Positions 1 through 64,000 of a stretch of 64,000 nt of DNA are shown piece by piece. Origin of the DNA: a virus (taxonomy: Duplodnaviria > Heunggongvirae > Uroviricota > Caudoviricetes). Under the pieces are notes generated by a model. It did not search any database. It saw only the letters and a program-made list of their open reading frames with translations, and was not told the origin of the DNA. The position numbers were made by a program, and so were the translations under genes. Positions within the stretch are counted from its first letter, which is position 1, and the number at the start of each line of letters is the position of its first letter. The stretch is taken from IMG/VR virus record IMGVR_UViG_2740892229_000011. One strand, 5' to 3'.

Positions 1-1549
1 TTCGTATGTTTCTTTGTTTGGGGTTAACTCTATTGGTGATATTAAAAAAGCTCTTTATCATTGTGCCACACCAATTAATGAAAAGAAATATAAAGAACTA
101 ATTTTATCTGAAACGGATCGAACTATGATTCGTTATAGAAATGGGTTTTTGGGATGGTTGAAATACAACTCCTTGTCAAAATTTTTAATACATTTCGGAA
201 AGAACGATTTTTTTGGGTTCAAAACAGATAACCTGCTGTCATCTCTTGAGTATAAATTTGTTAATAATTATTTGGTTTGTATTGATGATGTTGAAAGAAA
301 AGGTAATTCGCTAGAAGTTAAAGAAATTATGGGGGTAATTGATGAATTGGCAAGAAGAAAAGGCTGCAAAGTTGTTCTAATTTTAAATGAAGATAATTTA
401 CATGATGAAACTGCAAAAAAACAGTTTTTAGAGTACAGAGAAAAAGTAATTGATGTCGAAATAAAATACGATCCTACGCCTGAGAAGAACTTACGTAAAG
501 TTTTTTATGAAACTGATTCTGATTTTCTTTTGTTAAAAGTCTTAGCAAATGACTTAGACATTAAAAATATCCGTATATTAAATAAAATAAAAACATCTCT
601 GGTTAATCTTAGGAATGAGCTAAGCTTGGCAGAGGATAAGGTTAGAGAAAGTTTTATCAATAGATTGGTTCTGTTTTCAGTGGTTTACTATTCTGGTGTT
701 CCAGGTGTTGATTATGCCTTGTTTAAAGAATCAATTAAAAACATACATGTATTTGATTACATGTTAGATGATAAAAAGGATGATTCTGTATATTCATTTA
801 TTAATAGTCTTGATATTATTTATGAACGAGCGGAAATTGCTTTCGATGATGACATAGATTTTTATCTCAAGAATGGTTATCTTTCTACTGAAAGCAATAT
901 TCGAGGTATAATAGAAGAAAAAAATAAACAATATAAAGAACACAAGGCTTTATGTGAGGTTAACAATGTTTGGGATATTTTTAGTGACTCATTCAAGGAC
1001 AATGAATCTGAGTTTATTTCTAAGATAAAATGTGTAATTAACGACAATCTTTCACACATACCTGTTGCTCACTTCATAGGCTTGATTGATATCTTAAATA
1101 GATTGGAGATTGATTGTGATAGTTATATAGAGGCATATGCAGATGCCTTTGTTAGCCAAGATGATGCTTATACTGCTTTTCGGAATTTGTATGTAGAGAT
1201 ATTTGGTAACGAAAAGTTAGGTCTGCTAATTCAAAAAAAATTGATGGATAAGAAGCCTGAAGAGACTAATTTAGAGAATGTTTTATACAAAATAATTGAA
1301 GGCAAATTTAATCATAGTGACATAGCATATCTTAACAGTTTCTCTGAAGATGATTATTTAAAGTGGATATTATCCCGCAATCAGGATGCTTTGGATTTAG
1401 TGAGAAAGGGGTTGCTCAGATTCAAAAGTATGCAAGAACTAACAGAAGAACAGCAAAAAATCACGAATAAAGCAATAGGTGCATTAACGAAACTGGCCTC
1501 TAGATCAAGTCTTAACAAACTACGTGTGAGCAGATTGCTTAATAATTAA
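1..1549 (+). CDS. AT-rich cargo gene, 5'-partial (open to window edge); possible P-loop NTPase (KAP/Abi-like) of unknown function
   Basis: Reading frame open from nt 2 to stop at 1547-1549; about 30% GC versus about 50% for neighbours; Walker-B-like hhhhDD motif (LVCIDDVER) near the visible N-terminus; no Walker A in the visible part (expected upstream of window). Confidence 0.45.
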   Translation, partial: SYVSLFGVNSIGDIKKALYHCATPINEKKYKELILSETDRTMIRYRNGFLGWLKYNSLSKFLIHFGKNDFFGFKTDNLLSSLEYKFVNNYLVCIDDVERKGNSLEVKEIMGVIDELARRKGCKVVLILNEDNLHDETAKKQFLEYREKVIDVEIKYDPTPEKNLRKVFYETDSDFLLLKVLANDLDIKNIRILNKIKTSLVNLRNELSLAEDKVRESFINRLVLFSVVYYSGVPGVDYALFKESIKNIHVFDYMLDDKKDDSVYSFINSLDIIYERAEIAFDDDIDFYLKNGYLSTESNIRGIIEEKNKQYKEHKALCEVNNVWDIFSDSFKDNESEFISKIKCVINDNLSHIPVAHFIGLIDILNRLEIDCDSYIEAYADAFVSQDDAYTAFRNLYVEIFGNEKLGLLIQKKLMDKKPEETNLENVLYKIIEGKFNHSDIAYLNSFSEDDYLKWILSRNQDALDLVRKGLLRFKSMQELTEEQQKITNKAIGALTKLASRSSLNKLRVSRLLNN

Positions 1550-1557
1550 GTATTCAT

Positions 1558-1612
1558 GACCTGTTTCTGTATATAAATAATAAGTAACTTATTAAATATA
1601 CGGAAGCAGGTC
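1558..1612 (+). terminator. Stem-loop A: 15-17 bp stem with AT-rich loop, near-identical to stem-loop B at 49601-49657
   Basis: Arms cctgtttctgtatat / atatacggaagcagg; the two mismatches are G-U wobbles only in the plus-strand transcript; sits 9 nt after the stop of the AT-rich gene. Confidence 0.45.
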
Positions 1613-1718
1613 TTTCAAAAGATACCCACCAGAACAACTCCCTTCCGTTTCCACTTCCAAAAACTGCCACCAATCGCTATCATCAGCTCATTGTGATAAG
1701 TAAGTAACCACCTACCAG

Positions 1719-2468
1719 GTGAGCCACATGAGCCAAATCTTTTTCGACACCATCGACAACGACCAGTACGACTTCATGACAGAGTGGAATACCGCTGTTA
1801 TGGATAAGTGGGTTGCTGAAAACATTGGTTTGTCGCGCTGCAAAGACGAGGCTGAACTCTTCGAGACGAAGTGGTTTGATTACCGCGACATGCATCCTCT
1901 CATGGCCACCTGCCTTTTTACGGAGGCATACAAACGTCAGTACTCAAATATCATGCTGACGCACGGTCGCGAACACTTTGAAACAGCTCCGTTCACCACC
2001 GGGTTAAAACGCCTGCCTTATCAGGAGTTGTCGACTGCCAATAAAACGTCTCTATGGAAAGCACGCCAGTTTGCTGACCGCTATTGCTGCTCATACGACT
2101 ACTTTATCTCCACCGTTCTTTCCGCAGCTGCACGACGGCTGTGGGACAAGCTGCCGCGCCCACAGCATTTATGGCAGCCAGAACTGATTGAGATATTTGA
2201 AGAGAAATTAGCCAGACGCGCAACAACCCGTCTGGATGACTCTCTGGTTAGCTTTAAGCATATGGGAGACATGCAGTTCAACCCGATTCAGGAAAGCTAT
2301 TTTGAATGGATTCTGGAGCGTTTGCGCACCATCCCTCGCAGTAAGCGCATACGCGCAATTTTCTCCGCTATCTGGCTAATGGAAATCGTTCCAGAGCGCC
2401 TTATTTCCGCCCACTTTCCAGAAGAACTGGAAGAAGCACGGCGGTTTATTGATCCCCTATCTAATTAA
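1719..2468 (+). CDS. hypothetical protein immediately upstream of the replicative helicase
   Basis: 249-aa ORF, 51 bp upstream of the helicase gene; no recognisable motif. Confidence 0.5.
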   Translation: MSHMSQIFFDTIDNDQYDFMTEWNTAVMDKWVAENIGLSRCKDEAELFETKWFDYRDMHPLMATCLFTEAYKRQYSNIMLTHGREHFETAPFTTGLKRLPYQELSTANKTSLWKARQFADRYCCSYDYFISTVLSAAARRLWDKLPRPQHLWQPELIEIFEEKLARRATTRLDDSLVSFKHMGDMQFNPIQESYFEWILERLRTIPRSKRIRAIFSAIWLMEIVPERLISAHFPEELEEARRFIDPLSN

Positions 2469-2511
2469 CTAATACTAGAAAACAATTTGTTTAAAAAACA
2501 AAGGAAAGCAC

Positions 2512-3852
2512 ATGACCGAACTTTGCCATACAGGACGCGGGCTGTCCGAAGAGTTTGATGAAGATTTCCAGAACAGACTGACGGCATATTTTTGTCGTGA
2601 TCACGAGTTTCTTACTCGTGCGGGAGATCTGGTTGTGCCTAGCCAATTTGCCAATGCGGCCAATGCCATATTGGTTAATATGGTTTCGGGCTATTACCGT
2701 ATGTACAAGAGCGCGCCTTCTTCATCTGCGATTCTGGATATGCTTAAGCGTGCGAAACGCGATAAGACCATCCGTGAGGAACTCTTCCCGGATGTTGTTG
2801 CTGCGTTTAAGCGCATCCTTGCAGAAAAATTGTCTGATACCTCGTACATGGTTGACCAGGTATCCACATTCGCAAAAAGTGTAGCGTTTGATGATGCTCT
2901 GATTAAAGCTGCTGAACTGAAAGAGAAGGGCGACTTTCAGGGGGCGATGGCAATCATGGCCAAGGTTCAGCAGATAGGCTCGAACGAAGCGACCGGAATC
3001 TATGACTACTACACCTCCGCAAGTGAGCGATTGAAAGCGCGTGAATATGAGGCTTCAGAGGAGTATGTGCCAAACAGCATTACAACTGGACTCCCTCTGC
3101 TTGATAGATTGCTGTACCAAAAAGGCTGGGCAAAGCGCGAAATGGTGCTCTTCATGGGTTTTGCTAAATCCGGTAAATCGACCGCAATGGGTGAGTTTTC
3201 CATAAACGCAACGCTTGCTGGCTACAATGTTCTGTATCTCTCGCTGGAGGTTCACACCACCATTTTATCCGACCGTTTTGATGCAAGATTGTCGGAGACA
3301 GAAATGTCCAAGCTGGTGGAACGGCGCGATGAGGTTCATCGTAAGTTGGCAGAGTTGGGAGCCACGAAGGGGATTGGTAGTTTGTGGGTGGTTGAGCGTC
3401 CGTCAGGAAGTATGTCACCGGCAGATCTGGACCGTATGCTTAACAGCATGAAAGCCAACGGCATGGTGCCTGACATGGTTGTTGTCGACTACGCAGATTT
3501 GATGCGTGCCAGTTATGACCTTCGTGATGATCGCGCCAACATTCGTAGTATCTACACCGATTTACGTGCTCTTTATGACAAGCATAACGTTGCTGGAATA
3601 ACGGCATCGCAGACAAACCGTGAAGGTGGCGCGTCAGAAGTTGCCACAATGATGCACGCCGCCGACAACATCGAAAAAGTACGTATTGCTGACCTGGTAA
3701 TAACGATCAACAAAACCGAAGAAGAAGAAGCGAAAGGAGAGGCTCGTCTCTACTTTGCTGGTTCGCGTAACCAGCAGGGAGGGATCAGCATTCGCGTTAA
3801 ACAAAACCTCGAACAAATGCGCTTCATTGAGCGAATCTTAGACGTTACCTAA
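2512..3852 (+). CDS. DnaB-family replicative DNA helicase
   Basis: RecA-like C-terminal domain with Walker A (GFAKSGKST), Walker B (MVVVDYADLM) and the overall DnaB/gp41 layout; conserved TIR AAAGGAAAGCACATG. Confidence 0.8.
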   Translation: MTELCHTGRGLSEEFDEDFQNRLTAYFCRDHEFLTRAGDLVVPSQFANAANAILVNMVSGYYRMYKSAPSSSAILDMLKRAKRDKTIREELFPDVVAAFKRILAEKLSDTSYMVDQVSTFAKSVAFDDALIKAAELKEKGDFQGAMAIMAKVQQIGSNEATGIYDYYTSASERLKAREYEASEEYVPNSITTGLPLLDRLLYQKGWAKREMVLFMGFAKSGKSTAMGEFSINATLAGYNVLYLSLEVHTTILSDRFDARLSETEMSKLVERRDEVHRKLAELGATKGIGSLWVVERPSGSMSPADLDRMLNSMKANGMVPDMVVVDYADLMRASYDLRDDRANIRSIYTDLRALYDKHNVAGITASQTNREGGASEVATMMHAADNIEKVRIADLVITINKTEEEEAKGEARLYFAGSRNQQGGISIRVKQNLEQMRFIERILDVT

Positions 3853-3933
3853 AAAATAAGCGTGGAGAACACCTCCACGCTTGATTCATTGGTGAAACAA
3901 CTTTTCTTTTGCCAAACCACAAAAGAAAAACAC

Positions 3934-5115
3934 ATGAGCCTTTATGTTATATCAACATTTAGGTTGGTAACAATATTGCCTGTTAAAAGTGGAATTATCG
4001 TGAGCGAGCTGAAAGAGTTAATTACCGAATTAGATTTTGAACAATGGTTGGACACTGAAGGTATCGTTTATCGACGTGGAGGCGTGAGTACTCGCGGTCG
4101 TGAAGTGAATATCAAGGAGTGTCCGGTATGCGGCAGCTCCAACTGGAAGGTATATTTCAATCTGACCAGTGGCGTCGGTAAATGCTTCGCTGGTGATCAT
4201 CCCGAAGAGATTCAGTTCAATAAGCTGGTCTTCCTCAAGCACTACAGCGGCAAATCACGACGACAGTTCGAGGAATATGTGCAGAACGCCCTTCTTTCCC
4301 AGGGGTGGGCACCAAAGAAAGAAGAGCTAGTGCTTGCAAGCACAGTCGAGTTAGAGGGGCCAGTTGCACTCCCTCGTCATTACGAACTTCCTATAGATGG
4401 CCGTCTTCCAGACTATCTGGTTGAACGAAATATATCGCCTGAAATGGCAAAGTATTTTGACCTACGATACTGCGTCGAAGGTAAGCACGCCTATGTAGAT
4501 CCGTATACAGATCAGGTTAAAGGACAGATATTCGATATGCGAATACTGATACCGGTTTACGATCTGGATGGGGTAATGAAGACATTTCAGGGACGAGACA
4601 TTACCGGTACAGCAGAACGCCGCTACCTCTTTCCTATGCAGCTTCCAGCTTCAGGTAAGTTTCTCTACAACGGCTATAATGCAGTCGGCAAACAGACTGT
4701 AGTTGTCTGTGAGGGGGCGTTCGATGTTATGGGGGTTAAACGAGCTATTTTTGACGAAGAAACATTACGTGATTACGTGGAACCAATAGGAACGTTCGGG
4801 ATGCATCTATCTGGTAACACCACTCAGGATGCAGAAGATCAGTTAGGCGCGTTCCTGACGCTCAAGGCGCGTGGGTTACGTAATGTGATCATGATGTGGG
4901 ATAGTGAAAAGCAAGCTATACGAAACACTATGGCCGCAGCCAGGCGACTGACCAGTATCGGTCTTAATGTGAAAATTGCATGTTTGGGCGAGGAAGGACT
5001 CGACCCCGGCGATGCGACCCCGGGGCAGATTATCAAAGCCTACTATTGCGCAAAACCTTACTCACGACGGCTTGAACTTTTAAGCAAGGTAAAAGGCATA
5101 GCAGCATTAGTTTGA
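3934..5115 (+). CDS. DnaG-like DNA primase (zinc ribbon + TOPRIM)
   Basis: CPVCGSS..CFAGDH zinc-binding motif; TOPRIM motifs VVVCEGAFDVMGV and MMWDSE; start chosen at internal ATG preceded by the conserved AAAAGAAAAACACATG context (track ORF begins 3862). Confidence 0.75.
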   Translation: MSLYVISTFRLVTILPVKSGIIVSELKELITELDFEQWLDTEGIVYRRGGVSTRGREVNIKECPVCGSSNWKVYFNLTSGVGKCFAGDHPEEIQFNKLVFLKHYSGKSRRQFEEYVQNALLSQGWAPKKEELVLASTVELEGPVALPRHYELPIDGRLPDYLVERNISPEMAKYFDLRYCVEGKHAYVDPYTDQVKGQIFDMRILIPVYDLDGVMKTFQGRDITGTAERRYLFPMQLPASGKFLYNGYNAVGKQTVVVCEGAFDVMGVKRAIFDEETLRDYVEPIGTFGMHLSGNTTQDAEDQLGAFLTLKARGLRNVIMMWDSEKQAIRNTMAAARRLTSIGLNVKIACLGEEGLDPGDATPGQIIKAYYCAKPYSRRLELLSKVKGIAALV

Positions 5116-5797
5116 ACCAGTATTAGTCACGTACACATTGACCGAAAATGATTTAACTTCTGTGTTGAAGTTGTCAGTCATTACCGCGAGGTAGGCATTC
5201 TTGGTATCTCTGAATTGCTTCAGTATGATTTGAACGTTATCGGTGCAAACAAACGAGGTAGCCAGATTGCCTCCTTTCTCTGAAAAATCCTTCAGGAAGG
5301 TGCAGTCAACTTTGCCATCATTAGCGGTGAAGGTAGCATCATCACCCTGCCAGGTAAATGTAGCGTTAACGCCCTTATCAATGGATTTAGCAATAAGTCG
5401 CTGGGTGGCGGATTTTGTTTTGGCTTTGGAAGCCGGCGCTCGATATTTGCCGCTTTCTTTCAGTTCTGCAATGTAATCACAGCCATTTTTATCTTCTTTA
5501 TCACAAGCAGCCTGATAAAGCTCAGCTGCTTTTTTATAGTCTTTTTTAACCCCTTCACCATACTCATACATAATGCCAAGATTTGTCATGGCATCGGCGT
5601 TTCCGAGTTCAGCAGCTTTTTTATACCACTTAATTGCTTCGGCATCGTTGCGTTTAACACCTAAACCGTCATCGTATAAGGTGCCTAATGCGAACATGCC
5701 ATCTGAACTACCTTGATCCGCCGCTTTTTTGTAATAAGTAAAAGCTTTTTTATAACTCTTTTGTACACCTTTACCATATTGGTAATACGCACCAAGA
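5107..5797 (-). pseudogene. Sel1-repeat secreted protein, C-terminal fragment (gene split by IS100-like insertion)
   Basis: Sel1/TPR-like repeats (KWYKKAAELGNADAMTNLGIMYEYGEGV) continue in frame upstream of the annotated Met up to the IS boundary at 5797. Confidence 0.6.
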
Positions 5798-8211
<2,414 letters not shown>

Positions 8212-8444
8212 ATTTTTTGTTCTGTTGATATAGGATGAACAGTTTAGACGCGGCAAGTGTCAAGTGTGCGAAAAATGGTACTTAAATTTAGTTAATATGT
8301 CAGCTTTGTTGATTTAGTTTATGGTCGGTAAAGTTACTAGGAAACTAATAACCATAAGAAATAGTACGTCATTTAATTATTGTGGCACTGCTCGTGTTTT
8401 GATTAACTAATACCTGCGATAAATATAAATAAAGGGAAGCCAAC

Positions 8445-8858
8445 ATGAGCAAAAATAAGCTGATTTTAACAGGAGCTTTATTGTCTTTGTTTGCTTTAGT
8501 GGGGTGTAAGCCTACAGACGAGAAGGCTATTGCTCTGGGCCAACAAGCAATTGCGGATGATATGAAAGATCCCACGTCGGTGATGTTTAGGAAAGATAAG
8601 TTTGTCAGGACTGATCATGACGATGGGAGTGTGACAGGCTTTGTGTGCGGAGAATTGAACGCCAAAAATGGCTTTGGTGCATACGTGGGCTATCACTCAT
8701 ATGTTGTTGAACTCGAAATGAAGCCAAAGGGCATGTTTTCGAAAGGGGTGGTATACAAAATCCTATCGAAGTCGTTGGCACCTAATGATCCTCATGACTT
8801 ACAGCGTTATAAGCAGGTCTACAGAAAGATGTGCAACAGTGAGGCTGTAGCTCATTAA
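8445..8858 (+). CDS. putative lipoprotein
   Basis: Signal peptide with lipobox LVGC (MSKNKLILTGALLSLFALVGC). Confidence 0.5.
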   Translation: MSKNKLILTGALLSLFALVGCKPTDEKAIALGQQAIADDMKDPTSVMFRKDKFVRTDHDDGSVTGFVCGELNAKNGFGAYVGYHSYVVELEMKPKGMFSKGVVYKILSKSLAPNDPHDLQRYKQVYRKMCNSEAVAH

Positions 8859-8983
8859 TGGTGAATGCCGGGCAGACTATAAGCCCGGCATCTTCGTATA
8901 GGGAACTATTGCGCCTAAAATGATAAGTAGATACATACTTAGTTTTTTGTAAGAATACTTTCATCTGTTAGCTAGGAGTTGGT

Positions 8984-9760
8984 ATGAAAGACGAAATTCA
9001 GAAATTGGCCTGTGACATCATTGATAAAACAGGTTTAGAAATCAGCGAGGGCAGTCGACTAGACATCATTGGAAAGGCCGTCAATACAGCAATGAATCAT
9101 ATCGCTGCTCGTATGGACGAGATCCCGCTACCAGGGTTGCCTTATCTGAAAGTTGAGTTACACGTATGGGGCGAACCTTCTTGTGCACGGCGTTCTGCAT
9201 TAGTTGTTTTTATTAGCAAAGAAAACCCGCTCAGTCTTAAAGTGCAGGTTGGAGCATGGCTTGATGGCAGAGTGATCTACACAAATACCGTTTTTTGTCT
9301 TTCAAACGACGAAACTATTGAAGCGGCCATTCAAGAAGCAGTTCTAGCAATGCGCAGCAGCGGTTTGATGAAGAATAACTACGAAGAGTACTTGCGTTCG
9401 ATAAGTGGTGAAAAGACATTATCTCTGAAAGCAGATTTCGTTACCCCGAAAAATCTGTTGGAAGTTTTGATTAATAAAGGGGCTAATAGTGCCGTAAATG
9501 TAATCAGAGAGAGTGAATACGCGTCTCTTTGGGATATGTGCAAAAGCCAGTTGGATCTTGTGCATATCGTTGTTGATGCGGGGAAGGCTTGTGATGGCGT
9601 AATGGCGGAATTTGCTGGGAAGATGGTCAGGATTGCTAACGAATTACCGATGATTAAGCAAGAGGCTAAATCATACGCCACCAATCATGTCACAGAGCTT
9701 CTTGCCCCTTATCGCTTAGAAAGCGATCAGCGCAAGATGATTAGCTGGGGAAGTTGGTAA
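8984..9760 (+). CDS. hypothetical protein
   Basis: 258-aa ORF with SD AGGAG upstream. Confidence 0.45.
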   Translation: MKDEIQKLACDIIDKTGLEISEGSRLDIIGKAVNTAMNHIAARMDEIPLPGLPYLKVELHVWGEPSCARRSALVVFISKENPLSLKVQVGAWLDGRVIYTNTVFCLSNDETIEAAIQEAVLAMRSSGLMKNNYEEYLRSISGEKTLSLKADFVTPKNLLEVLINKGANSAVNVIRESEYASLWDMCKSQLDLVHIVVDAGKACDGVMAEFAGKMVRIANELPMIKQEAKSYATNHVTELLAPYRLESDQRKMISWGSW

Positions 9761-9827
9761 GCTCTCTGTGTGTCGTTTTTTACGCAAACAATGATAGGTA
9801 AGCACAAGATTATTTCTGGCGGTAATT

Positions 9828-10298
9828 GTGAAAGCTGATTTATCAAAAATCCCTTCTATTTCAGGAAATAACGGTTATTCACTTCGTTGTGAGGAAGTAA
9901 AGATAAACGGTGAGTCGGCATATTGCAGCTATTCCGTTTGCCAGCACACCATTCTTGCCTTCAAAGAAAACCGTCTTCCTCGAACTTCTTTCCAGTCGTG
10001 CGCAACCGCTATTAAAGCAGGCAAATGCAAGGCGTTAAAAATGATGGTTGAAGAGATTCGTAAAGGAGAATCTCTGTATTTCGAAGATATGACCGCACTC
10101 ATTAAGGAGGTTGAAGAACGGAATAAACAAGCCAGAACTATAAAACGAAAACGTGACAGTGTAACGATTAATAGCATGGTTAAGAAGAGCGCCACATCAC
10201 AAACAGCGATCACTGACGTGTATGCGGCGTTGCTTGAAGAAACAACAAAAGAAACACATGAGCAAATCGATCAACATATGGAGGCAAAACAACAATGA
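9828..10298 (+). CDS. hypothetical protein (start uncertain)
   Basis: ORF in the gene string between 8984 and the ligase; weak RBS at the listed start. Confidence 0.3.
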   Translation: MKADLSKIPSISGNNGYSLRCEEVKINGESAYCSYSVCQHTILAFKENRLPRTSFQSCATAIKAGKCKALKMMVEEIRKGESLYFEDMTALIKEVEERNKQARTIKRKRDSVTINSMVKKSATSQTAITDVYAALLEETTKETHEQIDQHMEAKQQ

Positions 10299-11617
10299 AA
10301 AAGTTGATCGCACTTAAGCATAAGCTGGACGAAATGAAAGCTATGGGAACCAATGCAAAAAAAGAGGCATTGGCCAACATGGATGACTTCGAGCAAAGCA
10401 TGGTTTCATTGATGCTCAACCCTTTCATCCGTTTTGGGGTAAAGAAATACAAAGTGGTAGAGCCGCTTAGTGAGTCCGTCCCAAGTGACGAAAAAGCCAT
10501 TGATATACTGAATAAGCTGGCCTCTCGCGAGCTGACGGGGAACGCAGCAATAGCTGCTGTTGAGTCTATCGTGGCGTCAATGTGCGCCGATGGGCAGGAC
10601 GTCTTCCGTCGTTTCCTCTTAAAAGATCCGAAAGCTGGCGTTGGGATTAGCCTATGCAACAAGGTTTTTGAAAATCCCATTCCGAAATTCGAGGTGCAGC
10701 TGGCGTCACCGTATAAAGAAAAAGGCGACAAATACCCCTTCAAGCCAAACCCTAAAGCAAAATGGCCGATGATTGGCAGCCTTAAGCTCGATGGTTTGCG
10801 AGTAATTTGCGAGGTTATTGTTGACGAGGAAGAGGTTAACTTCCTTTCTCGTACTGGTAATCCAATCACGTCTCTCGATCACTTAAAGCCAGCCATGCTC
10901 GAATTAGGCAAACTTTCAGGCCACAAACACATCTTCTTCGATGGTGAAGGAACAGCCGGTTCATTTAACCAGTCCGTATCTGCATTGCGCAAAAAGAACG
11001 TGCAGGCAATTGGCGCTATTTATCATGTTTTCGACTTCTTCCTACCGGAATGGCGAGCACAGGCTAAATCCAAAGAGTATGCAAAGACAGGTATGAAGCT
11101 GAAAGAGCGCCTGGCTATGCTGGTGGCGTTGTTCAAAAACGATCGCAGTGAAGGCTACACACAAGACATTCACCTGCATCCGTTCTACATCATCCATAGC
11201 CACGAAGACTTCATCGAACGCTTCATGAAACGCCTGGACGATAACGAAGAAGGGGAGATGGGCAAAGATCCGAACTCTGTTTACGAGTTTAAACGTACCC
11301 GCAGCTGGTGGAAGTTAAAAGACGAAGACTCAGAAGATGGTGAAATTATCGACTTTGAGCCGGGCGACCCGGACTCTGGTTTTGCCAACACGCTTGGAAA
11401 AATTGTTATTCGCCTTGAAAACGGTGTGATTGTTCGTGCGAGCGGCATTAAGCATAAATATCTGGACGAGATCTGGAACAACAAAGAGAAGTACCGTGGT
11501 CGTATTGTCGAGGTTCATTGTCACGAGAAAACGCCGGATGGCAGCTTACGCCACCCACGACTGAAATGGCCGCGTTGCTTACGCGATACCGAAGATCGAA
11601 TCGGAGATAAAGAATGA
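10295..11617 (+). CDS. ATP-dependent DNA ligase
   Basis: Adenylation motif KLDGLR (motif I), EGEMGK (motif IV-like) and WWKLK (motif V). Confidence 0.7.
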   Translation: MKKLIALKHKLDEMKAMGTNAKKEALANMDDFEQSMVSLMLNPFIRFGVKKYKVVEPLSESVPSDEKAIDILNKLASRELTGNAAIAAVESIVASMCADGQDVFRRFLLKDPKAGVGISLCNKVFENPIPKFEVQLASPYKEKGDKYPFKPNPKAKWPMIGSLKLDGLRVICEVIVDEEEVNFLSRTGNPITSLDHLKPAMLELGKLSGHKHIFFDGEGTAGSFNQSVSALRKKNVQAIGAIYHVFDFFLPEWRAQAKSKEYAKTGMKLKERLAMLVALFKNDRSEGYTQDIHLHPFYIIHSHEDFIERFMKRLDDNEEGEMGKDPNSVYEFKRTRSWWKLKDEDSEDGEIIDFEPGDPDSGFANTLGKIVIRLENGVIVRASGIKHKYLDEIWNNKEKYRGRIVEVHCHEKTPDGSLRHPRLKWPRCLRDTEDRIGDKE

Positions 11618-11829
11618 TCGTATTAAGTAAAAGGGAGAAAGAAACGCTTCATGAAATCAGTAAGTGGCCGGAGTTCCCTGAGTACTGGAAGCCTAAAACG
11701 CGAGCTAAGTTAGAGCGTTTAGGGTTGGTTGCAAACGTTTCTGAAACGTGGTGCTCGGCCAACTACCAGTTAACTGATAAAGGGAAAGTATTGCTACAGC
11801 AATTAGTAGAATCAGGAGCGTTAAAATGA
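11614..11829 (+). CDS. hypothetical small protein
   Basis: ATGA start/stop overlap with the ligase gene; SD GGAG. Confidence 0.4.
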   Translation: MIVLSKREKETLHEISKWPEFPEYWKPKTRAKLERLGLVANVSETWCSANYQLTDKGKVLLQQLVESGALK

Positions 11830-11974
11830 TTCCATACATCTCATTAGCTTTTATGGGTGGCTTCCTTATTGGCTTCGGCATCTGTCGTGATTTAATTAAG
11901 CAGGAACTTAAAACCAAAACACTGTGCATCGGAAAGCGTGTGTATCGGGTAGTTCATGAAACAAAGGTTAGAAA

Positions 11975-12265
11975 ATGAGCAATTTAACTTCTTGGGACTG
12001 GTGGTTGGCCACCTATTTCTTAGCGGCCGGAGTCGCATTCGCCTTTTACGTAGGTCAGTTAGTCGTAAAACTGTTGCTGATAAAATTTGCTAGTCATAAA
12101 CGTATCGATGATGGTCTGTGGCGTCTTGGCACTCTGGTGGAAACTCGCTACGGGCAACTTAAGGAGAACGAAACCATTACTATCCAAGCGAAACGGTTCA
12201 CTGCCACCATCACAAGAACACCTAGTCGTAGAGTGGCCTTGATCAAAAAAGTCACAACCGAATAA
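11975..12265 (+). CDS. small membrane protein
   Basis: Hydrophobic N-terminal segment (WWLATYFLAAGVAFAFYVGQLVV). Confidence 0.4.
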   Translation: MSNLTSWDWWLATYFLAAGVAFAFYVGQLVVKLLLIKFASHKRIDDGLWRLGTLVETRYGQLKENETITIQAKRFTATITRTPSRRVALIKKVTTE

Positions 12266-12655
12266 AAACACAATGATAAGTATTTACTTACTTATCTTTT
12301 ATGTATAAGATGACTTTGTTTTCGTTGAGACGCGACTGTTTGAACTTAAATACAAGTGCAAACGAAGAAGTCTATCTGGCAGTAGCCTAATAAGCCAAAC
12401 ACCAGCGAGGTCAGTTTCCAGCCTCGTTACCGAAATGGGACACACTGAGCGAGTGTGATTGCAGAACGCAGGAGGGAACATTCATGTTCCCTCCGATGAA
12501 GTAACAGAATGGGCGGTTGGTATATTTTCAACTCCATATGACTCCCGGATTCTTAGCCACTGACCGCCCATCCTGTTACGTCATTTTGTTCAATTATGTC
12601 GTTTATACTGGGTTAAAAAGCGGCGACGTAGCCCGGCTGGTATGGTTAGCCAGCA

Positions 12656-12777
12656 CACAACGTTGAGGCCATTACATTTTTATCAATTCTAAGGTTCTAT
12701 TCACAGAGATACCGGCGAGCGTTGATATGTAACATGTTGGGCAAACATTCAATCGGAGTAGTGGCCTCAACGTTGTG
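12656..12777 (+). repeat. Long inverted-repeat hairpin element E1 (CACAAC..GTTGTG termini)
   Basis: 16-nt arms cacaacgttgaggcca / tggcctcaacgttgtg enclosing about 90 nt. Confidence 0.5.
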
Positions 12778-13043
12778 AAGACAGGATTGTTGTGTAGGTT
12801 TAACCACTGTTGCCATTGGTGCCTGTTTTCACAACAAATGATTCCATACATCACATTGTATAAATTACAAAGTAGGTGCTGTCCTCAGAAACATCATCTA
12901 CTTAAAGATTTTGCCTTCTACTATTGAGCGAAGTCGAAAGCGTCTGGCACTAACGAAAAGTGCAAGTAGCGGTGCGTTTCCTGGCAGAAACTAAACCGTC
13001 GCGATTGGCACTGTTGAGTAATAAATACTGGCAGTGCTGAATT

Positions 13044-13118
13044 GATGGTGTAGCTCAGCGGTAGAGCAGTTGGCTGTTAACCAACTGGTCGGTGGTTCGA
13101 ATCCACCCACCATCGCCA
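13044..13118 (+). tRNA. tRNA-Asn (anticodon GTT)
   Basis: Cloverleaf read by hand: acceptor gatggtg/caccatc, anticodon loop ctGTTaa, T-loop GGTTCGAATCC, 3' CCA encoded; differs from the recalled E. coli tRNA-Asn. Confidence 0.85.
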
Positions 13119-13123
13119 ATTTA

Positions 13124-13210
13124 GGGGAGTTAGTCCGTAGGGGCAGCGGGGTAGACTGTAAATCTACTGTCATTGCGACTCGGGTGGTTCGACTCCATCA
13201 CTCCCCACCA
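13124..13210 (+). tRNA. tRNA-Tyr (anticodon GTA), type II with long variable arm
   Basis: Acceptor ggggagt/actcccc, anticodon stem gtaga/tctac with loop ctGTAaa, long variable arm, T-loop ttcgact, CCA encoded. Confidence 0.7.
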
Positions 13211-13214
13211 AATT

Positions 13215-13290
13215 GCCGGTTTAGCTCAGTTGGTAGAGCGCCTGCCTTGTAAGCAGGATGTCAGCGGTTCGATCCCGTTAACCGGCACCA
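13215..13290 (+). tRNA. tRNA-Thr (anticodon TGT)
   Basis: Acceptor gccggtt/aaccggc, D-arm tagctcagttggtagagc, anticodon loop ctTGTaa, T-loop ttcgatc, CCA encoded; 4-nt spacer from tRNA-Tyr. Confidence 0.8.
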
Positions 13291-13291
13291 A

Positions 13292-13380
13292 CACAACAGG
13301 TAAGAGCATTGGGCGAATCGGCGATACTGACCCACAAGCCCGTAAATCGATAGAGTCAGACCAGTGCTCTTACCGTTGTG
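13292..13380 (+). repeat. Long inverted-repeat hairpin element E2
   Basis: Arms cacaacaggtaagagca / tgctcttaccgttgtg enclosing about 56 nt, directly after tRNA-Thr. Confidence 0.5.
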
Positions 13381-13426
13381 AGGAAGTGCAGCTCTTTGAA
13401 GCAACCAGAAGATAAGCATCTGGCTT

Positions 13427-13510
13427 CACAACACAACGATAAGATCATTACGGTTAATCGTCGTTCATGTGCACAATGACTGGTCGAAAGGTAGTGATCT
13501 TACCGTTGTG
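13427..13510 (+). repeat. Long inverted-repeat hairpin element E3
   Basis: Arms cacaacgataagatca / tgatcttaccgttgtg; the 3' arm is near-identical to that of E2. Confidence 0.5.
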
Positions 13511-13610
13511 ATGAATGCACAGGCTGATGTGCCGCAACTACAGTAGTGCGCGCTTTGCGGGGCTTGCTACAACCCTGTGTCGGAGTTCAGCACCGACCAT
13601 CACAATAGCT

Positions 13611-13697
13611 GGAGAGTAGGGAGCATGGTGCTCAAGCGGTCTTGAAATCCGTCCCATTGTGCAAACGATGATGGTTCGATTCCATTACTCTCCGCCA
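13611..13697 (+). tRNA. tRNA-like element, type II (possible tRNA-Ser, anticodon TGA) with weak anticodon stem
   Basis: Acceptor ggagagt/actctcc, T-arm gatggTTCGATTccatt, CCA encoded, loop cTTGAaa; the anticodon stem is only 4 bp plus a U-U, so function is uncertain. Confidence 0.4.
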
Positions 13698-13699
13698 GA

Positions 13700-13777
13700 C
13701 ACAGCGTTGAGCGGTTTGGCCTTTTAATCACCCAGATTAAGACTCCGCTAACATAAACCAGACCGCTCAACGCTGTG
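13700..13777 (+). repeat. Long inverted-repeat hairpin element E4
   Basis: Perfect 16-bp arms cacagcgttgagcggt / accgctcaacgctgtg enclosing about 46 nt. Confidence 0.5.
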
Positions 13778-13918
13778 ATAGACAATTACGGCAGACGTTC
13801 TTAACCATAGCTTGCTAACATCCTAGCAACACTTTTTTTCAGCGCAAAATTCAAAGGGGCTTCGGCCCCTTTTTTGCAACTGAAAGAGTCAAGTCTACGA
13901 ACTTTGTAGGAAGAAATA

Positions 13919-14269
13919 ATGACCAGCAAAGAGAACACACCACTAAAAGTCACCCCTGAACACATTGAACAACTCATTCAAAGTGAACATTATTTCACTG
14001 CATATGATGCCAGCCACGGGGATAACTTCATCTCTGTTTACAATTCAAAAACAGATATCGACAAAGGTCATGAGTCGTTAAAACTCTTAACGTTCTGCGT
14101 TATGGTTCTCAAAAATGGATATACCGTAACGGGAAAATCTGCGTGCGTAAGACCAGAAATCTTCAACTTTGATGTTGGTCGCGAGTACGCTCGAAAAGAT
14201 GCTATCGATCAAATCTGGCCACTGGAAGGCTATCTCCTGAAGCAAAAGTGGCATGAGGCAAAGCAATGA
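13919..14269 (+). CDS. hypothetical phage protein (Gp49-like family suspected)
   Basis: 116-aa ORF with SD AGGAAG; motif LTFCVMVLKNGYTVTGKSACV resembles the phage Gp49 family. Confidence 0.4.
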   Translation: MTSKENTPLKVTPEHIEQLIQSEHYFTAYDASHGDNFISVYNSKTDIDKGHESLKLLTFCVMVLKNGYTVTGKSACVRPEIFNFDVGREYARKDAIDQIWPLEGYLLKQKWHEAKQ

Positions 14270-14511
14270 CGATCACTATCTACGGACGAGATAACTGCTC
14301 ATACTGCAAACGTGCAGTCGAGCTGGCGAAGCAACTAAAGGGACATGGCTACGGTGATTATGAGTACATCGACATCACCACTGCCGGTATCGACAAGGAA
14401 AAACTAAGTGAAATTGTTGGTAAACCGGTAGAGACTATCCCCAAGGTGCTGATCGATGGCCAGCCGATTGGCGGATACACAGAACTGGCTGCATACGTCA
14501 GCACCCTCTGA
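14266..14511 (+). CDS. glutaredoxin-like protein (NrdH/T4 NrdC-like)
   Basis: CSYC active-site motif near the N-terminus; 81 aa; followed by a stem-loop plus T-run at 14518-14545. Confidence 0.65.
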   Translation: MTITIYGRDNCSYCKRAVELAKQLKGHGYGDYEYIDITTAGIDKEKLSEIVGKPVETIPKVLIDGQPIGGYTELAAYVSTL

Positions 14512-14675
14512 TTTTAACGGCTCACAGGAGCCGTTTTTATTCCCACCAAACTCACTCCCATTTCCCTTAAAATTCAAAAAACAACGTCAAAATGATTCCA
14601 TACCTACTATGTATGGAATCATTGCTGAAAATGAGTTACTTTTACTCTTGATCCTATAAGAATCTATGCCTAATA

Positions 14676-14695
14676 TACTGTTTACTTATACAGTG
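14676..14695. promoter_or_regulatory. LexA (SOS) box-like palindrome upstream of the recombinase gene
   Basis: TACTGTTTACTTATACAGTG matches CTGT-N8-ACAG with an AT-rich centre; 26 bp upstream of the ATG at 14722. Confidence 0.5.
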
Positions 14696-14721
14696 CATCG
14701 GCGTAACTCGGTGATTGTCAT

Positions 14722-15825
14722 ATGAAAAATAGCTTTGACAGAGCACGCGCTGCGGAGAACACCTCAAAAGAGGCGATAGAGTATCTCGAAAGAGCATCTC
14801 AAATGCAGGCCGTTATGATCTCCCAGGTCAGCAATGACATGAGATTCTCGGACGCATTCATGTTATTCACTCGCTTATCTCTGCTGATAACCAGACGTCG
14901 GCCAGAGATCGCTGTTCATTGTATTTTGATACATGTTTTGCCGCACATTGCCGATGTAAAAGTAAGTGACATTAATAGGTTCATGGTGAACCAACTGGTC
15001 AACCCACTAATACTGGATGGCAAAATTGTTATGGGCCGCCGCGTTTTCTCTCTGATGAAGCAGTTCCTTAGCTGGTGCGCCTTCCAGGGGATGATAGACG
15101 TGTCACCGTTAAACGATATGTCACTTAACAAAGTTGCCGGTGGCGCAAAGCCCACACCTCGCGAGCGGAAGCTGACCGACGCAGAGGTATGGGTGTTCTG
15201 GAATATATGGGACTACTTCAATGTGTGTGCTGGTACAAAATGGGCGGCCAGGCTATGTCTTGTATCCGCAAGACGACCTGACGAAGTACTGCGGGCTAAA
15301 AAAAGTGAGTTCAATCTTAAGCGTGGGGTTTGGAATCAAGGCAAGAGGAACAAATCTGCCCGTGAGCATTCTCTGCCTTTAAGCTCATTAATGCGCACTT
15401 GTATTGAAGAGTTGTTCGAATATGGTAAAGACAGCCAGTGGCTCGTGCCTTCGAATAAAAAAATCGGGAAAGACCTTCCTATGTCTAAAGTGGCAATAGC
15501 CCAGGCATTACGTCGTATTCTGGAACGACCAGAACTGATGGAGCTTGAGCCATTTACACCCCGAGATTTGCGCCGTACTGCGCGTAGTTACTTCCCAGCA
15601 TTAGGCATAAGCCAGGAGGTATCACGTAAAATCATGAACCACAGTCTTGAGGGGATAGATCGGGTCTACGACCGGCACGATTATATGGACGAGATGCGAG
15701 ACGCCTTAGAAAGTTTCTCGACGTACATCGCATCAATCGTAGAGCAACCGGATTTAGACGAAATTGACCACAAATTTAAGGGAGATCGTCTATCAACAGA
15801 GCTTATTCGTGTAAATTTTTCATAG
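14722..15825 (+). CDS. tyrosine site-specific recombinase / integrase (P4-like family)
   Basis: C-terminal catalytic region FTPRDLRRTARSYF ... KIMNHS ... RVYDRHDY (R, RxxR, H and Y positions of tyrosine recombinases; the usual H of the HxxR box is R here). Confidence 0.7.
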   Translation: MKNSFDRARAAENTSKEAIEYLERASQMQAVMISQVSNDMRFSDAFMLFTRLSLLITRRRPEIAVHCILIHVLPHIADVKVSDINRFMVNQLVNPLILDGKIVMGRRVFSLMKQFLSWCAFQGMIDVSPLNDMSLNKVAGGAKPTPRERKLTDAEVWVFWNIWDYFNVCAGTKWAARLCLVSARRPDEVLRAKKSEFNLKRGVWNQGKRNKSAREHSLPLSSLMRTCIEELFEYGKDSQWLVPSNKKIGKDLPMSKVAIAQALRRILERPELMELEPFTPRDLRRTARSYFPALGISQEVSRKIMNHSLEGIDRVYDRHDYMDEMRDALESFSTYIASIVEQPDLDEIDHKFKGDRLSTELIRVNFS

Positions 15826-16206
15826 AGACTTTATGGCCTCAACAACCTTTTGTGATGCGCCTTTCTCTTTACCGAATCGCTCGTTATATGCAGCAAGAAC
15901 CTGTTTTTCGTCCTCGTTAAGAGGAGCAGTGCCTTCTTTGTATAAAAATGCTGCGAGTTCGGGTTGGCGTTCTTCCAGCACCATCATCATAAGACGACTT
16001 GGCTCAATACCCAGTGCCAGCGCCAGCGGACGAACCTTATCGATAGGCAAAGGAATTTTGCCGCTTTTAATTAAAGAAAGGTTGTTGGCGTTTTTATACC
16101 CAATTGTTTTGGCTATCTGGGCCTGGCTCATAGGTGAGGATTCAATCAACCCTGCGATAAAAGCAGCGTAGCGACTTTCTATAAATTCAATCTTGTTATC
16201 AGACAT
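15820..16206 (-). CDS. XRE-family HTH transcriptional regulator (repressor-like)
   Basis: Helix-turn-helix MSQAQIAKTIGYKNANNLSLIKSGK; divergent from downstream genes, with a 250-bp intergenic region. Confidence 0.55.
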   Translation of the reverse strand: MSDNKIEFIESRYAAFIAGLIESSPMSQAQIAKTIGYKNANNLSLIKSGKIPLPIDKVRPLALALGIEPSRLMMMVLEERQPELAAFLYKEGTAPLNEDEKQVLAAYNERFGKEKGASQKVVEAIKSL

Positions 16207-16457
16207 GGTTACAACCTTTGCGCGTTCAATTCTCTCTGGTAAGTGCTTACCGATATTACATCAAAGGTTAGGGTTGTAAAGCTATTATCATTTTTTTCGA
16301 TAGGCACTTAAAAGACCGGTTAAAGGCCATTGCACGGAGAAAAATTAGCCCAAAACAGGTAAGAAAATCAACTTGCATATGATATGAATGTATTCAGTAT
16401 TGATACAAATTTTAGTAGTATTCCTTACCATAGTATAAGTTAGAATGGATTGATTGA

Positions 16458-16670
16458 ATGAACACCACTATTTCCAGCCTAATCGCTCTTGAGATCGGAC
16501 ACGTACAGAAATTAGCTGATGAGTGTGTAGCTGACATCCTCACCGATCTACCGAATGAGCAGATTCAGGTTGGTGTGAATGACACAACTGGATTTATATT
16601 CGAACTTAACAACAAACGCTTCACGCTTCTCAATACCGGCTCCGGGTCTTTAGCCGTCAGAATCTGTTAA
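16458..16670 (+). CDS. hypothetical small protein
   Basis: 70-aa ORF divergent from the XRE regulator; followed by a 9-bp-stem palindrome. Confidence 0.3.
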   Translation: MNTTISSLIALEIGHVQKLADECVADILTDLPNEQIQVGVNDTTGFIFELNNKRFTLLNTGSGSLAVRIC

Positions 16671-16768
16671 CCCCTCTTCTCCCTGCGCGAATGGCTTAGT
16701 TCCCTGTTCGCGCAGTGCTACATTAAACACACTAGTAAATAATTTGTTTTCATAACAAAGGATTAGCC

Positions 16769-18877
16769 ATGTCTAAAAAACGTTCCATCAAAGAGGTTCA
16801 GGACTTCCGTGACAGTGTAAAACGAGTAGTCGCTCTCCTTTCAGGTAAAAACATCCCTGTTGCAGAACGAGGGGACGACGCTTATGTATGCTATAACGAT
16901 GATGGAGAGCCAATTCTCGTAAACATCCCATCAATCCCGGATAACGCAACACCGGCATTGATGAATGCTGTGCGCGGATTTCTCGATCATGAGGTTGCTC
17001 ACATTTTGTTTACCGATATTCGTGTGTCCAACAAAATGAGAGAAAAAGGACGCGTTCCTTCCTGGTCGCTATGGAATGCCTTAGAAGACGTGTTCATCGA
17101 GCGAAAAATGGGTCAGGTCTTTAACGGAACAAGACGTAATCTGATGGCAACTCAGCGCCTTATAATCGAAAAAGTCTTTAAACCAAAGGCTTCAGAGGCT
17201 ATTGCTTATTGTGGCAAAGATCAGCGCGCGCTTTTTCTAAACTTCTTTCTCTGTCCGGTTGTAAGAGCCTGGGATGGCCAAGCACCGTTCGTAGATTTCA
17301 TGGATGAATATTGGCCTGTCATTGAGAAACCAATTTCATTATTAAAAGAACATGGTATCGATGTGGCCGTGCGTAACATGTCTTGCACCGAGGATTGTGT
17401 AAAGGTGGCTGCGACCATAGCTAAGATCCTCAAAGACACTGAAAGTGAAAGCAAAGGTAAGGAGTCAGCTCCGGGAAAAACTTCCGATCCTTCAGACGCT
17501 GAACAGACGGATGCCTCTGGAGAAAACAATGAAGATAACGAAGATCATGAGACACCCTCAGCGTTAGATAATCACAAATCTATCAAATCAGAATCACACA
17601 GTAAGCACAAACATGATAATAACGACGGTGATGATTCAGATAATTCTGAATCATCAGAAACAATATTCGATGATACAGAAAATGATAAAGAGGTATCAGA
17701 TTCTGATGCTTCTGATAACGCGGTGTCAGAATCATTTACCGCTGACCACGAAAAAAGAAAAACGACAGAAGACGGCTCTTCAGATATCCCAACTCCGTCA
17801 AAAATGAGTCTGGAAGAGGCTTTAGAGGAGCTGGATAGCATAGAAGATGAAGTCGGAGGCATGACAGAAGATGCTCTATCCGAAACGATTAAAAGCGAGT
17901 TAACAGAAAGCTCGAAAAGCGAATACAGGCCATACAATCGCTCATACGACTTCATCGGCTCGATTGATCAGGCAGAAGCCCATATCAAACGGCTTATTAA
18001 AACATTCTCCGATATTGATTTAGGAGGATATCCAATCAGCCGCTATCGCATCGTTCCTGAAGGCAACCAGCTCTTCGACAAATATATTGAAAAGCATCTT
18101 TCGTCAGGTGTTTCGTCGACGCTGGCAAAAGACCTGGAGCGAGCAATAGCAAGCAGAAACAGAGTTCAGTTTATACCGGGCCAGCGTCGGGGGCGCATTC
18201 ATGGTTCTAGTATCTACAGATTAGCAATGAATGATGATCGCGTGTTTCGTAAAAAAGAAGAATCTAAAGCCGTTAACGCCTGTGTTCAACAAGTGATTGA
18301 TTTATCAGGTTCAATGAGTGGTATAACGATACAATTGGCTCTTGCAAGTGCATATACCATCGCCGATGCCCTTGATCGAATAAATGTTCCCAACATTATC
18401 ACCGGCTTCACTACATTTGGTAGTCATATGGCGGCAGGAGAACTTAAGGCTGTCAAGTATGAGTTCTCTCGCTTTGAATCTTTAATGCTACCTATCATCA
18501 AAAATTGGAATGAAAAGGTAAATTCTCGCGAAGTTCGCTCACGTATGGGGTGCGTAGGCTACACATTCCCACTTCTTAATAACGTGGATGGTGAAAGCAT
18601 AGCCAGCCTTGCATCGTTATTTTCCGGTCGCATGGAGGACAGGAAGATCATGCTTGTTCTGAGTGATGGCGCGCCGTGGGCTGTTGGGAGAGGTTTTGAC
18701 GCTCATTTGCGTTCGGTTGCGAAGCAAATTGAAACGCAGACTGACATTGATTTGATGGCAATTGGCATCATGACTGACGCACCGGAGAGATTTTACTCAA
18801 ATCATGCCCTGGTAACGAGCGTTGATAGTCTTGGTTCATCTGTAGTTACTGAACTATCTCGTATCATTTTGAAGTGA
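16769..18877 (+). CDS. CobT-like protein: N-terminal HExxH region, acidic linker, C-terminal vWA domain
   Basis: HEVAH motif; long D/E/S-rich central stretch; vWA MIDAS motif DLSGSMSG and VLSDGAPW; conserved TIR. Confidence 0.6.
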   Translation: MSKKRSIKEVQDFRDSVKRVVALLSGKNIPVAERGDDAYVCYNDDGEPILVNIPSIPDNATPALMNAVRGFLDHEVAHILFTDIRVSNKMREKGRVPSWSLWNALEDVFIERKMGQVFNGTRRNLMATQRLIIEKVFKPKASEAIAYCGKDQRALFLNFFLCPVVRAWDGQAPFVDFMDEYWPVIEKPISLLKEHGIDVAVRNMSCTEDCVKVAATIAKILKDTESESKGKESAPGKTSDPSDAEQTDASGENNEDNEDHETPSALDNHKSIKSESHSKHKHDNNDGDDSDNSESSETIFDDTENDKEVSDSDASDNAVSESFTADHEKRKTTEDGSSDIPTPSKMSLEEALEELDSIEDEVGGMTEDALSETIKSELTESSKSEYRPYNRSYDFIGSIDQAEAHIKRLIKTFSDIDLGGYPISRYRIVPEGNQLFDKYIEKHLSSGVSSTLAKDLERAIASRNRVQFIPGQRRGRIHGSSIYRLAMNDDRVFRKKEESKAVNACVQQVIDLSGSMSGITIQLALASAYTIADALDRINVPNIITGFTTFGSHMAAGELKAVKYEFSRFESLMLPIIKNWNEKVNSREVRSRMGCVGYTFPLLNNVDGESIASLASLFSGRMEDRKIMLVLSDGAPWAVGRGFDAHLRSVAKQIETQTDIDLMAIGIMTDAPERFYSNHALVTSVDSLGSSVVTELSRIILK

Positions 18878-18972
18878 ATAAAACAGCCTTAATGATAAGT
18901 AACCACTTACGATAGTTAATGGTATATTTATATAAGAAGTTGAACGCTCATTAGAGAACAAAGGAAAAACGC

Positions 18973-20208
18973 ATGACGACTACTGCACTGCAAAATGAAA
19001 AAAATCATTCTGATTACCTTGTTTGCAAGTGGTGCGGCAAATCATTTCACTATTTTAAGTCCCATGTAGCCAATGGTAATTGCGAGGGCATTCCTGAGTC
19101 AGTAAAAGATGCCGATCCTGACACCGTACTGAAAATGTACACAACGCAGTTTCCAGATGAGCCAACGCTATCGAAAAAGGCACTTGATGCAATTCAAGCT
19201 AAACGTGCCGAGCAAAAAAGCGAAATGGCCAAATCTTCTGGCTTGACCAGTAGCCCTGGCTACACAGGCACAGTTGAGTACAAGACAGATCTGGTCGCAG
19301 CTCACGAACTGCTAAACGTAACGGTGGAAGAACTCGGAACAAAACGTGGGACGCCGCTCATGGTTAGCGTCAACGTCAATACGCCGTATCCAGAGTTCGT
19401 TCCAGAAGTGAAGAAGGGCTACGTATATGGCGACTTCGAACTGATCAAAGATATTTTCATGATGCTTGAACTTGGCATACCTGGCTATTTGTGGGGTCAT
19501 GCAGGAACAGGCAAATCGTCATTGCCTACACAGCTATGTGCTTTGCTCAATCGTCCGTTGATCCGTGCCCAACATACAGCATCAATGGAAGAGGCACATG
19601 TTACGGGGCAAATTCTGGCGCGTGATGGCTCTACGTATTTCGAGCCTGGCTTGCTTGCGCTCGCAATGAAGCATGGCTGGGTTTACCTCGCGGATGAATA
19701 CGACTTTGCGTTTCCACAGATTCTTGGCGTGTATCAGCCAGTGCTGGAAGGTGAAGCGTTGGTCATCAAAGAGGCGACTCCAGAATGGCGTCGCATTACT
19801 CCGCATGAACGGTTTGCTTTCATTGGCACTGGCAACACGAACGGATCTGGTGATGAAACCGGCTTGTACCAGGGTACAAACATCCAGAACGCCGCGAACT
19901 TTTCGCGTTTTGGCATCGTTTCGAATGTGAAATACATGAGCAAAGAGGCAGAGATCAACATGTTGATAAATGCCGGTATCGTGGGTGAATACGCAGAAAA
20001 GATGGTTAAGTTTGCCGGTATCGTTCGCGATGGATACGAAGAACACCTTATCAGTCAGCCAATTGGCCCTCGTGAACTTTTGTTGTCGGCCAAGATTGGA
20101 ATGATGCGAGGCGACTTTGTGACAGGTATTGAGCGTTCTTTCATTAACAAACTCCCTTCAGCTTCTGCACAAGCGGCTCGTGAAGTTGTTCAAAAAATAT
20201 TTGGTTGA
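18973..20208 (+). CDS. CobS/MoxR-like AAA+ ATPase with N-terminal Cys-rich extension
   Basis: Walker A GHAGTGKSS, Walker B VYLADEYD; N-terminal CKWCGKSFHYFKSHVANGNC zinc-ribbon-like motif. Confidence 0.65.
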   Translation: MTTTALQNEKNHSDYLVCKWCGKSFHYFKSHVANGNCEGIPESVKDADPDTVLKMYTTQFPDEPTLSKKALDAIQAKRAEQKSEMAKSSGLTSSPGYTGTVEYKTDLVAAHELLNVTVEELGTKRGTPLMVSVNVNTPYPEFVPEVKKGYVYGDFELIKDIFMMLELGIPGYLWGHAGTGKSSLPTQLCALLNRPLIRAQHTASMEEAHVTGQILARDGSTYFEPGLLALAMKHGWVYLADEYDFAFPQILGVYQPVLEGEALVIKEATPEWRRITPHERFAFIGTGNTNGSGDETGLYQGTNIQNAANFSRFGIVSNVKYMSKEAEINMLINAGIVGEYAEKMVKFAGIVRDGYEEHLISQPIGPRELLLSAKIGMMRGDFVTGIERSFINKLPSASAQAAREVVQKIFG

Positions 20209-20388
20209 TCGTGCGTAAAGGATGTTTCGGCTCTCTTATCGCTGCTTCTGAAACTGGTAAGGCTTGTCTGGTGTGTCCAGACAAGCCTGATTGTCACCAA
20301 TCAGCAAAAGAAGTTGCGATTTCGATGCATGGGAAGTTCGTAGGCTTCCCAAATGACAAAATCAAAAAAACCAGAAAGGTAAAAACAC

Positions 20389-23300
20389 ATGAAGGCACTG
20401 ATGGTTCGAACTGACTTCTCACTTGGGGAGTCGGCTTTAAAAGCAGAAAACGCGGTGAAGATTGCCAGAGAAGCTGGCTACACCGCTGTAATTTCAGCAG
20501 ATAGCATGAATATTGCGAGTGTTATTCCACTACAACGTGCCGCTGGTGACGACATGGCGGTTATTTGTGGTGTGAAACTAAATATCGTTGATGATCCCAC
20601 ATACGAGCACCGGGCTAAACTTGCTAAAGAATCTAAGGGATGTATGGAATCATTAGAGCGAGGACGTAACTACTCGTTTACCGCTCTAATTAAAAATGAG
20701 AAAGGATATCGCGACATCTGCGAACTAATGACGGCGGCCAACACACGAGAACAGTTCTACTTTGTACCGCGTCTCTCGCTCGAACAGTTGGTTTCTACAT
20801 ATGCCAAAGGCAACATCATCCTGCTTACTTCCGACATCGGTAGCGTGTTCCAACGCAACGATTTTGCAAAAATCATAAGCACACTGATTACAGCGGGTGG
20901 AAAAGACAACTTCTATAGTGTGGTTTATCCGCACCCTACCCCATTCTACGACCAGATTAACGTCCGGGCGATGAAAGTCGCCAGCGCATTGAAAATAGAG
21001 CCAGTGGCGTTCTATCCCGCTTATTACGAATCGATCGACGATGCAGACATTAAAGACATTGCGCACATGGTTACGAACAACATCAAAATCGACCAGCCGC
21101 ATCGTCTGCGTATCCCCCACCAGCGAGATAACGCCGTCAATGGTCGCCGCCATCTCCTTGAGGCGCTTAAAGCCTTCTCCGTTCGCATGGATGTGCCGGT
21201 AACAGCTGCAATGGCCTCAACAACGCAGGATACCATTATCGATGCCTGCACATGGCGCTGGCATGAATTGCCGCCAGCACTGCCAAAGATGGCAGACGAC
21301 GAGCCTGCAACGCTTATGAAACTGGCTGTTGCAGGGCTGCGTAAACGTCTTACCACAAAAGAGTTTGGCTACACACCACCTGCTTCTGAGAACAGGGTTT
21401 ATGTTGAGCGGCTAAAGTACGAAATGGACACGCTGACTCGCCTGGGATTTTGTGGTTACTTCCTGATGGTACGCGATCTGATGAATCACAGCCGTGAAAC
21501 TGGCATTCCTGTCGGGCCTGGTCGTGGTTCCTCCGCTGGCTCTTTGGTGGCATGGTGCATAGGCATAACCAACGTCGACCCTATCCGTCACGGTCTTCTG
21601 TTTGAACGTTTCATCAACCCTGAGCGTCTCGACTTGCCAGATGCGGATTTGGACTTCAGCCAGGCACGTCGCCATGAGGTGATCGAGTATCTGAATGAAC
21701 GATACGGCGAAGATTACGTTGCGGGTATTCCGAACTTCACATATCTGGGCGCAGCCTCTGCACTACGTGACACCGCTCGTATTTATGGTGTGGAGTCCGC
21801 AGATATGGCGGTATCAAAAGAGCTGAGGAACGTCGAGGATGATAGCCTTCCATTGGAAGAGCTGCGCGAACAACTGGCAAGTCTCGACAAATACGCGACA
21901 AAATACCCTGATGCATTCAATGCTGCCTGCAAGTTACAAAGTCTTATGCGTGGCTTTGGTAGACATGCGGCAGGGATGATCGTAGCAGGTGTTCCTCTGA
22001 CAGAACGTACACCGGTTGAACGCCGTGGTGACGCGCGTTGTATCGCATTTGACAAGCGTTACTGCGAGGCTATGGGCCTAATTAAGCTGGACGTACTTGG
22101 TCTGGCAACTCTCGATTTGCTCGATAGTGCAAAACGCTACATAAAAGAGAACACAGGTGAAGATATCAATCTTGATGCCATTTCTCTTGAAGATCGCAAG
22201 GTGCTGGATGGTTTTGCTGCTGGGTACACTCAAGGTGTTTTCCAGCTTGAATCAGGCCCAATGCGCAAGCTGCTTAAAGATTTAGGTGGTGGAATTGAGC
22301 CAATGAGCTTTAAAACGGTCGTTGCTACGACTGCGCTCTTCCGGCCGGGGCCAATTCAGTCAGGCATGTTGGATGATTATGTTTCTGTCGCCAAAGGCTT
22401 TATGACGCCGGAATCATTACACCCCGTTCTTGATGAACTTACCGCAGAAACAAATGGCGTGATTCTCTATCAGGAACAGACGATGAACGCGACTCGATTG
22501 CTTGCCGGCTTCACAATGGCTGAAGCTGACGGTGTTCGTAAAGCGATCGGCAAAAAAGACATGGAGAAAATGAAGAGCATGGGTGAGAAGTTCATCGTTC
22601 AGGCTCAAGCTGGCTGGATCGACGTTGAGCTGGAAGATGGCACTACACAGCGCATTCACCGTGCGGAACATTTTAAATGCGAAGACGGAACTCTGAAAAC
22701 TGTCGAAGAGGCACTTGAGTTCGGTGCAAAACTACCTATAAACGCAGTACGCGTTACAGCGTCACATCCAGGGCTATCAGAGATGAAAGCGAAGGAGATC
22801 TGGACCGCATTCGAAAAGAATGGTGCCTACCAGTTCAACAAATCACACTCTGTTGCTTACTCCTTAATCAGTTATCAATCTATGTGGTTGAAAACTCATT
22901 ATCCCGCAGAGTTTTTCGCTGCTGCTCTCACTATTCTTGGCGAAGATAAACACCAGGGGCTGGTTAAAGATGCGCTGACCTATGGTATTCGCGTATTGCC
23001 ACCAGACGTTAACGTGTCATCTAACCGAATCGAGATCCGCACGCTTGAAGATGGCAGCCAGGTGCTGTATGCGCCCTTCTCTGCTGTGAAGGGGTGTTCT
23101 GAGAATGGCTGCCAGGCCATCATGAGAGCGCGAGAAAAGGTTGGCGGCAAATTCGAGTCACTTGCGCAATTCGAAGAAGCTGTCGAGAAACGTGCCTGTA
23201 ATAGTCGAGTGCGCGAATCGCTGCAAAAAGTAGGGGCGTTTGCATCCATCGAGCCAGGTAGTCTGCCAGCAACTGATCCAGAGCGCCTCCGCGACCAGGC

Positions 23301-23907
23301 TGAATTGATGGGAAACCTTGTCATAGATGCAGTTAAAGCCTCACGTCCGTTTGAGATGAACCCCAAACGTTCGGCTGAGATTAACGTGCTCATGACACGG
23401 ATGGCGGCTGAAATGGGCTTAGGTGATGAACTAATCCGCCCCAGCATTGGTATTAAGCCGAAAATCATGATCATTCTGGACAATGCAAACGGCAATGATG
23501 CTCGAACCGGTTACTTCATGGAGAACGGATACGACGATTTTAAGGCCAAGCTGTTGACGGCTGGAGATTTGCGCATGGGCGATCTGTATGTCACAGGCGT
23601 TTGCAAAAAGGTGAAAGACAAAGAAAAGGACTACACCAAAGACGAGATCGGCCAGTTCACCGACTTTATGCGTGAAGAGATCAATCTGGTACGTCCGACC
23701 TATGTGCTGACGTGTGGCAGTCGGGCAACGGCATTGTTTAACAACAAAAACAAGCCATCCGATTTAGTCGGTAGGAAGGAGTATCTTCCAGACCTTGACG
23801 TTACAGTCTTTTACGGGTTTAACCCCAACATTCTTTACTTCAGACCTGAAGAGGGAGAACGACTAGAAGCGATATTAGCCGACGTAGCAGAAACTATTAA
23901 GTCGTGA
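20389..23907 (+). CDS. DnaE-type DNA polymerase III alpha subunit homolog (PHP + polymerase core)
   Basis: 1172 aa; layout with N-terminal PHP-like region and central polymerase region (motifs GFCGYFLMVRDL, PGRGSSAGSLVA) resembling bacterial DnaE. Confidence 0.85.
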   Translation: MKALMVRTDFSLGESALKAENAVKIAREAGYTAVISADSMNIASVIPLQRAAGDDMAVICGVKLNIVDDPTYEHRAKLAKESKGCMESLERGRNYSFTALIKNEKGYRDICELMTAANTREQFYFVPRLSLEQLVSTYAKGNIILLTSDIGSVFQRNDFAKIISTLITAGGKDNFYSVVYPHPTPFYDQINVRAMKVASALKIEPVAFYPAYYESIDDADIKDIAHMVTNNIKIDQPHRLRIPHQRDNAVNGRRHLLEALKAFSVRMDVPVTAAMASTTQDTIIDACTWRWHELPPALPKMADDEPATLMKLAVAGLRKRLTTKEFGYTPPASENRVYVERLKYEMDTLTRLGFCGYFLMVRDLMNHSRETGIPVGPGRGSSAGSLVAWCIGITNVDPIRHGLLFERFINPERLDLPDADLDFSQARRHEVIEYLNERYGEDYVAGIPNFTYLGAASALRDTARIYGVESADMAVSKELRNVEDDSLPLEELREQLASLDKYATKYPDAFNAACKLQSLMRGFGRHAAGMIVAGVPLTERTPVERRGDARCIAFDKRYCEAMGLIKLDVLGLATLDLLDSAKRYIKENTGEDINLDAISLEDRKVLDGFAAGYTQGVFQLESGPMRKLLKDLGGGIEPMSFKTVVATTALFRPGPIQSGMLDDYVSVAKGFMTPESLHPVLDELTAETNGVILYQEQTMNATRLLAGFTMAEADGVRKAIGKKDMEKMKSMGEKFIVQAQAGWIDVELEDGTTQRIHRAEHFKCEDGTLKTVEEALEFGAKLPINAVRVTASHPGLSEMKAKEIWTAFEKNGAYQFNKSHSVAYSLISYQSMWLKTHYPAEFFAAALTILGEDKHQGLVKDALTYGIRVLPPDVNVSSNRIEIRTLEDGSQVLYAPFSAVKGCSENGCQAIMRAREKVGGKFESLAQFEEAVEKRACNSRVRESLQKVGAFASIEPGSLPATDPERLRDQAELMGNLVIDAVKASRPFEMNPKRSAEINVLMTRMAAEMGLGDELIRPSIGIKPKIMIILDNANGNDARTGYFMENGYDDFKAKLLTAGDLRMGDLYVTGVCKKVKDKEKDYTKDEIGQFTDFMREEINLVRPTYVLTCGSRATALFNNKNKPSDLVGRKEYLPDLDVTVFYGFNPNILYFRPEEGERLEAILADVAETIKS

Positions 23908-24032
23908 TCCAATAAACATGGCCTCTATGGCCATGTTTTCTCTTATCCCCTCATATCCCCTATCCTCGAACTCCTTGCCTTATCATCACAATGATATAAT
24001 CAATATAAGATGATAAGTAAAAAGGAAAGCAC

Positions 24033-24464
24033 ATGATCACCGATATTTACGAGAAAATAATGTCTGATCTCGAGTTTGACCGAGACAATCTGGAGGAAGT
24101 CTGGCGTAGACAACCCCGCCTTTTAATGGAGTATGGCTCAAAACTCGCTCATGCAGAAAGAAGTGTCGCAGAGGCAAAACTTAACCTTGAAGCTGTTGAA
24201 GCAAAGCTATACGACACAGAGCGTAAGAACTTGAGTATGAACGGCATTAAGTTCAACGAGTCTGTACTGGACGCTAAGGTTAAAACAAACCCACAGTATC
24301 TATCTAAACGTCAGAAGTTGGATGACGCACGGCACATAGCAGACATATACAAACATGCTGTCGCCGCCTTTTCGCATCGCCGAGACATGATCGTTCAGGC
24401 GTCGAAGATGGCCATTGTTGAATTAGAGCGATTAGGCTCCGAACGCTTTATTACTCCCCGTTGA
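24033..24464 (+). CDS. hypothetical protein (possible UvsY-like recombination mediator)
   Basis: 143-aa helical protein immediately upstream of the SSB gene; similarity to UvsY is only impressionistic. Confidence 0.3.
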   Translation: MITDIYEKIMSDLEFDRDNLEEVWRRQPRLLMEYGSKLAHAERSVAEAKLNLEAVEAKLYDTERKNLSMNGIKFNESVLDAKVKTNPQYLSKRQKLDDARHIADIYKHAVAAFSHRRDMIVQASKMAIVELERLGSERFITPR

Positions 24465-24581
24465 TTTTTGATAGATAATAAGTAAGTACTGATCTATCAT
24501 TTAACAGCTCGAAAGAGCCACGAATGAACGAAAGCCCAACGCGCATAGCGCCATCGGCCAAATCACAACAAGGAGAAACAC

Positions 24582-25610
24582 ATGTCTAAGACATTACTTG
24601 ATTTGCTTAACAAAACTCGTGAAGACATTGCCGCCAAACGTGGTAACAACGTTGATCTGACTCGCTTAAAAGACGGCGTCAACTATATCCGCATCTTCCC
24701 GAATAAAGACGACCCAAACGGTAAGTTCTTCCAGACTTTCGGTATGCACTACGTTAAGTATCAGAACGAGGAAGGTAAAGAAGCAACCAACGCTTATATT
24801 TGTGAGCAACATACTCACGGTCGCGCTTGTCAGCTATGCGAAATGGTGATGGAAGGTCGCGCTCGTCACAAGGGTAACAAAGCAATGGAAGAACGCATCG
24901 GTCAAATGCGTGCCACTCCTCGCTACCTGGTCAACGGCATTCTTTCTGCTCGTGAGGATTTCGCAGATGCTGAGAAATGCCAGTTAATCGAGCTGCCGTC
25001 TACTGTATTCGATGATATCTGCAAAGCAATCACCGAAGACATCGCTGATGATATCGGCAATCCACTGAGCAAAGAGGAAGGCTACGCATTCCTGATTAAA
25101 CGTACTGGCTCTGGTCGCGATACCAAATATGACGTCTCGCCTAAGCGTAAAGTCTACAAAGGCGATATCGAAGATAAATTCTGGAACACCCAGCATGATC
25201 TGATCGCATACGCAAATCAGGCTGATGAAACTCGTCTTCTGTCGACAGTTCGCACTATGGGTCGTCTGATTGGCATCGCTGCACCAACTGCCGCAGCATC
25301 TGCACCAGCAATATCCTCAACCGCGAAAACATCGGCTGCGGCACTACCTGGATTTGGCTCTGTCACTGGTCATACAGAAGGAGCGACGGCTGTAGCAACC
25401 GCGCACACACCGGCTTCTGAACCAACCAGTCTGGTTGATGAAGAAATCCTCCGTGCCGTTGAAACTGAATTTAAACCAGAGGCAAGTTCCGCTGCCGTTG
25501 CCGTATCAGTCAAAGAGTCTGAAGCAGTCGCAGCGACATCTGTAGCAACCGCATCTGCGACGGAAGATGAAGGTCTGGATGACCTACTGAGAGAGCTGGA
25601 CTCTCTGTAA
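24582..25610 (+). CDS. T4 gp32-like single-stranded DNA-binding protein
   Basis: His/Cys zinc motif (H..C..C-x2-C in HYVKYQ..YICEQHTHGRACQLCE), N-terminal resemblance to gp32 (YIRIFPNKDDPNGKFF), acidic C-terminal tail. Confidence 0.55.
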   Translation: MSKTLLDLLNKTREDIAAKRGNNVDLTRLKDGVNYIRIFPNKDDPNGKFFQTFGMHYVKYQNEEGKEATNAYICEQHTHGRACQLCEMVMEGRARHKGNKAMEERIGQMRATPRYLVNGILSAREDFADAEKCQLIELPSTVFDDICKAITEDIADDIGNPLSKEEGYAFLIKRTGSGRDTKYDVSPKRKVYKGDIEDKFWNTQHDLIAYANQADETRLLSTVRTMGRLIGIAAPTAAASAPAISSTAKTSAAALPGFGSVTGHTEGATAVATAHTPASEPTSLVDEEILRAVETEFKPEASSAAVAVSVKESEAVAATSVATASATEDEGLDDLLRELDSL

Positions 25611-25626
25611 TCCCATTACGTGACCA

Positions 25627-25656
25627 GTAAGGCGTCTACGGACGCCTTACTTTTTG
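25627..25656 (+). terminator. Intrinsic terminator (AGGCGTC-N4-GACGCCT + T-run); one of three near-identical copies
   Basis: taaggcgtctacggacgccttacttttt directly after the SSB stop; copies at 29228-29255 and 30366-30392. Confidence 0.6.
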
Positions 25657-25670
25657 GAAGGAATGTACCG

Positions 25671-26615
25671 GTGAATTATCTCTTCGTAGATGGCAATAGC
25701 CTGGGTTATTACCACCAACAATCTGACAAATTGCACAACGGCGAAATGGAAGTACAGGCTGCTTTCGGCTTTGTTAAGAACGTCCGTCGTTATGCCTCCA
25801 TCCTCCATGCCCGACCTATGATTCTTTGGGATGGATTTAGTGACAAGCGTCGCGACTTTTACCCGGACTACAAAGCAAATCGCGACGACGATCCTGATAT
25901 GAAAAAGATGAAGGAAGGCTTTGCTATCCAGAAGCCATACATCCTCAAAATGATGACCGCGCTTGGAGTTACCCAACTCATTGCAAAAGATGCAGAAGCG
26001 GATGATCTGGCCGGGCTGCTGGTATCCCGCATGGCACCGCAGCCAACCGTTGAACACATCTATCTGTTAACAGGCGATAGCGACTGGCTTCAGTTAGTTC
26101 GTGAAAACGTAAGCTGGGTAAGCCTGCGTGAAGACGCCAAAAACAAGCAGGTTAATTTTGAGCAATTTGCGGAGCTGACAGGATTCGCCACGCCTCGCGC
26201 ATTTTTGGAAGCAAAAGCATTACAAGGCGATAACTCGGACAACATTAGCGGTGTTGGTGGCATTGGTGCTGGCGGTGCGAAAGAGCTGCTGCATGAATGG
26301 GGAAGTGTCGCAACGATGGTACGCGGCATCAACGACGGCTCAATCGTGGTTAATAAAGGGCGTCATAAGACCGCCTTCAACAAACTAGCGAAGAATGCCT
26401 TCAACGAGAAAACAGGCTGTCGAATGCTCGAAGCGTTCAAGAGAAACATCACGCTAATGAACCTGATTGAGACGAAGTTTCCGCCTACCGAAATCGAAAC
26501 AATCAAAGGCAATCGTGACGTGAAAGCATTCGAGCAACTGTGCTACGAGCTGAATTTCCGTTCGTTCCTTGAAGACCTTGAAGTGTTTGTTCTTCCATTC
26601 GAAAGGTATTGCTAA
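25671..26615 (+). CDS. 5'-3' exonuclease / flap endonuclease (FEN, T4 RNase H / Pol I 5'-exo family)
   Basis: Motifs LFVDGNSLGYY, ILWDG, EADDLAGLL, LLTGDSDWLQL, H3TH GVGGIGAGGAKELL; start set at GTG after the terminator (track ORF begins 25620). Confidence 0.75.
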   Translation: MNYLFVDGNSLGYYHQQSDKLHNGEMEVQAAFGFVKNVRRYASILHARPMILWDGFSDKRRDFYPDYKANRDDDPDMKKMKEGFAIQKPYILKMMTALGVTQLIAKDAEADDLAGLLVSRMAPQPTVEHIYLLTGDSDWLQLVRENVSWVSLREDAKNKQVNFEQFAELTGFATPRAFLEAKALQGDNSDNISGVGGIGAGGAKELLHEWGSVATMVRGINDGSIVVNKGRHKTAFNKLAKNAFNEKTGCRMLEAFKRNITLMNLIETKFPPTEIETIKGNRDVKAFEQLCYELNFRSFLEDLEVFVLPFERYC

Positions 26616-26881
26616 TGCTTAAATCGATTATCAATGGCGCTACAACCACCCCTGCCCAACTGGCAAAAGAGATTGTCTTTTATCACGGTGAGTACGCTGT
26701 CATCGCACTGCCGTCAATTCTAGGCGCTGCCGGAATGAAAGCGACAGATCGCGAGTTTGGATTAGTCAGCGAGCAGGTCGTAAAAATCCTCGCTCGTGTA
26801 TCCAGACTCCTTAACCACGATGCGATTGTATTCGATGAATCCGCCGCTTTAAAACGAATCAACGAAACAAAAGGAGCCTGA
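26609..26881 (+). CDS. hypothetical protein
   Basis: 90-aa ORF between the FEN and RecA genes. Confidence 0.4.
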   Translation: MLMLKSIINGATTTPAQLAKEIVFYHGEYAVIALPSILGAAGMKATDREFGLVSEQVVKILARVSRLLNHDAIVFDESAALKRINETKGA

Positions 26882-26883
26882 TC

Positions 26884-29223
26884 ATGGCAAAAGGAAAATC
26901 CGCACTGGCACTTGCTCTGAAAAAGAAAATCGGTAGCAACGACGAAATTCAGAAAGTAACTCATTGGATTGATACAGGCTTTCCACCGTTAAACAAAGCT
27001 ATTTCTGGTCGTTACGATGGCGGCTTCCCATGTGGTCGTATCGTCGAAGTATTCGGTCCTCCAAGTGCAGGGAAATGTGTTACCGCAGACACCATGCTGC
27101 TGACGGAGCGTGGAATGGTAACAGTGAAAGAGTTGTTTGAGATTGAAGGGTACAAAGCGACATGCACTACTCGCGATGTAGAGCATAACGTTGGACTCAT
27201 CAATGAAAATGGCGTGATAGAGAAGACCTCACACCTGACATGGAACAACCGTCGCAAATTCAAGCGTATTAAGCTGGCATCAGGCGGTTATATCGAGGCT
27301 ACGTTCCGTCACCCAATCCGTGTGGTTGACGACTTAGGTAATGTCGTCTGGCGACATGCTGAAAAAATCAGTGTAGGCGACACGATTCCTTCAATGGTTG
27401 GCACACATCAATTCGGCGATCAGCACCTGGATGCCAATATCGCAAAACTGATGGGCTATTTAATTGCTGACGGATACGTGGCCTCTGAAAATTCAGTGAA
27501 TTTTTCTAACACAGATCCTTTCATCAAGGATGAGTACTACCGCCTCATTTCGCTGGTATCAGACAAGATGCCAGTTACGAGAAAACATAACGGCTCGGAA
27601 GACCATGTGCTGTTTAGCAAAGAGGTGCGTTCGCTGCTTTTTAAAGAATATGGTCTGGAGTATGAGAAAGCTGCTGGCAAGCAGGTTCCGTTGAGTGTGC
27701 GTCGCGCCAATAGCGAGGCTCAAATTGCATTCCTTCGCGGCTACTTTGAGCTGGAATGCCACGTCAATGATGGTCGCTGCATTGAGGTTGTGAGCGCGAG
27801 TGGGCTGCTGCTACAGCAAATTCGCCTCATGCTCCTGAATCTGGGGATTACGTCAACTATCTCTGAAAAACACGTCGCGGGTTATGAAAATACATATTAC
27901 CGGCTGTCATTCAGTGGCTCTAATTACGACCTTTTTCTGTCAACGATTGGTTTCGAATCTCCGGCACGTTTATCAGTGGCAACCAAACGGGACATTGGTT
28001 TTGACCGCACTTACTCAGGCTATGTTCCGCACATCAGCGGCTTAGTGAAATCACTCTACGAGTCGCTCACCAAGACCACCCGTGAAGACTACGCTCTGGT
28101 AGACCACGTTATTGGCCGCGGCGATCGTGTCGGAATAGACAAACTGCGAGAAATCTATGTCTCCTTCATTGGCAGAAAGAATCGTTTTAACGAGCATCTG
28201 TTTGCACAACTGGCAGCGGTAATTGGCTCTAACTTGTTCTACGACGAAGTCGTGGCTATTGAGGAAGGTGAAGCACCAACGTTCGACGTAGCGATGCCGG
28301 AAACACACTCTTTCTGGTCTAACGGGATTATCAGCCACAACACATTCCTTGCAACAGCAGCGATGATCTCCGCTCAAAAACAAGATGGTCTGGCGGTATT
28401 CCTCGATCATGAAAACAGTTTTGACGTTGGCCTGGCTGTAGCCAATGGCCTGAACGCAGATGAGGATGACGGTCAGTGGGTATACAAGCAGCCAGATACC
28501 TTCGAAGACTCTGTAGAGTTGATCGGCACAATACTTAAATTGGTTCGTGATGAAGAGCTTATCCCCGAATCAGCACCTATCTGTATCGTGGCTGACTCAC
28601 TTGCGTCTATGGTTCCGAACTCCAAAGCCGAGAAGTTCGAAAAGATGGCTGAAGGCACTGCCAAAGACAAAGATCAGCTAAACATGAACGACAATACGGC
28701 ACTGGCTCGTGCGACAAGTGCGAACTTCCCTACTCTGGCTTTGTGGGCACGCAAATACAACGCCTGCATCATCTTCTTGAATCAGGTTCGCACAAAAATC
28801 GGTGTAATGTTTGGCGACCCTACTACGTCGCCAGGTGGAGATTCACCGAAGTTCTACGCTTCTGTACGTATCCGTCTTGGTGCATCGGTGATGAAGGATG
28901 GTAAAGAGAAGATCGGCCAGGACGTAGGCGCAGAATGCATCAAAAACAAAGTTGCACCACCGTATGGCAAATGCACCTGGAAATTCTACTTCGATCCTAC
29001 TCGTGGCCTCGACGTTATCGAATCGCTCGTCGAGTACATGCTGGAAGAAGGATACCTGCCAAAGAACGCCAGCGGGCGAGTTGAAATTGGTGACAAGAAA
29101 TACACCAAATCGCAGATCGTCGAGATGTATCGGGAGAAGCCACTGGCTGAAATCATTGCGGCTTTGCAGGCAATCGACGACCGAAGAGCAAAAGACAACC
29201 CCACCGAGTCAGTAGAAGAGTAA
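26884..29223 (+). CDS. RecA-like recombinase interrupted by an intein in the P-loop
   Basis: Extein joins to GPPSAGK|TFLATAAM ... FLNQVRTKIGVMFGDPTTSPGGDSPKFYASVRIRLG, closely matching RecA core motifs; extein about 357 aa. Confidence 0.85.
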   Translation: MAKGKSALALALKKKIGSNDEIQKVTHWIDTGFPPLNKAISGRYDGGFPCGRIVEVFGPPSAGKCVTADTMLLTERGMVTVKELFEIEGYKATCTTRDVEHNVGLINENGVIEKTSHLTWNNRRKFKRIKLASGGYIEATFRHPIRVVDDLGNVVWRHAEKISVGDTIPSMVGTHQFGDQHLDANIAKLMGYLIADGYVASENSVNFSNTDPFIKDEYYRLISLVSDKMPVTRKHNGSEDHVLFSKEVRSLLFKEYGLEYEKAAGKQVPLSVRRANSEAQIAFLRGYFELECHVNDGRCIEVVSASGLLLQQIRLMLLNLGITSTISEKHVAGYENTYYRLSFSGSNYDLFLSTIGFESPARLSVATKRDIGFDRTYSGYVPHISGLVKSLYESLTKTTREDYALVDHVIGRGDRVGIDKLREIYVSFIGRKNRFNEHLFAQLAAVIGSNLFYDEVVAIEEGEAPTFDVAMPETHSFWSNGIISHNTFLATAAMISAQKQDGLAVFLDHENSFDVGLAVANGLNADEDDGQWVYKQPDTFEDSVELIGTILKLVRDEELIPESAPICIVADSLASMVPNSKAEKFEKMAEGTAKDKDQLNMNDNTALARATSANFPTLALWARKYNACIIFLNQVRTKIGVMFGDPTTSPGGDSPKFYASVRIRLGASVMKDGKEKIGQDVGAECIKNKVAPPYGKCTWKFYFDPTRGLDVIESLVEYMLEEGYLPKNASGRVEIGDKKYTKSQIVEMYREKPLAEIIAALQAIDDRRAKDNPTESVEE
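27076..28341 (+). other. Intein (422 aa) with LAGLIDADG homing-endonuclease domain inside the RecA Walker A motif
   Basis: Starts with Cys (CVTADTML), block B TxxH (ATFRHPIRV), LAGLIDADG motifs (LMGYLIADGYV, FLRGYFELECHV), ends SHN followed by Thr +1. Confidence 0.8.
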
Positions 29224-29227
29224 ACAC

Positions 29228-29255
29228 AAGGCGTCCACAGGACGCCTTTTTTATC
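29228..29255 (+). terminator. Intrinsic terminator after the RecA gene
   Basis: aaggcgtccacaggacgcctttttta. Confidence 0.65.
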
Positions 29256-29315
29256 TCTTGAAAATATATAAGTACTTACTTATTATTTTCGCATAACAAC
29301 CACATAGGAAAACAC

Positions 29316-29516
29316 ATGATCAAAATCTATCTATTGGCAGTAGCCACAGGCCTTTCAGTGGCTCTCATCTACGGTTTACTGGTTCCGTCGCTGATTTCTA
29401 CCAAGAGTGATTTAGCCGTCATGTTTGGAGTTATCGTTGGTTTTGGTGCTCCTGTAATCGGTCTTATTGCTGGTCGTAAGTTTATCAACTCATTAATCAA
29501 AGCAAAGGGGAAATAA
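29316..29516 (+). CDS. small membrane protein
   Basis: 66 aa, two hydrophobic helices; immediately upstream of the SPFH lipoprotein gene. Confidence 0.45.
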   Translation: MIKIYLLAVATGLSVALIYGLLVPSLISTKSDLAVMFGVIVGFGAPVIGLIAGRKFINSLIKAKGK

Positions 29517-29519
29517 GTA

Positions 29520-30350
29520 ATGAAGAAAGGTTTACTTGCAGTTGCTCTGGCGGCTATTTGCACAATGGGTCTTACTGGCTGTGATCGCGTGGAGCCTGGA
29601 TACGTTGGCATCAAAGTAAACAAATTAGGTGAAGACAAAGGGATCGGTGAAGTGGTTGGCGTTGGTCGCCAATGGACAGGTCTTAACACCGAACTTTACG
29701 TATTCCCGACCTTCAAACAAATGAAGACCTACGACGAGCCGTTCACATTCCAGATGAGTGACGGTACTGCTATTGGTCACAAAATTGGCGTTGCGTATCT
29801 GGTTAATCGTGACAAGGTAACGACGGTGTTCCAGACCTATCGCAAAGGCGTAGACGATATCACCGAATCAGATCTGCGTCAGAAAATTGCCGACTCTCTA
29901 AACCGTTTGGCCAGCCGTATGACCACTGACTCATTTATCGACGGTGGTAAGGCGCAATTGCTGGACAACGCACTGAAAGATATTCAGAAAGAGATGTCTC
30001 CGGTTGGTATTGAGGTACTGAGCCTGTCATGGGTTGGAAAGCCTGATTACCCAAAAACTGTCATTGAATCTATTAACGCCAAAGTAACGGCTAACCAGCG
30101 TACTCTGCAACGTCAGCAGGAAGTTGAACAACGTAAAGCTGAGGCGAATATGCTACGTGAACAGGCTAATGGTGAAGCTGATGCTATCCGTGCTCGTGCG
30201 CAAGCAGAAGCAGACGCCATTCGTCTGCGCGGTGAAGCTCTGCGTCAAAACCCGAACGTTATGGAACTGGAAGCCATCAATAAATGGAATGGCCAGTTAC
30301 CGCAGTACATGACTCAAGGGGCTAACACTCCTTTCATTACAGTGAAATAA
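29520..30350 (+). CDS. SPFH/band-7 (prohibitin-like) lipoprotein
   Basis: Lipobox LTGC; band-7-like core; C-terminal coiled coil rich in EAxA/RxR repeats. Confidence 0.55.
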   Translation: MKKGLLAVALAAICTMGLTGCDRVEPGYVGIKVNKLGEDKGIGEVVGVGRQWTGLNTELYVFPTFKQMKTYDEPFTFQMSDGTAIGHKIGVAYLVNRDKVTTVFQTYRKGVDDITESDLRQKIADSLNRLASRMTTDSFIDGGKAQLLDNALKDIQKEMSPVGIEVLSLSWVGKPDYPKTVIESINAKVTANQRTLQRQQEVEQRKAEANMLREQANGEADAIRARAQAEADAIRLRGEALRQNPNVMELEAINKWNGQLPQYMTQGANTPFITVK

Positions 30351-30365
30351 CTCCCCTAAAAAGTT

Positions 30366-30392
30366 CAGGCGTCCAGTTGGACGCCTTTTTTA
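30366..30392 (+). terminator. Intrinsic terminator after the SPFH gene
   Basis: caggcgtccagttggacgcctttttta. Confidence 0.65.
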
Positions 30393-30441
30393 TCGCAATT
30401 ATCTTATTAAGAAAACAATTTGTTTAAAAGAATAAGAAAAC

Positions 30442-30867
30442 ATGACAGCTATTAAGAAACTCTACGATGCCGCAAACGTGGCTCTGGATGTTATTGATGA
30501 TGAAGCAGCAAAAGGCTTTCCTGAACCTGATTGGGCGCATCAGCTACGAAACGCTATCGCCGAAATGAATCCACCAGATCCGACCACCGACGAGACAGAC
30601 TGGCAGCGATTTATCCGTATGTACGCTCAGGAAATAGGTCCAACGCCAACGGCAGAGCAAGCAATGCTGCTGAAATACTTCAAAGAGGCGGGAGAGGATT
30701 TACCAATTGATGACTCAGCATATTGGTTCCACTGCGCATGGCGTAAGTATGACGTGATATTCACACAAGGCATGGGGAGCAAAGATATGGTTGTGTGGCA
30801 TCTACTCCATATAGACACAGCCGTTGACAGAGTTATTGAACAGTTTTTCCCTAAACAAGAAGATTGA
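30442..30867 (+). CDS. hypothetical protein
   Basis: 141-aa ORF preceded by motif-1 palindrome and RBS. Confidence 0.5.
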   Translation: MTAIKKLYDAANVALDVIDDEAAKGFPEPDWAHQLRNAIAEMNPPDPTTDETDWQRFIRMYAQEIGPTPTAEQAMLLKYFKEAGEDLPIDDSAYWFHCAWRKYDVIFTQGMGSKDMVVWHLLHIDTAVDRVIEQFFPKQED

Positions 30868-30922
30868 TCGCCTATTCATAACTAACAAAATAAGTAAACA
30901 CTAACCACAAAAGGAAAAACAC

Positions 30923-31198
30923 ATGAGAGTTTTAGTTCGAATCGTTACCAGCACTGTCTATGACGTGTTTCCGCTTTTTATGGTCAAAGCCGATGGCCTT
31001 AACGACGAAGAAACTGACGCGCTGATCCAGCGTATTCTCGTTGAATATACAGGTCATGACGCTGATTCAGTGATGGTTGATGATGATGGTGTTTGTTGGC
31101 ATAACGGCAACTGTTGGTACGTAGAAGAGACTCAACAAATCAGTGATGAAGATGCCGCACATCTTGAGCGTATTTTAAGCATCAGCACTTTTGAGTGA
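30923..31198 (+). CDS. hypothetical protein
   Basis: 91-aa ORF with the conserved TIR AAAGGAAAAACACATG. Confidence 0.45.
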   Translation: MRVLVRIVTSTVYDVFPLFMVKADGLNDEETDALIQRILVEYTGHDADSVMVDDDGVCWHNGNCWYVEETQQISDEDAAHLERILSISTFE

Positions 31199-31413
31199 GT
31201 TTACAGTAAAATTTATATAAGTTAGTGTCTACCTATCATGAAGATTTTTATTGAATACTTGTTACTCATCGTTTCAATAGCTTTTGTCATCGACTGCATT
31301 TTCACCGGTGTCATTCGTAAAGTCTTTTCCCCGGTGAACGACGTAGTCATAAACGCTTTGGCTATCGTGCTCGTATTTAATTCAGCATTTGATGTAATCA
31401 AAGAGGTGGCAGC

Positions 31414-31749
31414 ATGAAGGCCATCCCATTCGCGCTGTTGTTCCTTTCTTCGATCGTTGTGGCCGACACCACTGTTTATCAGTGTGAAATGTCTGTAGCC
31501 GACGTTAAGAATGGCGCTCTTACCGACGTCATAAAAGCACCATATGGAGCGATGGTCGTAGACAGCGGCGACCAGTTCTATGTTGTGCGTGACGATCGAG
31601 TGTTGTCATCCCCATATCTCACAAATCGTAATGGCAAATTAACCGGCGTCGGAGAAGACCACTTCGTATACAACAAATACAAGGGCTTCTATGGTGTTCA
31701 CGCTTCTCAGCAAAGCTACCTTTTCGATGACTGCAAGGAGGTTGGATAA
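31414..31749 (+). CDS. small secreted protein
   Basis: N-terminal signal peptide MKAIPFALLFLSSIVVA; SD AGAGG. Confidence 0.45.
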   Translation: MKAIPFALLFLSSIVVADTTVYQCEMSVADVKNGALTDVIKAPYGAMVVDSGDQFYVVRDDRVLSSPYLTNRNGKLTGVGEDHFVYNKYKGFYGVHASQQSYLFDDCKEVG

Positions 31750-31961
31750 TGGCATTAACACTGGCAGGTCTGGAAATCGAGAAAACAAGCGGCTACTGGC
31801 GTGCTAAGGGTTTCAAGCAGCCTGGCATTCTTGAGCGTCTGGAACGTGAAGATGGGTATATCGTCCACCAGCGGCGTGAATGGCGTATGTACGATCCAGA
31901 AACAGGAAAACTGACTACAAAAGCCGGAACACTTTGGGGTCTGTTAAAGAAAATACACTAA
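31749..31961 (+). CDS. hypothetical small protein
   Basis: ATAATGG overlap with the upstream gene; SD AGGAGG. Confidence 0.35.
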   Translation: MALTLAGLEIEKTSGYWRAKGFKQPGILERLEREDGYIVHQRREWRMYDPETGKLTTKAGTLWGLLKKIH

Positions 31962-32004
31962 ATGCAAACTGACTGCGGTACGTTCCGCAGTCATATTTCA
32001 TAGT

Positions 32005-32541
32005 CGTCACCGCTGACAGCATACACAATCAACTACCGCTGATAGCATATCGAGAGTCTATCTCACCGCTCACAGCATACTTTACTCGATTTTTTACCGC
32101 TGACAGCATACTTAAGACATTGCATGAATAATGTGTACCGGTATGGGTATAACCAGAACAAAATTACCGCTGGCAGCATACGAAGGTCTGACATATACCA
32201 TTAATTACCGCTGATAGCATATCCAAACAAAAATTCCTCAATAAAACACCGCTGACAGCATACGTTCTATCAGGGAGCAGCAGGCAATAAATGCCTTTCA
32301 CTACAAGCAATCAGCGCAATAGCAATAGAATGTTAGTGAGCGCAAACCTATATGGAATGCACTCTTCGAGGTTAGTAACCACTGGGGAGGTATGACAGAG
32401 CATTGAGTGGTGATAGATGATTTACCGCCCACAGCATACGTTCATCTCACTATACCGCTGGTAGCATATATTTAACCGTTTACAGCATACTTTTCAGAAA
32501 AATAGCCGCTGATAGCATACATTTCACCGCTGACAGCATAT
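32005..32541. repeat. Iteron array (about 12 copies of 17-bp ACCGCTGACAGCATA[CT]), incA-like copy-control locus downstream of rep
   Basis: Direct and inverted copies at irregular 10-40 bp spacing, with a 150-bp repeat-free gap at 32270-32420. Confidence 0.8.
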
Positions 32542-33635
32542 CAAAGCAGTTTGAGACTATTGGAAAGGATCTCAATCATCTTGATATTTTCAGGCGTCAA
32601 ATTCTGCGAAAGTTCGGTTATCTTGTTGATAATGTTCTGTTTGGCATCAATTTCCCCAGCTTTCTCATCTAGTTTTTTGGGTTCGATGTCTTCAGGTTTT
32701 GGCGGTGCGACTTTGAGTTTTGGATTGCGGCTGTGAATCTGGATATAGATCGACCGCCCTCGCTTAATCTCGCTGTATTCGAGATAACCCAAATCTTGGA
32801 GAGCTTTTAAGCCGTTGCGTATAGTCTGATTCTGCGAGCTGACATTCCTGCTACTCAAATTGAGTCGCGCACGCAATCGAGCAAGCGATACCGGCGCAGG
32901 CTTGGTTGGAAGACTTTCGATGAAGGTGTACAGAGCCTGTGCTGTTTCTTTGCGTGGTAGCTTATTGATAACCTTTAACTGCAAAAGAACCTTATGGTCA
33001 AAGCGATATAGTTCGGCCAGCTTCGGTTCTGCATAGAACACCACCGTATCTTTCTGCTCGTTGTAGTCCACGCTATTGATGAGGTGCACCATCAGAAGCG
33101 AGATCTTGTTAGAGCCGTCGACGTTCTTTTCTTCATACGTTCTCTGGAAAGACAGAGTTGTACGCATGATCTTCAAAAGACTGTTTGTAAGCCGGTCGCG
33201 GAGTGTTTTGCGGATCTGTGACGATGGATAGCCACAAAACTTCGCAAATTTCGTGATGCTTAACTCGACACGACCGTTAGGTTCGCCGTATTCTGCCAGC
33301 GAACGCACAACGCCCACCCACGTTTTGAAATCATGATCCATGTCGAGACGAGGACCGGTTATCTTGATATCGGAATAGCCTTCAGAACGGGCTACTTCGA
33401 GCTGAACAAGCTCCTTTGAAGCATCGATCTCATTTGGCTTGTTACGCTTGCTGTATTTTGTCCCCTTGAGCGTGGGCACGAACAATCCCAGCCGCATCAA
33501 CGCAATTGGTTGGACTGTATTGTTGCTATTAGGGACAAGTTCCCCTGTGTACAATTCAAGGGAACCTTCTTCAAAGTTGTCGAGATTATCTTCTACTTCT
33601 TTGTTATTTTTACCTTTTTTATTTTTTGTGGACAT
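32541..33635 (-). CDS. Iteron-binding replication initiator (RepA/Rep_3-like)
   Basis: Gene flanked on both sides by iterons; start set at internal ATG with SD AAAGG (MSTKNKKGKNNK...); motif IALMRLGLFVPT resembles Rep_3-family initiators. Confidence 0.65.
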   Translation of the reverse strand: MSTKNKKGKNNKEVEDNLDNFEEGSLELYTGELVPNSNNTVQPIALMRLGLFVPTLKGTKYSKRNKPNEIDASKELVQLEVARSEGYSDIKITGPRLDMDHDFKTWVGVVRSLAEYGEPNGRVELSITKFAKFCGYPSSQIRKTLRDRLTNSLLKIMRTTLSFQRTYEEKNVDGSNKISLLMVHLINSVDYNEQKDTVVFYAEPKLAELYRFDHKVLLQLKVINKLPRKETAQALYTFIESLPTKPAPVSLARLRARLNLSSRNVSSQNQTIRNGLKALQDLGYLEYSEIKRGRSIYIQIHSRNPKLKVAPPKPEDIEPKKLDEKAGEIDAKQNIINKITELSQNLTPENIKMIEILSNSLKLL

Positions 33636-33654
33636 GTGGACACCTTTGTCATTC

Positions 33655-33757
33655 AACCGCTGACAGCATACTTGATTTGCCGCTGACAGAATACCAAAAA
33701 CAGTTGGCAGCATACGGTGAACCGCTGACAGACTATCAATTACCGCTGACAGCATAC
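33655..33757. repeat. Upstream iteron set (about 4 copies) overlapping the rep promoter region (incC-like)
   Basis: aaccgctgacagcatac, tgccgctgacagaatac, gaaccgctgacagactatc, taccgctgacagcatac. Confidence 0.75.
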
Positions 33758-33794
33758 ATGAACATGGCTTCAGACCAGTCGTGGCGCGGCTTAC

Positions 33795-33870
33795 AGCGAT
33801 CGGGGATCTTATTTGATCTATACAAGGATCTATCTATGGATCTCTTTATTAGGATCTATCCTGTGGATAT
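33795..33870. promoter_or_regulatory. Origin core: cluster of six GATC (Dam) sites plus DnaA-box-like ATATCCACA
   Basis: Six GATC within about 60 bp, followed by tcctgtggatat (reverse complement ATATCCACAGGA, 8/9 match to TTATCCACA); adjacent to the upstream iterons, as in the P1 oriR layout. Confidence 0.6.
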
Positions 33871-33956
33871 GTGAATAATTAAAACAGGCATTTACTACCT
33901 TCGGCGCACCTGGTGGGTTATCGTTGCCTCGGCTAACAATCACAGAAAAATGACAT

Positions 33957-34601
33957 ATGGATCTAAAACGCACGCGCTGGGTTCGTCGTCTTGAAGACGG
34001 CTCCTACACTATCGAATCAAATTCCAACCTGAATAAGCAGAAGTTGCTTTGTGACATCTGCGGTATAGCGGCGAAGTGCCCGATCTACGAAACCAGAATT
34101 AAACTTGATAAGGCTGGTGTGAATTTTCATTTAAACAGTTGCATCAGGTACGTTCCATTACTCGCATTTCGTAAACCGATCATCGGATTGGATGCTCCCT
34201 ACTTCAACACACTCCGTTCAGGTGTGACGTGGCGAGATCGTTTATCACCAGACAAGCTGATTTGCCTCGTATCCGCAGACACAGGGAAAATCATCCGTTT
34301 TGGGAAAGTAGACAAGGTTTACTCAGGCCCAGTAGACGAAATGTTGCGGAAGCACAGCCGGTTTAATCATCTCTGTATGGGTGGTGAGAAAATCGAGAAA
34401 GTAGAAGAAGTGATCCGCAAATCCTACGGACACTTTCTGACCAAAGATAGCCTGCTCACCGCAATCTACATCAGACATGTAAAACGTGAGTTCGACCTCG
34501 AATACCACAGCGAAGAAGAGCTTAACCTTGTTGACCCACGTCCAAAAGCTGGCGTCATAAGCATAAACGCAGCGCGTAAAAAGCCCACTGACGCGCTGTA
34601 A
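33957..34601 (+). CDS. hypothetical protein adjacent to the origin
   Basis: 214-aa ORF; no recognisable motif. Confidence 0.4.
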   Translation: MDLKRTRWVRRLEDGSYTIESNSNLNKQKLLCDICGIAAKCPIYETRIKLDKAGVNFHLNSCIRYVPLLAFRKPIIGLDAPYFNTLRSGVTWRDRLSPDKLICLVSADTGKIIRFGKVDKVYSGPVDEMLRKHSRFNHLCMGGEKIEKVEEVIRKSYGHFLTKDSLLTAIYIRHVKREFDLEYHSEEELNLVDPRPKAGVISINAARKKPTDAL

Positions 34602-34855
34602 CCCTCCAGATCGTATATTGGCGTAGATAGAATCTACGCCCCCTCAAAATAGCTCTCATAGCGTTCTACAGTGATCCTGTCTTATTTTTAGTCATACAGA
34701 CAAGCAAAGTTGCGCCACGATAAATAGGTATATACTTACTTATAAATTTTGTATATTAAGGCGCTCGTTTCATTCCTAACATACCGTTATGCATAGTTGT
34801 TTACCTCCTCATTGCTCTTAGAATTTGTATCAAAATAACCACAAAGGAAAAATAC

Positions 34856-35941
34856 ATGACTTTGCCATACGGCGTCATTTCTGACTGCCACTACCACAAA
34901 TGGGATGCGTTCTCCACGACGAACGCTGAGGGGCTTAACTCCAGACTTGAAATACAGTTGGAAGCAACGAAAGAAGCAGCCATCGCCATGAAGAAGGCCG
35001 GTTGTAAGTACATGTTGGTTGCCGGTGATACATTTCACGTCCGAGGAACTGTGTCCCCTTCTGTTTTGCATTACGTAACTGAAACGTACAAGTGGATTAT
35101 CAACGAGCTTGATCTGACAGTAGTAATGCTGGCCGGTAATCACGATCTTGAAACCAACGATTCAGTATATAGCGCCAACGCAGCAGCATCGCTGAGTTCT
35201 ATCGGCGTGGTAATCGTATGTGGCAAGCGCCCACACTCAATAAAAATTGGTGATGTGACTGTCCACCTGATTAGCTGGCGTAACAATCATGCGGAGCTTA
35301 TCAGCGATCTGAAAGCATTACGTAAGAGCGTAGAAGGTGATAATCATGACGTTGTTATCCATACATCCATTAACAAAGCCATTCCAACAATGCCTGACGT
35401 CGGTATCGATGCGCAGGAGTTAAAGGATATCGGCTTTCGTCTCGTGCTTAGTGGGCATTACCACAACCACAAAGAGGTCATTCCTGGAGTTATCAGTGTC
35501 GGTGCACTGACTCATCAAAATTGGGGAGATGTTGGATCTCTGGCTGGCTACATGATCGTAAACCCGGACGGCAGTTTCAGTCACTACGAAACCAGTGCGC
35601 CTAAATTCATTAACCTGGAAGATGATGTTGCTGATGACCAAATTCGCGGCAACTACGTGCGTTTCCGCGCCGTAATTGAGAACGATGAAGAAGGCATTAA
35701 GTACCAGAACATCCTCAAAACAATGGGTGCAAAAGGTGTCGTGTGCAACTTCATCCGTAAGTCATCAATGATGGAAGGGACAGCCAGCACAACTGAAACC
35801 AGCAAAATCGATAGCCTGGGAGAGTCGGTATCTGCTTATTGCAAGATTGTCCACGATACTGACGGCGGATTTGATCTGAGCAAATTGGATATTTTGTGTC
35901 AGGAAATCCTCACCGAAGCGGAGAGTTCGGAGGCTGTGTGA
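34856..35941 (+). CDS. Mre11/SbcD-like nuclease (calcineurin-like phosphoesterase; T4 gp47-like)
   Basis: Phosphoesterase motifs VISDCHYH, AGDTFH, LAGNHD, SGHYHNH; conserved TIR. Confidence 0.75.
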   Translation: MTLPYGVISDCHYHKWDAFSTTNAEGLNSRLEIQLEATKEAAIAMKKAGCKYMLVAGDTFHVRGTVSPSVLHYVTETYKWIINELDLTVVMLAGNHDLETNDSVYSANAAASLSSIGVVIVCGKRPHSIKIGDVTVHLISWRNNHAELISDLKALRKSVEGDNHDVVIHTSINKAIPTMPDVGIDAQELKDIGFRLVLSGHYHNHKEVIPGVISVGALTHQNWGDVGSLAGYMIVNPDGSFSHYETSAPKFINLEDDVADDQIRGNYVRFRAVIENDEEGIKYQNILKTMGAKGVVCNFIRKSSMMEGTASTTETSKIDSLGESVSAYCKIVHDTDGGFDLSKLDILCQEILTEAESSEAV

Positions 35942-36170
35942 AGCAAAGTCGTTATGGGAGCTTTCGAGACTTTGCCATCACGATGAAAAGACTTGAACGA
36001 GGCCAGACGGTGATGTTTCACAAGCCCTACCCGCCACAAGGAAATCCCGTAGCGTTTTATCTTGGAAGGTTAACAAGAAAAGGCGTATTGAGGCGCAGAT
36101 CCTTCCCGGCGCATACGGAGTTCAGATTGAAAGAAGGCCAAAAGCTAACACACGGTATCAGAGGTGTTAT

Positions 36171-38087
36171 ATGAAGTTTTTAAAGCTCCAGGTTGAGAAT
36201 TTTATGGCTATCGCCAGCGCGGAGGTCGAGTTAGATCAGCGTGGTTTAGTGCTCATTCAGGGTGTTAATAGTGATGATAGTTCCGCATCAAGTAATGGCT
36301 CTGGAAAGTCAACTCTAATGAATAGCCTGATGTGGTGTCTTTATGGCGAAACAGCTCATGGTGTGAAGGGTGACGATGTGTTGTCTACCGACCATGAAAA
36401 GAACTGTCGTGTTGCAGTAACCATCGAGGATGAAGGCAAGAGATACGCAATCATTCGTCACCGTAAACACAAAGAGTTCAAAAATCGTCTTATCGTTCGT
36501 GGTGAAGATGGCGATATGACGAAAGGCAAAGATGCGCTGACGCAGGAGTTCGTCGAGCGTCTGATCGGTGCATCTAAAGAGGTTTTCATGGCTTCCATCT
36601 ATGCGAGCCAAGAAGCTATGCCAGATTTACCTGGAATGTCCGACAAAAACCTCAAAACCATCGTAGAAGAAGCCGCTGGCGTTGACAGACTGACACGCGC
36701 CTACGCTATTGCTTGTGAGCGAGCTAATGCAGCTGCCGCACGTATGGATGTGGTTAAAACCAAATTGGAGTCGACAATCTCGACCATTGAGGCAACACAG
36801 TCAGAAATTGAGTCAGCGAAAGCCTCCTCTGAATCATGGGAGCAAGAGCGTTTTAAACGTTATGACGATGCCCTGGCTGGGCTGGCCAGTGCCGAAGTTG
36901 AGTTAACGGAAGTTGAACTTGAGATCCGCACTCTGCCCGAACAGATACGTGATACCGAGAAGGCAATCGAAAGTGAGCGCAAAAAGTTAGCCTCAAAAGA
37001 AGAACATGACGCCAAGTTGCTCAAAGTTCGTGGTGCGATAACTGATATTCGGGCAAGCATCAAAGCTACAGAAAATAGTCAGGCTGATGCAATGAACCGC
37101 GCGCGTAATTTTAAGACCAAAGCAGAAGAGGTTGGTACTAAAGTGGGATCACCATGCCCTACTTGTGGCAAAGCCTACTGCGAAGAAGATCTATCAACGG
37201 TGAAGGAGAATTTCATTGAACAAGCACGACAGGAAATTGGTCAGGCGAAGACACTTGCAGAGGCAATGGCTAAACACAAAACGAATCTTGAGAAAGCGTT
37301 AAGCATTGAGTCTGCCCTTGTTAAAACGACACCTGATGTAACGGCTATCATTGCCCGGATTGAAGAGCTTACGAAACAACTCTCATCTTTGCGTCATCGT
37401 GAGAAGGAGGTTGTTGCTATTGAGTCTCTTGTGACTCGTGCTCGTACTGAGGTCGATCGTATATCAAAAGAGATTAATCCGTTTATTGCTCTTATCGCCA
37501 GACACGAAAATAACTTGGTATCCAGTAAGTCTACCTTCAAGTCCTTAAAAGATGAGTTGAAGGCTATTCAGGAACAAACGTTGCTATTGGAAAAAGCTCG
37601 TCAGGTCTACTCTCCTGCCGGGGTGCGTTCTCATATTTTGACGTCTGTTACGCCTTTCCTGAATACACGCACTGCCGAGTATCTCAATACGTTGTCTGAC
37701 GGGAATATTACTGCTGAGTGGTCGACGATGGATGTCACTAAAAAAGGTGAGTATCGCGACAAATTCAACATTAGTGTGCAGAAGAAAGGTTCAAGTAAGT
37801 CGTTCCAAACCCTCTCTGGTGGTGAGAAGCGGAAGGTTCGCATTGCGTGTTCTTTGGCATTGCAGGATCTGGTTAGTAACCGGGCGAGTAAAAACATCGA
37901 TTTGTTTATCGGCGACGAAATTGACGATGCACTCGATACAGCCGGTCTTGAACGCCTCATGGGTATTCTGGAGTCCAAAGCTCGCGAGCGAGGTACTGTG
38001 CTGATTATCTCCCATAAAGAGATGAAGTCATGGTTCCGGGAAACTATTACGCTGGAAGTTAAAGAGGGGCGCAGCTATGTCGTTTAA
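36171..38087 (+). CDS. Rad50/SbcC-like ATPase (T4 gp46-like)
   Basis: Walker A NGSGKSTL, central coiled coil with zinc-hook-like CPTCGKAYC, signature LSGGEKRKV, Walker B LFIGDEIDDALD. Confidence 0.8.
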   Translation: MKFLKLQVENFMAIASAEVELDQRGLVLIQGVNSDDSSASSNGSGKSTLMNSLMWCLYGETAHGVKGDDVLSTDHEKNCRVAVTIEDEGKRYAIIRHRKHKEFKNRLIVRGEDGDMTKGKDALTQEFVERLIGASKEVFMASIYASQEAMPDLPGMSDKNLKTIVEEAAGVDRLTRAYAIACERANAAAARMDVVKTKLESTISTIEATQSEIESAKASSESWEQERFKRYDDALAGLASAEVELTEVELEIRTLPEQIRDTEKAIESERKKLASKEEHDAKLLKVRGAITDIRASIKATENSQADAMNRARNFKTKAEEVGTKVGSPCPTCGKAYCEEDLSTVKENFIEQARQEIGQAKTLAEAMAKHKTNLEKALSIESALVKTTPDVTAIIARIEELTKQLSSLRHREKEVVAIESLVTRARTEVDRISKEINPFIALIARHENNLVSSKSTFKSLKDELKAIQEQTLLLEKARQVYSPAGVRSHILTSVTPFLNTRTAEYLNTLSDGNITAEWSTMDVTKKGEYRDKFNISVQKKGSSKSFQTLSGGEKRKVRIACSLALQDLVSNRASKNIDLFIGDEIDDALDTAGLERLMGILESKARERGTVLIISHKEMKSWFRETITLEVKEGRSYVV

Positions 38088-38820
38088 ATTAAGCCGCTCG
38101 CAGTTTTTGCAGGTATTTGCAGTGATGCAGTCGATAAAACTGATCAATGGGCATACTTCCAATGGTGCGGCTCCACGTATTCTGTGGGGCAGCAACAATA
38201 TTGACGGAGTACAATTCGCCGCGTTGCTTGGTCTAATATCCGAGACACCATTGATGCAAAGTTTGAAATCACTACCACCTGGATGTATTGCGCCGATCCT
38301 GATTAATCCTTTTGTTGAGGGGGGATATCTTCCCAACGTCGGGCCTGGGTTTATTGCATCCCATGAAACTGAAGATCTTAACATTAATAGCGAAGGGTTC
38401 TTTGGGGGAATGGGTGCGCATCACTGTATGGCTTTCACGAACCTTATTCGACTTGCCAATAAGCGGGTGGATAGTTTGGCATCGCCAGGTGATGCTTTTA
38501 CTGGTTTCCTTATCCAAAGGAGGGATAAAAAGTACAGTGCGGACAAACTACAGTTTGTTGGTAAGTATGGAGAAATGGTAGAAATCGAACTTCAGCTCCC
38601 TCATGTTTTAGCAAACGATAGTGCAGACAGTCGGAGGCTGTTGGGCATCATGCGTCATTTCATAGCAAGTGGCGTTAAACATGCCGTAGATAAACGTGTC
38701 ACGCAGGAAAATGAGTATTCAGACTTTGCAAACTATCCCCAACCAACGTTGCAAACGGCAATAGTAACCAATTCGTTGGAGGCGAGATTATTGGAAAACC
38801 CTATATGGGGAACATGGTAA
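38077..38820 (+). CDS. hypothetical protein
   Basis: 247-aa ORF overlapping the end of the Rad50-like gene; SD GAGGGG. Confidence 0.45.
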   Translation: MSFKLSRSQFLQVFAVMQSIKLINGHTSNGAAPRILWGSNNIDGVQFAALLGLISETPLMQSLKSLPPGCIAPILINPFVEGGYLPNVGPGFIASHETEDLNINSEGFFGGMGAHHCMAFTNLIRLANKRVDSLASPGDAFTGFLIQRRDKKYSADKLQFVGKYGEMVEIELQLPHVLANDSADSRRLLGIMRHFIASGVKHAVDKRVTQENEYSDFANYPQPTLQTAIVTNSLEARLLENPIWGTW

Positions 38821-38829
38821 GGAGACTAT

Positions 38830-39399
38830 ATGAGTAAAAAAATCAGCGTAGTTGGTGTTGATCCCTCTATGAGCAACTTTGGGCTTGCTGTGGGCACTTT
38901 AGACCTTGAAACGGACGAACTTGAGATTCACGGCCTTACTCTTGTTGAGACTAAAGCGGGGAGTAACAAAAAGACCGTTCGTGTGAACAGTGACGATCTG
39001 CGCCGTGCCAGTGAAATATGGCGTGTTGCGAAGCCAATCATTGATAAGGCGAATATGGTTTTTTGTGAACTACCGGTTGGGAGCCAAAACTCTCGTTCGC
39101 AGACGTCTTACGGTATTTGTATCGGTGTACTTGCGTGTGTGGATAAGCCATTGATCCAGGTCACTCCAAACGAAATCAAGCATTTTGTTGGCAATAAACT
39201 TACTACATCGAAAGAAGAGATTATCCAGTGGGCTACGAAAAAACACCCTAAAGCACCGTGGCTGCGTCGTAAGCAATCTGGACAGGATGTTCTCGTGAAC
39301 AAAAACGAACATTTGGCTGATGCGGTGGCTGCCATCCATACCGGTATGCAAACGGATCAGTTCCGCCAGGTTCGCGATGTTCTTAAGTCTCTCATTTGA
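38830..39399 (+). CDS. RuvC-like Holliday-junction resolvase
   Basis: N-terminal VVGVDPSMSNFGLAVG, acidic residue in FCELPVG, C-terminal ADAVAAIHTG, matching the RuvC catalytic layout. Confidence 0.6.
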   Translation: MSKKISVVGVDPSMSNFGLAVGTLDLETDELEIHGLTLVETKAGSNKKTVRVNSDDLRRASEIWRVAKPIIDKANMVFCELPVGSQNSRSQTSYGICIGVLACVDKPLIQVTPNEIKHFVGNKLTTSKEEIIQWATKKHPKAPWLRRKQSGQDVLVNKNEHLADAVAAIHTGMQTDQFRQVRDVLKSLI

Positions 39400-39472
39400 T
39401 TTCATTGATAGGTAAGTGCTTATCTATTAACATGGGCCACTATATTTAGTGGCCCTCTTTATTTGGTGATAC

Positions 39473-41788
39473 ATGATAAGCATCGTAAAACGTAACGGCC
39501 AAACAGAGCCGTTATCCGAAGAAAAATACAACCGCGTCGTAATGTATGGCGTAGAAGGCATTCGTGGCGTAAGCGCATCCGCTGTAGCAATGGGAGCTGC
39601 GGCCAGCATTTTTGATGGGATGACCACCAGCCAGTTGCATGAGGCTTTGGTTAAATCTGCCGCTGATTTGATCTCACCAGAAGCACCAAATTACTCACAG
39701 GTGGCTGCCCGCCTGAACATTTTTAAAATCCGCAAAGATGCCTTCGGTCGTTACGACTATCCGAACTTCTACCAACACATTGTCAAGAACGTTAACAAGG
39801 GCGTTTATGACAAGGATTTGCTGACACATTATTCGTTTGAAGAGATCGAAGAACTCGGCAATTACATTAAGCCGAAACGTGACGATCTTTTTGGCTATGC
39901 AGCTACGGTGCAGTTGCAAAGCAAATACCTCGTTCAAAACCGTGTTACTGGTGAGATTCATGAGGGGCCGCAACATATCTATATGCTGGTAGGCATGTGT
40001 CTGTTCCAGAATTGGGAAGACGACTGCGCTGGCAAAACACGTATGGAGATGGTCAAAGGTTTCTATGACGTTACAAGTACGTTCAAACTGTCTCTGCCCA
40101 CACCAATCATGGCCGGCGTCCGTACTCCAACCCGTCAGTTCTCCAGTTGTGTGCTGATTGAGTCTGGCGATAGTCTGAAAGGGATTAGTGCAGCTTCAGC
40201 CGCAATTATCGACTACGTTTCACGTCGTGCTGGAATTGGTATTGGTTTTGGCCGTATCCGTGCGCTGGGCAGCGAGATCCGCAATGGTGAAGCCACCCAT
40301 ACCGGAGTTATTCCATTCCTGAAGCATTTCCAGACGGCTGTTAAATCTTGTTCGCAAGGTGGTGTTCGTGGTGGCGCAGCAACAGCGTTTTACCCGATCT
40401 GGCATCTTGAAGTTGAAAGTCTGCTGGTGGTGAAAAATAACCGTGGTATTGATGAAAACCGCGTTCGCCATCTTGATTACGGCGTCATGAGTAACCGTCT
40501 AATGTACCGTCGACTCGTCAGAAGCGAGAACATCACTCTGTTCAGCCCGCATGATGTGCCTGATATGTACGAAGCCTTCTTCACAGACCAGGAGCTGTTT
40601 GAAAAGCTGTACCATAAATACGAAGCCGATGATTCAATTCGCAAGAAGTCAGTACCTGCCATTGAGCTGTTCTCATCTCTGATGCAGGAACGAGCGTCCA
40701 CGGGCCGAATTTATATTGCGAACGTAGATCATATTAACGAGCATGGCGCTTTCATTCCTGCTCTTGCACCTGTTCGCCAGTCAAACCTGTGCATGGAGAT
40801 CACTCTACCCACTCGTCCACTGGCATTTACCGACGACCCGAACGGTGAGATCGCGCTATGCACTTTATCCGCTTTTAACCTCGGAGCCATCCGTTCACTG
40901 GAGTCTCTTAAAGAGGTGGCGTTCTATGCCGTTGCTGCACTGGATTCGTTACTGGATTATCAAGACTATCCGATGGAGGCAGCCGAAGTGCCTGCCAAAG
41001 CTCGTCGTAGCTTGGGAATTGGTGTAACCAACTTTGCTTATTACCTGGCAAAGAATGGCGTTCGTTATTCTGATACCGCTGGCAATAAACTGGTGCATGA
41101 AACGTTCGAAGCTATCCAGTATTACCTTCTTGATGCCAGCTGCCGACTTGCTGAAGCAAAAGGTGAGTGTGACTGGTTTGAGCAGACCAAGTACGCAATT
41201 GGTCAGTTGCCGATCGACCATTACCGTTCTTCATTAGACGAAAGTGGCGAAACCAACTTTGAGTTAAAGATGCCGTGGGAAGAACTGCGTGAACGTATTG
41301 CAAAATACGGCCTTCGCAACTCCACACTGACGGCACAAATGCCATGCGAGACTTCCAGCCAGATCACTAATTCCACCAACGGCATCGAACCGCCTCGTGG
41401 CCCGGTGTCGGTGAAATCTTCTAAGGACGGCATCGTTAAGATGGTCGTGCCTGAGTTTGAAAAACTGAAGGAACAGTATGAATACCTGTGGGATATGCCG
41501 GACAACCGCGGCTATCTGACAAAGGTGGCGATCATCCAGAAGTTCTTTGACCAGGCTATTTCAGCCAATACCAACTATGACCCTTCTCGCTTTGAAGGCG
41601 ATAAAGTCCCAATGATGACGCTACTGTCAGATTTGCTTCTCGCCTACAAGATGGGAGTTAAAACGCTTTACTACCACAACACCAGAGATGGGGCAGGAAA
41701 GCGTGATGACGACGAACCGCAGAATCCACTGACGCAAGCTGTAGCCGTCGAGCCAGAAGATGAGTGCGACGGAGCCTGCAAAATCTGA
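39473..41788 (+). CDS. nrdA: Ribonucleotide reductase class Ia large subunit
   Basis: Full-length alignment by eye to E. coli NrdA, including KYLVQNRVTGEI, PTRQFSSCVLIE, VKSCSQGGVRGGAAT, and the C-terminal CxxC tail. Confidence 0.9.
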   Translation: MISIVKRNGQTEPLSEEKYNRVVMYGVEGIRGVSASAVAMGAAASIFDGMTTSQLHEALVKSAADLISPEAPNYSQVAARLNIFKIRKDAFGRYDYPNFYQHIVKNVNKGVYDKDLLTHYSFEEIEELGNYIKPKRDDLFGYAATVQLQSKYLVQNRVTGEIHEGPQHIYMLVGMCLFQNWEDDCAGKTRMEMVKGFYDVTSTFKLSLPTPIMAGVRTPTRQFSSCVLIESGDSLKGISAASAAIIDYVSRRAGIGIGFGRIRALGSEIRNGEATHTGVIPFLKHFQTAVKSCSQGGVRGGAATAFYPIWHLEVESLLVVKNNRGIDENRVRHLDYGVMSNRLMYRRLVRSENITLFSPHDVPDMYEAFFTDQELFEKLYHKYEADDSIRKKSVPAIELFSSLMQERASTGRIYIANVDHINEHGAFIPALAPVRQSNLCMEITLPTRPLAFTDDPNGEIALCTLSAFNLGAIRSLESLKEVAFYAVAALDSLLDYQDYPMEAAEVPAKARRSLGIGVTNFAYYLAKNGVRYSDTAGNKLVHETFEAIQYYLLDASCRLAEAKGECDWFEQTKYAIGQLPIDHYRSSLDESGETNFELKMPWEELRERIAKYGLRNSTLTAQMPCETSSQITNSTNGIEPPRGPVSVKSSKDGIVKMVVPEFEKLKEQYEYLWDMPDNRGYLTKVAIIQKFFDQAISANTNYDPSRFEGDKVPMMTLLSDLLLAYKMGVKTLYYHNTRDGAGKRDDDEPQNPLTQAVAVEPEDECDGACKI

Positions 41789-41888
41789 CATATGGTGGGG
41801 CATATCCCCACCTTATCTTTGATTTGTAAGCCTTGTTTAAACACATAAGATAACAACTTGTTTAAACACATCAAAAAAGGAAAAACAC

Positions 41889-43031
41889 ATGTCATATTCA
41901 ACGTTCCGTTTGGGTGCTAATGATGCAACCAAAGAGCCTATGTTCCTCGGACAATCTGTCAACGTGGCACGTTACGATCAGCAAAAATACCGTGATTTTG
42001 AAAAGTTGATTGAACGTCAATTGTCTTTCTTCTGGCGGCCGGAAGAAGTTGATATTTCGAGCGATCGTATCGACTTCAACACGAAGCTGCGTGACCACGA
42101 ACGTCACATTTTTCTGAGCAATCTCCGTTATCAAACGTTACTCGACTCAGTTCAGGGACGTAGCCCAAATGCAACGCTGCTGCCGCTTATCTCTATTCCT
42201 GAACTGGAAACGTGGGTTGAAACATGGTCTTTCTCTGAGACTATCCATAGCCGCAGCTACACCCACATTATTCGTGGCATGGTGGACGATCCGAGCATTG
42301 TTTTTGACGGTATTGTTACGGATGAAGAAATCATCAACCGAGCGATCAGTATCTCTGCTGAATATGACAGGCTTTATGGGATGACCTGCGAGCGCCAGTC
42401 GTTAGGTGAGAAAGAGTTTGAACGTCTGTACGTAAATGAATATGGCTGGGAGCCATACCCTTTGCACCGTCAGCTTTTCCGCACGTTGGTGTCCATTAAT
42501 GCGCTTGAGGCGATCCGTTTCTATGTAAGTTTTGCATGTACGTTTGCCTTTGGCGAACGGAAGTTGCTTGAGGGTAACACCAAAATTATGCGCTTTATTG
42601 CCCGTGATGAAGCTCTGCATTGCGAAGGAACTGAACGCATGATCCGCTTCATGCGTACCGGTCGCGAAGGTTTATTGTGGAAAGAGATTGCTGCTGATGA
42701 AGAAAACGTCATTTACGACACCATGAAATCAGTCGCCGAACAAGAAATGAACTGGGCAGACTATCTCTTCAAAGACGGTTCGATGATTGGTTTAAACGCG
42801 GATATTCTGAAGACCTATGTAAAATACCGAACCAATCTGGCTATGAATCGTCTTGGCCTGAAGGCTTTATTTCCAGAAGTTACCACAGATCCGCTGGTCT
42901 GGATGAACAAGTGGTTGTTAACCGACACACTGCAAATTGCACCACAAGAGGCAGAGCAAAGCACATATCTGGTAGGTCAGATCGATTCTACCGTGGACAA
43001 GGCTTCTCTAAGCCAGTTTGCAGACCTGTAA
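41889..43031 (+). CDS. nrdB: Ribonucleotide reductase class Ia small subunit
   Basis: Unusually close to recalled E. coli NrdB ([42 protein letters not shown]); di-iron ligands present. Confidence 0.9.
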
Positions 43032-43108
43032 ACCGATACAAAGCATTATGTGGCCTGGCAACGCTGGGCCACAATGGATCACAAGAATTAAGAAGGAACA
43101 AAACTAGC

Positions 43109-43978
43109 ATGAACTTTACCAAACTGACTGACCACCTGAAACTTGCCACCGATCGTCTCATTGGATTTAAGCCAGAACCATATGAGTTGCATGAAGGTCA
43201 TGGTGTAGCTACTGAAAGTATTTACAAGATGGTCGATCAGTTTCATGAACTCTTCCAGCATCCGAGACGCGTTATGCCGACACCAGAGCTGCTTCGTCTC
43301 CGTGCAAGCCTGATTCATGAAGAAGCTGTAGTGGAAGGTATTCCAGCTGCAATGAATGGGGATATTGAGCAACTGCTGGATGCAATGGCCGACTTTTTAT
43401 ACGTTGGTGTTGGTACGATGGTCGCCATCAAAGGTGGTATTTCTACCGGCATGACCTATTACACGCAGGAACAGAGCATTGATCGCTTTATGCAGACAAT
43501 TTTTGTGCCCGGTAACACTGTTTTCGATGATATGGCAATGCCATTTCAGGAAGCTCGTGAGGCGTCATGTATGCTCGAAGAGCTGGCAGATAAACTTGAG
43601 AACAAGACTGTTAAGGATTCTGAGCTGATTCAGGAACTGCGCCGTGTCATGAACAAAATCTATGTGGCGTGCATGATGACCTATCGACTGGCTGATTTCC
43701 TCGGTATCAATGTAGTCGAGCTGGTTGGCGAAATTCATCGGTCTAACATGACAAAATTATGGCCTGCTGATGTAGAGGAACGTCGCCAGGCTGTGGCCAA
43801 CTGCAAATACGACTCTTCAGACCTGGGATTTCGCCATGCTGATGGTACCGATAAGATGATCGGTTTTCGAATTTCCGATGGAAAGATTCTGAAGTCTCCA
43901 ACCTATAGTGATGTCGATTTATCCTCCTTTGTTGAGCAAGCTAAAGCCTCAGCAATGTACGGAATGATCAAAAAATAA
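43109..43978 (+). CDS. MazG/HisE-like nucleoside triphosphate pyrophosphohydrolase (putative)
   Basis: Two all-alpha NTP-PPase-like modules (LIHEEAVVEG...LLDAMADFLYV and LEELADKLENK...RLADFLGIN); start at internal ATG with SD AAGGAA (track ORF begins 42911). Confidence 0.45.
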   Translation: MNFTKLTDHLKLATDRLIGFKPEPYELHEGHGVATESIYKMVDQFHELFQHPRRVMPTPELLRLRASLIHEEAVVEGIPAAMNGDIEQLLDAMADFLYVGVGTMVAIKGGISTGMTYYTQEQSIDRFMQTIFVPGNTVFDDMAMPFQEAREASCMLEELADKLENKTVKDSELIQELRRVMNKIYVACMMTYRLADFLGINVVELVGEIHRSNMTKLWPADVEERRQAVANCKYDSSDLGFRHADGTDKMIGFRISDGKILKSPTYSDVDLSSFVEQAKASAMYGMIKK

Positions 43979-44149
43979 TTGTAGGTAGTTATCTATCTAT
44001 GTATATTGTGTTGGCGCGTTAAATTCCTGAAACAACTATTCGTTTTTGGTGGCCTATGGCCACCATTTTTTTATCTATCTGGCCTTGTTCCCTCAATAAA
44101 TGTAAACTCACGTAATGAATAAGTGGTTACTTATCTTTGTGAGGTTTTT

Positions 44150-45253
44150 GTGTCACTCCTTTTGAATCGTGAGCATACGAACGGTCAGGTAACAAACGCA
44201 TCGTATGCAAAAGTTATTGAGACGGTGCTTAAAAGCGGCGTGCAGGCTGATGATCGCACAGGCACTGGTACTTTAAGCACCTGCTACGTTCCCTCTTACT
44301 ACATGCTTACTGGTGGGACTGTGCCGCTTATTTCTGGAAAGGCGGTAAATCTTAAGCCACTGCTTGTCGAACTTGAGTGGTATCTGAAAGGCACGGGCAA
44401 CATCCAATTTCTCAAGGATAACGGCGTTAAGATTTGGGATGCATGGGCCGATGAGAATGGCGATTTGGGGCCGGTTTACGGTAAGCAGTGGCGTCGATGG
44501 GAAGATACCCGCATCGTGAGCCATAGTGAATATCTGAGCAAGATCGATACTTTCCGTGAACGCGGGTACAAAGTCGAGGGATACCTGGGTATCAGTGAAG
44601 ATCGCGTAGTGCTGTCCCGTGAAATCGATCAGCTACAGCGTATTGTCGATACACTGCGCACGAACCCTACCGATCGTCGCATCATGCTTAACGCATGGAA
44701 CGTAGGCGAGCTTGAGGATATGAAACTGCCACCTTGCCACTTTGTCTTCTCTTTGTGGAGTCGTGAGCTGGATTTTGAAACCCGTTTAACGATGGCAACT
44801 GACATTGGTCTTCAACACAGTCGCCTCGGTTACGAGTCTATCTACACCAAGATGCTATACGATCTGGAGATGGACGGCAGTGTTACTGAAGCTGAACTGG
44901 ATGAACTTGGAATCCCCAAACGCATCCTCAACTCCTGCCTCGTACAGCGTAGCGTAGACACTTTTGTTGGTATGCCATTCAATATTGCTGGCTATGGCAT
45001 TCTCACTCATTTTCTCGCGAAGATTACGGGTCACATGGCCGGTGCATTTGTGCATTTTGGCTTTGACGTGCATTTGTACAACAACCACATGGAAGGTGTG
45101 TGTGAGCTAATGAAACGACAAGCTCCAGAGCATTCAGATCCGGTCGTTATTTTCCCTCATGAATGGTCAGAGTTGGATGATTTCAAATGGGACGAGATTT
45201 TAATTCTTGGCTATGACCCTCTACCGTGGATCAAGGTTCCAGTGGCGGTGTGA
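44150..45253 (+). CDS. thyA: Thymidylate synthase (ThyA family) with two insertions
   Basis: DRTGTGT, WADENGDLGPVYGKQWR, catalytic PPCH, QRSVDTFVGMPFNIAGY, HLYNNH; insertions of about 35 and 60 aa relative to E. coli ThyA; start set at GTG with SD GAGG (track start 44123). Confidence 0.8.
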   Translation: MSLLLNREHTNGQVTNASYAKVIETVLKSGVQADDRTGTGTLSTCYVPSYYMLTGGTVPLISGKAVNLKPLLVELEWYLKGTGNIQFLKDNGVKIWDAWADENGDLGPVYGKQWRRWEDTRIVSHSEYLSKIDTFRERGYKVEGYLGISEDRVVLSREIDQLQRIVDTLRTNPTDRRIMLNAWNVGELEDMKLPPCHFVFSLWSRELDFETRLTMATDIGLQHSRLGYESIYTKMLYDLEMDGSVTEAELDELGIPKRILNSCLVQRSVDTFVGMPFNIAGYGILTHFLAKITGHMAGAFVHFGFDVHLYNNHMEGVCELMKRQAPEHSDPVVIFPHEWSELDDFKWDEILILGYDPLPWIKVPVAV

Positions 45254-45254
45254 T

Positions 45255-45668
45255 ATGGCAAGAGGTATGTATGTCTTATGCGAAATTGAAGGTGTGCTGG
45301 CAAATACCAGTCATCGTAAATCTGTATCTGACGCGGATGCAGGCCAGCTCATTGCCGGTGATGAACTCATTTTCCCCACCAGCCGTATGTTGCGTGGTTT
45401 TGCTCGCTCAGGGGCTGAAGTGGTGCTTATCAGTAGCCGCTCTGAAACTCTTGAAGCGCCCACTAAACGATGGCTGAAAGATTTTGGCGTTGATTACGAC
45501 TGGCTTCATCTCGTACCGAATAGCACCAGTTATGAGAAGCATATTAAACGCACATTAGCGGAGCATAAAGGCGATCTGCTTATCGCTGCGCTGGTGCACG
45601 ATCCTCGACTCCGTGCCGCTTTAGCTGACTCTCATCATAGACCGGTCATCTATGAGGTGAGCAAATGA
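45255..45668 (+). CDS. hypothetical protein (HAD-like fold possible; catalytic Asp motif not evident)
   Basis: Sits between thyA and the DHFR gene; N-terminal CEIEGVL where HAD enzymes have DxDGV. Confidence 0.35.
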   Translation: MARGMYVLCEIEGVLANTSHRKSVSDADAGQLIAGDELIFPTSRMLRGFARSGAEVVLISSRSETLEAPTKRWLKDFGVDYDWLHLVPNSTSYEKHIKRTLAEHKGDLLIAALVHDPRLRAALADSHHRPVIYEVSK

Positions 45669-46141
45669 AGATGATAGCTGCTGTTGGCCGTAACTATGAG
45701 ATCGGCATAGCGAACGAACTGCCCTGGCGTTGTTCTACCGATCTGAAGCTATTTAAGAGACTCACCAAAAACGCCACTGTCGTTATGGGGCGTAAAACGA
45801 TGGAAAGTCTCAAACGCCCTCTTCCAGAGCGTCATAACCTCGTTTTGACGCGCTCTCATGGCTTTGTACCAAATGGATTCTACCCTGCTGGTGTGGATGA
45901 TGTGTTGCGATTACCAGAGCCTGTGTGGGTGATTGGCGGGGAACAAATTTACTCGCTATTCATGCCGCATGTTGAAGAGATTTGGCTCTCCCACATCGGC
46001 GTTGATGTGCCAAACGCCGATGCATTCTTCCCGGCAAGCATGATGCGTAATTTAGGCTTTGTGCCTGTTGAAACAGTTTTTACCCAACGAGCCAGCGAGG
46101 AAGAGCCTGGCTTTTCGCAGATCGTATACAGAAGGTCGTAA
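45665..46141 (+). CDS. Dihydrofolate reductase
   Basis: DHFR signature ELPW...LFKRLTKN...VVMGRKTMESLKRPLPER...VIGGEQIY. Confidence 0.8.
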   Translation: MKMIAAVGRNYEIGIANELPWRCSTDLKLFKRLTKNATVVMGRKTMESLKRPLPERHNLVLTRSHGFVPNGFYPAGVDDVLRLPEPVWVIGGEQIYSLFMPHVEEIWLSHIGVDVPNADAFFPASMMRNLGFVPVETVFTQRASEEEPGFSQIVYRRS

Positions 46142-46785
46142 TGGATTACCGGATTGGGATCACTGGTGCTCAGGGCAGTGGGAAAACAACCCTGGCAAAA
46201 TATATCGACAAACATTACGGAATCCCTTACGTGGATGCTGGGGTCGGAAGTTTGATGAGCCGACTCGGTGTTCGAGTAGGTGAGTCTATGCCTCTATATG
46301 AGCGGCTTCAGATTCAAATGGAAATAGCAAAGCATATAGAGCTACTTACGCGTGGTGTTGAAGGCTTTGTTATCGATCGCACACCTGCTGATGTTATGGC
46401 CTACACGTTGGATTTGGTCGGCCATACCAATGAAGATCGATGTATTGAGTTAGCCCTCGATATCGAAAAGTTTTGCCACAAAACTGCTATTTCAAACTTT
46501 AACGCCATTGCTGGCCTACGCCCGGGGGTCGCTCTCTCAGAGCGAGATTACTTGCGGTCACAACGAGCATCATTAGACCGTCTGTATGTCGCTCGTATTG
46601 ATGCGTTGATGTGCGGGGAACTGACAAAAATTCACCTGCATCCGCAAAGGGGAGATCTGCAAACCTTCGTCGTTTCCAACCGGTATCGCACAGTTGAAGC
46701 AAGAGCCAGATCAGTAATGAGAATGCTCGATAACGCGGTAGAAAAGATAGAAAACCGCTTCTGTGGCCGAGTAACCGTTCATTAG
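46141..46785 (+). CDS. P-loop nucleotide kinase (dNMP-kinase-like)
   Basis: Walker A GITGAQGSGKTTLA at the N-terminus; small kinase size; located in the nucleotide-metabolism cluster. Confidence 0.45.
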   Translation: MDYRIGITGAQGSGKTTLAKYIDKHYGIPYVDAGVGSLMSRLGVRVGESMPLYERLQIQMEIAKHIELLTRGVEGFVIDRTPADVMAYTLDLVGHTNEDRCIELALDIEKFCHKTAISNFNAIAGLRPGVALSERDYLRSQRASLDRLYVARIDALMCGELTKIHLHPQRGDLQTFVVSNRYRTVEARARSVMRMLDNAVEKIENRFCGRVTVH

Positions 46786-46846
46786 AAATTGTTCGCCTCT
46801 TCGACATTGCGACAATAAAACTCTCAAAATGGGTTAAGGATAAAAA

Positions 46847-47266
46847 ATGTTTAGTGAAATGTTGCTTGAAGATGAACTGGATCGGAAAACAACAGAGGCT
46901 TTGATTCGTGTAGCGGACGAACATTCCCGGTCGCTTATGAGCGATCGAGAGGCTCGTCTGGCTATTCGTGCCATATTCGAAACTGCGCAGGGGCTTGTTG
47001 GCGCACAAGTAGGTGAAGCCATTAACATCGCCATGTCTCAGTTCAGTGAAGACAGTAAAAAGCCTCTGTTTCCTATGCATTTGATGCTGGCTGGTGGCAC
47101 GGTGCTTTATATCTCTGTTTGTCTGGATAGCAACCAAATCAATATTCTCAACACTGCGTCAGGTAAGTGGAAAGATCCGATTGTCTGTGAAACCAGTGAA
47201 GAAACTTTGAAAAAAGCGGCTCAATTTGTACGTAGCGCACTACTTAAGGGCGCTAAGAAGTTGTAA
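46847..47266 (+). CDS. hypothetical protein
   Basis: 139-aa ORF with SD AAGGA. Confidence 0.45.
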   Translation: MFSEMLLEDELDRKTTEALIRVADEHSRSLMSDREARLAIRAIFETAQGLVGAQVGEAINIAMSQFSEDSKKPLFPMHLMLAGGTVLYISVCLDSNQINILNTASGKWKDPIVCETSEETLKKAAQFVRSALLKGAKKL

Positions 47267-47275
47267 GGAGTTCTG

Positions 47276-47833
47276 ATGACAACGATTGTTGCAGGCATCG
47301 ATATCGAGTCTACGGGACTGGATTTCCTTGCTGGTCATAAAATTATTGAAATCGCAATTACCCGCTATGAACTGGAGACACAGAGACATATTGATAGTCT
47401 GGAGATGCGTTTTAACCCTCGCAGAAACATAGATCCGAAAGCTCAAGCCGTTCATGGCATTTCATTAGAACAGCTCGCAGCTGAACCTTTGTTGTCAAAT
47501 CATGCCAGCGAAATTGGCGCTTATATGGGGGCATGTAGTGCGTGGATTGCTCATAACGGCGAAGCGTTTGATATACCATTTATTCGACACGAGTTTTCAG
47601 GGTATGGAGTAAGACTGCCAGACGTTCCCGTTATAGATACTATGTTATCGGGATTGTGGGCCACAGAAGACGGTAAACGTCCTCGCCTTGAAGAATTGGC
47701 CTTCTCTCTTGGCTTTATATACGATCATGCCAAAGCACATAGTGCCTTATATGACACAAACTTAATGATGCAATGCTTCTTTAAGGCACGTAATAAATAC
47801 GGATTTTTTAAATTACCCTCTGAAATTGTGTAA
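47276..47833 (+). CDS. DnaQ-like 3'-5' exonuclease (DEDDh family)
   Basis: Exo I GIDIESTG, Exo II HNGEAFDIPFI, Exo III HSALYDTNL. Confidence 0.7.
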   Translation: MTTIVAGIDIESTGLDFLAGHKIIEIAITRYELETQRHIDSLEMRFNPRRNIDPKAQAVHGISLEQLAAEPLLSNHASEIGAYMGACSAWIAHNGEAFDIPFIRHEFSGYGVRLPDVPVIDTMLSGLWATEDGKRPRLEELAFSLGFIYDHAKAHSALYDTNLMMQCFFKARNKYGFFKLPSEIV

Positions 47834-47993
47834 AACAAAAGCCTGCTTTAAAGAGAGTTTGAAGCAGGCTTTCTTTTAAAGAACAGTCGCCTTTCAATCA
47901 TTTCCTGCCTGTATTTAATACTTTTCCGCCTGATAGGTTTAGTCAAAATGTAGCCATCGAAACGCAAATGCAACTAAACAGAAGGAGACTTAC

Positions 47994-48803
47994 ATGAGTT
48001 CGGTTGAAAATGTAATGACAAATGATGATCTGGATGAGCTGACAGCCATGTTGCAATCACTTGATGAACCAGTAAAAAAAGCTGCACAGGTTGAAAATAC
48101 TGATGATATTGACGATCTGCTTCTCGGCCTCGATGCTGGCGTAGCCATGAGTTCTGATGATGTTGCCGAAGAACTGTTCAATGAAGAAAAAGCAGGTGAT
48201 TTCAGCTCCGCTTTAAATGAGTTGGAGTTAGCTCATGAGCCTATAAACGTAATTAAGGCTGAAAGTGTTGAATCTGCCGAAAACGAGCCAGAACAATTGG
48301 GATTTATTGAGGTTGAAGAGTGTGTTGAGGTTAATGATGAATTAAAAGTTCAACAGTCAAATGATAGCAATACAAATAAAATAGCTCGTACTGCAAGAGG
48401 TCCTCGTTTTACTTTAAGTGATAAAGATGATTTGTTTTTCAATAAAGCAGGCTTAGAAAAAGATATTTTCTTAGACGCTTACGAAAACGCGCCTGTCAAA
48501 GCAAAGGATAAGATATTAAACCTTCTTAATTGGTTTAGCGGAGGTCCAGATATTAGTGTTTACACGGTAATTTCCATGAGACACCTTCTCACAGAAAAGA
48601 AGGCTACAAGTAATAGTATTAAGATTGCTTTAATGAGCAATCCAGAAAAACCGTATCCGCTTAACACTGCGTCAACTCAGGCTGGGCAAATGATGGCTGT
48701 ATTTCCAGCTACAGGAATTGCTGTTAGAGACGGTGGAAATCTAACATTGAACGAAGAATCACCGATCGTTAAGAAGTTTGTCGCGGAGTACACTATTGGA
48801 TGA
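47994..48803 (+). CDS. hypothetical protein with strongly acidic N-terminal half
   Basis: About 40% GC (lower than neighbours); N-terminal 120 aa rich in D/E; lies directly upstream of the Dam-like MTase gene. Confidence 0.45.
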   Translation: MSSVENVMTNDDLDELTAMLQSLDEPVKKAAQVENTDDIDDLLLGLDAGVAMSSDDVAEELFNEEKAGDFSSALNELELAHEPINVIKAESVESAENEPEQLGFIEVEECVEVNDELKVQQSNDSNTNKIARTARGPRFTLSDKDDLFFNKAGLEKDIFLDAYENAPVKAKDKILNLLNWFSGGPDISVYTVISMRHLLTEKKATSNSIKIALMSNPEKPYPLNTASTQAGQMMAVFPATGIAVRDGGNLTLNEESPIVKKFVAEYTIG

Positions 48804-48985
48804 CGTTCCCCTACTGAAAATAAAGCCCATAGAGAGCTTTATAGTGCTGGGTAAGCTAACCCATACCCAGCACCACAAAAACGCGCCAGAGAGCTTCTTG
48901 TTCGCATTTCTGGCGCGTTTTATTTTATTGCCATACATAAAATCAAATGCAAAAATAGGTAATCACTTACCTACCGAGAAAGAAG

Positions 48986-49579
48986 ATGATTGCAGCCGAA
49001 AAAATCAAACAGCGAAAGCGCGACAACTCTCTTCGTGACCTCTGGAGAACACCTGATTGGCTGTTTTCTGCCATTCAACGTTATCTTGGAGTGACATTTG
49101 ATGTTGACGTTGCCTGCAACAAGGACAATGCAAAGCTGCCTATTTTCATAGGCGTTGAGCGCGATGCTTTGAAATCTGAATGGGGGCAGCCAGGTACAAT
49201 TGCCTTCCTCAATCCACCCTACTCCAAAATCTCCCCCTGGATTGATGCGGCTATACGTGAGCAGGCTCGCGGAGTTACAACAGTGATGCTAATTCCTCAA
49301 TCCCTCGATACAAAGTGGTATGAGCGTGCAACAGAGTGTGCGAATGAGACGATTATTCTGTCTGGTGGCCGCGTAGCGTTTGTCGAGCCTGACGTCAATT
49401 TGGGTCAGGTAGAAGTAAACATCAACCCCGGTGGCAGTATGCTCGTTGTTTTTCGAGGATTCTGTCAGGACGCTGGGCACTCTATAAGCAAGATCCCTTT
49501 GGACGTCATGAAAAGTCTGGGAGGGTATGATCCTGCGAATGTGATCAGGAAAAAAAGACCATCAAAGAAGGCTGCTTAG
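48986..49579 (+). CDS. Phage-type DNA N6-adenine methyltransferase (Dam-like)
   Basis: FLNPPYSKI (NPPY catalytic motif), about 197 aa, phage Dam-like architecture. Confidence 0.75.
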   Translation: MIAAEKIKQRKRDNSLRDLWRTPDWLFSAIQRYLGVTFDVDVACNKDNAKLPIFIGVERDALKSEWGQPGTIAFLNPPYSKISPWIDAAIREQARGVTTVMLIPQSLDTKWYERATECANETIILSGGRVAFVEPDVNLGQVEVNINPGGSMLVVFRGFCQDAGHSISKIPLDVMKSLGGYDPANVIRKKRPSKKAA

Positions 49580-49600
49580 TTTGTTCTGGCGTCTGTAATT

Positions 49601-49657
49601 AGCCTGCTTCTGTATATAAATAACTACATATTAATTATTAATATACGGAAGCAGGCT
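49601..49657 (+). terminator. Stem-loop B, near-identical to stem-loop A
   Basis: Arms agcctgcttctgtatat / atatacggaagcaggct; the single mismatch is a G-U wobble in the plus-strand RNA; 22 nt after the MTase stop. Confidence 0.45.
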
Positions 49658-49763
49658 GTTTTATATCAGAGACTCCCAGACCTGAACACCACTACAGAAT
49701 CCACTAGAACCCCTTCCCAGACGCTTTAAAATCGATTTTATGAACCACTTTAAGGAAACCAAC

Positions 49764-49994
49764 ATGTCATACCCGACTAATGTCGTTGCGCTCGTAGAGA
49801 GCGATTTTCTGGCCCAGGCTCGTGAAATGATGAAAGATCGTGAGCAGGCTTTCAACTTGTACGAGTGGGCAATTAAGTGCTTGCATCTTGGCGAGCATCG
49901 CGAACTTGTTGAACAGCTTTTAGGTGAGTTGATCAATGAGGTGTTTGCCTTGAATGTTCAACTACATGGTCGAGAAAATAATCAATCAAAATGA
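49764..49994 (+). CDS. hypothetical small protein
   Basis: Start chosen at the ATG preceded by AAGGAAACCAACATG (track start 49740). Confidence 0.35.
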   Translation: MSYPTNVVALVESDFLAQAREMMKDREQAFNLYEWAIKCLHLGEHRELVEQLLGELINEVFALNVQLHGRENNQSK

Positions 49995-50577
49995 TAGATA
50001 AGTACAAACTATTCATAAAGTGAATTGTAAGTGCTAAGATCTGATAGTTTCCAGTCGTAGACTGGAGGCTCGACCTGATGGGTGGGGGTAAGCGTCACTG
50101 GCGTCAGGTTTAAAAAAGCTCACTACCAGCGTAGAACCGGTGCCGTATAGGTGTCGGGGAAGGGGGAACCAAAGTGAGCGGAGACAAGGGTCACTTTATG
50201 ATTGTCGAGTCTGGGGTGTTTCGAGAGGTTGAATCCAGTACTCCCCTTCATAAAGTGTGGGAAGATCTCGGTTCTGGGGTGCTGTCATCCATAACTTCCC
50301 AAGTCTAAGCTGGCAGTAGACTTAGACCATAGCTTTTCAGGTTATGAAACGACCAGGTTGGTGAGGAATTTTATACTCACCTCCCTGGGAGAGTATTACC
50401 TGAAAAGACAACCTCTCACTTCGTTCGAGGTGAACTTCACTCACTTCGTTCGTTCAGTTCAGGTTTATAAAAACCTGTTCTGGGAAGTAATTTGTTTATT
50501 TTAATAATTATTAACACGCACGCGTGTGCGCACGCGCGAGGAAAAAAATCGGCGCGGCGCTTGATTCAGGAGTTTAT

Positions 50578-51168
50578 ATGACGACGAAGACACCAGCCCG
50601 ATCGCAAGCAAAAACTCGCAAAAAAGCCAAAAACAAAAATTCTCCCCGCACCAATCCCACAACGCCTGTCGTAGAGTTCAATCCCCAGCTTAAAACCGTG
50701 AAAATCTTCAGTGATGGCTCTTGCCTTAAAAATCCGGGTGGCCCGGGCGGTTACGGTATCGTTCTTCAGTATCGTGGAGAGGAACGCGAGTTCTCAGATG
50801 GTTTTCATAGCACCACCAATAACCGCATGGAGATGATGGGGGCACTTATCGGGCTGGAGCGTTTGAAATATCCATGCAACGTTATTTTGCACTCTGATAG
50901 CCAGTATCTGAAAAACGGCATGACACAGTGGATGAAATGGTGGAAACGCAATGGATGGATGACTTCTGACAAAAAACCGGTAAAGAATGTTGATCTGTGG
51001 AAGCGTCTGGATGAGGCCGCAAGTCGACATAATGTTCGCTGGAAGTGGGTTAAAGGTCACGCCGGGCATCGTGAAAATGAAATATGTGATCGACTCGCGA
51101 AGATCGCAGCTTTTTCAGCAGCAGATATGCCTCACAAGAAAGATATTGGTTTTGTTTATAACAAGTAG
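50578..51168 (+). CDS. rnhA: Ribonuclease H (RnhA type) with short N-terminal basic extension
   Basis: Near-complete match to recalled E. coli RNase HI motifs ([47 protein letters not shown]); start at ATG with SD AGGAG (track 50524). Confidence 0.85.
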
Positions 51169-51316
51169 TAAGTAAGTGTTTACCTATCATTTTAAATCAT
51201 GTATCTTATCGGCGTCAGGATGACAATGTGTCGGTAAGACACAGTTCCAGGATGGAACGAGAAAGGCGGCTGGCAATCGCCAGCCGCAACTCTTTCTGAC
51301 ACTGGATGGGGTCCAC

Positions 51317-51811
51317 ATGGCACGTCAAACCTATTTCACTTCTGCAACTAAACGTCCTCGTTCTTTACGTCAAATTTTGGCCGAATTATTTAGCGGTCGT
51401 GTTATGTCACGTCTTGATGAACTAGAGACTACCGTTCGGTTGCTGAATGAACGTTTAGATAATCAAGCGTCAGTTGTTGCGAACGTGGGGGCGATTGTTG
51501 CCTCTGGTTCTTCACGCGAAGCGAAAAATGCACGGCCTTTAGTGAAGGAGAAAAACAACAAGGACAGTTCGAATGGAAAATTTTCAAAGAAAGAGGCTGA
51601 AACCAATGGCCTACGTTCTCATTATAGTTTCACTGGCGACGGTAGCCGTTCCAGCCGGTCAGTGCCTTTTGATGCCGGATTCATCCATCACCACACCTTC
51701 GTCGACGACAATTACCACCACTCCAGTGGAGCGTCCTGTCACTCTGGATGGGATGGCGGTGGATGCGATACCTCAAGTTCATCCAGTTACTCAGGATCAT
51801 GCTGTGACTAA
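51317..51811 (+). CDS. hypothetical protein
   Basis: 164-aa ORF; low-complexity Ser/Gly/His-rich C-terminus. Confidence 0.3.
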   Translation: MARQTYFTSATKRPRSLRQILAELFSGRVMSRLDELETTVRLLNERLDNQASVVANVGAIVASGSSREAKNARPLVKEKNNKDSSNGKFSKKEAETNGLRSHYSFTGDGSRSSRSVPFDAGFIHHHTFVDDNYHHSSGASCHSGWDGGGCDTSSSSSYSGSCCD

Positions 51812-51820
51812 GGCGGTTGT

Positions 51821-52009
51821 ATGAACTGGTTTTCAAATCACTTTGGAAAAATTTGGCTGGCAATTCTTGCCCTCATGGCCGCCGGTTGGGTATCGAACAT
51901 TATAAAACTTGTTTGCTCTGGCGATCTCCAGTTTCAGGCTGGTATGACCTTGGCTCGTGTAGTTGGGATTTTTATTTTTCCAGTCGGTTCGGTACTTGGT
52001 TATTTCTGA
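51821..52009 (+). CDS. small membrane protein
   Basis: 62 aa with two hydrophobic segments. Confidence 0.3.
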   Translation: MNWFSNHFGKIWLAILALMAAGWVSNIIKLVCSGDLQFQAGMTLARVVGIFIFPVGSVLGYF

Positions 52010-52102
52010 CGGTTGTTAGTGCATATGCATTGACCGTCTTTGCGTAAGCAATTTATTTAACTAGAAAACAACTTGTTTTGACAAATAACAAAAGGAAAAC
52101 AC

Positions 52103-52528
52103 ATGTTAGGTTTCTTCAAAAAGAAAACTCGTAAAGCAGTTATCGAAGTCAAAAAAATGGAGAACCGTGATGCGGTTGAGGCCACCGTGTGGGGCGCGTA
52201 CATGATCTCCTATGCCGACGGCACATGTGACGCAAAAGAAATTGCCATTCTTGAGAAGACAATTGCAGCTCTGCCTGCGTTTTCTCCGTTTGCTGGTGAA
52301 ATTGCCCAAATGAGCGCCAATATCCGTGCTCGTTACGAAGCGTCCCCTCGTTCTGCTAATGCACAGGCTATTCGTGAGCTGTCTGATATTGCGGGTACTC
52401 CAGAGGCGGTCGATGTTCTGTGTCTGTGCCTTGATATTGCCGATCAGGATGGCATTGGTGAACAAGAAGAGCAGGCACTGAAAAAGATCGCCCAGGCGCT
52501 TCAGTTGTCACTGGATGCTTATCTCTAA
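52103..52528 (+). CDS. TerB-like domain protein (putative)
   Basis: 141 aa; helical with an acidic patch (DIADQDGIGEQEEQALKKIA) resembling TerB-family proteins; motif-1 palindrome and conserved TIR upstream. Confidence 0.35.
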   Translation: MLGFFKKKTRKAVIEVKKMENRDAVEATVWGAYMISYADGTCDAKEIAILEKTIAALPAFSPFAGEIAQMSANIRARYEASPRSANAQAIRELSDIAGTPEAVDVLCLCLDIADQDGIGEQEEQALKKIAQALQLSLDAYL

Positions 52529-52825
52529 TGCTTGAGAGATTCCGGCTTGTGATCGTCATTGCTCTTCTGGTGATGGCGGTGTTGGTGGATTTTACGGGAA
52601 AGATGATGTCTGTCATTTCTGATGGCGTCCTCATTGGTTTGGCGATCTACTTCGCTTATCCGTTAGTTCGTAAAGCAAAGTGTTAATGACAAGGGCCATT
52701 TGGCCCTTGTGTTTCGTTGACCGAAATAGAGAGTTTGCACCTTTACGTTTAGCTTGCTCCCCTCATATGCCACATCACAATAAAGCCAATAAGAAAACAA
52801 CTTGTTTAAGCATTAAGGAAAACAC

Positions 52826-53392
52826 ATGTGCGAGAAATGCAAAGCAATAGCTGATGAACAAAACGCCCTATTCGAAGAAATGGATGCTAATGAACTTGTC
52901 AAAATGTTAGCCATTCTTCGAGGAATAGAAGACGTTTCCATATTTGAGAGACTGTTTACAATACTTAATTTTAATTCCACCTTTGAAGAGCCAACTCAGA
53001 TTGTAGCTTTGGCACACCATTTCGGTGTTCATTACCTTGCTGAAAAAGAGAGAGTTGATAAGTTGCAAGCGACTTTGGATATGGTGAGCGAGACTCAAGG
53101 AACTCATGACGGTAACAAAAGTGAGACGATTATTGCCAGCAAAGATCGTGAAATTGCCGGGCTTAAATCCTCTCTAATGATGTTGATGTCTGCAATTAAC
53201 CTTATGTCTTCTAAAGCAGGTTATAAAATGCCATCACTAAACAGCGACGATCCGATGGCCGTTCGCCAGCTTTTAGGTGCAATGGCCGACCAGCTCGACG
53301 ACACAAAGAGTCGCCTTGAAGACATGATGCGGGAGCTCACGCATCGCCATGACTTGAATAAGCAGCCGCACAAAACGCAATACGCACTCTAA
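52826..53392 (+). CDS. hypothetical protein
   Basis: 188-aa ORF with motif-1 palindrome and conserved TIR upstream. Confidence 0.45.
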   Translation: MCEKCKAIADEQNALFEEMDANELVKMLAILRGIEDVSIFERLFTILNFNSTFEEPTQIVALAHHFGVHYLAEKERVDKLQATLDMVSETQGTHDGNKSETIIASKDREIAGLKSSLMMLMSAINLMSSKAGYKMPSLNSDDPMAVRQLLGAMADQLDDTKSRLEDMMRELTHRHDLNKQPHKTQYAL

Positions 53393-53533
53393 TACTGCAC
53401 CAGTCGACAGGGGGCGAAAGCCCCCATTTTTACGCCTTTAATCTGCTGTAACGCCTATGAATACAGCTTTTATGCCTTTTCAAGTTTGCGATAATTACAC
53501 CAATCAGAAAACAAATTATTTAATGGTGTAATT

Positions 53534-55222
53534 ATGAATACAGCCCTTTCCATCATCGACGATGCCAGCTCAAACACGGCTATCGACTATCGTCAGGAAA
53601 TGAATGTCATCCACGAAATCGTGGCCGAGTGCGAGAAAGAGATCGCCTTCATGTATCAGGTACACGACTTCGTTTATGGCGACGAACGCCACAACATGAT
53701 TAATCGCCTGCTGAGACTAAACCATCGACCAGATGAAGATCGCTCGCGTTTAAATCGAGGTTGGTTGGATAAAGTCGATCTGGAATGGGTGAAACAGAAT
53801 ATTTGGGCCGAGTACTGGAGGAAGGTCACGGACATGACTAACGTTTTGCTGATCATGCCAGCTTCCCGTCGAGATGAGTGGCGCGAGCAGTTTATAGAGG
53901 GCAAACAGGAAGTCATCAAAACTGACAGAACCGGCTACCAGATGAAGGTTAAAGAGTTCGTTGGTGTACCGGAGTTCAAAGCAGAAACGGTCATACCCAC
54001 GATGCTTAATTTGCTGAATGACAGGCACAAATATCTCTCTGAGCGCGTGTATGGCTTGTTTAAGGCGCTGAGTCCTGCGCACAAGACAAATAAGACAAAC
54101 GGTTTCAGCGAGCGTCTGATAATCGCTGACTGCATTTCTGATTTCTGGCGGGACAGCGTTAGCGTGAACTATCGCAAAGAGGACTACATCGACGATCTGC
54201 GTGTCTTGCTTCATTTCTTCGCGCACAAAGAATTTATTACCATCAACCGCACTGCTGAGGTGCTATCAGCTGCGTATCGGGCAAACGACTGCCAGACCGG
54301 TGACTGGATGAACGTCGATGGAAATCTGATGCGCGTGAAGATGTTCAAGAACGGCAACGTTCACTTTGAAATACATCCTGACGTGGCCTGGAAGTTGAAT
54401 GAGGTGCTGGCTTACAGTATGCCTGCTGCAATCCCCGCGCCATGCCGAACTGCGCCAAAAACACGGGCACCAAAGCAGTTCGGGTTAATCCAGAAGACGA
54501 TCTCCATGCCGGTTCGCACTGCGCTTCGTGACGGGCGATTGAGCAAAGACAAAGGCGTATGGTACTTCTCTGATTCAGCTCTCCAGAAGTCGCAGGTGGA
54601 AGAGCTTGAGCGCACACTGAGCTTCATTGGCGGCGTGCAGGAGAAAAAGCACTGGCAGTTCCCGTATGAGATCGGCCATACGCTAAATACGATTGTGGCT
54701 ACCGGATTAATACCGGATACAAAATCACACCAGTTCTACCCTACCCCACGCTTGATTGCTGAGTACGTTGCCAGAGCCACTGAATTGAAGCCTGGTGAGA
54801 AGCTGCTGGAGCCTCAAGCCGGACGTGGGGATCTTCTGGCCTATATTAACGCCGATCTGGAAGATGTTACCTGTATAGAAATCGCACCTCTCTTCGCTGA
54901 TATCCTGCGTGGAAAAGGGTATACGAACACGATTTGCTGCGACTTCATAAAGTGGTCTGAGGACAACGCAGGTTATCAGTTCGACAAAATCGTTATGAAC
55001 CCGCCGTACTCGCTTGGTCGTCATAGAGAGCACACGATGGCTGCGCTGGGGCATCTGAAAGTCGGCGGGCGTCTTGTAGCAGTATTGCCGGGCACTGCAC
55101 CAATACTGGACTGGATGACGATGGATAATTACGTTTATGCCAGAGGGAAGTCGTTTACCAACGAGTTTGAAGACACAGGGATCACAGTCAGCGTATACGT
55201 TTTCAAACGCGTTAAAAGATAG
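53534..55222 (+). CDS. DNA methyltransferase (N6-adenine/N4-cytosine class) with large N-terminal domain of unknown function
   Basis: C-terminal SAM-MTase motifs LEPQAGRGDL (motif I) and IVMNPPYS (motif IV); about 380-aa N-terminal region without recognisable motifs. Confidence 0.65.
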   Translation: MNTALSIIDDASSNTAIDYRQEMNVIHEIVAECEKEIAFMYQVHDFVYGDERHNMINRLLRLNHRPDEDRSRLNRGWLDKVDLEWVKQNIWAEYWRKVTDMTNVLLIMPASRRDEWREQFIEGKQEVIKTDRTGYQMKVKEFVGVPEFKAETVIPTMLNLLNDRHKYLSERVYGLFKALSPAHKTNKTNGFSERLIIADCISDFWRDSVSVNYRKEDYIDDLRVLLHFFAHKEFITINRTAEVLSAAYRANDCQTGDWMNVDGNLMRVKMFKNGNVHFEIHPDVAWKLNEVLAYSMPAAIPAPCRTAPKTRAPKQFGLIQKTISMPVRTALRDGRLSKDKGVWYFSDSALQKSQVEELERTLSFIGGVQEKKHWQFPYEIGHTLNTIVATGLIPDTKSHQFYPTPRLIAEYVARATELKPGEKLLEPQAGRGDLLAYINADLEDVTCIEIAPLFADILRGKGYTNTICCDFIKWSEDNAGYQFDKIVMNPPYSLGRHREHTMAALGHLKVGGRLVAVLPGTAPILDWMTMDNYVYARGKSFTNEFEDTGITVSVYVFKRVKR

Positions 55223-55280
55223 GTAAATACTTACTTAATTTGTGTAAGAATGTAGTTACTAAACGATAAGAGAAAAACAC

Positions 55281-55985
55281 ATGAACAACCTCCAGTTAGA
55301 GCATTTTAACGTCACAGGCCATTCTGATTTTCCTTTCAAGTTTACATTGAAAGGTTATGCAGAGGATGCGGTAGGCCAGATCATTATTGATAAAGGCATC
55401 GTTAAGTTTGAGGGGAATTTTGATGAATCCGCGAAAACATTCATAGACTTCGTTGCCAAACGTTGGAGCGAGCAATGGAAAGACCTGGAAAAGCGCGCTA
55501 GTGAGTTTGATCGGTTCATGGATGCAATGGATACAGCAAAAGAGGCTCTTGCTGCCGGTACTCCGTTAGATCTGGAGTCACTTTTCAACGGCGAAGTGGC
55601 CTCTGCGATGTTCGCCACCATGTTCGCGGGTGAGTTCGTCCGCAGCGGTGCCAAAAACTACCTTGAGCTGGATTACAACGTCCCTGCAATTGGCGATTTC
55701 GTCGTTACCATCCAACGCAAAGAAGGTAAGACGCCAGGTGAACGCGTCGCAGAGCTTGAGGCCGTTGTGGATCAGCGTAACGGAGAGTGTGACCGTTTGG
55801 TCAACGAGCTTCATGCACTTCGGGAAGAAAGAATATGTGCGGGTAGCAATACACGTAATGCAGCGGATATCTACTTCCAGTTAGTTGAGGAATGCCAGAT
55901 TCCACCAGGTGGCTCTCTTGTCGATTACGTCAGACATTTAATGGCGGAAGTTAACTCCAGCCATAAAGATGGTGAGGTGCGCTGA
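55281..55985 (+). CDS. hypothetical protein
   Basis: 234-aa ORF with conserved TIR; stop overlaps the next start. Confidence 0.5.
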   Translation: MNNLQLEHFNVTGHSDFPFKFTLKGYAEDAVGQIIIDKGIVKFEGNFDESAKTFIDFVAKRWSEQWKDLEKRASEFDRFMDAMDTAKEALAAGTPLDLESLFNGEVASAMFATMFAGEFVRSGAKNYLELDYNVPAIGDFVVTIQRKEGKTPGERVAELEAVVDQRNGECDRLVNELHALREERICAGSNTRNAADIYFQLVEECQIPPGGSLVDYVRHLMAEVNSSHKDGEVR

Positions 55986-56365
55986 TGTTCGGCATTGACG
56001 CACAGCGTATAGCCGCTTTTGCAAAAAGCCCTCTTGATAATCCCTTGTCTCGTAGTGAGCAAATGGAGCTGGCAAGGCTTTTTCTTCACATTCAAAAACA
56101 GGCAGACATTTTCAATAACATGCCTAATCAACCTATTCTGGATGGTCACATCCAGATGGTCATTAACAGTCATGAGAAAGGCTGGGCTGCAATCGTCCCC
56201 TGCACAATTACATACAAGTTGGCGAAAGAGGTTCAAGAGTTTCGAAAAGCCAGTGTCGAATCGGAGTCTACCAAAGCCGCAATAAACACTCTTATTCGCA
56301 TGGGGTTCACATGGACCGGTGGAGCCTACTGGCAAGCACCTCACCCCATTTTATCCGGCAATTAG
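55985..56365 (+). CDS. hypothetical protein
   Basis: 126-aa ORF translationally coupled to the upstream gene. Confidence 0.45.
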   Translation: MFGIDAQRIAAFAKSPLDNPLSRSEQMELARLFLHIQKQADIFNNMPNQPILDGHIQMVINSHEKGWAAIVPCTITYKLAKEVQEFRKASVESESTKAAINTLIRMGFTWTGGAYWQAPHPILSGN

Positions 56366-56484
56366 ACGCTACAAATCCTTCGGCATGAATAAATAAAGGC
56401 CATAAGTTGTGGCCTTAAATAAATTGTTTTCTACATTTTCTTATTTGTGAAAATAACCACAACTAGAAAACAACGGAGTTAAGA

Positions 56485-57126
56485 ATGTCTAGTATTTCCG
56501 AAGCTCATATGTTCGCCGCTGGCGCTCATGGTGGCGTTGGTCAGAAAAGAAAATATACCGGCGAAGACTACATCAACCACCCGGTTGCTGTCCGAGAGAT
56601 TGTTGCATTGCATGACGGAACCGTGGAGATGCAAATCGCGGCGCTTCTGCATGATGTGGTCGAAGACACCCATGTAACCATAGAGATGGTTCGTGATCAC
56701 TTCGGTGAGCGCGTAGCTGAAATGGTTCAGGCTCTGACCAACATTGCAAGGCCAGAAGACGGCAATCGAATACAGCGTTTCATCATCAATGTCCGGGAGC
56801 TGGAGCAAAATCTCGACATGCAGACGCGCATGATCAAGCTGGCTGACCTGCTCGACAATACCTCTTCTATCGTGAGTCGCGATCCCGAGTTTTCAGCTGT
56901 CTACCTCGCAGAGAAAGAACTGATGCTGGACGTACTCTTTCACGGCAAAGAGATTGGTGCCAACGCTGATGTTGTCGAGTACATGGAGAGGATAGGTATA
57001 GAACACCCGTTGCTATTAAGCGCAATGGCGAAAGTCACTGAAGGTATTGCGCTTCTGAAACCGGTACACATCAAACGTTATGAAAAACACAAATCGCTGA
57101 TCTGGAGCGCGTTGGAGGCTGCATGA
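56485..57126 (+). CDS. HD-domain hydrolase of the RelA/SpoT type (putative small alarmone (p)ppGpp hydrolase)
   Basis: AHGGVGQKRKYTGEDYINHPVAVREIVAL...ALLHDVVEDT, close to the SpoT/RelA hydrolase HD motif; 213 aa with no synthetase domain. Confidence 0.65.
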   Translation: MSSISEAHMFAAGAHGGVGQKRKYTGEDYINHPVAVREIVALHDGTVEMQIAALLHDVVEDTHVTIEMVRDHFGERVAEMVQALTNIARPEDGNRIQRFIINVRELEQNLDMQTRMIKLADLLDNTSSIVSRDPEFSAVYLAEKELMLDVLFHGKEIGANADVVEYMERIGIEHPLLLSAMAKVTEGIALLKPVHIKRYEKHKSLIWSALEAA

Positions 57127-57665
57127 AGGTCGAAAAAATAGATGTTCTTTCCTTTGTGCTGACGGATCTGGAACGCCTCGATCCGGTTCGAGTGATGATT
57201 GAAAACTACGAACCTGGTAAGGGAAGAATCACCATCATCTGCTACGGAAAAGCGTGGACTGCGGCTTGGTTTGCTATGGGCGGTGATGATGTGCAGACGT
57301 TCATTAAGCGGGTCAGCAACGAGTATCTAATCGGCTATTTCGACTCTCAACTGCGAAGCACGGTCGACGATGACAACGATGCAAATCTGCTTTTCGTGAA
57401 GTCAGAAATCATAAAGTTACGAAGAGAGAGAGAAATCGACGCCGTACTGGCTCGTGAAATGTGGGACGAGGCGGAAAACGCCGATGACGTAAAAGAAAGC
57501 TGCTGTTGTTTCGGCGTCGGTAACAAACTGCTGAATCTCTTTGGTGATGATCCGTGGTATGCCGACTGGCCAACGGTACCAAACCCGAAATACCAGTATC
57601 TGGAACGCATTGTGAACGCGGTACGTGAAGGGCTGAAAGAGTTAGATAAGTTAGAGGCATCGTAA
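57123..57665 (+). CDS. hypothetical protein
   Basis: 180-aa ORF; ATGA overlap with the upstream gene. Confidence 0.45.
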   Translation: MKVEKIDVLSFVLTDLERLDPVRVMIENYEPGKGRITIICYGKAWTAAWFAMGGDDVQTFIKRVSNEYLIGYFDSQLRSTVDDDNDANLLFVKSEIIKLRREREIDAVLAREMWDEAENADDVKESCCCFGVGNKLLNLFGDDPWYADWPTVPNPKYQYLERIVNAVREGLKELDKLEAS

Positions 57666-58165
57666 TGAGAGAGAAAATCAAGAACCCGGTCGTCGTATTG
57701 TATAAACGGGAAACCAGCGATTCTTATGCGGTATCCATCACTGATGGAAGCCAGAACATGCACGATGGTCTGCTAATGGCCTCCGTATCTCCTGATGATT
57801 CTGACTACCCTTTCGCCACTTTCGCTATGGTTGGTTACTACATGGCTGCCGAAATTGAGAAGTTGCGAGCGCAGAGAGACGCATTAGCGGCGGAGAATGC
57901 AGCCCTGAAAGAATCTGAGCGAGCATTCGATGCGATGTGTGCCGAGGAACACGGAGATAATTGGGTTAGCGAATTAACGGAGACTCCAGCCACCGATGCT
58001 TTTCTGGCTGAAGTACGTGCGCAGGGCGTGGATATGGCTCGTAACGCGATGATTGATTTTGTTGATGGTGAAGTTGGGCCAAACAAGAACGTTCCGGGGC
58101 TGATTAGAGGCGCAGAGATATGCGTAAGTATTGCTGAACAGCTTCGTAAAGGAGTCATCCAGTGA
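57665..58165 (+). CDS. hypothetical protein
   Basis: 166-aa ORF; overlapping start/stop. Confidence 0.45.
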   Translation: MREKIKNPVVVLYKRETSDSYAVSITDGSQNMHDGLLMASVSPDDSDYPFATFAMVGYYMAAEIEKLRAQRDALAAENAALKESERAFDAMCAEEHGDNWVSELTETPATDAFLAEVRAQGVDMARNAMIDFVDGEVGPNKNVPGLIRGAEICVSIAEQLRKGVIQ

Positions 58166-58563
58166 GCAAGATTGACTATCAGGCACTGCGTGAGGCGGCA
58201 GAGCGTGCAATTCCGGCAATGGAACGCCTGTTAATGTTGCCAGTTGATGATGATCTGATAAGCGAACAGGAACTTAAAGATAGCGGTGTTGATATTGATG
58301 CCCTCAACGCCTTCAAATTTCTGGCCGGACCAGAAACCGTGCTGGCACTACTGGATGAGATCAACGCATTAGAGGAAACGCGTATCAACGATGTTTGCCG
58401 TATTGCGGAACTAACAAAACAACTGGAGTTGGCAAAATCAAAACTCAACGAGCAGCGTGAGCATTACGAGAGCGTTATCTCGGATGGAAGTAAGCGCATA
58501 GCCGCTCTTCTTCGCAAGGACAATCTTGCCAGCGCCACGAACATTGAAGGTGAAAGAAAATGA
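58162..58563 (+). CDS. hypothetical coiled-coil protein
   Basis: 133 aa; GTG start with SD AAGGAG. Confidence 0.45.
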
Positions 58564-58883
58564 CCACATCGCACTCTGCTATTACCCAAGAAAAAGCCTT
58601 CAACATACTCGAACGACTAGAGACGCTCGCTACGGAGGAGGATATATCCCCGGAGAAACTGGTTGAGTTCAGCCGTGTGATATTGCGTCGCAAGAACGAT
58701 ATGGAGCGGCTGACATCTGGCGCTCCATCCTTATCAGTCAGGCGAACACTTTGTTGCAGCTTCTGCAACAAATCCCAGTACGCCGTCAAAAAGTTAATTG
58801 CTGGGGACGCCGTTTTCATCTGCGACGAGTGTGTGGATGTGTGCAACAGAATTATCCGGGGAGAGAAAGAGGGATCAGCATGA
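58560..58883 (+). CDS. ClpX-type zinc-binding domain (C4 zinc finger) protein lacking any AAA+ module
   Basis: [36 protein letters not shown] is near-identical in pattern to the ClpX N-terminal ZBD ([34 protein letters not shown]); only 107 aa. Confidence 0.65.
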
Positions 58884-59410
58884 AATTTTCCAAATTTTCT
58901 GAGTTGGTGAATCGTATTTTGTCCAACAACCACAGCCATCGTCGCGATATGGATGTAACGATCGTTGTTCATTCGCCTGGTCGCATCGGTTCAACACCAT
59001 CAGTTGAGGTTCAGTCAATTCAGGCTGGTTTTGATTGGGATTCCGGGAAAGTGATGATTTTTCCAGCACAGCCACTGACCACGCTAACACCAGAGCAGGT
59101 TGCTGATATCACTGATAGTGTGCGCAAAGGTCAGTCTTGGCACGCGTATCAGGAATACAAGAAGCATAAAGAGCAGTTGGAAAAATTGTCGATGGAGTTG
59201 GAAGCCGCTAAACAGCGGGAAAAAGATCTGTTTATGGAAAATGTTCGACTTAAGTCAGGTATAGCCGGTCTGATACACCTCGGTATTCGATATGCGGATG
59301 TTGAGGTCATGAAAATTGCTGGAGATGCCCAGCTTTCTACTCCATGCACTGACAGCATCATAAACAGCATTGCAGCAGGCATTTTCACCAAAGAGGGGGC
59401 AGCACGATGA
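58880..59410 (+). CDS. hypothetical protein
   Basis: Start at ATG with SD AGAGGGA (track ORF begins 58751); overlaps the upstream stop. Confidence 0.45.
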
Positions 59411-59592
59411 GAACACTAGAGGTTCGCGCTGAAGACGTAATCCCTGGTGATGTGCTCATAACATCTAAAGGTCAACAATGTGCGGTTAAATCTTTTTGGA
59501 TGGAAAATGACAAAGTGACTCTGTTCGGTACGGATGGTTCCGAAACTGATTATGACTACGACGAATTGCTTGTTGTTGAGAGAGCTGCCTAA
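59407..59592 (+). CDS. hypothetical small protein
   Basis: 61-aa ORF, translationally coupled. Confidence 0.35.
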   Translation: MRTLEVRAEDVIPGDVLITSKGQQCAVKSFWMENDKVTLFGTDGSETDYDYDELLVVERAA

Positions 59593-60245
59593 TGACCACC
59601 GTTAACAATAAGAAATGCTACCCAAGCGAGAAATATCTTAATGAGCTGATCACCAACATTGAGTTTGCTGCAAGGGCACCAGTTGAAGTCGTGAGAGCGA
59701 TTGCAGCAGAGCTACAGAAGCACCGTAAGGCCTATGCCAATACAGCCGCATCTAAGGATGGTTGGATAAGCTGTAGTGAGCGAATGCCTGTAATTGGCGA
59801 GCTAAATTGGAGAACTAGTTTTCCTTTACTGGTTACGTGTGAGATCGGCGTTATACCTGCTTATTACGGCTTTGTGAGCGTTAATGGTGATAGGCATTAT
59901 GGCTTTATGGAGAGTCTTAAATACGGAGACGATAACGGCAACCATCCTCAAACTAATGAATATGGTCTGATTAGCAATGTCACACACTGGATGCAACTAC
60001 CAGAACGCCGCAGGAGTCGAACAGTGAATAATGCAGAGTTATTTCAGAAAATATCGGCTCTCGCGACTGAATGCCACGCTATAGCATCTGAGCTTGATGT
60101 TGGCGATGAACGAACCGAGATGTTCGAAATATACAGTGTGCTGCGCAATCTCTGTCGGCGTGGCTACGCCACTCAAGTAGGGCGAATGACTAACCCACTA
60201 CTCTCATCCTGTGATGAGGATGACTCGGATGAGGATGACGAATGA
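59592..60245 (+). CDS. hypothetical phage protein (DUF551-like suspected)
   Basis: GWISCSERMP motif reminiscent of the DUF551 phage family; acidic C-terminal tail. Confidence 0.35.
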   Translation: MTTVNNKKCYPSEKYLNELITNIEFAARAPVEVVRAIAAELQKHRKAYANTAASKDGWISCSERMPVIGELNWRTSFPLLVTCEIGVIPAYYGFVSVNGDRHYGFMESLKYGDDNGNHPQTNEYGLISNVTHWMQLPERRRSRTVNNAELFQKISALATECHAIASELDVGDERTEMFEIYSVLRNLCRRGYATQVGRMTNPLLSSCDEDDSDEDDE

Positions 60246-60913
60246 TGCATAAATCAGTAGCCGGTGAGTTTCAGAAGGAAGTCGATAATACCACTGATCT
60301 ATTGGACGATATTTTAAGCATTCTCGCGCTGCTTGAGGCTGGCGATTGGTCAGAACATTGCACTAAAACGGAGTTAGGCGGTCGGCTTGAAAGAGAGATT
60401 ACACGACTTATTGGTGATGCGCAGGAAGCTACAGTCACTAGTTATGAGTTAATCGCTGAAGCCTGGCGTTTGATGGATGGACAAGATCCTAAAACCAGCG
60501 ATTGGCATAGCAAGGCTTCGAAGTATTTAAATTCCGATAGGGTAGAAAAAGTTGATGATGTGAAACCGAAGCCAGTAGATCACGGTTTCCGCGATAACTG
60601 CGAATGCTCTAGTTGCCAGACCACGGCCCGTATTTGTTCCGAATTGACAGATAAGTCCAGCCTAATCTACGAAGTTAATGTAGGCGGTAATACATGGGTC
60701 GAATGCACAAGAGCTGCATACGTAAGAGCAAAAGACAAGGGTGAATTAACCAGAGTTGTTGCCCATCACCCAAATAATGAGCTTAAAGATCACCAGATTA
60801 GAGAACTGGTGAATGAGTTGCGGGATATTGCGGTTCAGTACCACGGAACGCAGCAATTGCGGGAGAAAATTGCCAGAGCAGTGAACAACTCAATTAGATC
60901 AGAAAGTATGTAG
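60242..60913 (+). CDS. hypothetical protein
   Basis: 223-aa ORF; last gene of the coupled string; followed by a hairpin ggccccatttggatggggcc. Confidence 0.45.
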   Translation: MMHKSVAGEFQKEVDNTTDLLDDILSILALLEAGDWSEHCTKTELGGRLEREITRLIGDAQEATVTSYELIAEAWRLMDGQDPKTSDWHSKASKYLNSDRVEKVDDVKPKPVDHGFRDNCECSSCQTTARICSELTDKSSLIYEVNVGGNTWVECTRAAYVRAKDKGELTRVVAHHPNNELKDHQIRELVNELRDIAVQYHGTQQLREKIARAVNNSIRSESM

Positions 60914-61673
60914 TCAATACAATAAAATGGCCCCATTTGGATGGGGCCGGTAACAACTAGCATTATGGGCGCTGGTTGACGTACTCAATGATCGCTTCGA
61001 TGATTGCGAACATAGGCGGCACGATTTTGAAAAGTAAGTTAAGCACTATAGGCCTCACTTAGTTTTATCGCACCTAGCTGCAAATACCTTTGAGCTTGCC
61101 TTTGCAGTTGCAATATCTGTAGTCGCCAGATACTTACGGCACGATTTCGAGTTAAGGTAAGGTTTTAGAGTCACCAAAAACCTGGACTTAAATCTTCTTT
61201 GAGAACAACGATGTTTGGTAAATGGTCATTATTACCTAGCATGACGGCTCAACGTTTCTTGATGAATCCAGTACATTCGGTTAATCTTAGCTCAGTCGCC
61301 AGATACTTATGGCTCAGGAACAGAGGCGCAAACTCTGTTTCCTTTTAAAAAGCCCAGCCTAGTCAACTGGGCTTTTTTAATGTCCGTTTTTAACCAAATG
61401 TACCCACAATACCGCAACATCAGTGTCTTGCGAATTAAGATAGGATTTATAGAGACTATGTGCAAGTGCATAACTTTGTGGATAACTCGTAAAGGAAAAA
61501 GTGGTTTCCGCGGACATTAGTTCAGACAAGGAGTCTGGGAAAGTCAATGGGAAGTAAAAATTTGTTAAAAATAACGTTTGTTGGAATTGTATATATTTAT
61601 GCCTTTCAATAGTTAGCATCTTATTAACATCTTTTTTAAGAGATAGAGTTCAAAAATATATAGCTTCAACATA

Positions 61674-61693
61674 TACTGTATGCATATACAGTA
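61674..61693. promoter_or_regulatory. LexA (SOS) box
   Basis: TACTGTATGCATATACAGTA, a near-perfect match to the consensus TACTGT-N8-ACAGTA; 16 bp upstream of the UmuD'-like ATG. Confidence 0.7.
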
Positions 61694-61709
61694 TTAAGAG
61701 GCGAGTATT

Positions 61710-62099
61710 ATGGGCTTCCCTTCTCCTGCGGCGGATTATGCTGAGAGCCGTATTTCTCTTGATCAGCAGATAATTAGACATCCTTCAGCGACCTACTTCA
61801 TGAGGGCGGCTGATAGTCATCATCGTGAGGGAATATTGCAGGGTGCATTGCTGGTGGTCGATTCCTCACTGACTCCTGTTGATGGATCTCTTCTTGTATG
61901 TGCTCTGGATGGGGAATATCGCGTAAAAAGATACCGGAAGTATCCACGTCAACATCTGGAGGATTTAAGAACTGGTAAGAAGGAAGCATTGCCAAAGGAT
62001 GATGATGGATGCACGGGCAGCAATGCCGTGTTTGGTGTGATCACTCACATTATCAACGACGCAAGAAGTGGCGAGTTTGATGATTGTCCTGTGATGTAG
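61710..62099 (+). CDS. UmuD'-like (HumD-like) S24-family protein encoded directly in the processed form
   Basis: Begins M-GFPSPAADYAE, i.e. at the position equivalent to the UmuD Cys24/Gly25 cleavage site; in-frame stop 15 nt upstream prevents any N-terminal extension; Ser and Lys catalytic positions present; no umuC-like gene follows. Confidence 0.75.
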   Translation: MGFPSPAADYAESRISLDQQIIRHPSATYFMRAADSHHREGILQGALLVVDSSLTPVDGSLLVCALDGEYRVKRYRKYPRQHLEDLRTGKKEALPKDDDGCTGSNAVFGVITHIINDARSGEFDDCPVM

Positions 62100-62136
62100 G
62101 AGAACTGTTTAGGTGGTGCATTGCACCACCTTTTTA

Positions 62137-63237
62137 TCACACTGCGCGGAATGCGATTTCGCCAGGTATTACTTCACCTTGCCAATACATTTGGGCAGCA
62201 ACGCGATCTGCGAGGTCACGATAAATAGCCGTAAATTCGCTATCTGGACGACTAATAACGGTTGGTGTTCCGTTATCCAGATCTTCACGAAGAGAGATAT
62301 GAAGTGGCATTTGGCCTAACAACTGCGTGTTGTATTTCTCGGCCAGTTTCTGTGCGCCACCGGTGCCAAAAATTGGCTCGTGATGACCGCAGTTACTGCA
62401 AATATGCACACTCATGTTTTCGACGATACCTAGTACCGGCACTTCGACTTTTTCGAACATCACAATGCCTTTCTTCGCATCGATCAGCGCGATGTCTTGC
62501 GGCGTAGTTACCACAACCGCACCAGTTACAGGAATGTTCTGCGCCAGCGTCAACTGAATATCACCAGTGCCCGGCGGCATATCGAGAACGAGATAGTCCA
62601 GATCAGGCCATAGAGTTTCCTGCAACATCTGCATCAGCGCCTTGCTGGCCATCGGTCCACGCCACACCATTGCATTGTCGTCGGTGACCAGATAACCAAT
62701 AGAGTTGGTTGCCAGGCCATGAGACATGATAGGTGCCATGTGAGTACCGTCAGGTGAGGTTGGACGTTGGTTTTCCGCGCCCAGCATGGTTGGAATTGAT
62801 GGACCATAGATATCGGCATCCAAAATACCAACTTTCGCACCTTCAGCAGCCAAAGCCAGTGCCAAGTTTACTGCTGTGGACGATTTGCCTACACCGCCCT
62901 TGCCTGAGCTTACGGCGATAATATTCTTAACACCATTAATGCCTGGTTGGTTTTTGACGCGCTTAAGCGTGGCAATGTTGTACGACAGCTTCCAGTCAAT
63001 AGCCTTTGCGCCAGTGATACGGAGCAGATCACCACTACATTGCTCTTTCAGGTCTTCAAAAGGCTTATTCCACACGAAAGGCATGATTAGTTCGACATGC
63101 AGTGTGTCATCCATCAACGCAACATGGTGTAACGCTTTAAGCGTAGTCAGGTTGTGTTTCAGGGTTGGGTGCTGAAAATTAGCCAGCGTACCGGCTACCA
63201 TTGCTCTCAGGGCATCCGGCGATTTGGACTCGCTCAT
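62137..63237 (-). CDS. mrp: Fe-S cluster carrier ATPase Mrp/ApbC
   Basis: Full-length near-identity to recalled E. coli Mrp (P-loop GKGGVGKSST, CSNCGH motif). Confidence 0.95.
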   Translation of the reverse strand: MSESKSPDALRAMVAGTLANFQHPTLKHNLTTLKALHHVALMDDTLHVELIMPFVWNKPFEDLKEQCSGDLLRITGAKAIDWKLSYNIATLKRVKNQPGINGVKNIIAVSSGKGGVGKSSTAVNLALALAAEGAKVGILDADIYGPSIPTMLGAENQRPTSPDGTHMAPIMSHGLATNSIGYLVTDDNAMVWRGPMASKALMQMLQETLWPDLDYLVLDMPPGTGDIQLTLAQNIPVTGAVVVTTPQDIALIDAKKGIVMFEKVEVPVLGIVENMSVHICSNCGHHEPIFGTGGAQKLAEKYNTQLLGQMPLHISLREDLDNGTPTVISRPDSEFTAIYRDLADRVAAQMYWQGEVIPGEIAFRAV

Positions 63238-63394
63238 CCCGTCTCCTTTATTTTAATTTGCGCAATTGTCGCCTTGTAGTGTACTCCAGCTGCGACATTT
63301 AATCATTTATGAGAAATGCTGTTATCACATGGCAGACATAAGGCCATTTTGTTACTATCAAGCCCCTTTTCACTACAAAGAAGTAATGCCTACT

Positions 63395-64000
63395 ATGACC
63401 CAAGTCGCGAAGAAAATTCTGGTGACGTGCGCGCTGCCGTACGCTAACGGCTCAATCCACCTCGGCCATATGCTGGAGCACATCCAGGCTGATGTCTGGG
63501 TTCGTTACCAGCGAATGCGCGGCCACGAGGTTAATTTCATCTGTGCCGACGATGCCCACGGTACGCCGATCATGCTGAAAGCACAGCAACTTGGTATCAC
63601 ACCGGAGCAGATGATTGGCGAAATGAGTCAGGAACACCAGACTGATTTCGCAGGCTTTAACATCAGCTATGACAACTATCACTCGACGCACAGCGAAGAG
63701 AACCGTCAGTTGTCTGAGCTTATCTATACTCGCCTGAAAGAGAACGGTTTTATTAAAAATCGCACTATCTCTCAGTTGTACGACCCGGAAAAAGGCATGT
63801 TCCTGCCGGATCGTTTTGTGAAAGGCACCTGCCCGAAATGTAAAGCGCCAGATCAATACGGCGATAACTGTGAAGTTTGCGGCGCGACCTACAGCCCGAC
63901 TGAACTGATCGAGCCGAAATCGGTGGTTTCTGGTGCTACCCCGGTAATGCGTGATTCTGAACACTTCTTCTTTGATCTGCCCTCTTTCAGCGAAATGTTG
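63395..64000 (+). CDS. metG: Methionyl-tRNA synthetase, 5' portion (continues beyond window)
   Basis: [35 protein letters not shown]..., HIGH-type motif and zinc knuckle CPKC...CEVC; no stop before the window end. Confidence 0.95.

Follow-up and report, generated by a model that had tools for sequence, protein, structure and literature searches.

The window analysed here is a 64,000-nucleotide stretch of an SSU5-like phage-plasmid, and its left edge cuts through a gene. Positions 2-1549 of the plus strand form a single frame without a stop, made up of 515 codons and a TAA at 1547-1549; the first-pass annotation had described an open frame of more than 511 amino acids, a figure that came from a mechanical ORF counted from the TTG at position 14, and the long frame stands. 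A 100 % identical plasmid record, NZ_CP027358.1 (protein WP_033803577.1), completes the gene by adding 49 codons (L001:7855-8000), and the full ORF occupies L001:7855-9549 and encodes 564 amino acids. The start of the gene does lie outside the window, as had been stated, but no large N-terminus is missing. By its translation, by comparison with NZ_CP027358.1, and by matches to Pfam, PADLOC and PHROG families, 2..1549 (+) is the 3' portion, from codon 50 to codon 564 and the stop, of a gene for a KAP-family P-loop NTPase.

The low GC content for which this segment had been singled out is real. GC is 0.305 in positions 1-1549 versus 0.463 in 1550-64000, and the value lies at z = -7.1 relative to 1219 other windows of the same size (mean 0.462, sd 0.022, minimum 0.400). 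Since GC at third codon positions is 0.25 in the AT-rich gene versus 0.46-0.56 in the flanking genes, the composition gap persists at the codon level. The E. coli, Citrobacter and Klebsiella alleles of the gene share this property, with GC contents of 0.30-0.32 versus 0.47-0.55 in the genes that flank them.

To the right of the gene is a long hairpin (1558..1612, +) with a 17-bp outer stem that is followed by TCTTT. Its folding energy of -28.7 kcal/mol corresponds to z = -6.1 against shuffled sequences. Nine SSU5-like elements with five kinds of cargo share the hairpin; over its 15 pairs, 14 changes on one side preserve pairing (Watson-Crick or G-U, read in the plus sense), one cell is broken, and there are no compensatory changes. 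Thus, the structured RNA that had been reported after the gene exists, but because it is conserved in sister elements with other cargo it is a backbone element rather than part of the acquired gene. The first backbone gene beyond it (1728..2468, +) encodes a 246-amino-acid protein that belongs to no Pfam family and is 100 % identical in elements with other cargo. It is followed by a dnaB-like helicase gene (2512-3852) and a primase gene (4000-5115), all three as annotated in L001.

The motifs of the protein are those of a KAP NTPase. KAP proteins have a Walker A motif of the type GxxGxGK[ST] and a Walker B motif of the type hhhhDD-x-[DE]R, and both patterns fit the GDWGVGKT and LVCIDDVER of this protein. 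The Walker A motif (G23-D-W-G-V-G-K-T30) is encoded in the 49 codons beyond the window edge. The Walker B block LVCIDDVER (residues 140-148), which had been recognized near the visible N-terminus, is encoded at 272..298 (+) and lies within the invariant C142-x-D144-D145-x-E147-R148. Among 35 diverse homologous sequences, the residues of both Walker motifs do not vary, and neither do C142, D144, D145, E147 and R148. Pfam PF07693 (KAP_NTPase; Aravind et al. 2004) matches residues 12-254 with 24.5 bits against a gathering cut-off of 20 (E 1.9e-5) and also matches 34 of the 35 homologues (best E 6.8e-14). With canonical Walker A and B motifs and a Pfam score above the gathering value, the proposal of a KAP-type P-loop NTPase is borne out. 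The protein further matches PHROG 4740 (E 3e-164). Pfam nSTAND3 stays below threshold (16.4 bits, cut-off 27.2), an NCBIfam search gave no match, comparison of the complete protein with PDB sequences yielded no meaningful match (best E 0.56), and a Foldseek search of the BFVD viral structures gave none at E <= 0.001.

Among the defence families in PADLOC, the only one matched is the candidate PDC-S49, with a match of moderate strength (E 2.3e-22). The best-scoring PDC-S49 model aligns residues 3-223 with profile positions 8-214 of 624, and a second, weaker model extends from residue 4 to about 374-388 (E ~1e-5). All 35 homologues match PDC-S49 (best E 2e-29), and the same partial coverage is seen across the family. 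The PADLOC PifA model gave no match at E <= 1, nor did the QatA and PDC-S20 models.

The completed protein is predicted to adopt an NTPase fold. An AlphaFold model, made on variant P0001, which differs from the locus protein by one residue (D235G), and having a pLDDT of 84, begins with an NTPase domain of AAA+/STAND-like type that bears a lid; the C-terminal half after it is all-helical and solenoid-like (residues 260-564; 632..1546, +). The long helical C-terminus predicted earlier is confirmed by DSSP on this model, which assigns helices only over residues 209-562, and a superhelical extension C-terminal to the NTPase domain is also a feature of the KAP family. An insert at residues ~76-133 separates the Walker A and Walker B motifs, with a pLDDT below 50 for residues 97-126. 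Further conserved NTPase positions, identified from invariant columns and the secondary structure of the model, are encoded at 386..574 (+). N178, which is at least 90 % conserved and sits at the end of the strand formed by residues 172-177, is probably sensor-1-like, and Y194-R195-E196-K197 and N238-x-R240, which are invariant among the homologues, are candidate arginine-finger and sensor-2 positions.

No membrane segment and no effector fold were found. A hydropathy scan gave a maximum 19-residue Kyte-Doolittle value of 1.35, at residue 271, which indicates no transmembrane segment; by the same criterion, the transmembrane helices that many, though not all, KAP members have inside the NTPase domain are absent. 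The C-terminal region has solenoid-type matches only and no enzymatic fold, and nothing in the protein could be recognised as a nuclease, protease, TIR, SIR2 or membrane effector. The possibility that the C-terminal region is a promiscuous module joined to other N-termini was considered and rejected, as nearly all of its 324 representative matches share both the length of the protein and the position of the region; it is confined to proteins of the same architecture.

The KAP gene is exchangeable accessory cargo in a defined slot. It is situated between parA/parB-like partition genes on one side and, on the other, the conserved hairpin that precedes the dnaB-primase genes, and it is oriented like both sets; the stop codon of the parB-like gene forms the left border of the slot and the hairpin its right border, and hairpins flank the gene on both sides. 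Of 246 complete E. coli genomes with the same backbone, 28 carry the gene, every time on a plasmid, and 218 lack it, as do phages Cyrano and SSU5. In sister elements this position is taken by PD-T4-3 (E 1.3e-23), by PDC-S31/DUF2971 (E 3e-41), or by unknown genes, namely those for a 352-aa protein, SSU5_035 and SSU5_036. These alternatives are unrelated to the KAP gene and some lie on the opposite strand. The flanking proteins have the same RefSeq accessions in loci L013 and L014 and are 81-100 % identical in Cyrano and SSU5. In three comparisons between elements, the cargo protein is 76, 44 and 39 % identical and the flanking proteins are 98-100, 87-94 and 82-93 % identical, respectively. An independent DefenseFinder survey likewise lists PD-T4-3 for E. 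coli and Shigella elements of the SSU5 group (10.1101/2025.09.12.675607). The KAP gene thus occupies a variable hotspot that known defence genes use in related mobile elements. The suggestion that the gene is a horizontally acquired moron holds in part: it is accessory, AT-rich cargo, but a sigma-70 promoter scan found 8 sites versus 10.1 expected from shuffles, none of them suitably placed upstream of the ATG, and with no promoter of its own found, strict moron status is not established.

Two E. coli alleles of the gene, one in L001 and the other at L005:4855-6561, are mosaic, with the NTPase half 83-97 % identical and the C-terminal half (residues ~330-564, window ~842-1546) 53-60 % identical. 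Every catalytic position is kept between them and omega is 0.09-0.40, in line with a function that has been maintained. Positive selection was considered and rejected, because omega stays under 1 throughout and dS goes up with dN, also in the more divergent C-terminal half; the allele difference thus reflects recombination and not demonstrable diversifying selection. The exact variant P0013 is recorded on 928 Enterobacteriaceae contigs, among them contigs of Shigella sonnei (1142 blocks indexed in the collection), and its slot context was the same on 24 of 24 contigs read, at three distinct places. Elsewhere, homologues occur alone in an ICE (within the conjugation gene set), beside IS66, beside an integrase, or as a lone island, and no conserved partner gene was found at the loci inspected. 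At 34 of 34 homologue loci the GC content of the gene is below that of the surrounding DNA, by about 0.01 to 0.22, a difference that is clear in most. A PADLOC scan of 136 neighbour ORFs at the 34 loci, made without a background control, gave few matches; RmrA was represented by two ORFs and each other defence or candidate family by one; the matches included PDC-S54, PDC-M41A, PDC-S70 and methyltransferases.

Because known or candidate anti-phage genes occupy this slot in sister elements, the KAP gene is most likely to encode a single-gene defence protein. The reading of the gene as defence cargo, already put forward from its first partial sequence, is the best supported one, in view of the PDC-S49 match, the accessory status of the gene, and the presence of PD-T4-3 or PDC-S31 at the same position in sisters. 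Specifically, we favour, with a probability of roughly 0.6, a soluble single-polypeptide KAP NTPase, carried as slot cargo, that most likely protects the host and the phage-plasmid from superinfecting phages and possibly from other mobile DNA. In the plasmid (lysogenic) state, the protein would be made, probably via read-through from the par operon. The family-specific alpha-solenoid in its C-terminal half may bind a phage-derived protein or complex, and this binding would switch the AAA+/STAND-like NTPase domain, with its intact Walker A and Walker B motifs, sensor-1-like Asn and conserved arginines. Phage development would then be blocked through NTP-dependent oligomerisation or remodelling. 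The output may lie in sequestering or dismantling a complex of the phage or host, or in consuming nucleotides, instead of in the action of a fused toxin; given the lack of a recognisable effector, it is probably the NTPase-driven engagement itself. This output step is speculative because no effector domain was found.

A bolder version of the proposal, which as a whole we regard as doubtful, is that this effector-less soluble KAP NTPase confers immunity by a mechanism as yet undescribed for defence systems. Through its solenoid and powered by ATP, it would bind or take apart a complex that serves the replication, partition or assembly of a phage or plasmid, and a swappable C-terminal half would set the target specificity. 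The slot from par to the hairpin would then be a general site of defence exchange, and its unknown occupants (the 352-aa protein, SSU5_035 and SSU5_036) would be new systems.

The target could instead be other mobile elements, with the protein excluding related phage-plasmids, conjugative plasmids or transforming DNA. This is unlikely, but it has some appeal, in that the protein is carried both by phage-plasmids and by an ICE, where it lies inside the conjugation gene set. Moreover, curing K. pneumoniae of an SSU5-like plasmid raised phage plating as well as plasmid uptake, an effect that was assigned to no gene (PMC8969562); that plasmid (CP085480) is not among the PLSDB plasmids that carry the KAP gene, and we claim no link to the Klebsiella homologue. 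On the other hand, the slot alternatives that can be identified are anti-phage systems or candidates, and the KAP proteins that have been tested act against lytic phages (PMC13552941). Sequence does not separate the two target classes.

Should the gene serve defence, it could also act by abortive infection as PifA does: on recognition of a phage protein, membrane damage or ATP loss would kill the infected cell, instead of the phage being inhibited directly. We consider this distinctly unlikely. The exclusion of phage T7 by PifA is abortive. PifA is the classical plasmid-borne KAP NTPase, is encoded near the replication and partition genes of F, and has a reported role in T7 exclusion (PMC13552941). 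However, the present protein has no relation to PifA beyond Walker A and does not match the PADLOC PifA model, and it has no transmembrane or amphipathic membrane segment. In addition, EF_KAP, the one KAP defence protein examined in this respect, protected equally at low and high multiplicity and was not abortive (PMC13552941). An abortive-infection mode had been raised at the outset; nothing in the analysis points to it.

That the cargo serves no defence purpose, and instead counters defences, behaves as a selfish gene of the addiction or toxin-like kind, or modulates host physiology, is very unlikely. Anti-defence genes are also found in variable regions of phage genomes, a position beside plasmid-maintenance genes would suit an addiction module, and no effector domain was identified. 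Yet antisense ORFs within the gene are all of 60 amino acids or fewer and there is no antitoxin-like partner ORF, PD-T4-3 occurs in the same slot, and the size of the protein, its conserved NTPase catalytic set and its relation to KAP and PDC-S49 fit sensor-type immune NTPases better. Finally, although its top structural matches are initiator-type AAA+ proteins (Cdc6/ORC, TnsC, MuB and DnaA) and its gene lies directly between the partition and dnaB-primase genes in their orientation, an accessory role in replication or partition (for example, as an ORC/Cdc6-like initiator or a helicase loader that cooperates with the neighbouring DnaB-like helicase and the primase, or as an aid to the ParA system) is highly improbable, since the likeness is generic for AAA+ proteins (10 % identity over about 200-230 of 564 residues), the gene is missing from most E. 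coli genomes with the same backbone and from Cyrano and SSU5, unrelated genes replace it between flanking proteins of the same accession, homologues stand alone in chromosomes and an ICE with no replication genes nearby, and the natural elements without the gene already imply that copy number, stability and induction would be unchanged by its deletion.

The protein is therefore of an already recognised kind, a KAP-family member that is probably a single-gene defence NTPase. A defence role for KAP NTPases was proposed two decades ago, and their anti-phage action was first shown recently, in Enterococcus (PMC13552941). The gene described here adds a representative that works as a single gene, lacks membrane segments and occurs naturally in E. 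coli and Shigella, hosts with readily available phage panels and genetics, and its two natural alleles, which differ mainly in the C-terminal half, provide a ready-made specificity swap. The definition of the slot supplies further candidate defence genes. The DefenseFinder survey of SSU5-group elements lists no KAP-type system, and two major clades appear in it without any defence system (10.1101/2025.09.12.675607); counts of defence systems in these clinically common elements may thus be too low.

STAND/Avs-type NTPases and RdrA of RADAR differ from it in that it has no N- or C-terminal effector domain, its Walker A motif starting at residue 23. QatA of QatABCD and Tmn are KAP-family NTPases in anti-phage systems (PMC13279940; 10.1101/2022.08.21.504612), but QatA acts with QatBCD, whereas here there are no such neighbours and no match to the QatA model, and Tmn has two transmembrane helices inserted in its P-loop domain, in place of which this protein has a non-membrane insert. 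PifA of plasmid F likewise has a KAP_NTPase domain (E 3e-43) and is plasmid-borne near replication and partition genes, but it is 741 amino acids long and lies in an operon with pifC. F PifA itself gave E 2.9e-290 on the PADLOC PifA model and also matched the QatA and PDC-S20 models; homology of the present protein to PifA in any useful sense was rejected, as BLASTP against F PifA aligns only Walker A (E 0.08). PDC-S49 is a putative single-gene system and one of 145 candidates (Payne et al., 10.1101/2024.01.29.577857); no mention of it by that name was found in the literature searched. The two share an N-terminal KAP-type NTPase in a single gene and have similar lengths (619-629 for the profiles, near the 564 aa here), but since the best model covers only residues 3-223 and the C-terminal half is divergent, the protein represents a sister clade rather than a clear member. 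The candidates were also found in or beside BREX, DISARM or type I RM loci, whereas the neighbours here are par and replication genes. EF_KAP and its metagenomic relatives come from the Firmicutes, and EF_KAP contains transmembrane helices, including one within its NTPase domain, whereas this protein has none by hydropathy. Nevertheless, EF_KAP and these relatives combine, as this protein does, a KAP NTPase with about 300 residues without a known domain in a single gene on mobile DNA, and such KAP NTPases with uncharacterised C-terminal regions protect E. faecalis from phages in a manner that requires the C-terminal region as well as an intact Walker B motif (PMC13552941).

The AT-rich frame at the left edge of the window is the greater part of a gene for a KAP-family P-loop NTPase. 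A single open frame occupies window positions 2-1549 (plus strand, 515 codons, ending in TAA), and its start, which the first-pass annotation had placed outside the window, lies 146 bases beyond the edge. The plasmid NZ_CP027358.1 is 100% identical to window 1-5797; in this locus taken with its flanks (L001, whose position 8001 is window position 1), the complete ORF spans 7855-9549 and encodes 564 aa (RefSeq WP_033803577.1, labelled ‘P-loop NTPase fold protein’). The 49 residues thus added include the Walker A motif GDWGVGKT, and the Walker-B-like LVCIDDVER, already noticed at first reading, is encoded at window 272-298. Pfam KAP_NTPase is matched over residues 12-254 with 24.5 bits against a gathering score of 20, which bears out the proposed KAP type. 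The only PADLOC matches are three PDC-S49 models (best E 2.3e-22, residues 3-223), phrog_4740 of PHROGs, annotated as function unknown, is matched over the full length, and an NCBIfam profile search returned no match. At least 1603 full-length homologues of 565-595 aa are found in the protein database, nearly all with a precomputed PF07693 match. Across an alignment of 35 diverse members the NTPase motifs are invariant (G23-x-W-G-x-G-K-T30 and C142-x-D-D-x-E-R148), as are Y194-R-E-K197, N238-x-R240, K244, G341, W504, N554 and R557. KAP_NTPase is matched by 34 of these members and PDC-S49 by all 35, the latter with scores no better than E 2e-29, and the family is therefore a sister clade of PDC-S49, not clearly the same family. 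Assignment of the window protein to the KAP NTPases is close to certain.

AlphaFold2 was run on the homologue alignment, the first row of which, P0001, equals the window protein except for D235G. The resulting model (pLDDT 83.6) has an alpha/beta NTPase domain with a lid from residue 1 to about 258 and is helical from there on, in keeping with the long helical C-terminal region foreseen earlier. An insert at about residues 76-133, with pLDDT below 50 for residues 97-126, separates Walker A from Walker B. A phmmer search of 1.84 billion representative proteins with the C-terminal region matched 324 proteins, nearly all of 530-610 aa with the region likewise at the C-terminus; this constancy of length and position rules out a shuffled module and marks the region as family-specific. 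Membrane-like hydropathy was found in none of the 19-residue segments of the protein (maximum 1.35), which is predicted to be soluble.

The GC content of the frame is 0.305 as against 0.463 in the remaining window (z = -7.1), and all other 1549-bp windows lie at 0.400 or above. The difference persists at third codon positions (GC3 0.25, versus 0.46-0.56 in neighboring genes), so that codon usage does not dissolve it. All KAP alleles of the related elements have a GC content of 0.30-0.32, and their flanking genes 0.47-0.55 (the window's element, a second E. coli lineage, Citrobacter and Klebsiella). Among homologues from distant phyla (loci L016-L069, L007, L008, L010 and L011), the gene had less GC than the surrounding 12-20 kb in 34 of 34 loci, for example 0.26 versus 0.45, 0.34 versus 0.52 and 0.42 versus 0.57; the deficit ranges from about 0.01 to 0.22 and is clear in most, being merely 0.01-0.04 in a few. 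Low GC seems to be a trait of this family of homologues as well, and not of the window's insertion alone.

By megablast, the left part of the window falls among the SSU5/pHCM2-like phage-plasmids of Enterobacteriaceae, with phages CMS-2020a, Cyrano and SSU5 and plasmids of about 110 kb in complete E. coli genomes as relatives. In L001 the gene is preceded by a parA-like ATPase gene and a 117-aa parB-like gene and followed by a 246-aa gene and the dnaB-like helicase and primase genes. A KAP-family gene occupies the identical position in the second E. coli lineage, Citrobacter and Klebsiella, where its product is 76, 44 and 39% identical to the window's, and the flanking proteins 98-100, 87-94 and 82-93%, respectively. 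Elsewhere the slot holds other genes. Phage Cyrano carries a 267-aa DUF2971 protein (L002:7180-7983, plus strand) and SSU5 carries SSU5_035 and SSU5_036 (L006:5074-6118, plus strand), two proteins without a family match, plus a DUF2971 protein; the DUF2971 proteins match the PADLOC candidate PDC-S31 (E 3e-41 and 2e-33). On the opposite strand, pECAZ162_2 has a 352-aa protein (L013:3255-4313, minus), and p503829_100 and the ET300 plasmid both have a GIY-YIG protein of 255 aa (L014:3553-4320, minus) that matches PD-T4-3 (E 1.3e-23). PD-T4-3 is one of the named defence systems, and an independent survey likewise reports it from SSU5-group elements in E. coli and Shigella (10.1101/2025.09.12.675607). 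The 352-aa protein, SSU5_035 and SSU5_036 match nothing in Pfam or PADLOC and are further defence candidates because of their position in the slot. Several elements with differing cargo have identical accessions for the flanking proteins (left WP_160378290.1, right WP_001717320.1), and cargo exchange is therefore recent relative to backbone divergence.

The variable segment begins at the stop codon of the parB-like gene, which is followed in each element by a small cargo-specific hairpin (in L001 -18.9 kcal/mol, z -4.7). It ends at a long hairpin at window 1558-1612 (-28.7 kcal/mol, z -6.1) that is kept in 9 of 9 elements compared. The hairpin reported earlier after the gene is therefore present, but because it is conserved across elements with differing cargo it belongs to the backbone and not to the acquired gene. 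Its 15 pairs show 14 one-sided changes that preserve Watson-Crick or G-U pairing in the plus sense, one broken cell and no compensatory change. This pattern would fit a plus-strand role at the RNA level, such as a terminator insulating the replication genes.

The backbone (the hypothetical-dnaB-primase genes at ≥80% coverage) is present in 246 of 5426 complete E. coli genomes, and the KAP gene in 28 of those 246 (21 with the allele of the window's lineage, 7 with that of the second), every copy plasmid-borne. One exact protein variant, P0013 (99% identical), is known from 928 contigs, Shigella sonnei among them, and is indexed in 1142 collection blocks; all 24 contigs read, from three distinct places, have the same slot context. 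These observations support the view that the gene is accessory, exchangeable cargo and that its slot serves defence genes. Since frame, GC, GC3, motif and hairpin all hold when measured, every feature observed in the first-pass annotation is real and far beyond chance, and its interpretation was essentially right.

Species-representative genomes with a homologue (22-42% identity) number 73 and span Proteobacteria, Cyanobacteria, Verrucomicrobiota, Bacteroidota, one planctomycete and Trueperaceae. The homologue of Salmonella salamae lies within an ICE conjugation module, that of Oleispira adjoins IS66, that of Pragia forms a lone island flanked by housekeeping genes and one on a metagenome contig adjoins an integrase; no conserved partner gene was found across these contexts. 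PADLOC defence matches were few among the 136 ORFs nearest the homologues (two on each side), in a scan without background control. Compared in 60-residue windows, the two E. coli alleles share 83-97% identity as far as residue ~330 and 53-60% past ~360, with a transition between. Their dS is also higher in the C-terminal half (0.66-1.35 versus 0.13-0.72), omega is 0.09-0.40 throughout, and positive selection between them is not demonstrable; on this substitution pattern the difference is a recombinational mosaic with purifying selection. An NTPase half that is conserved, together with a C-terminal half that can be swapped, would suit a motor-plus-specificity-domain design.

An IS100 copy (IS21 family) at window ~5798-7751, with istB (5864-6646) and istA (6643-7665) on the minus strand, splits a gene for a Sel1/TPR-repeat protein, both halves of which (5107-5697 and 7732-8256, minus) match Pfam Sel1 repeats; the gene is unbroken in the otherwise 100% identical NZ_CP027358.1 (L001 13107-14252). 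This site directly after the primase gene (window 5107-8256) may be a second cargo slot: E. coli has the Sel1/TPR protein, Klebsiella (L003 10930-12096), Citrobacter (L004 10891-11961) and SSU5 (L006 10573-11538) have hypothetical proteins, all different, Cyrano has nothing on the opposite strand, and the ET300 plasmid has DprA and a RecQ-family helicase (L015 8179 onward). Immediately upstream of the par genes, the cor exclusion lipoprotein is encoded in L001 (3509-3742, outside the window) and SSU5; a GNAT (KacT-like) toxin/DUF1778 antitoxin pair is found there in Cyrano (L002 5039-5873), Citrobacter (L004 3319-4116) and Shigella-type elements, and two hypothetical genes take its position in L001. 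Plus-strand tRNA genes for Asn(GTT), Tyr(GTA) and Thr(TGT), plus Ser(TGA), lie at 13044-13290 and 13611-13697; Cyrano has Asn-Thr-Ser and the fetched stretch of SSU5 Asn alone, so the array varies among sister elements. Further along the plus strand are genes for a DEDDh/RNase T-type exonuclease (47276-47833; PADLOC DEDDh, E 9e-25), a 269-aa protein of low GC (~0.37) without a family match (47994-48803) and a Dam-type N6-adenine methyltransferase (48986-49579). A second low-GC patch (~0.36, 61200-61700) holds a minus-strand ORF of 80 aa; beside it are genes for an S24 (LexA/UmuD-like) peptidase (61710-62099, plus) and for a ParA-family ATPase of the Mrp/NUBPL type (62137-63237, minus). In K. 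pneumoniae Kp1604, curing of the SSU5-like plasmid p2 (CP085480) raised plating of three lytic phages 10-100-fold and also increased transformation efficiency, an effect assigned to no gene (PMC8969562).

We consider a defence role for the KAP protein probable, at roughly 0.6, and hold the single steps of its mechanism with less confidence. Among the rival readings, a replication or partition factor called for the closest scrutiny, given the ORC/Cdc6-like fold and the gene's location between the par and dnaB-primase genes. This reading is contradicted by homologues that stand alone in chromosomes and by the distribution of the gene, which 89% of backbone-positive E. coli genomes and the phages Cyrano and SSU5 lack. 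For defence there is precedent in E. faecalis, where KAP NTPases fused to uncharacterised C-terminal regions shield cells from phages; this protection depends on the C-terminal region as well as on the Walker B motif and, in the case of EF_KAP, is not abortive (PMC13552941). It has also long been proposed that the KAP domain regulates assembly or disassembly of alpha-superhelix-bound complexes (as summarised in 10.1101/2022.08.21.504612). We therefore adopt an NTPase-switch mechanism: a single-gene switch would sense a trigger, and its output would be its own NTP-dependent engagement of a target, with no fused toxin. In K. pneumoniae Kp1604, curing of the SSU5-like plasmid p2 (CP085480) raised plating of three lytic phages 10-100-fold and also increased transformation efficiency, an effect assigned to no gene (PMC8969562).

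Membership of the PifA and QatA families was rejected, as neither profile is matched. The window protein is at most a sister of PDC-S49, itself one of 145 candidates (10.1101/2024.01.29.577857). It belongs to the KAP family and may work in the manner of KAP and STAND sensor NTPases. Its predicted solubility sets it apart from Tmn, EF_KAP and many other KAP proteins. The gene is thus a further candidate member of an already recognised kind, of moderate interest because its product is soluble and has no recognisable effector, and because it offers two natural alleles and a tractable native host.

Follow-up and report, generated by a model that had tools for sequence, protein, structure and literature searches.

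Four hairpins (E1-E4) interleaved with the tRNA genes of the analyzed DNA are true members of one hitherto unannotated family of ~20-bp RNA stems. Comparison of the family members showed, as judged from compensatory changes and the strand bias of wobble pairs, that selection acts to preserve the helical stem on the tRNA strand. The window, i.e., the whole 64-kb stretch of DNA that was analyzed, is an E. coli SSU5-like phage-plasmid.

The tRNA and hairpin region

A 1.6-kb segment of the window without a supported ORF contained tRNA-Asn (13044-13118), tRNA-Tyr (13124-13210), tRNA-Thr (13215-13290), and tRNA-Ser (UGA; 13611-13697) together with the hairpins E1-E4; these and all other features described below are on the + strand. 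The first three tRNAs were identified by ARAGORN and the Rfam tRNA model and are annotated in the RefSeq record of an identical plasmid. tRNA-Ser was identified by ARAGORN and is annotated as tRNA-Ser in the same record; its only Rfam match was tRNA-Sec at 41 bits, below the threshold.

E1 (12656-12777) was found by the repeat finder with arms of 20 nt and 95% complementarity (12656-12675 / 12758-12777). Its 20-bp stem encloses an 82-nt interior and lies 266 nt upstream of tRNA-Asn; in the orthologues from SSU5, Cyrano, and Klebsiella phages, the stem was retained via compensatory changes. E2 (13292-13380) begins 1 nt past the CCA end of tRNA-Thr. Visual inspection lengthened the arms returned for it by the repeat finder (13299-13312 / 13361-13374) to 13292-13312 / 13361-13380. 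The resulting 20-bp stem bulges a single A at position 7, has a U.G wobble close to its upper end, and encloses a 48-nt interior. For E3, the repeat-finder arms 13429-13451 / 13491-13513 (23 nt, 87%) extend the pairing to 13429-13513, while the covariance-model core is 13432-13510 and does not start at 13427; the 20-bp stem, with one A.C mismatch and one U.G wobble, encloses 39 nt. Hairpins of the E3 type were found directly 3' of tRNA-Thr in related plasmids. E4 (13700-13777; repeat-finder arms 13700-13719 / 13758-13777, 20 nt, 95%) has an unbroken 20-bp stem with CACAGC/GCTGTG termini and begins 2 nt past the CCA end of tRNA-Ser, which precedes 31 of 31 copies; compensatory changes were found at two stem pairs of this type.

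The first-pass annotation had named four hairpin elements, all of which were recovered, either exactly or with boundaries shifted by at most 5 nt. The arms that it gave as 14-17 bp measured about 20 bp, its estimate of 45-90 enclosed nucleotides was revised to loops of 38-82 nt, and the two near-identical 3' arms to which it pointed were assigned by the repeat finder to E2 and E3.

Folding and a covariance model had been suggested earlier as checks on the hairpins, and both supported them. E1-E4 folded far better than shuffled sequences (z = -6.5, -5.8, -4.3, and -11.1, respectively; 0 of 200 shuffles as good), and all four recurred when the complete 1.46-kb region was folded, both in the minimum-energy structure and in the centroid structure. 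When the 64-kb window was searched with a terminus-anchored finder, four hairpins reached 19 or more pairs, and these were all inside 1.1 kb; 30 dinucleotide shuffles yielded 0-1 (mean about 0.13). A stem covariance model, with E2 not among its training types, found exactly E1-E4 in the window (E 3.5e-11 to 3e-10). The scores were 44.7 bits for E1, 43.3 bits for E2, and 44.1 bits for E3 on the + strand versus 38.3, 32.3, and 35.8 bits on the - strand, and 46.4 bits for E4.

Several identities were tried for E1-E4 and rejected. The ORFs overlapping them were at most 80 aa in length and matched no Pfam or PHROG family, which rules against a protein-coding region and agrees with the earlier statement that no ORF explains the hairpins. 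ARAGORN and the Rfam tRNA model called just the four true tRNAs, leaving no tRNA or tRNA pseudogene at the hairpins. Nor are E1-E4 intrinsic terminators: their 3' flanks are purine-rich (AAGA, AGGA, ATGA, ATAG) with no T runs, and they were unlisted by the terminator scan.

An intrinsic-terminator-like hairpin at 13853-13875 (AAAGGGGC-TTCG-GCCCCTTT, followed by more T), recognized by sequence reading and folding, probably ends the transcript of the tRNAs and hairpins. It was absent from the consensus scan, probably because the flanking A and T runs lengthen its stem. No sigma-70 consensus site that could serve as the promoter of the operon was found by the consensus scan. Since E1-E4 share the strand of the tRNAs and are bounded by the upstream genes and the terminator, their co-transcription with the tRNAs as one long non-coding precursor, already assumed in the first-pass annotation, is very likely.

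Further hairpins had also been reported around E1, and the repeat finder located them at 12471-12494, 12496-12584, and about 12772-12838. The first is a perfect 11-bp palindrome (GGAGGGAACAT / ATGTTCCCTCC; arms 12471-12481 / 12484-12494), present in the global fold as well. The second has 22-nt arms (GTAACAGAATGGGCGG... / ...CCGCCCATCCTGTTAC; 12496-12517 / 12563-12584) and, in comparison with SSU5, D6, and P1, occupies the position of a P1 family-type hairpin (CACAACAGGTAAGGGCGCTGG...). It was missed by the stem covariance model in the window search; by its position and partial sequence similarity, it may be a diverged relative of the family. A small stem-loop, GCTGG-TATGGTTAG-CCAGC (12636-12654), visible in the sequence, the global fold, and the flanks in relatives, sits directly 5' of the A-CACAAC of E1; in other genera, family members without an adjoining tRNA are likewise preceded by a small hairpin, and these equivalents covary. 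Another hairpin (12786-12838; repeat finder and global fold) is closed by the family hexamers in reverse order (ATTGTTGTG ... CACAACAAT). An alternative pairing, 12772-12785 / 12822-12835, would consume the 3' arm of E1. In the equivalents from SSU5 and Klebsiella, the sequence differs but the pairing of the hairpin is retained.

Sequence reading and folding also characterized two spacers. Spacer A, between E2 and E3 (13381-13431), carries the small hairpin CCAGA-AGATAAGCA-TCTGG (13405-13423) flanked by GTTGTGAGGAAG / CTTCACAAC, and its sequence also occurs 3' of several hairpin types in P1-like arrays. Spacer B, from E3 to tRNA-Ser (13511-13610), also occurs in P1 and D6. It contains two small hairpins, GCACA-GGCTGA-TGTGC (13517-13532) and, preceding CATCACAAT, GTCGG-N9-CCGAC (13579-13597).

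Distribution and covariation of the stems

In the family, about 25 sequence types were distinguished (490 copies), located at about 180 loci in phages and prophages; the genome-collection scan for the family was partly swamped by chance matches and contigs identical to lambda. Its carriers are P1, P7, D6, SSU5, many Enterobacterales prophages, and phage lambda, where the hairpin was found just after tR'; the copies in E. coli genomes are located in phage-plasmids and prophages. The stem model fits E1-E4 and also relatives such as that in lambdoid prophage L186 (32.9 bits); the earlier description of one family with a common terminal motif is upheld. This motif had also been called distinct; it is indeed common to the elements but is not exclusive to the replicon, given its carriers. 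Covarying termini were represented by CGCAAC/GTTGTG in L007 and cluster-C12 variants, CGCAAC/ATTGCG in D6, and CATAAT/ATTGTG and CACAAA/TTTGTG at other loci.

For 188 of the 490 copies (9 of the 25 types), the distance from the CCA end of a tRNA (tRNA-Thr, Ser, Asn, or His) to the hairpin start was -5 to +3 nt, and in one type, the last hairpin nucleotide directly adjoins the 5' end of tRNA-Arg. Many copies, e.g., E1, E3, and P1 types C1, C2, and C3, do not abut a tRNA. Rfam, at gathering and permissive thresholds, returned nothing for the elements except chance-level miRNA-precursor look-alikes. The literature searched gave no description of these hairpins.

Bulged and unbulged stems were analyzed separately; a joint MAFFT alignment was gapless and shifted the bulged types. 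Among 38 distinct unbulged stems, 95.1% of cells were paired versus 34-52% after sliding the 3' partners, the former value being inflated by ascertainment, since the finder that picked the hairpins required at least 17 pairs. Both-side changes were found at 15 of the 20 pairs in these stems, with a covariation score of 0.599 versus 0.201 in shuffles, and at 9 of the 20 pairs in 18 bulged stems. The compensatory changes between types are real despite the preselection for at least 17 pairs. On the tRNA strand, G.U outnumbered A.C by 187 to 25 (109 variants), an excess indicating that the family acts as RNA on that strand. The covariance model scored the + strand above the - strand by 4.9-11 bits in every copy, that of lambda included. 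Covariation, the check proposed by the first-pass annotation, was thus found in the form of a stem kept by compensatory changes, with the G.U bias directed to the tRNA strand.

Across many genera, the lambda-type stems have retained one set of irregularities (a bulged A, a U.U mismatch, and a U.G wobble), which suggests recognition by a specific protein. The arm sequence is conserved across genera. RNase III does not need a conserved arm sequence; such conservation could reflect another factor or gene conversion.

Proposed RNase III processing and alternative readings

From the geometry of the stems and the RNase III sites reportedly described in the lambda late leader in 1988, we propose with moderate confidence that E1-E4 are RNase III-type processing stems separating the tRNAs and freeing the enclosed RNAs. 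Each element forms a ~20-bp RNA duplex of roughly two helical turns closing a variable interior. The double-strand-specific RNase III of the host would cut both strands of the stem, parting the upstream tRNA from the downstream RNA, and the same cut would free the enclosed RNA as a separate small molecule. With a hairpin start 1-2 nt past the CCA, the usual RNase E route would find no single-stranded trailer; the short leftover trailer would be trimmed to the CCA by 3' exonucleases. A comparison for this trimming step is provided by lambda sib, which exposes int mRNA to decay.

Wobble pairs aside, each 20-bp stem of E1-E4 is interrupted by no more than a single bulge or mismatch, and the stems are co-oriented with the tRNAs; such a helix is of the kind expected for RNase III. 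The idealized substrate of E. coli RNase III measures 22 bp, and helices of ~20 bp or shorter are found in many cellular substrates (PMC3867540). The double cuts made by RNase III in vivo are separated by a median distance of 58 nt on the RNA (PMC6212723), compared with loops of 38-82 nt in E1-E4. The P1 region with these elements was non-essential in a CRISPRi screen (PMC10695390), so any role would be dispensable for plaque formation under laboratory conditions.

The family member of lambda (44,787-44,862, 7 nt past the tR' U-tract) was detected by the covariance model with 28.1 bits (E 8.6e-6) on the transcribed strand and is the sole long duplex in the late leader. Its homologous stem (CACAACAGGTAAGAGCATT... 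/ ...AGTGCTCTTTCCGTTGTG) includes the bulged A and the U.G wobble and lies, like the other members, in an untranslated part of a long phage transcript; unlike many copies, it has no abutting tRNA and follows a terminator, with a conserved non-coding block coming next. RNase III processing sites in the lambda late-operon leader were reportedly described by Daniels, Subbarao, Blattner, and Lozeron (Virology 167:568, 1988), and the sites mapped there may fall in the 44,787-44,862 hairpin. The reference list of PMC7547250 includes this report. The family is a link between the late leader of lambda and phage tRNA arrays and suggests a tRNA-cassette relic as the origin of the lambda hairpin. A block common to lambda, D6, and rV5-like phages was considered as a pseudo-tRNA and rejected, as its "tRNA" labels came from a 2-nt overlap with the neighboring gene.

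Small RNAs, processing sites, and recombination sites were the options offered by the first-pass annotation; processing fits best, and the arms also show observational signs of recombination. The long stem could instead be a protective closing helix that shields a functional interior from exonucleases and is not cut, with the ends made by RNase P, RNase E, and trimming, and with the interiors acting as regulators, decoys, or tRNA mimics. Such stable small RNAs are unlikely, and the interiors speak on both sides. That of E2 shows ~85% conservation in a lambdoid prophage, and further copies occur in SSU5-like phages of Klebsiella and T5-like phages of Pectobacterium, where its core adjoins tRNA-Thr or tRNA-Asn inside closing helices of very different sequence and length; the alignment of the core homologues was too gappy for clean covariation. 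The E4-type interiors, in E4 and its orthologous types, share the motif AAGACTCCGC, the E1-type interiors share CACAGAG and AATCGG, and T-arm-like hairpins occur inside some relatives (GGGTTCGAATCCC in D6 and P1, GAGTTCGACTCTC in L005). However, no consensus interior structure was obtained for the E1 or E4 types, the interiors (7-77 nt in the family comparison) shrink to 7-9 nt in types C10 and C17, and at one locus, an E1 interior is inverted in place with the arms unchanged. The enclosed sequence, previously called unrelated, is so between types but not for the conserved E2 core. No Rfam match supports stable small RNAs, and a perfect 20-bp duplex would be expected to be an RNase III target in E. 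coli unless antideterminants are present (PMC3867540). A special case, that of Y-RNA-like (YrlA-like) tRNA mimics binding a Ro60/Rsr-type protein by the long terminal stem, is exceedingly improbable and largely refuted. The shape fits (80-125 nt with a large interior and a long stem joining the two ends), the T-arm-like hairpins are present in a few relatives, and GTCGAAAG in E3 fits the GNCGAAN0-1G motif (PMC4201824), but this motif is of chance length and stands on the 3' side of the interior, outside the 5' strand of the stem. E1-E4 have no D-arm or T-arm, the Rfam YrlA model (RF02553) matched no element at E up to 10, and the sole weak YrlA match in P1 and D6 (25.6 bits) overlaps true tRNAs. 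The stem carries no conserved Ro-binding motif, and no TROVE/Ro60 or RtcB gene was present in 46 kb of the RefSeq annotation of the identical plasmid.

A distinctly improbable reading places the function at the DNA level: the elements would be miniature mobile elements or recombination joints shuffling tRNA/small-RNA cassettes, with the hairpin either arising incidentally from terminal inverted repeats or functioning as folded single-stranded DNA like integron attC. It accounts for the modular architectures, in which hairpin and spacer units are gained, lost, and swapped among close relatives, for hybrid elements such as type C26 (E2-type stem with C2-type interior), for the interior inverted in place, and for the same modules in unrelated P1-like, SSU5-like, lambdoid, and T5-like phages; folded single-stranded DNA also tolerates G.T pairs. 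Against it, target-site duplications or direct repeats flanking the elements were not found, and the copies in the 64-kb window are confined to the tRNA region (1.1 kb), which led us to reject a miniature inverted-repeat transposable element; elsewhere, the copies are in tRNA arrays or operon leaders. The examined indel boundaries lie in long common spacers or short CACAA repeats, as in ordinary homologous recombination, and the orientation always matches transcription. The resemblance to attC includes an imperfect hairpin after each cassette, the ...AAC / GTT... base of the stem (like the attC core sites), a variable center, and occasional extrahelical bases, and a tyrosine recombinase gene (14722-15825) is located ~950 bp downstream of the hairpin/tRNA array. 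Yet this recombinase matched the generic integrase domain only (33.9 bits, cut-off 434) and no integron integrase model, the P1 and lambda copies have no adjacent integrase, the 20-bp helix is continuous without the unpaired central spacer of attC, and ACACAAC and GTTGTGA deviate from RYYYAAC / GTTRRRY. Integron attC identity was therefore rejected; fixed G|TT breakpoints, as in attC, were not seen at the elements.

Implications and similarity to known systems

If E1-E4 are RNase III sites, tRNA maturation in P1 and in common phage-plasmids of E. coli, Klebsiella, and Salmonella departs from the RNase E pathway of the host. In that case, an annotation is gained for a seemingly "empty" segment of ~1.5 kb that hundreds of sequenced plasmids carry, and the P1 ORFs plp and upl, annotated antisense across the hairpins, are probably artefacts. 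A broader and rather unlikely interpretation is that the 20-bp stem, conserved in sequence, is a portable "cassette holder" by which tRNAs and arbitrary small RNAs are plugged into one self-processing array, with parts swapped between unrelated phages by recombination in the arms. This would be an integron-like system for RNA genes running on homologous recombination. The enclosed RNAs would then be functional, e.g., as anti-defense decoys or regulators, one candidate being the E2 core, which moves with tRNA-Thr or tRNA-Asn from T5-like to lambdoid phages. The finding is useful, not revolutionary: the hairpins are a candidate new Rfam family and a simple system for how phages build and shuffle small-RNA gene arrays.

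Structured non-tRNA RNAs inside a phage tRNA operon are known from the tRNA cluster of phage T4, which encodes the stable RNAs "species 1 and 2" (rnaC, rnaD); their resemblance to E1-E4 may be one of context only. In murine gammaherpesvirus 68, the TMERs (tRNA-miRNA) are RNA polymerase III transcripts feeding the Dicer pathway, in which a tRNA-like unit is followed by a hairpin that is released by tRNA-end processing and cut by an RNase III-family member. As this is a eukaryotic virus, the likeness would be an analogy of layout alone. The Correia elements of Neisseria, which are cut by RNase III when transcribed, are similar in being ~80-150-bp units with ~20-26 bp terminal inverted repeats that form RNA hairpins; unlike them, the present family has no target-site duplication and is undispersed, being confined to phage tRNA arrays and operon leaders. 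The classical RNase III stems (T7 R1.1-type, the 16S/23S rRNA flanks, lambda sib) are, as here, helices of about two turns in polycistronic transcripts, and cutting them sets functional RNAs apart or gives 3' exonucleases a point of entry (PMC3867540; PMC6212723). The family described here differs from these classical stems in its multiple copies, sequence-conserved arms, interchangeable interiors, and many starts 1-2 nt past the CCA.

The tRNA region and its hairpins

The 1.6-kb segment at window 12300–13900 was 100% identical to several ~110-kb E. coli plasmids and 96–98% identical to 'Escherichia phage CMS-2020a' and phage Cyrano, and parts of it matched SSU5, Klebsiella SSU5-like phages, P1, P7 and D6; on these matches, the replicon is an SSU5-like phage-plasmid. 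In an identical plasmid annotated by RefSeq, the four tRNAs are preceded by DNA ligase and small ORFs and followed by genes of the Gp49 family, glutaredoxin and tyrosine recombinase, in this order, with no feature annotated between the tRNAs. The genes of tRNA-Asn (13044–13118), tRNA-Tyr (13124–13210) and tRNA-Thr (13215–13290) were identified by ARAGORN and Rfam, and that of tRNA-Ser (UGA; 13611–13697) by ARAGORN and RefSeq. For tRNA-Ser, the general Rfam tRNA model listed no match, and the best match of the clan was tRNA-Sec (41 bits, under its threshold of 47); the D6 record carries a remark on a similar discrepancy. As read from the sequence, the array ends with a terminator, GGGGC-TTCG-GCCCC-T6 (13853–13875). 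The first ~190 nt of the non-coding region (12270–12460) were 80% conserved with SSU5, gave only chance-level matches to tmRNA models and yielded no DicF match; the P1 equivalent is annotated as a 'dicF-like region' in the ban operon leader.

Four long hairpins are present on the tRNA (+) strand: E1 (12656–12777; 5′ arm CACAAC-G-TTGAGGCCATTAC), E2 (13292–13380; CACAAC-A-GGTAAGAGCATTGG), E3 (13432–13510; CACAAC-G-ATAAGATCATTAC) and E4 (13700–13777; CACAGC-G-TTGAGCGGTTTGG). Four such hairpins near the tRNAs had been proposed in the first-pass annotation, and both the repeat finder and folding recovered them; their stems are of ~20 bp, not 14–17 bp as had been estimated, with loops of 38–82 nt. 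Fold z-scores were −6.5, −5.8, −4.3 and −11.1 for E1–E4, respectively, with no shuffle folding equally well, and all four persisted when the whole region was folded, in the minimum-energy as well as the centroid structure. With a terminus-anchored finder, the window yielded four hairpins with 19 or more pairs vs. ~0.13 per shuffle. Three further structures noted in the same annotation—a palindrome at 12471–12494, a hairpin with 22-nt arms at 12496–12584 and a hairpin around 12772–12838—were also found by the repeat finder to be real, and its statement that no ORF explains the hairpins held, the overlapping ORFs being of 80 aa at most and none matching Pfam or PHROGs.

The stems of E1–E4 are variants of a single sequence. 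In all of them, the fourth pair counted from the top is a U.G wobble, paired on the + strand only, and the E2 stem has a bulged A following the sixth pair. The start of E2 lies 1 nt past the CCA end of tRNA-Thr and the start of E4 2 nt past that of tRNA-Ser; 3′ of each stem, a purine-rich sequence with no U run was read.

The 12-mer ATGATTCCATAC occurred five times in the window vs. 0.33 expected (+ strand, 11826–11837, 12838–12849 and 14592–14603; − strand, 14611–14622 and 20642–20653). Together, two of the copies make up a perfect palindrome just 5′ of the recombinase gene, and one, followed by TGTATAAAT, lies between E1 and tRNA-Asn. The 12-mer resembles an operator or promoter motif of a phage and might mark where the tRNA transcript begins.

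A hairpin family selected on the tRNA strand

IMG/VR was scanned twice with exact patterns, which gathered ~180 loci; in these, a script counted 490 copies of the family, comprising 109 distinct sequences and ~25 types; members were found in P1, P7-like and D6-like phages, SSU5, Cyrano and Klebsiella SSU5-like phages. For counting covariation, the alignments were restricted to the arms and treated separately for unbulged (n = 38) and bulged (n = 18) stems. Paired cells amounted to 95.1% and 94.4%, respectively, vs. 34–52% and 34–57% with partners slid; the percentages are inflated because the finder took only hairpins of at least 17 pairs, while compensatory differences between types are unaffected. 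Both sides had changed in 15 of the 20 pairs of unbulged stems and in 9 of 20 of bulged ones, and the covariation scores were 0.599 (0.201 in shuffles) and 0.277 (0.135). The termini covary as well—CGCAAC/GTTGTG in locus L007 and in variants of cluster C12, CGCAAC/ATTGCG in D6, CATAAT/ATTGTG in locus L017, CACAAA/TTTGTG in a lambdoid prophage (L186)—so the terminal 'motif' is a preference and not invariant.

Over the 109 variants, oriented by adjacent tRNAs, 187 G.U pairs were counted vs. 25 A.C oppositions, and the covariance model of unbulged stems scored higher on the + strand than on the − strand in every copy; therefore, the helix is under selection on the tRNA strand. This fits an RNA; folded single-stranded DNA of that strand would be a less likely alternative.

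Copies starting at −5 to +3 nt from a tRNA CCA end numbered 188 of 490 and belonged to 9 of the 25 types (Thr 115, Ser 43, Asn 29, His 1). In type C11, the first stem pair is formed by the CA of CCA, and the hairpin end is flush with the 5′ end of tRNA-Arg in type C30. Copies away from a tRNA usually have, immediately 5′, a small covarying stem-loop and 'CA' resembling the ...AACCGGCACCA end of tRNA-Thr, which, together with the tRNA adjacency, suggests an ancestral 'tRNA + hairpin' unit, tandemly duplicated, with some tRNAs later decayed.

Arrays of close relatives differ by entire units, and are clearly shaped by recombination: tRNA-Tyr, E2 and E3 are missing from Cyrano, other plasmids carry E3-type or other hairpins immediately 3′ of tRNA-Thr, a unit made up of a hairpin and a 128-nt spacer is gained or lost in P1-like arrays, and hybrid hairpins occur (e.g., type C26). 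In one IMG/VR contig (L057 7638–7749; n = 1), the interior of an E1-type hairpin was inverted in place (85% in reverse orientation), with arms unchanged and flanks collinear with SSU5; either the inverted arms recombined with each other, or the contig may be misassembled.

The P1 ORFs plp ('putative lipoprotein') and upl (L003 1575–2144, − strand) run antisense across hairpins and spacers. P1-like relatives vary across them by 196-nt unit indels, not a multiple of 3, so both are probably not real genes. The P1 segment with the hairpins, including plp and upl, was non-essential in a CRISPRi screen (PMC10695390), so the hairpin function is dispensable in the laboratory. Directly 3′ of the hairpin array and upstream of tciA, sub-threshold matches to the Rfam sRNA STnc100 (cut-off 47) occur in D6 (L002 2266–2386, 39.6 bits) and P1 (L003 2183–2302, 33.4 bits); the window has no such match.

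Interiors and lambda-type members

Most interiors are unrelated between types, no consensus interior structure was found for the E1 and E4 types, and loops are of 7–9 nt only in two types; therefore, the stem is the common unit of the family. Certain interiors are conserved RNAs in their own right. The structured ~48-nt core of E2 (GAATCGGCGATACTGACCCACAAGCCCGTAAATCGATAGAGTCAGA; 13313–13360) recurs in three other settings, one of them the lambdoid prophage (L186 4022–4069; other copies, L271 891–948, L270 1485–1546 and L272 292–352). It is located directly 5′ of tRNA-Asn in a Klebsiella SSU5-like phage, within a 7-bp GACACCG/CGGTGTC helix, directly 3′ of tRNA-Thr in the T5-like Pectobacterium phage My1, with the closing helix ATTAAAC/GTTTAAT, and also in the T5-like phage DU_PP_V. 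The closing helix differs per copy (6–20 bp), and the inner 5-bp stem shows compensatory variation; the core is a candidate new small-RNA motif. T-arm-like hairpins were found inside D6 and P1 types.

A second conserved non-coding block, ...GAATGCCGGAAGCAGAACCGGATCACCAAATGCGTACAGGCGTCATCGCCGCCCAGC..., occurs in three settings: 3′ of the family hairpin in lambda (L188 716–800; lambda ~44,864–44,948), as the interior of the hairpin 3′ of tRNA-Ser in D6 (L002 2180–2255), and 3′ of tRNA-Ser in rV5-like tRNA arrays (slur16, L187 2497–2570). Another copy lies at L186 4092–4178. The block is not a tRNA.

BLAST of E2–E3 against E. coli genomes revealed a diverged E2 copy between the Q antiterminator and holin genes of the lambdoid prophage, and phage lambda matches the sequence 3′ of it. 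The lambda family member, CACAACAGGTAAGAGCATTGAG...CCAGTGCTCTTTCCGTTGTG, lies 7 nt past the tR′ U-tract (L188 639–714; lambda 44,787–44,862), scored 28.1 bits with the covariance model (E 8.6e-6; + strand higher) and is the sole long duplex of the leader from tR′ to gene S. A scan of species-representative genomes found the lambda-type stem in ~20 Enterobacterales genera, with the bulged A, a U.U mismatch and the U.G wobble conserved and entirely different interiors. In an Acerihabitans chromosome (L246 3168–4592), a lambda-type member is located ~970 nt 3′ of a CI/Cro-type HTH repressor gene, outside a late leader or tRNA array; therefore, the family is also present in other prophage operon leaders. 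Small contigs, several labelled ~1x coverage, with a stretch that matches the lambda hairpin at 100% identity, were found in ~22 species-representative assemblies of unrelated bacteria (Pseudomonas, Psychrobacter, Algoriphagus, Bradyrhizobium, Kitasatospora, Paenibacillus and others; L192, L193, L204, L206, L209, L219, L220, L223, L224, L229, L230, L233, L243, L245, L248, L251, L252, L260, L267–L269); they most likely represent lambda DNA contamination.

Proposed function and known systems

In the best-supported reading, to which we give about an even chance, the hairpins are RNase III-type processing stems in a polycistronic tRNA/small-RNA precursor. The tRNAs and hairpins would be co-transcribed as one precursor, RNase III would cut within the stem duplex, maturing the adjoining tRNAs, and exonucleases would then trim. 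A stable 20-bp helix 1–2 nt past CCA would block 3′ exonucleases and offers RNase E no single-stranded trailer, so an endonucleolytic cut in the duplex would be the simplest maturation route.

Capped stable small RNAs, which the conserved E2 core supports, are an unlikely alternative given the tiny loops of some types and the inverted interior in L057. Still less probable are DNA-level recombination sites or mobile repeats: hairpin orientation is always tied to transcription, and neither target duplications, dispersed copies nor an integron-type integrase were found, against the modular shuffling of arrays and the in-place inversion, which speak for such repeats; recombination within the arms is probably a by-product. 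Y-RNA-like mimics were rejected, as tests by model, motif and Ro60 were negative throughout.

These hairpins are described by no Rfam family or RefSeq feature, nor by any paper of the literature searched. As a kind of element, RNase III processing stems in phage transcripts have long been known; apparently new are the family as a whole, its close link to the 3′ ends of tRNAs, its arms, which are conserved in sequence and enclose interchangeable interiors, and its spread over unrelated phage groups.

RNase III processing sites were reportedly mapped in vivo in the lambda late leader by Daniels et al. in 1988. In favour of the RNase III reading, the lambda homologue is located where this processing was reported; this member was probably already characterised in that work, which is cited, title included, in PMC7547250. 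The same reading is favoured by the family stems (~20 bp), which are similar in helix length to E. coli RNase III substrates, of 22 bp when idealised and often ~20 bp or less in the cell (PMC3867540), and their strand-to-strand distances are within the in vivo range of RNase III cuts, the median of which is 58 nt (PMC6212723).

Follow-up and report, generated by a model that had tools for sequence, protein, structure and literature searches.

The locus holds a tyrosine recombinase gene and, upstream of it in order of increasing distance, a predicted LexA box, a putative sigma-70 promoter, a perfect inverted repeat and a terminator-like hairpin that follows a glutaredoxin gene (Table 1). This terminator-like hairpin, upstream of the recombinase gene, implies a separate promoter for that gene. 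The putative promoter hexamers match 8 of the 12 consensus positions and were not called by the promoter scanner, and both the −35 and −10 hexamers and their spacing are conserved in relatives. The equivalent promoter of a Serratia relative, TTGACG-17-TAACAT, was called by the scanner and has the same box geometry. The inverted repeat is placed 25 bp upstream of the putative promoter. On the other side, an HTH regulator gene is convergent with the recombinase gene, and the 3' ends of the two genes overlap by 6 nt.

Table 1. Features of the locus and of the humD region, numbered from the first nucleotide of the window (the whole 64,000-nucleotide stretch of DNA that was analysed).
Feature	Position	Strand	Remarks
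Solitary half-site AATGATTCCATACATC	11825-11840	+	Equals one repeat arm; overlaps the start codon of a 50-aa ORF
Solitary half-site AATGATTCCATACATC	12837-12852	+	Intergenic, upstream of the tRNA cluster
Terminator-like hairpin with T-run	14516-14543	+	Past the glutaredoxin gene
Perfect inverted repeat AATGATTCCATAC-CTACTAT-GTATGGAATCATT	14591-14623		13-7-13; candidate core site of the recombinase
Putative sigma-70 promoter	14648-14676	+	TTGATC (14648-14653), 17-nt spacer, TAATAT (14671-14676); read from the sequence
Predicted LexA (SOS) box TACTGTTTACTTATACAGTG	14676-14695		Starts on the final −10 base and overlaps the expected start of transcription
Tyrosine recombinase gene	14722-15825	+	367 aa
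HTH regulator gene	15820-16206	-	128 aa; counterpart of the 'putative repressor' CYRAN_45
Solitary half-site	20639-20654	-	Opposite orientation; within the 5' part of a dnaE-like gene
Second strong LexA box TACTGTATGCATATACAGTA	61674-61693		16 nt ahead of humD; internal positive control
HumD-family (UmuD'-like) gene	61710-62099	+	129 aa

The window belongs to an SSU5/pSLy3-type E. coli phage-plasmid, and the whole element is ~110 kb. Phage-plasmids of the SSU5/pSLy3/pKpn/pMT1 type are very common in clinical and animal Enterobacteriaceae and are able to carry resistance genes. That the element is a phage-plasmid had been claimed in a preliminary description of this DNA and is borne out by the presence of the locus in 612 PLSDB plasmid records, the majority of ~105-120 kb. 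All recombinase copies seen are on plasmid-sized or plasmid-like replicons with unchanged neighbours, and the plasmid has no other annotated site-specific recombinase. Only nine phage records have a close recombinase homologue, and SSU5 itself is missing among the phage records encoding this recombinase. The literature searched contained no prior account of DNA-damage sensing or of a recombinase role in SSU5-type elements, and no earlier description linking LexA with them.

The recombinase ORF matches the Pfam Phage_integrase family (PF00589, E = 2.9e-10), and its predicted catalytic residues are R185, K211, R281 (His-II position), R284, H307 and Y316. The box II motif is RDLRRT, compared to HDLRRT in arm-domain-bearing outgroup sequences that have His at this position. 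The preliminary description had pointed to Arg in place of the HxxR His; the substitution is real but not specific to this gene, since all 20 aligned family members (43-100% identity) have Arg there. At identities down to 43%, family members retain the other catalytic residues, Tyr316 included. The same description called the enzyme P4-like, which holds only loosely: P4-type (CP4-57-like) integrases are its best sequence relatives outside the family (25-34% identity) and share the ...DLRRT... and ...YDRHDY... motifs. Unlike these integrases, the recombinase has Arg for His-II, and it scores 33.9 bits against the NCBIfam P4-type model (PRK09692, NF007246), which has a cut-off of 434. The arm-binding domain PF13356 (DUF4102) is absent in all family members and was found in the outgroup sequences P0114-P0120. 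A phmmer search of the PDB sequences gave no match at E <= 1, and AlphaFold and Foldseek were therefore used. The AlphaFold model has a pLDDT of 85 and a helical N terminus of 60 residues, and its best Foldseek matches were lambda Int residues 75-356 (E = 2e-7), Tn1549 Int and XerH, with a probability of 1.00. As modelled, the recombinase is a simple two-domain tyrosine recombinase that lacks an arm-binding domain.

The CTGT-N8-ACAG core of the box occupies 14678-14693, and the recombinase ATG at 14722 follows the end of the box after exactly 26 nt (14696-14721), in agreement with the LexA-box-like palindrome first noticed 26 bp upstream of the gene. Compared to the consensus TACTGT(AT)4ACAGTA (CTG-N10-CAG), TACTGTTTACTTATACAGTG has four mismatches, none of them within CTGT/ACAG. 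The heterology index (HI), a computation that the preliminary description had proposed, used a matrix made from literature sequences of 29 E. coli LexA operators, and its values are only approximate. The box has an approximate HI of 4.2, inside the 0.95-9.8 range of these known operators. The window has two sites with HI < 12, this box and one ahead of humD (HI 2.9), and the same two boxes are the only sites with HI < 9 in the whole 110-kb plasmid. The humD gene, an SOS-type gene, is an equivalog-level match to NCBIfam NF051876 (219.8 bits). With P1 humD serving only as comparator, the near-consensus box 16 nt upstream of the window humD suggests that the element recruits LexA elsewhere also. 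These data support the assignment of the recombinase box, by its sequence, as a high-scoring LexA operator in promoter position.

It is scarcely credible that the palindrome is a chance or otherwise-used sequence and that the gene is not under LexA. The bare CTGT-N8-ACAG motif is indeed not rare: it occurs 3 times in the window against 0.88 expected, and at least 3 occurrences were found in 6 of 100 shuffles, which is not significant. However, the full 20-mer is significant, with HI <= 6 reached in 0 of 20 window shuffles, and the full-length score and the promoter position argue for a functional LexA site. The relatives argue in the same direction. Nineteen different box versions (18 plus that of Serratia) lie at the equivalent place in relatives with 60-100% recombinase identity. 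The 18 distinct variants have HI values of 0.35-9.6 and are located 62-65 nt past the inverted repeat. CTG at positions 3-5 and CAG at positions 16-18 are invariant, so the contact bases are conserved across all 19 variants, and positions 10-12 vary freely. The Citrobacter type of box, CTGG...CCAG, is equally canonical. In the Serratia relative (60% identity) TACTGTATATAAATACAGTT abuts the promoter hexamers within otherwise unrelated surrounding sequence, an independent flank context. Judged from these alignments, the box is kept by selection across relatives. One relative, L072, was set aside as degenerate; a replacement there removed the repeat, the box and the int N terminus. The box is missing in about half of the recombinase family (Nissabacter, K. 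grimontii type, Xenorhabdus, Photorhabdus, Providencia, Pantoea, Rahnella and Erwinia members) and is therefore not needed for the basic role of the enzyme. The putative promoter holds a well-conserved predicted LexA site, and the recombinase is therefore probably switched up by DNA damage. LexA control of the gene is well supported, with a high likelihood that stops short of proof. This would be a familiar type of control, previously overlooked on this element.

Expression was taken from the published RNA-seq of Cyrano, a 98% identical phage-plasmid (PMC9928086, S1 Table). Cyrano int rose by +4.2 log2 (~19-fold) in macrophages, an SOS-inducing condition, at 6 h, ranking 8th among 123 genes with a median of +0.93 log2. 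In the same data set humD rose by +3.1 log2, and the chromosomal genes dinI, umuD and sulA of the Cyrano carrier rose by +4.3, +4.8 and +2.6 log2 in macrophages. The basal level of int in LB was ~5x background (PMC9928086). The chance explanation also fits poorly with these data, which agree with LexA control. CYRAN_46, HicAB, CYRAN_60/61 and some late genes show a comparable rise in macrophages without a strong box, and the int increase could therefore be part of a partial lytic induction. These data support the conclusion that the recombinase gene behaves like an SOS gene in the published RNA-seq, with a macrophage induction that is not specific. The SOS-inducible expression suggested in the preliminary description is thus supported by operator score, promoter position, conservation and the Cyrano expression data.

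The same RNA-seq bears on the idea that the LexA-controlled promoter, Pint, is mainly the DNA-damage sensor of the element. SOS-induced Pint transcripts would enter the putative repressor gene in antisense direction, repressor expression would be lowered by collision or antisense RNA, and lytic growth would follow. This idea is compatible with a recombinase role, and we consider it unlikely. The HTH protein of 128 aa has only a weak HTH_19 match and lacks an S24 peptidase domain. In Cyrano lysogens it is expressed as the 'putative repressor', and ciprofloxacin induces Cyrano virions. Only two strong LexA boxes are present on the 110-kb element, and the one at humD controls no regulator. All phage-plasmid relatives keep the two genes convergent, either abutting or overlapping, and CYRAN_46, an early gene transcribed divergently from the repressor gene, goes up by +4.7 log2 together with int. 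P1 and N15 couple SOS to induction via LexA-controlled antirepressors. However, the repressor mRNA does not go down under the same condition but rises too (+2.4 log2), the box-less relatives retain the convergent arrangement, and the terminator-like site at 16046-16062 (+) is not conserved. It is equally doubtful that Pint is the only direct SOS input to lysis-lysogeny in SSU5/pSLy3-type elements, with its transcript or protein inactivating a non-cleavable repressor. DNA damage would then derepress Pint, and either the transcript might act through its convergent or antisense course into the opposite-strand repressor gene, or the protein might do so by occupying the palindrome and the half-sites; the recombinase gene would double as an induction trigger.

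The inverted repeat is found upstream of the gene in every relative examined, including non-phage plasmids of Pantoea, Rahnella and Erwinia. In close relatives the repeat arms are invariant and the spacer is variable. Across more distant relatives, the arm sequence changes in step with the recombinase clade, with TGACTCCAGAC in place of TGATTCCATAC. There is one full site per replicon, the sole full copy in 110 kb. A natural recombinant with a junction inside the repeat was not found. The repeat strand has a stable predicted fold (-11.9 kcal/mol, z -8.35). It is not accounted for by a known RNA family: across 11000-21500, Rfam models matched the tRNAs only and nothing at the repeat. The repeat was also considered as an operator of the HTH protein and rejected for this role, because the Pantoea, Rahnella and Erwinia copies keep the repeat without an HTH neighbour; the HTH gene has different palindromes, GGTAAG..CTTACC, in its own upstream region.

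Three or four solitary half-sites match one arm of the repeat, and a simple loxP-like model leaves them unexplained. They raise the alternative that the protein is chiefly a DNA-binding regulator with a recombinase fold, like SroF/YopR/MrpR of SPbeta-type phages, which once SOS-induced would bind the palindrome and the solitary half-sites and control neighbouring genes. The exact 15-16-nt half-sites are confined to 9 kb around the gene. They lie at a small-ORF start codon, ahead of the tRNA cluster and inside dnaE, in other clades inside int, and at the same syntenic places in the Citrobacter relative. Integrase-fold repressors exist and appear among the weaker structural matches. Nevertheless, the SroF/YopR matches have E values of ~6e-3 to 1e-2, far behind lambda Int, and distant relatives have only the full site within 3 kb. 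The conservation of all catalytic residues across the family, Tyr316 among them, favours catalysis over pure regulation, and a chiefly regulatory protein is quite improbable.

Variability within the locus is highest in the DNA just left of the repeat. This DNA contains the glutaredoxin gene in the window, the highly expressed moron CYRAN_43 in Cyrano and, among the other relatives, a YafO toxin pair or genes of the PhoH/Ail-Lom, colicin and ParE/Phd kinds. The sequences become homologous again 0-18 bp away from the arm, and the orientation of the half-sites mirrors the two repeat arms. By analogy with integrons, whose integrases have LexA control as a hallmark, the site might be a cargo-exchange platform at which the SOS-induced recombinase captures or swaps accessory genes. 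On its left side the variable block repeatedly ends at a terminator (13855-13876) and not at a half-site, and the far ends of the Cyrano and L011 insertions are without a half-site. On these grounds integron-like insertions bounded by half-sites were rejected. Moreover, the variable DNA inspected showed no cassette array, and the pattern is accounted for by ordinary moron mosaicism. We give the cargo-exchange platform very little credence.

The possibility that the recombinase is a true integrase was also weighed. SOS would then couple damage to chromosomal integration or excision, and the repeat would be attP. In favour, the protein is a member of the tyrosine recombinase/integrase superfamily with lambda Int as nearest structural match and a distant kinship to P4-type integrases, and some carrier contigs are 0.2-0.9 Mb. 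We inspected the largest carrier contigs for integrated copies, and found only plasmid-sized places with identical neighbourhoods. The 10-kb neighbourhoods are the same in 16/16 Citrobacter-type contigs, the three largest included, and hence there is no junction at the repeat in these contigs. Unlike the P4-type integrases, a tRNA attB or integrated copies were not seen in the contigs read. The plasmid records, most of them near the size of the element, and the missing arm-binding domain also argue against an integrase. The HTH protein and an adjacent 70-aa ORF gave no excisionase-like match, and simple recombinases typically have a symmetric site such as this 13-7-13 repeat, free of neighbouring arm-type sites. 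A true integrase is very improbable on this evidence.

The preliminary description had proposed excision or multimer resolution. Chromosomal excision finds no support, all copies seen lying on plasmid-sized or plasmid-like replicons with the same neighbours; we favour multimer resolution or cyclisation at the neighbouring 13-7-13 repeat. The analysis showed the sequence features with their conservation and co-variation, the fold, and an SOS-like expression of the nearly identical Cyrano element. From these we infer the promoter, LexA binding, the crossover site and the resolution role, and the mechanism would run as follows. The recombinase gene would be transcribed from its own predicted promoter, TTGATC-17-TAATAT, and host LexA would sit on the 20-bp SOS box beginning at the last −10 base. 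In undamaged cells the gene would be expressed at a low, leaky level. RecA* would trigger LexA self-cleavage and derepress the recombinase gene, and humD likewise. The recombinase most likely acts on the inverted repeat upstream of the promoter. Its role would be plasmid multimer resolution and possibly circularisation of incoming phage DNA, as with Cre at loxP in P1. Resolvases are usually constitutive or autoregulated. SOS control would provide more resolution capacity when RecA-driven recombination and induced replication make multimers. Resolution or cyclisation at the inverted repeat is, taken by itself, an evenly balanced proposition. The best explanation overall, which we think rather probable, is a LexA-controlled recombinase with a resolution or cyclisation role at the repeat. 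On our best reading, the locus is a plasmid module of Cre/loxP-like type, for resolution or cyclisation, that was brought under SOS control in one clade.

As with Cre/loxP of P1, the phage-plasmid has just one simple tyrosine recombinase and, near its gene, just one site with 13-bp inverted repeats; by analogy, the likeness may extend to the role proposed here, multimer resolution and cyclisation of incoming DNA. Unlike Cre, the recombinase has no detectable sequence kinship to it (10-12% identity, Foldseek E ~6e-3), and the spacer is 7 bp compared to 8 bp in loxP. To our knowledge, cre of P1 is not LexA-controlled; the LexA site of P1 is located at the coi antirepressor promoter. Like P1 coi, N15 antC and GIL01, the element appears to be an extrachromosomal prophage that uses host LexA directly and has a repressor predicted not to be RecA-cleavable. 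In contrast to these systems, the LexA-controlled gene here is a recombinase and not a recognisable antirepressor, and a link to induction is hypothetical. With the integron integrase IntI (Guerin et al. 2009; Cambray et al. 2011, PMC3108266) the gene shares a tyrosine recombinase promoter with an E. coli-type LexA box. Selection keeps the integron LexA box in many elements, and some lineages have lost it (PMC3108266). The box described here is likewise selected yet lost in some lineages, and in both systems the primary site is just upstream, beside variable cargo. The recombinase itself does not appear to be an IntI, and its Foldseek match to IntI is below that to lambda Int. Neither attC sites nor a cassette array could be recognised in the variable DNA inspected, and the recombination site proposed here is a double-stranded, symmetric 13-7-13 repeat.

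The recombinase and its 33-bp site are a candidate simple recombination tool, with natural specificity variants in the TGATTCCATAC and TGACTCCAGAC arms. If LexA control is true, SOS-inducing antibiotics (quinolones, trimethoprim) would directly change recombination on these elements. This could affect resolution and copy-state stability, and possibly cargo rearrangement and induction.

The region 14400–16300 of the window is 99.9% identical to ~110-kb non-mobilizable E. coli plasmids such as pRHB36-C16_2 (CP057127.1) and 98% identical to Escherichia phage Cyrano, an SSU5-like phage-plasmid of E. coli LF82. It is matched by 612 PLSDB plasmids from Klebsiella, Escherichia, Yersinia (pMT1), Shigella, Salmonella, and others. 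The reference plasmid annotation, which includes metG/apbC, combines phage structural genes with ParA/ParB and DNA replication genes; thus, the element was correctly called a phage-plasmid in the preliminary description. Cyrano is present at ~5.5 copies per cell, and its virions are induced by ciprofloxacin (Misson et al., PMC9928086). Host-like apbC (mrp) and metG genes at 62137–63964 are borne by the phage-plasmid itself; they are arranged likewise in the annotated reference plasmid, so no chromosome junction is involved. A ~55-bp palindromic element (CCTGCTTC(C/T)GTATATA...TATATACAGAAGCAGG) is found in two copies at 1560–1610 and 49603–49655, and the reference plasmid has two intergenic copies with an identical stretch of ~55 bp. 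The copies lie 1–2 kb from genes annotated ParA and ParB in Cyrano and may be centromere-like or packaging sites. Their spacing rules them out as LexA boxes.

A LexA-box-like palindrome had been reported 26 bp upstream of the tyrosine recombinase gene (int), and it was confirmed at this location. The bare CTGT-N8-ACAG pattern occurs three times in the window compared to 0.88 expected and is not compelling alone. The heterology index (HI; lower values are closer to known LexA operators), which the preliminary description had proposed to compute, was calculated by the formula of Lewis et al. 1994 using a rebuilt matrix of 29 E. coli LexA operators from the literature, and the values are approximate. 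The better strand of the int box gives a score of 4.2, inside the approximate 0.95–9.8 range of these operators (recA 4.9, sulA 4.2, and lexA 5.0). The only other site in the window with an HI below 12 is the box upstream of humD (HI 2.9), and these two boxes are the only sites with an HI below 9 in the complete 110-kb reference plasmid. Sites with an HI of 6 or lower were not found in any of 20 shuffles of the window. The third CTGT-N8-ACAG match, at 7223, is inside an ORF and has an HI of 15.5.

Coordinates of the predicted LexA boxes, the inverted repeat, and the solitary half-sites
Feature	Position	Strand	Context
LexA box TACTGTTTACTTATACAGTG	14676–14695		26 nt from the box to the start codon (14722) of the 367-aa ORF, which ends at 15825
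Near-consensus LexA box TACTGTATGCATATACAGTA	61674–61693		16 nt upstream of humD
humD, 129 aa	61710–62099		Equivalog-level HumD, UmuD'-like
Perfect inverted repeat AATGATTCCATAC-CTACTAT-GTATGGAATCATT	14591–14623		25 bp upstream of the −35 hexamer
Half-site AATGATTCCATACATC (one arm + ATC)	11825–11840	+	Overlaps the start codon of a 50-aa ORF
Half-site AATGATTCCATACATC	12837–12852	+	
Half-site AATGATTCCATACATC	20639–20654	−	Inside the 5' part of dnaE

The upstream glutaredoxin gene is followed by a terminator-like hairpin and T-run (14516–14535), so transcription of the recombinase gene requires a separate promoter, for which TTGATC (14648–14653), a 17-nt spacer, and TAATAT (14671–14676) form the best candidate. 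It matches 8 of the 12 consensus positions and falls under the threshold of the promoter scanner; therefore, this promoter (Pint) is a prediction. The LexA box starts at the last T of the predicted −10 hexamer and spans the expected start site, which is the usual geometry of a repressing LexA operator.

The locus was gathered from 75 viral or genomic contigs plus further relatives. The clade with recombinases 79–100% identical to this one spans E. coli, Shigella, Klebsiella, Yersinia pestis pMT1, Kluyvera, Citrobacter, and Buttiauxella. Although its intergenic DNA has diverged to ~65–75% identity, a LexA-type palindrome keeps a constant distance of 62–65 nt from the point where the right arm of the upstream inverted repeat begins. 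There are 18 distinct versions of this box with approximate HI values of 0.35–9.6. All 18 share CTG at positions 3–5 and CAG at positions 16–18; positions 9, 13, and 14 are likewise fixed, and positions 10–12 each have three different bases. Both half-sites of the Citrobacter-type box are symmetrically changed to CTGG...CCAG (TACTGGTTATTCATCCAGTA, HI 4.3), another canonical LexA form. Relatives also keep the −35 and −10 hexamers. In Serratia quinivorans, a relative whose protein is only 60% identical and whose flanks are unrelated has the box TACTGTATATAAATACAGTT (HI 1.1) abutting TTGACG-17-TAACAT, a promoter that the scanner does call. The box was not found in relatives at 43–62% identity from Nissabacter, K. 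grimontii-type, Xenorhabdus, Photorhabdus, Providencia, Pantoea, Rahnella, and Erwinia. The fixed offset and invariant CTG/CAG positions in one clade and the absence of the box from these other relatives indicate that the predicted LexA control of the recombinase is clade-restricted and actively maintained. Integron integrases have a similar pattern of maintained, clade-restricted LexA control (Cambray et al.).

Published RNA-seq (Misson et al., PMC9928086) gives values for all Cyrano genes under five conditions: LB, cell-culture medium at 1 h and at 6 h, and macrophages at 1 h and at 6 h. According to the authors, conditions inside macrophages cause genotoxic stress and induce the SOS response in LF82. 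The log2 expression of the int counterpart (CYRAN_44) was 5.63 in LB, 7.94 and 6.07 in medium at 1 h and 6 h, and 8.89 and 10.30 inside macrophages at 1 h and 6 h (PMC9928086). These values correspond to a rise of 4.2 log2 (~19-fold) in macrophages over medium at 6 h, ranking int 8th of 123 Cyrano genes (median +0.93 log2). The humD counterpart (CYRAN_98) rose by 3.1 log2 in the same data, and the chromosomal SOS genes dinI, umuD, umuC, and sulA rose by 4.3, 4.8, 3.0, and 2.6 log2, respectively. Expression of int in LB was 49.5 compared to a Cyrano median of 9.8, and this ~5-fold excess over the element background means that repression is leaky. The Cyrano expression agrees with SOS control of int but is not proof of it. 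Increases just as large occur in CYRAN_46, HicAB, CYRAN_60/61, and some late genes, which have no strong LexA box. Together, the score, position, phylogenetic footprint, and published expression make the assignment of this sequence as a putative LexA box well supported.

The 367-aa recombinase has a Pfam Phage_integrase match (E 2.9e-10) and a weak Phage_int_M match. Its family is compact (~110 homologue clusters), and nearly all homologues are on 100–120-kb phage-plasmid-like contigs or large plasmid-like contigs of Pantoea, Rahnella, and Erwinia. No family homologue carries PF13356, the arm-binding domain characteristic of P4-type integrases, and the P4-type NCBIfam model scores 33.9 bits against a cut-off of 434. 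The nearest outgroup sequences (25–34% identity) do carry PF13356. The earlier P4-like label fits the enzyme only loosely. R185, K211, R284, H307, and Y316 are conserved in the family alignment. The reported Arg in place of the conserved His is Arg281 (PRDLRRT; HDLRRT in the outgroup), but it is a family trait found in every aligned member at 43–100% identity. Type IB topoisomerases have a basic residue at this His-II position, and His-II mutants of Cre retain partial activity. An AlphaFold model (pLDDT 85, pTM 0.77) matches the core-binding and catalytic domains of lambda Int (residues 75–356), Tn1549 Int, XerH, and IntI, with Cre a weaker match. Residues 1–60 are helical in the model and do not form a beta-sheet arm-binding domain.

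The perfect 13-7-13 inverted repeat upstream of Pint is a candidate recombination site. All close relatives have identical 13-bp arms and different 7-bp spacers (CTACTAT, CTATTAA, TTGTAAG, TCCTTAG, CTATAAA, TTATATA, and others). Distant relatives retain the 13-7-13 architecture upstream of the gene with the same two substitutions in both arms (TGACTCCAGAC replacing TGATTCCATAC), and the Photorhabdus arms have an intermediate form. The arms thus co-vary with the protein in distant relatives, including the non-phage plasmid copies. The repeat travels with the gene onto non-phage backgrounds in Pantoea (CP028350.1, 508 kb), Rahnella, and Erwinia that lack the HTH and CobT neighbors, indicating that it belongs to the recombinase. 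These copies without the HTH gene rule out the repeat as an element of the neighboring regulator. The 110-kb plasmid contains one full site, and int is its sole annotated recombinase. A simple recombinase with an inverted-repeat site is the anatomy of Cre/loxP and FLP/FRT, and the most fitting description of the enzyme is an arm-less tyrosine recombinase of the simple type that has a 13-7-13 site of its own. The excision or multimer resolution proposed earlier holds in part: this is probably a plasmid resolution or cyclization system and not a chromosomal integrase. The obvious job in a multicopy plasmid prophage would be multimer resolution, and perhaps circularization of infecting DNA.

The three solitary copies of AATGATTCCATACATC are all within ~9 kb of the recombinase gene, and none occur elsewhere in the 110 kb. 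Their orientation mirrors the arms, with plus-strand copies left of the full site and the minus-strand copy right of it. Half-sites occupy the same syntenic positions in Cyrano and a Citrobacter relative; they are at 2580, 3619, 10607, and 16151 in the relative L088, and several clades have a further half-site within int itself. In distant relatives, only the full site was found within 3 kb, with no solitary half-sites. The half-sites are possibly accessory binding sites, regulatory sites, or relics of secondary-site recombination.

A cargo hotspot (13855–14590) lies between a terminator (13855–13876) and the inverted repeat, and its content varies among near-identical plasmids. It holds a gp49-like gene and glutaredoxin here, the very highly expressed CYRAN_43 (~700x background) in Cyrano, and a YafO toxin pair, PhoH, Ail/Lom, colicin, or ParE/Phd genes in other relatives. 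The far edge of the block recurs at the terminator and the insertions lack a distal half-site, so ordinary moron mosaicism explains the hotspot better than integron-like capture. Four clustered tRNA genes (Asn, Tyr, Thr, and Ser) occupy 13044–13697, upstream of the recombinase locus; the number differs among relatives, with three in Cyrano.

The int gene converges on a 128-aa HTH gene with a 6-nt overlap, and this arrangement is kept across phage-plasmid members. The HTH counterpart is the Cyrano 'putative repressor' expressed in lysogens (PMC9928086). An S24 peptidase domain was not found in the HTH protein by Pfam and NCBIfam profile searches, yet the element is inducible by DNA damage. Pint is the sole strong LexA target of the element besides humD, and P1 and N15 are induced through LexA-controlled antirepressors. 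Transcription from Pint during the SOS response could therefore conceivably hinder expression of the repressor. However, the repressor mRNA also rises in macrophages, and box-less relatives retain the convergent arrangement. On the + strand, a terminator-like hairpin (16046–16062) lies ~220 nt beyond the int stop codon, antisense within the HTH gene; were it to act, int transcripts would run antisense across the 3' two-thirds of the repressor gene. This hairpin was not found in Citrobacter or Serratia relatives. GGTAAG...CTTACC palindromes (16235–16433; e.g. GGTAAGTGCTTACC at 16238–16251) lie between the HTH gene, which has a promoter-like site at 16280–16253, and a divergent conserved 70-aa ORF. 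They are likely the repressor's own operators. The Cyrano orthologue of the 70-aa ORF rises by 4.7 log2 in macrophages.

Integrons provide a known precedent for site-specific recombinases under SOS control. No description of an SOS-controlled recombinase on SSU5-type phage-plasmids was found in the literature searched, and such a recombinase appears to be previously undescribed on this very widespread phage-plasmid group. Of the features described, the half-sites and a possible link to induction most deserve experiments.
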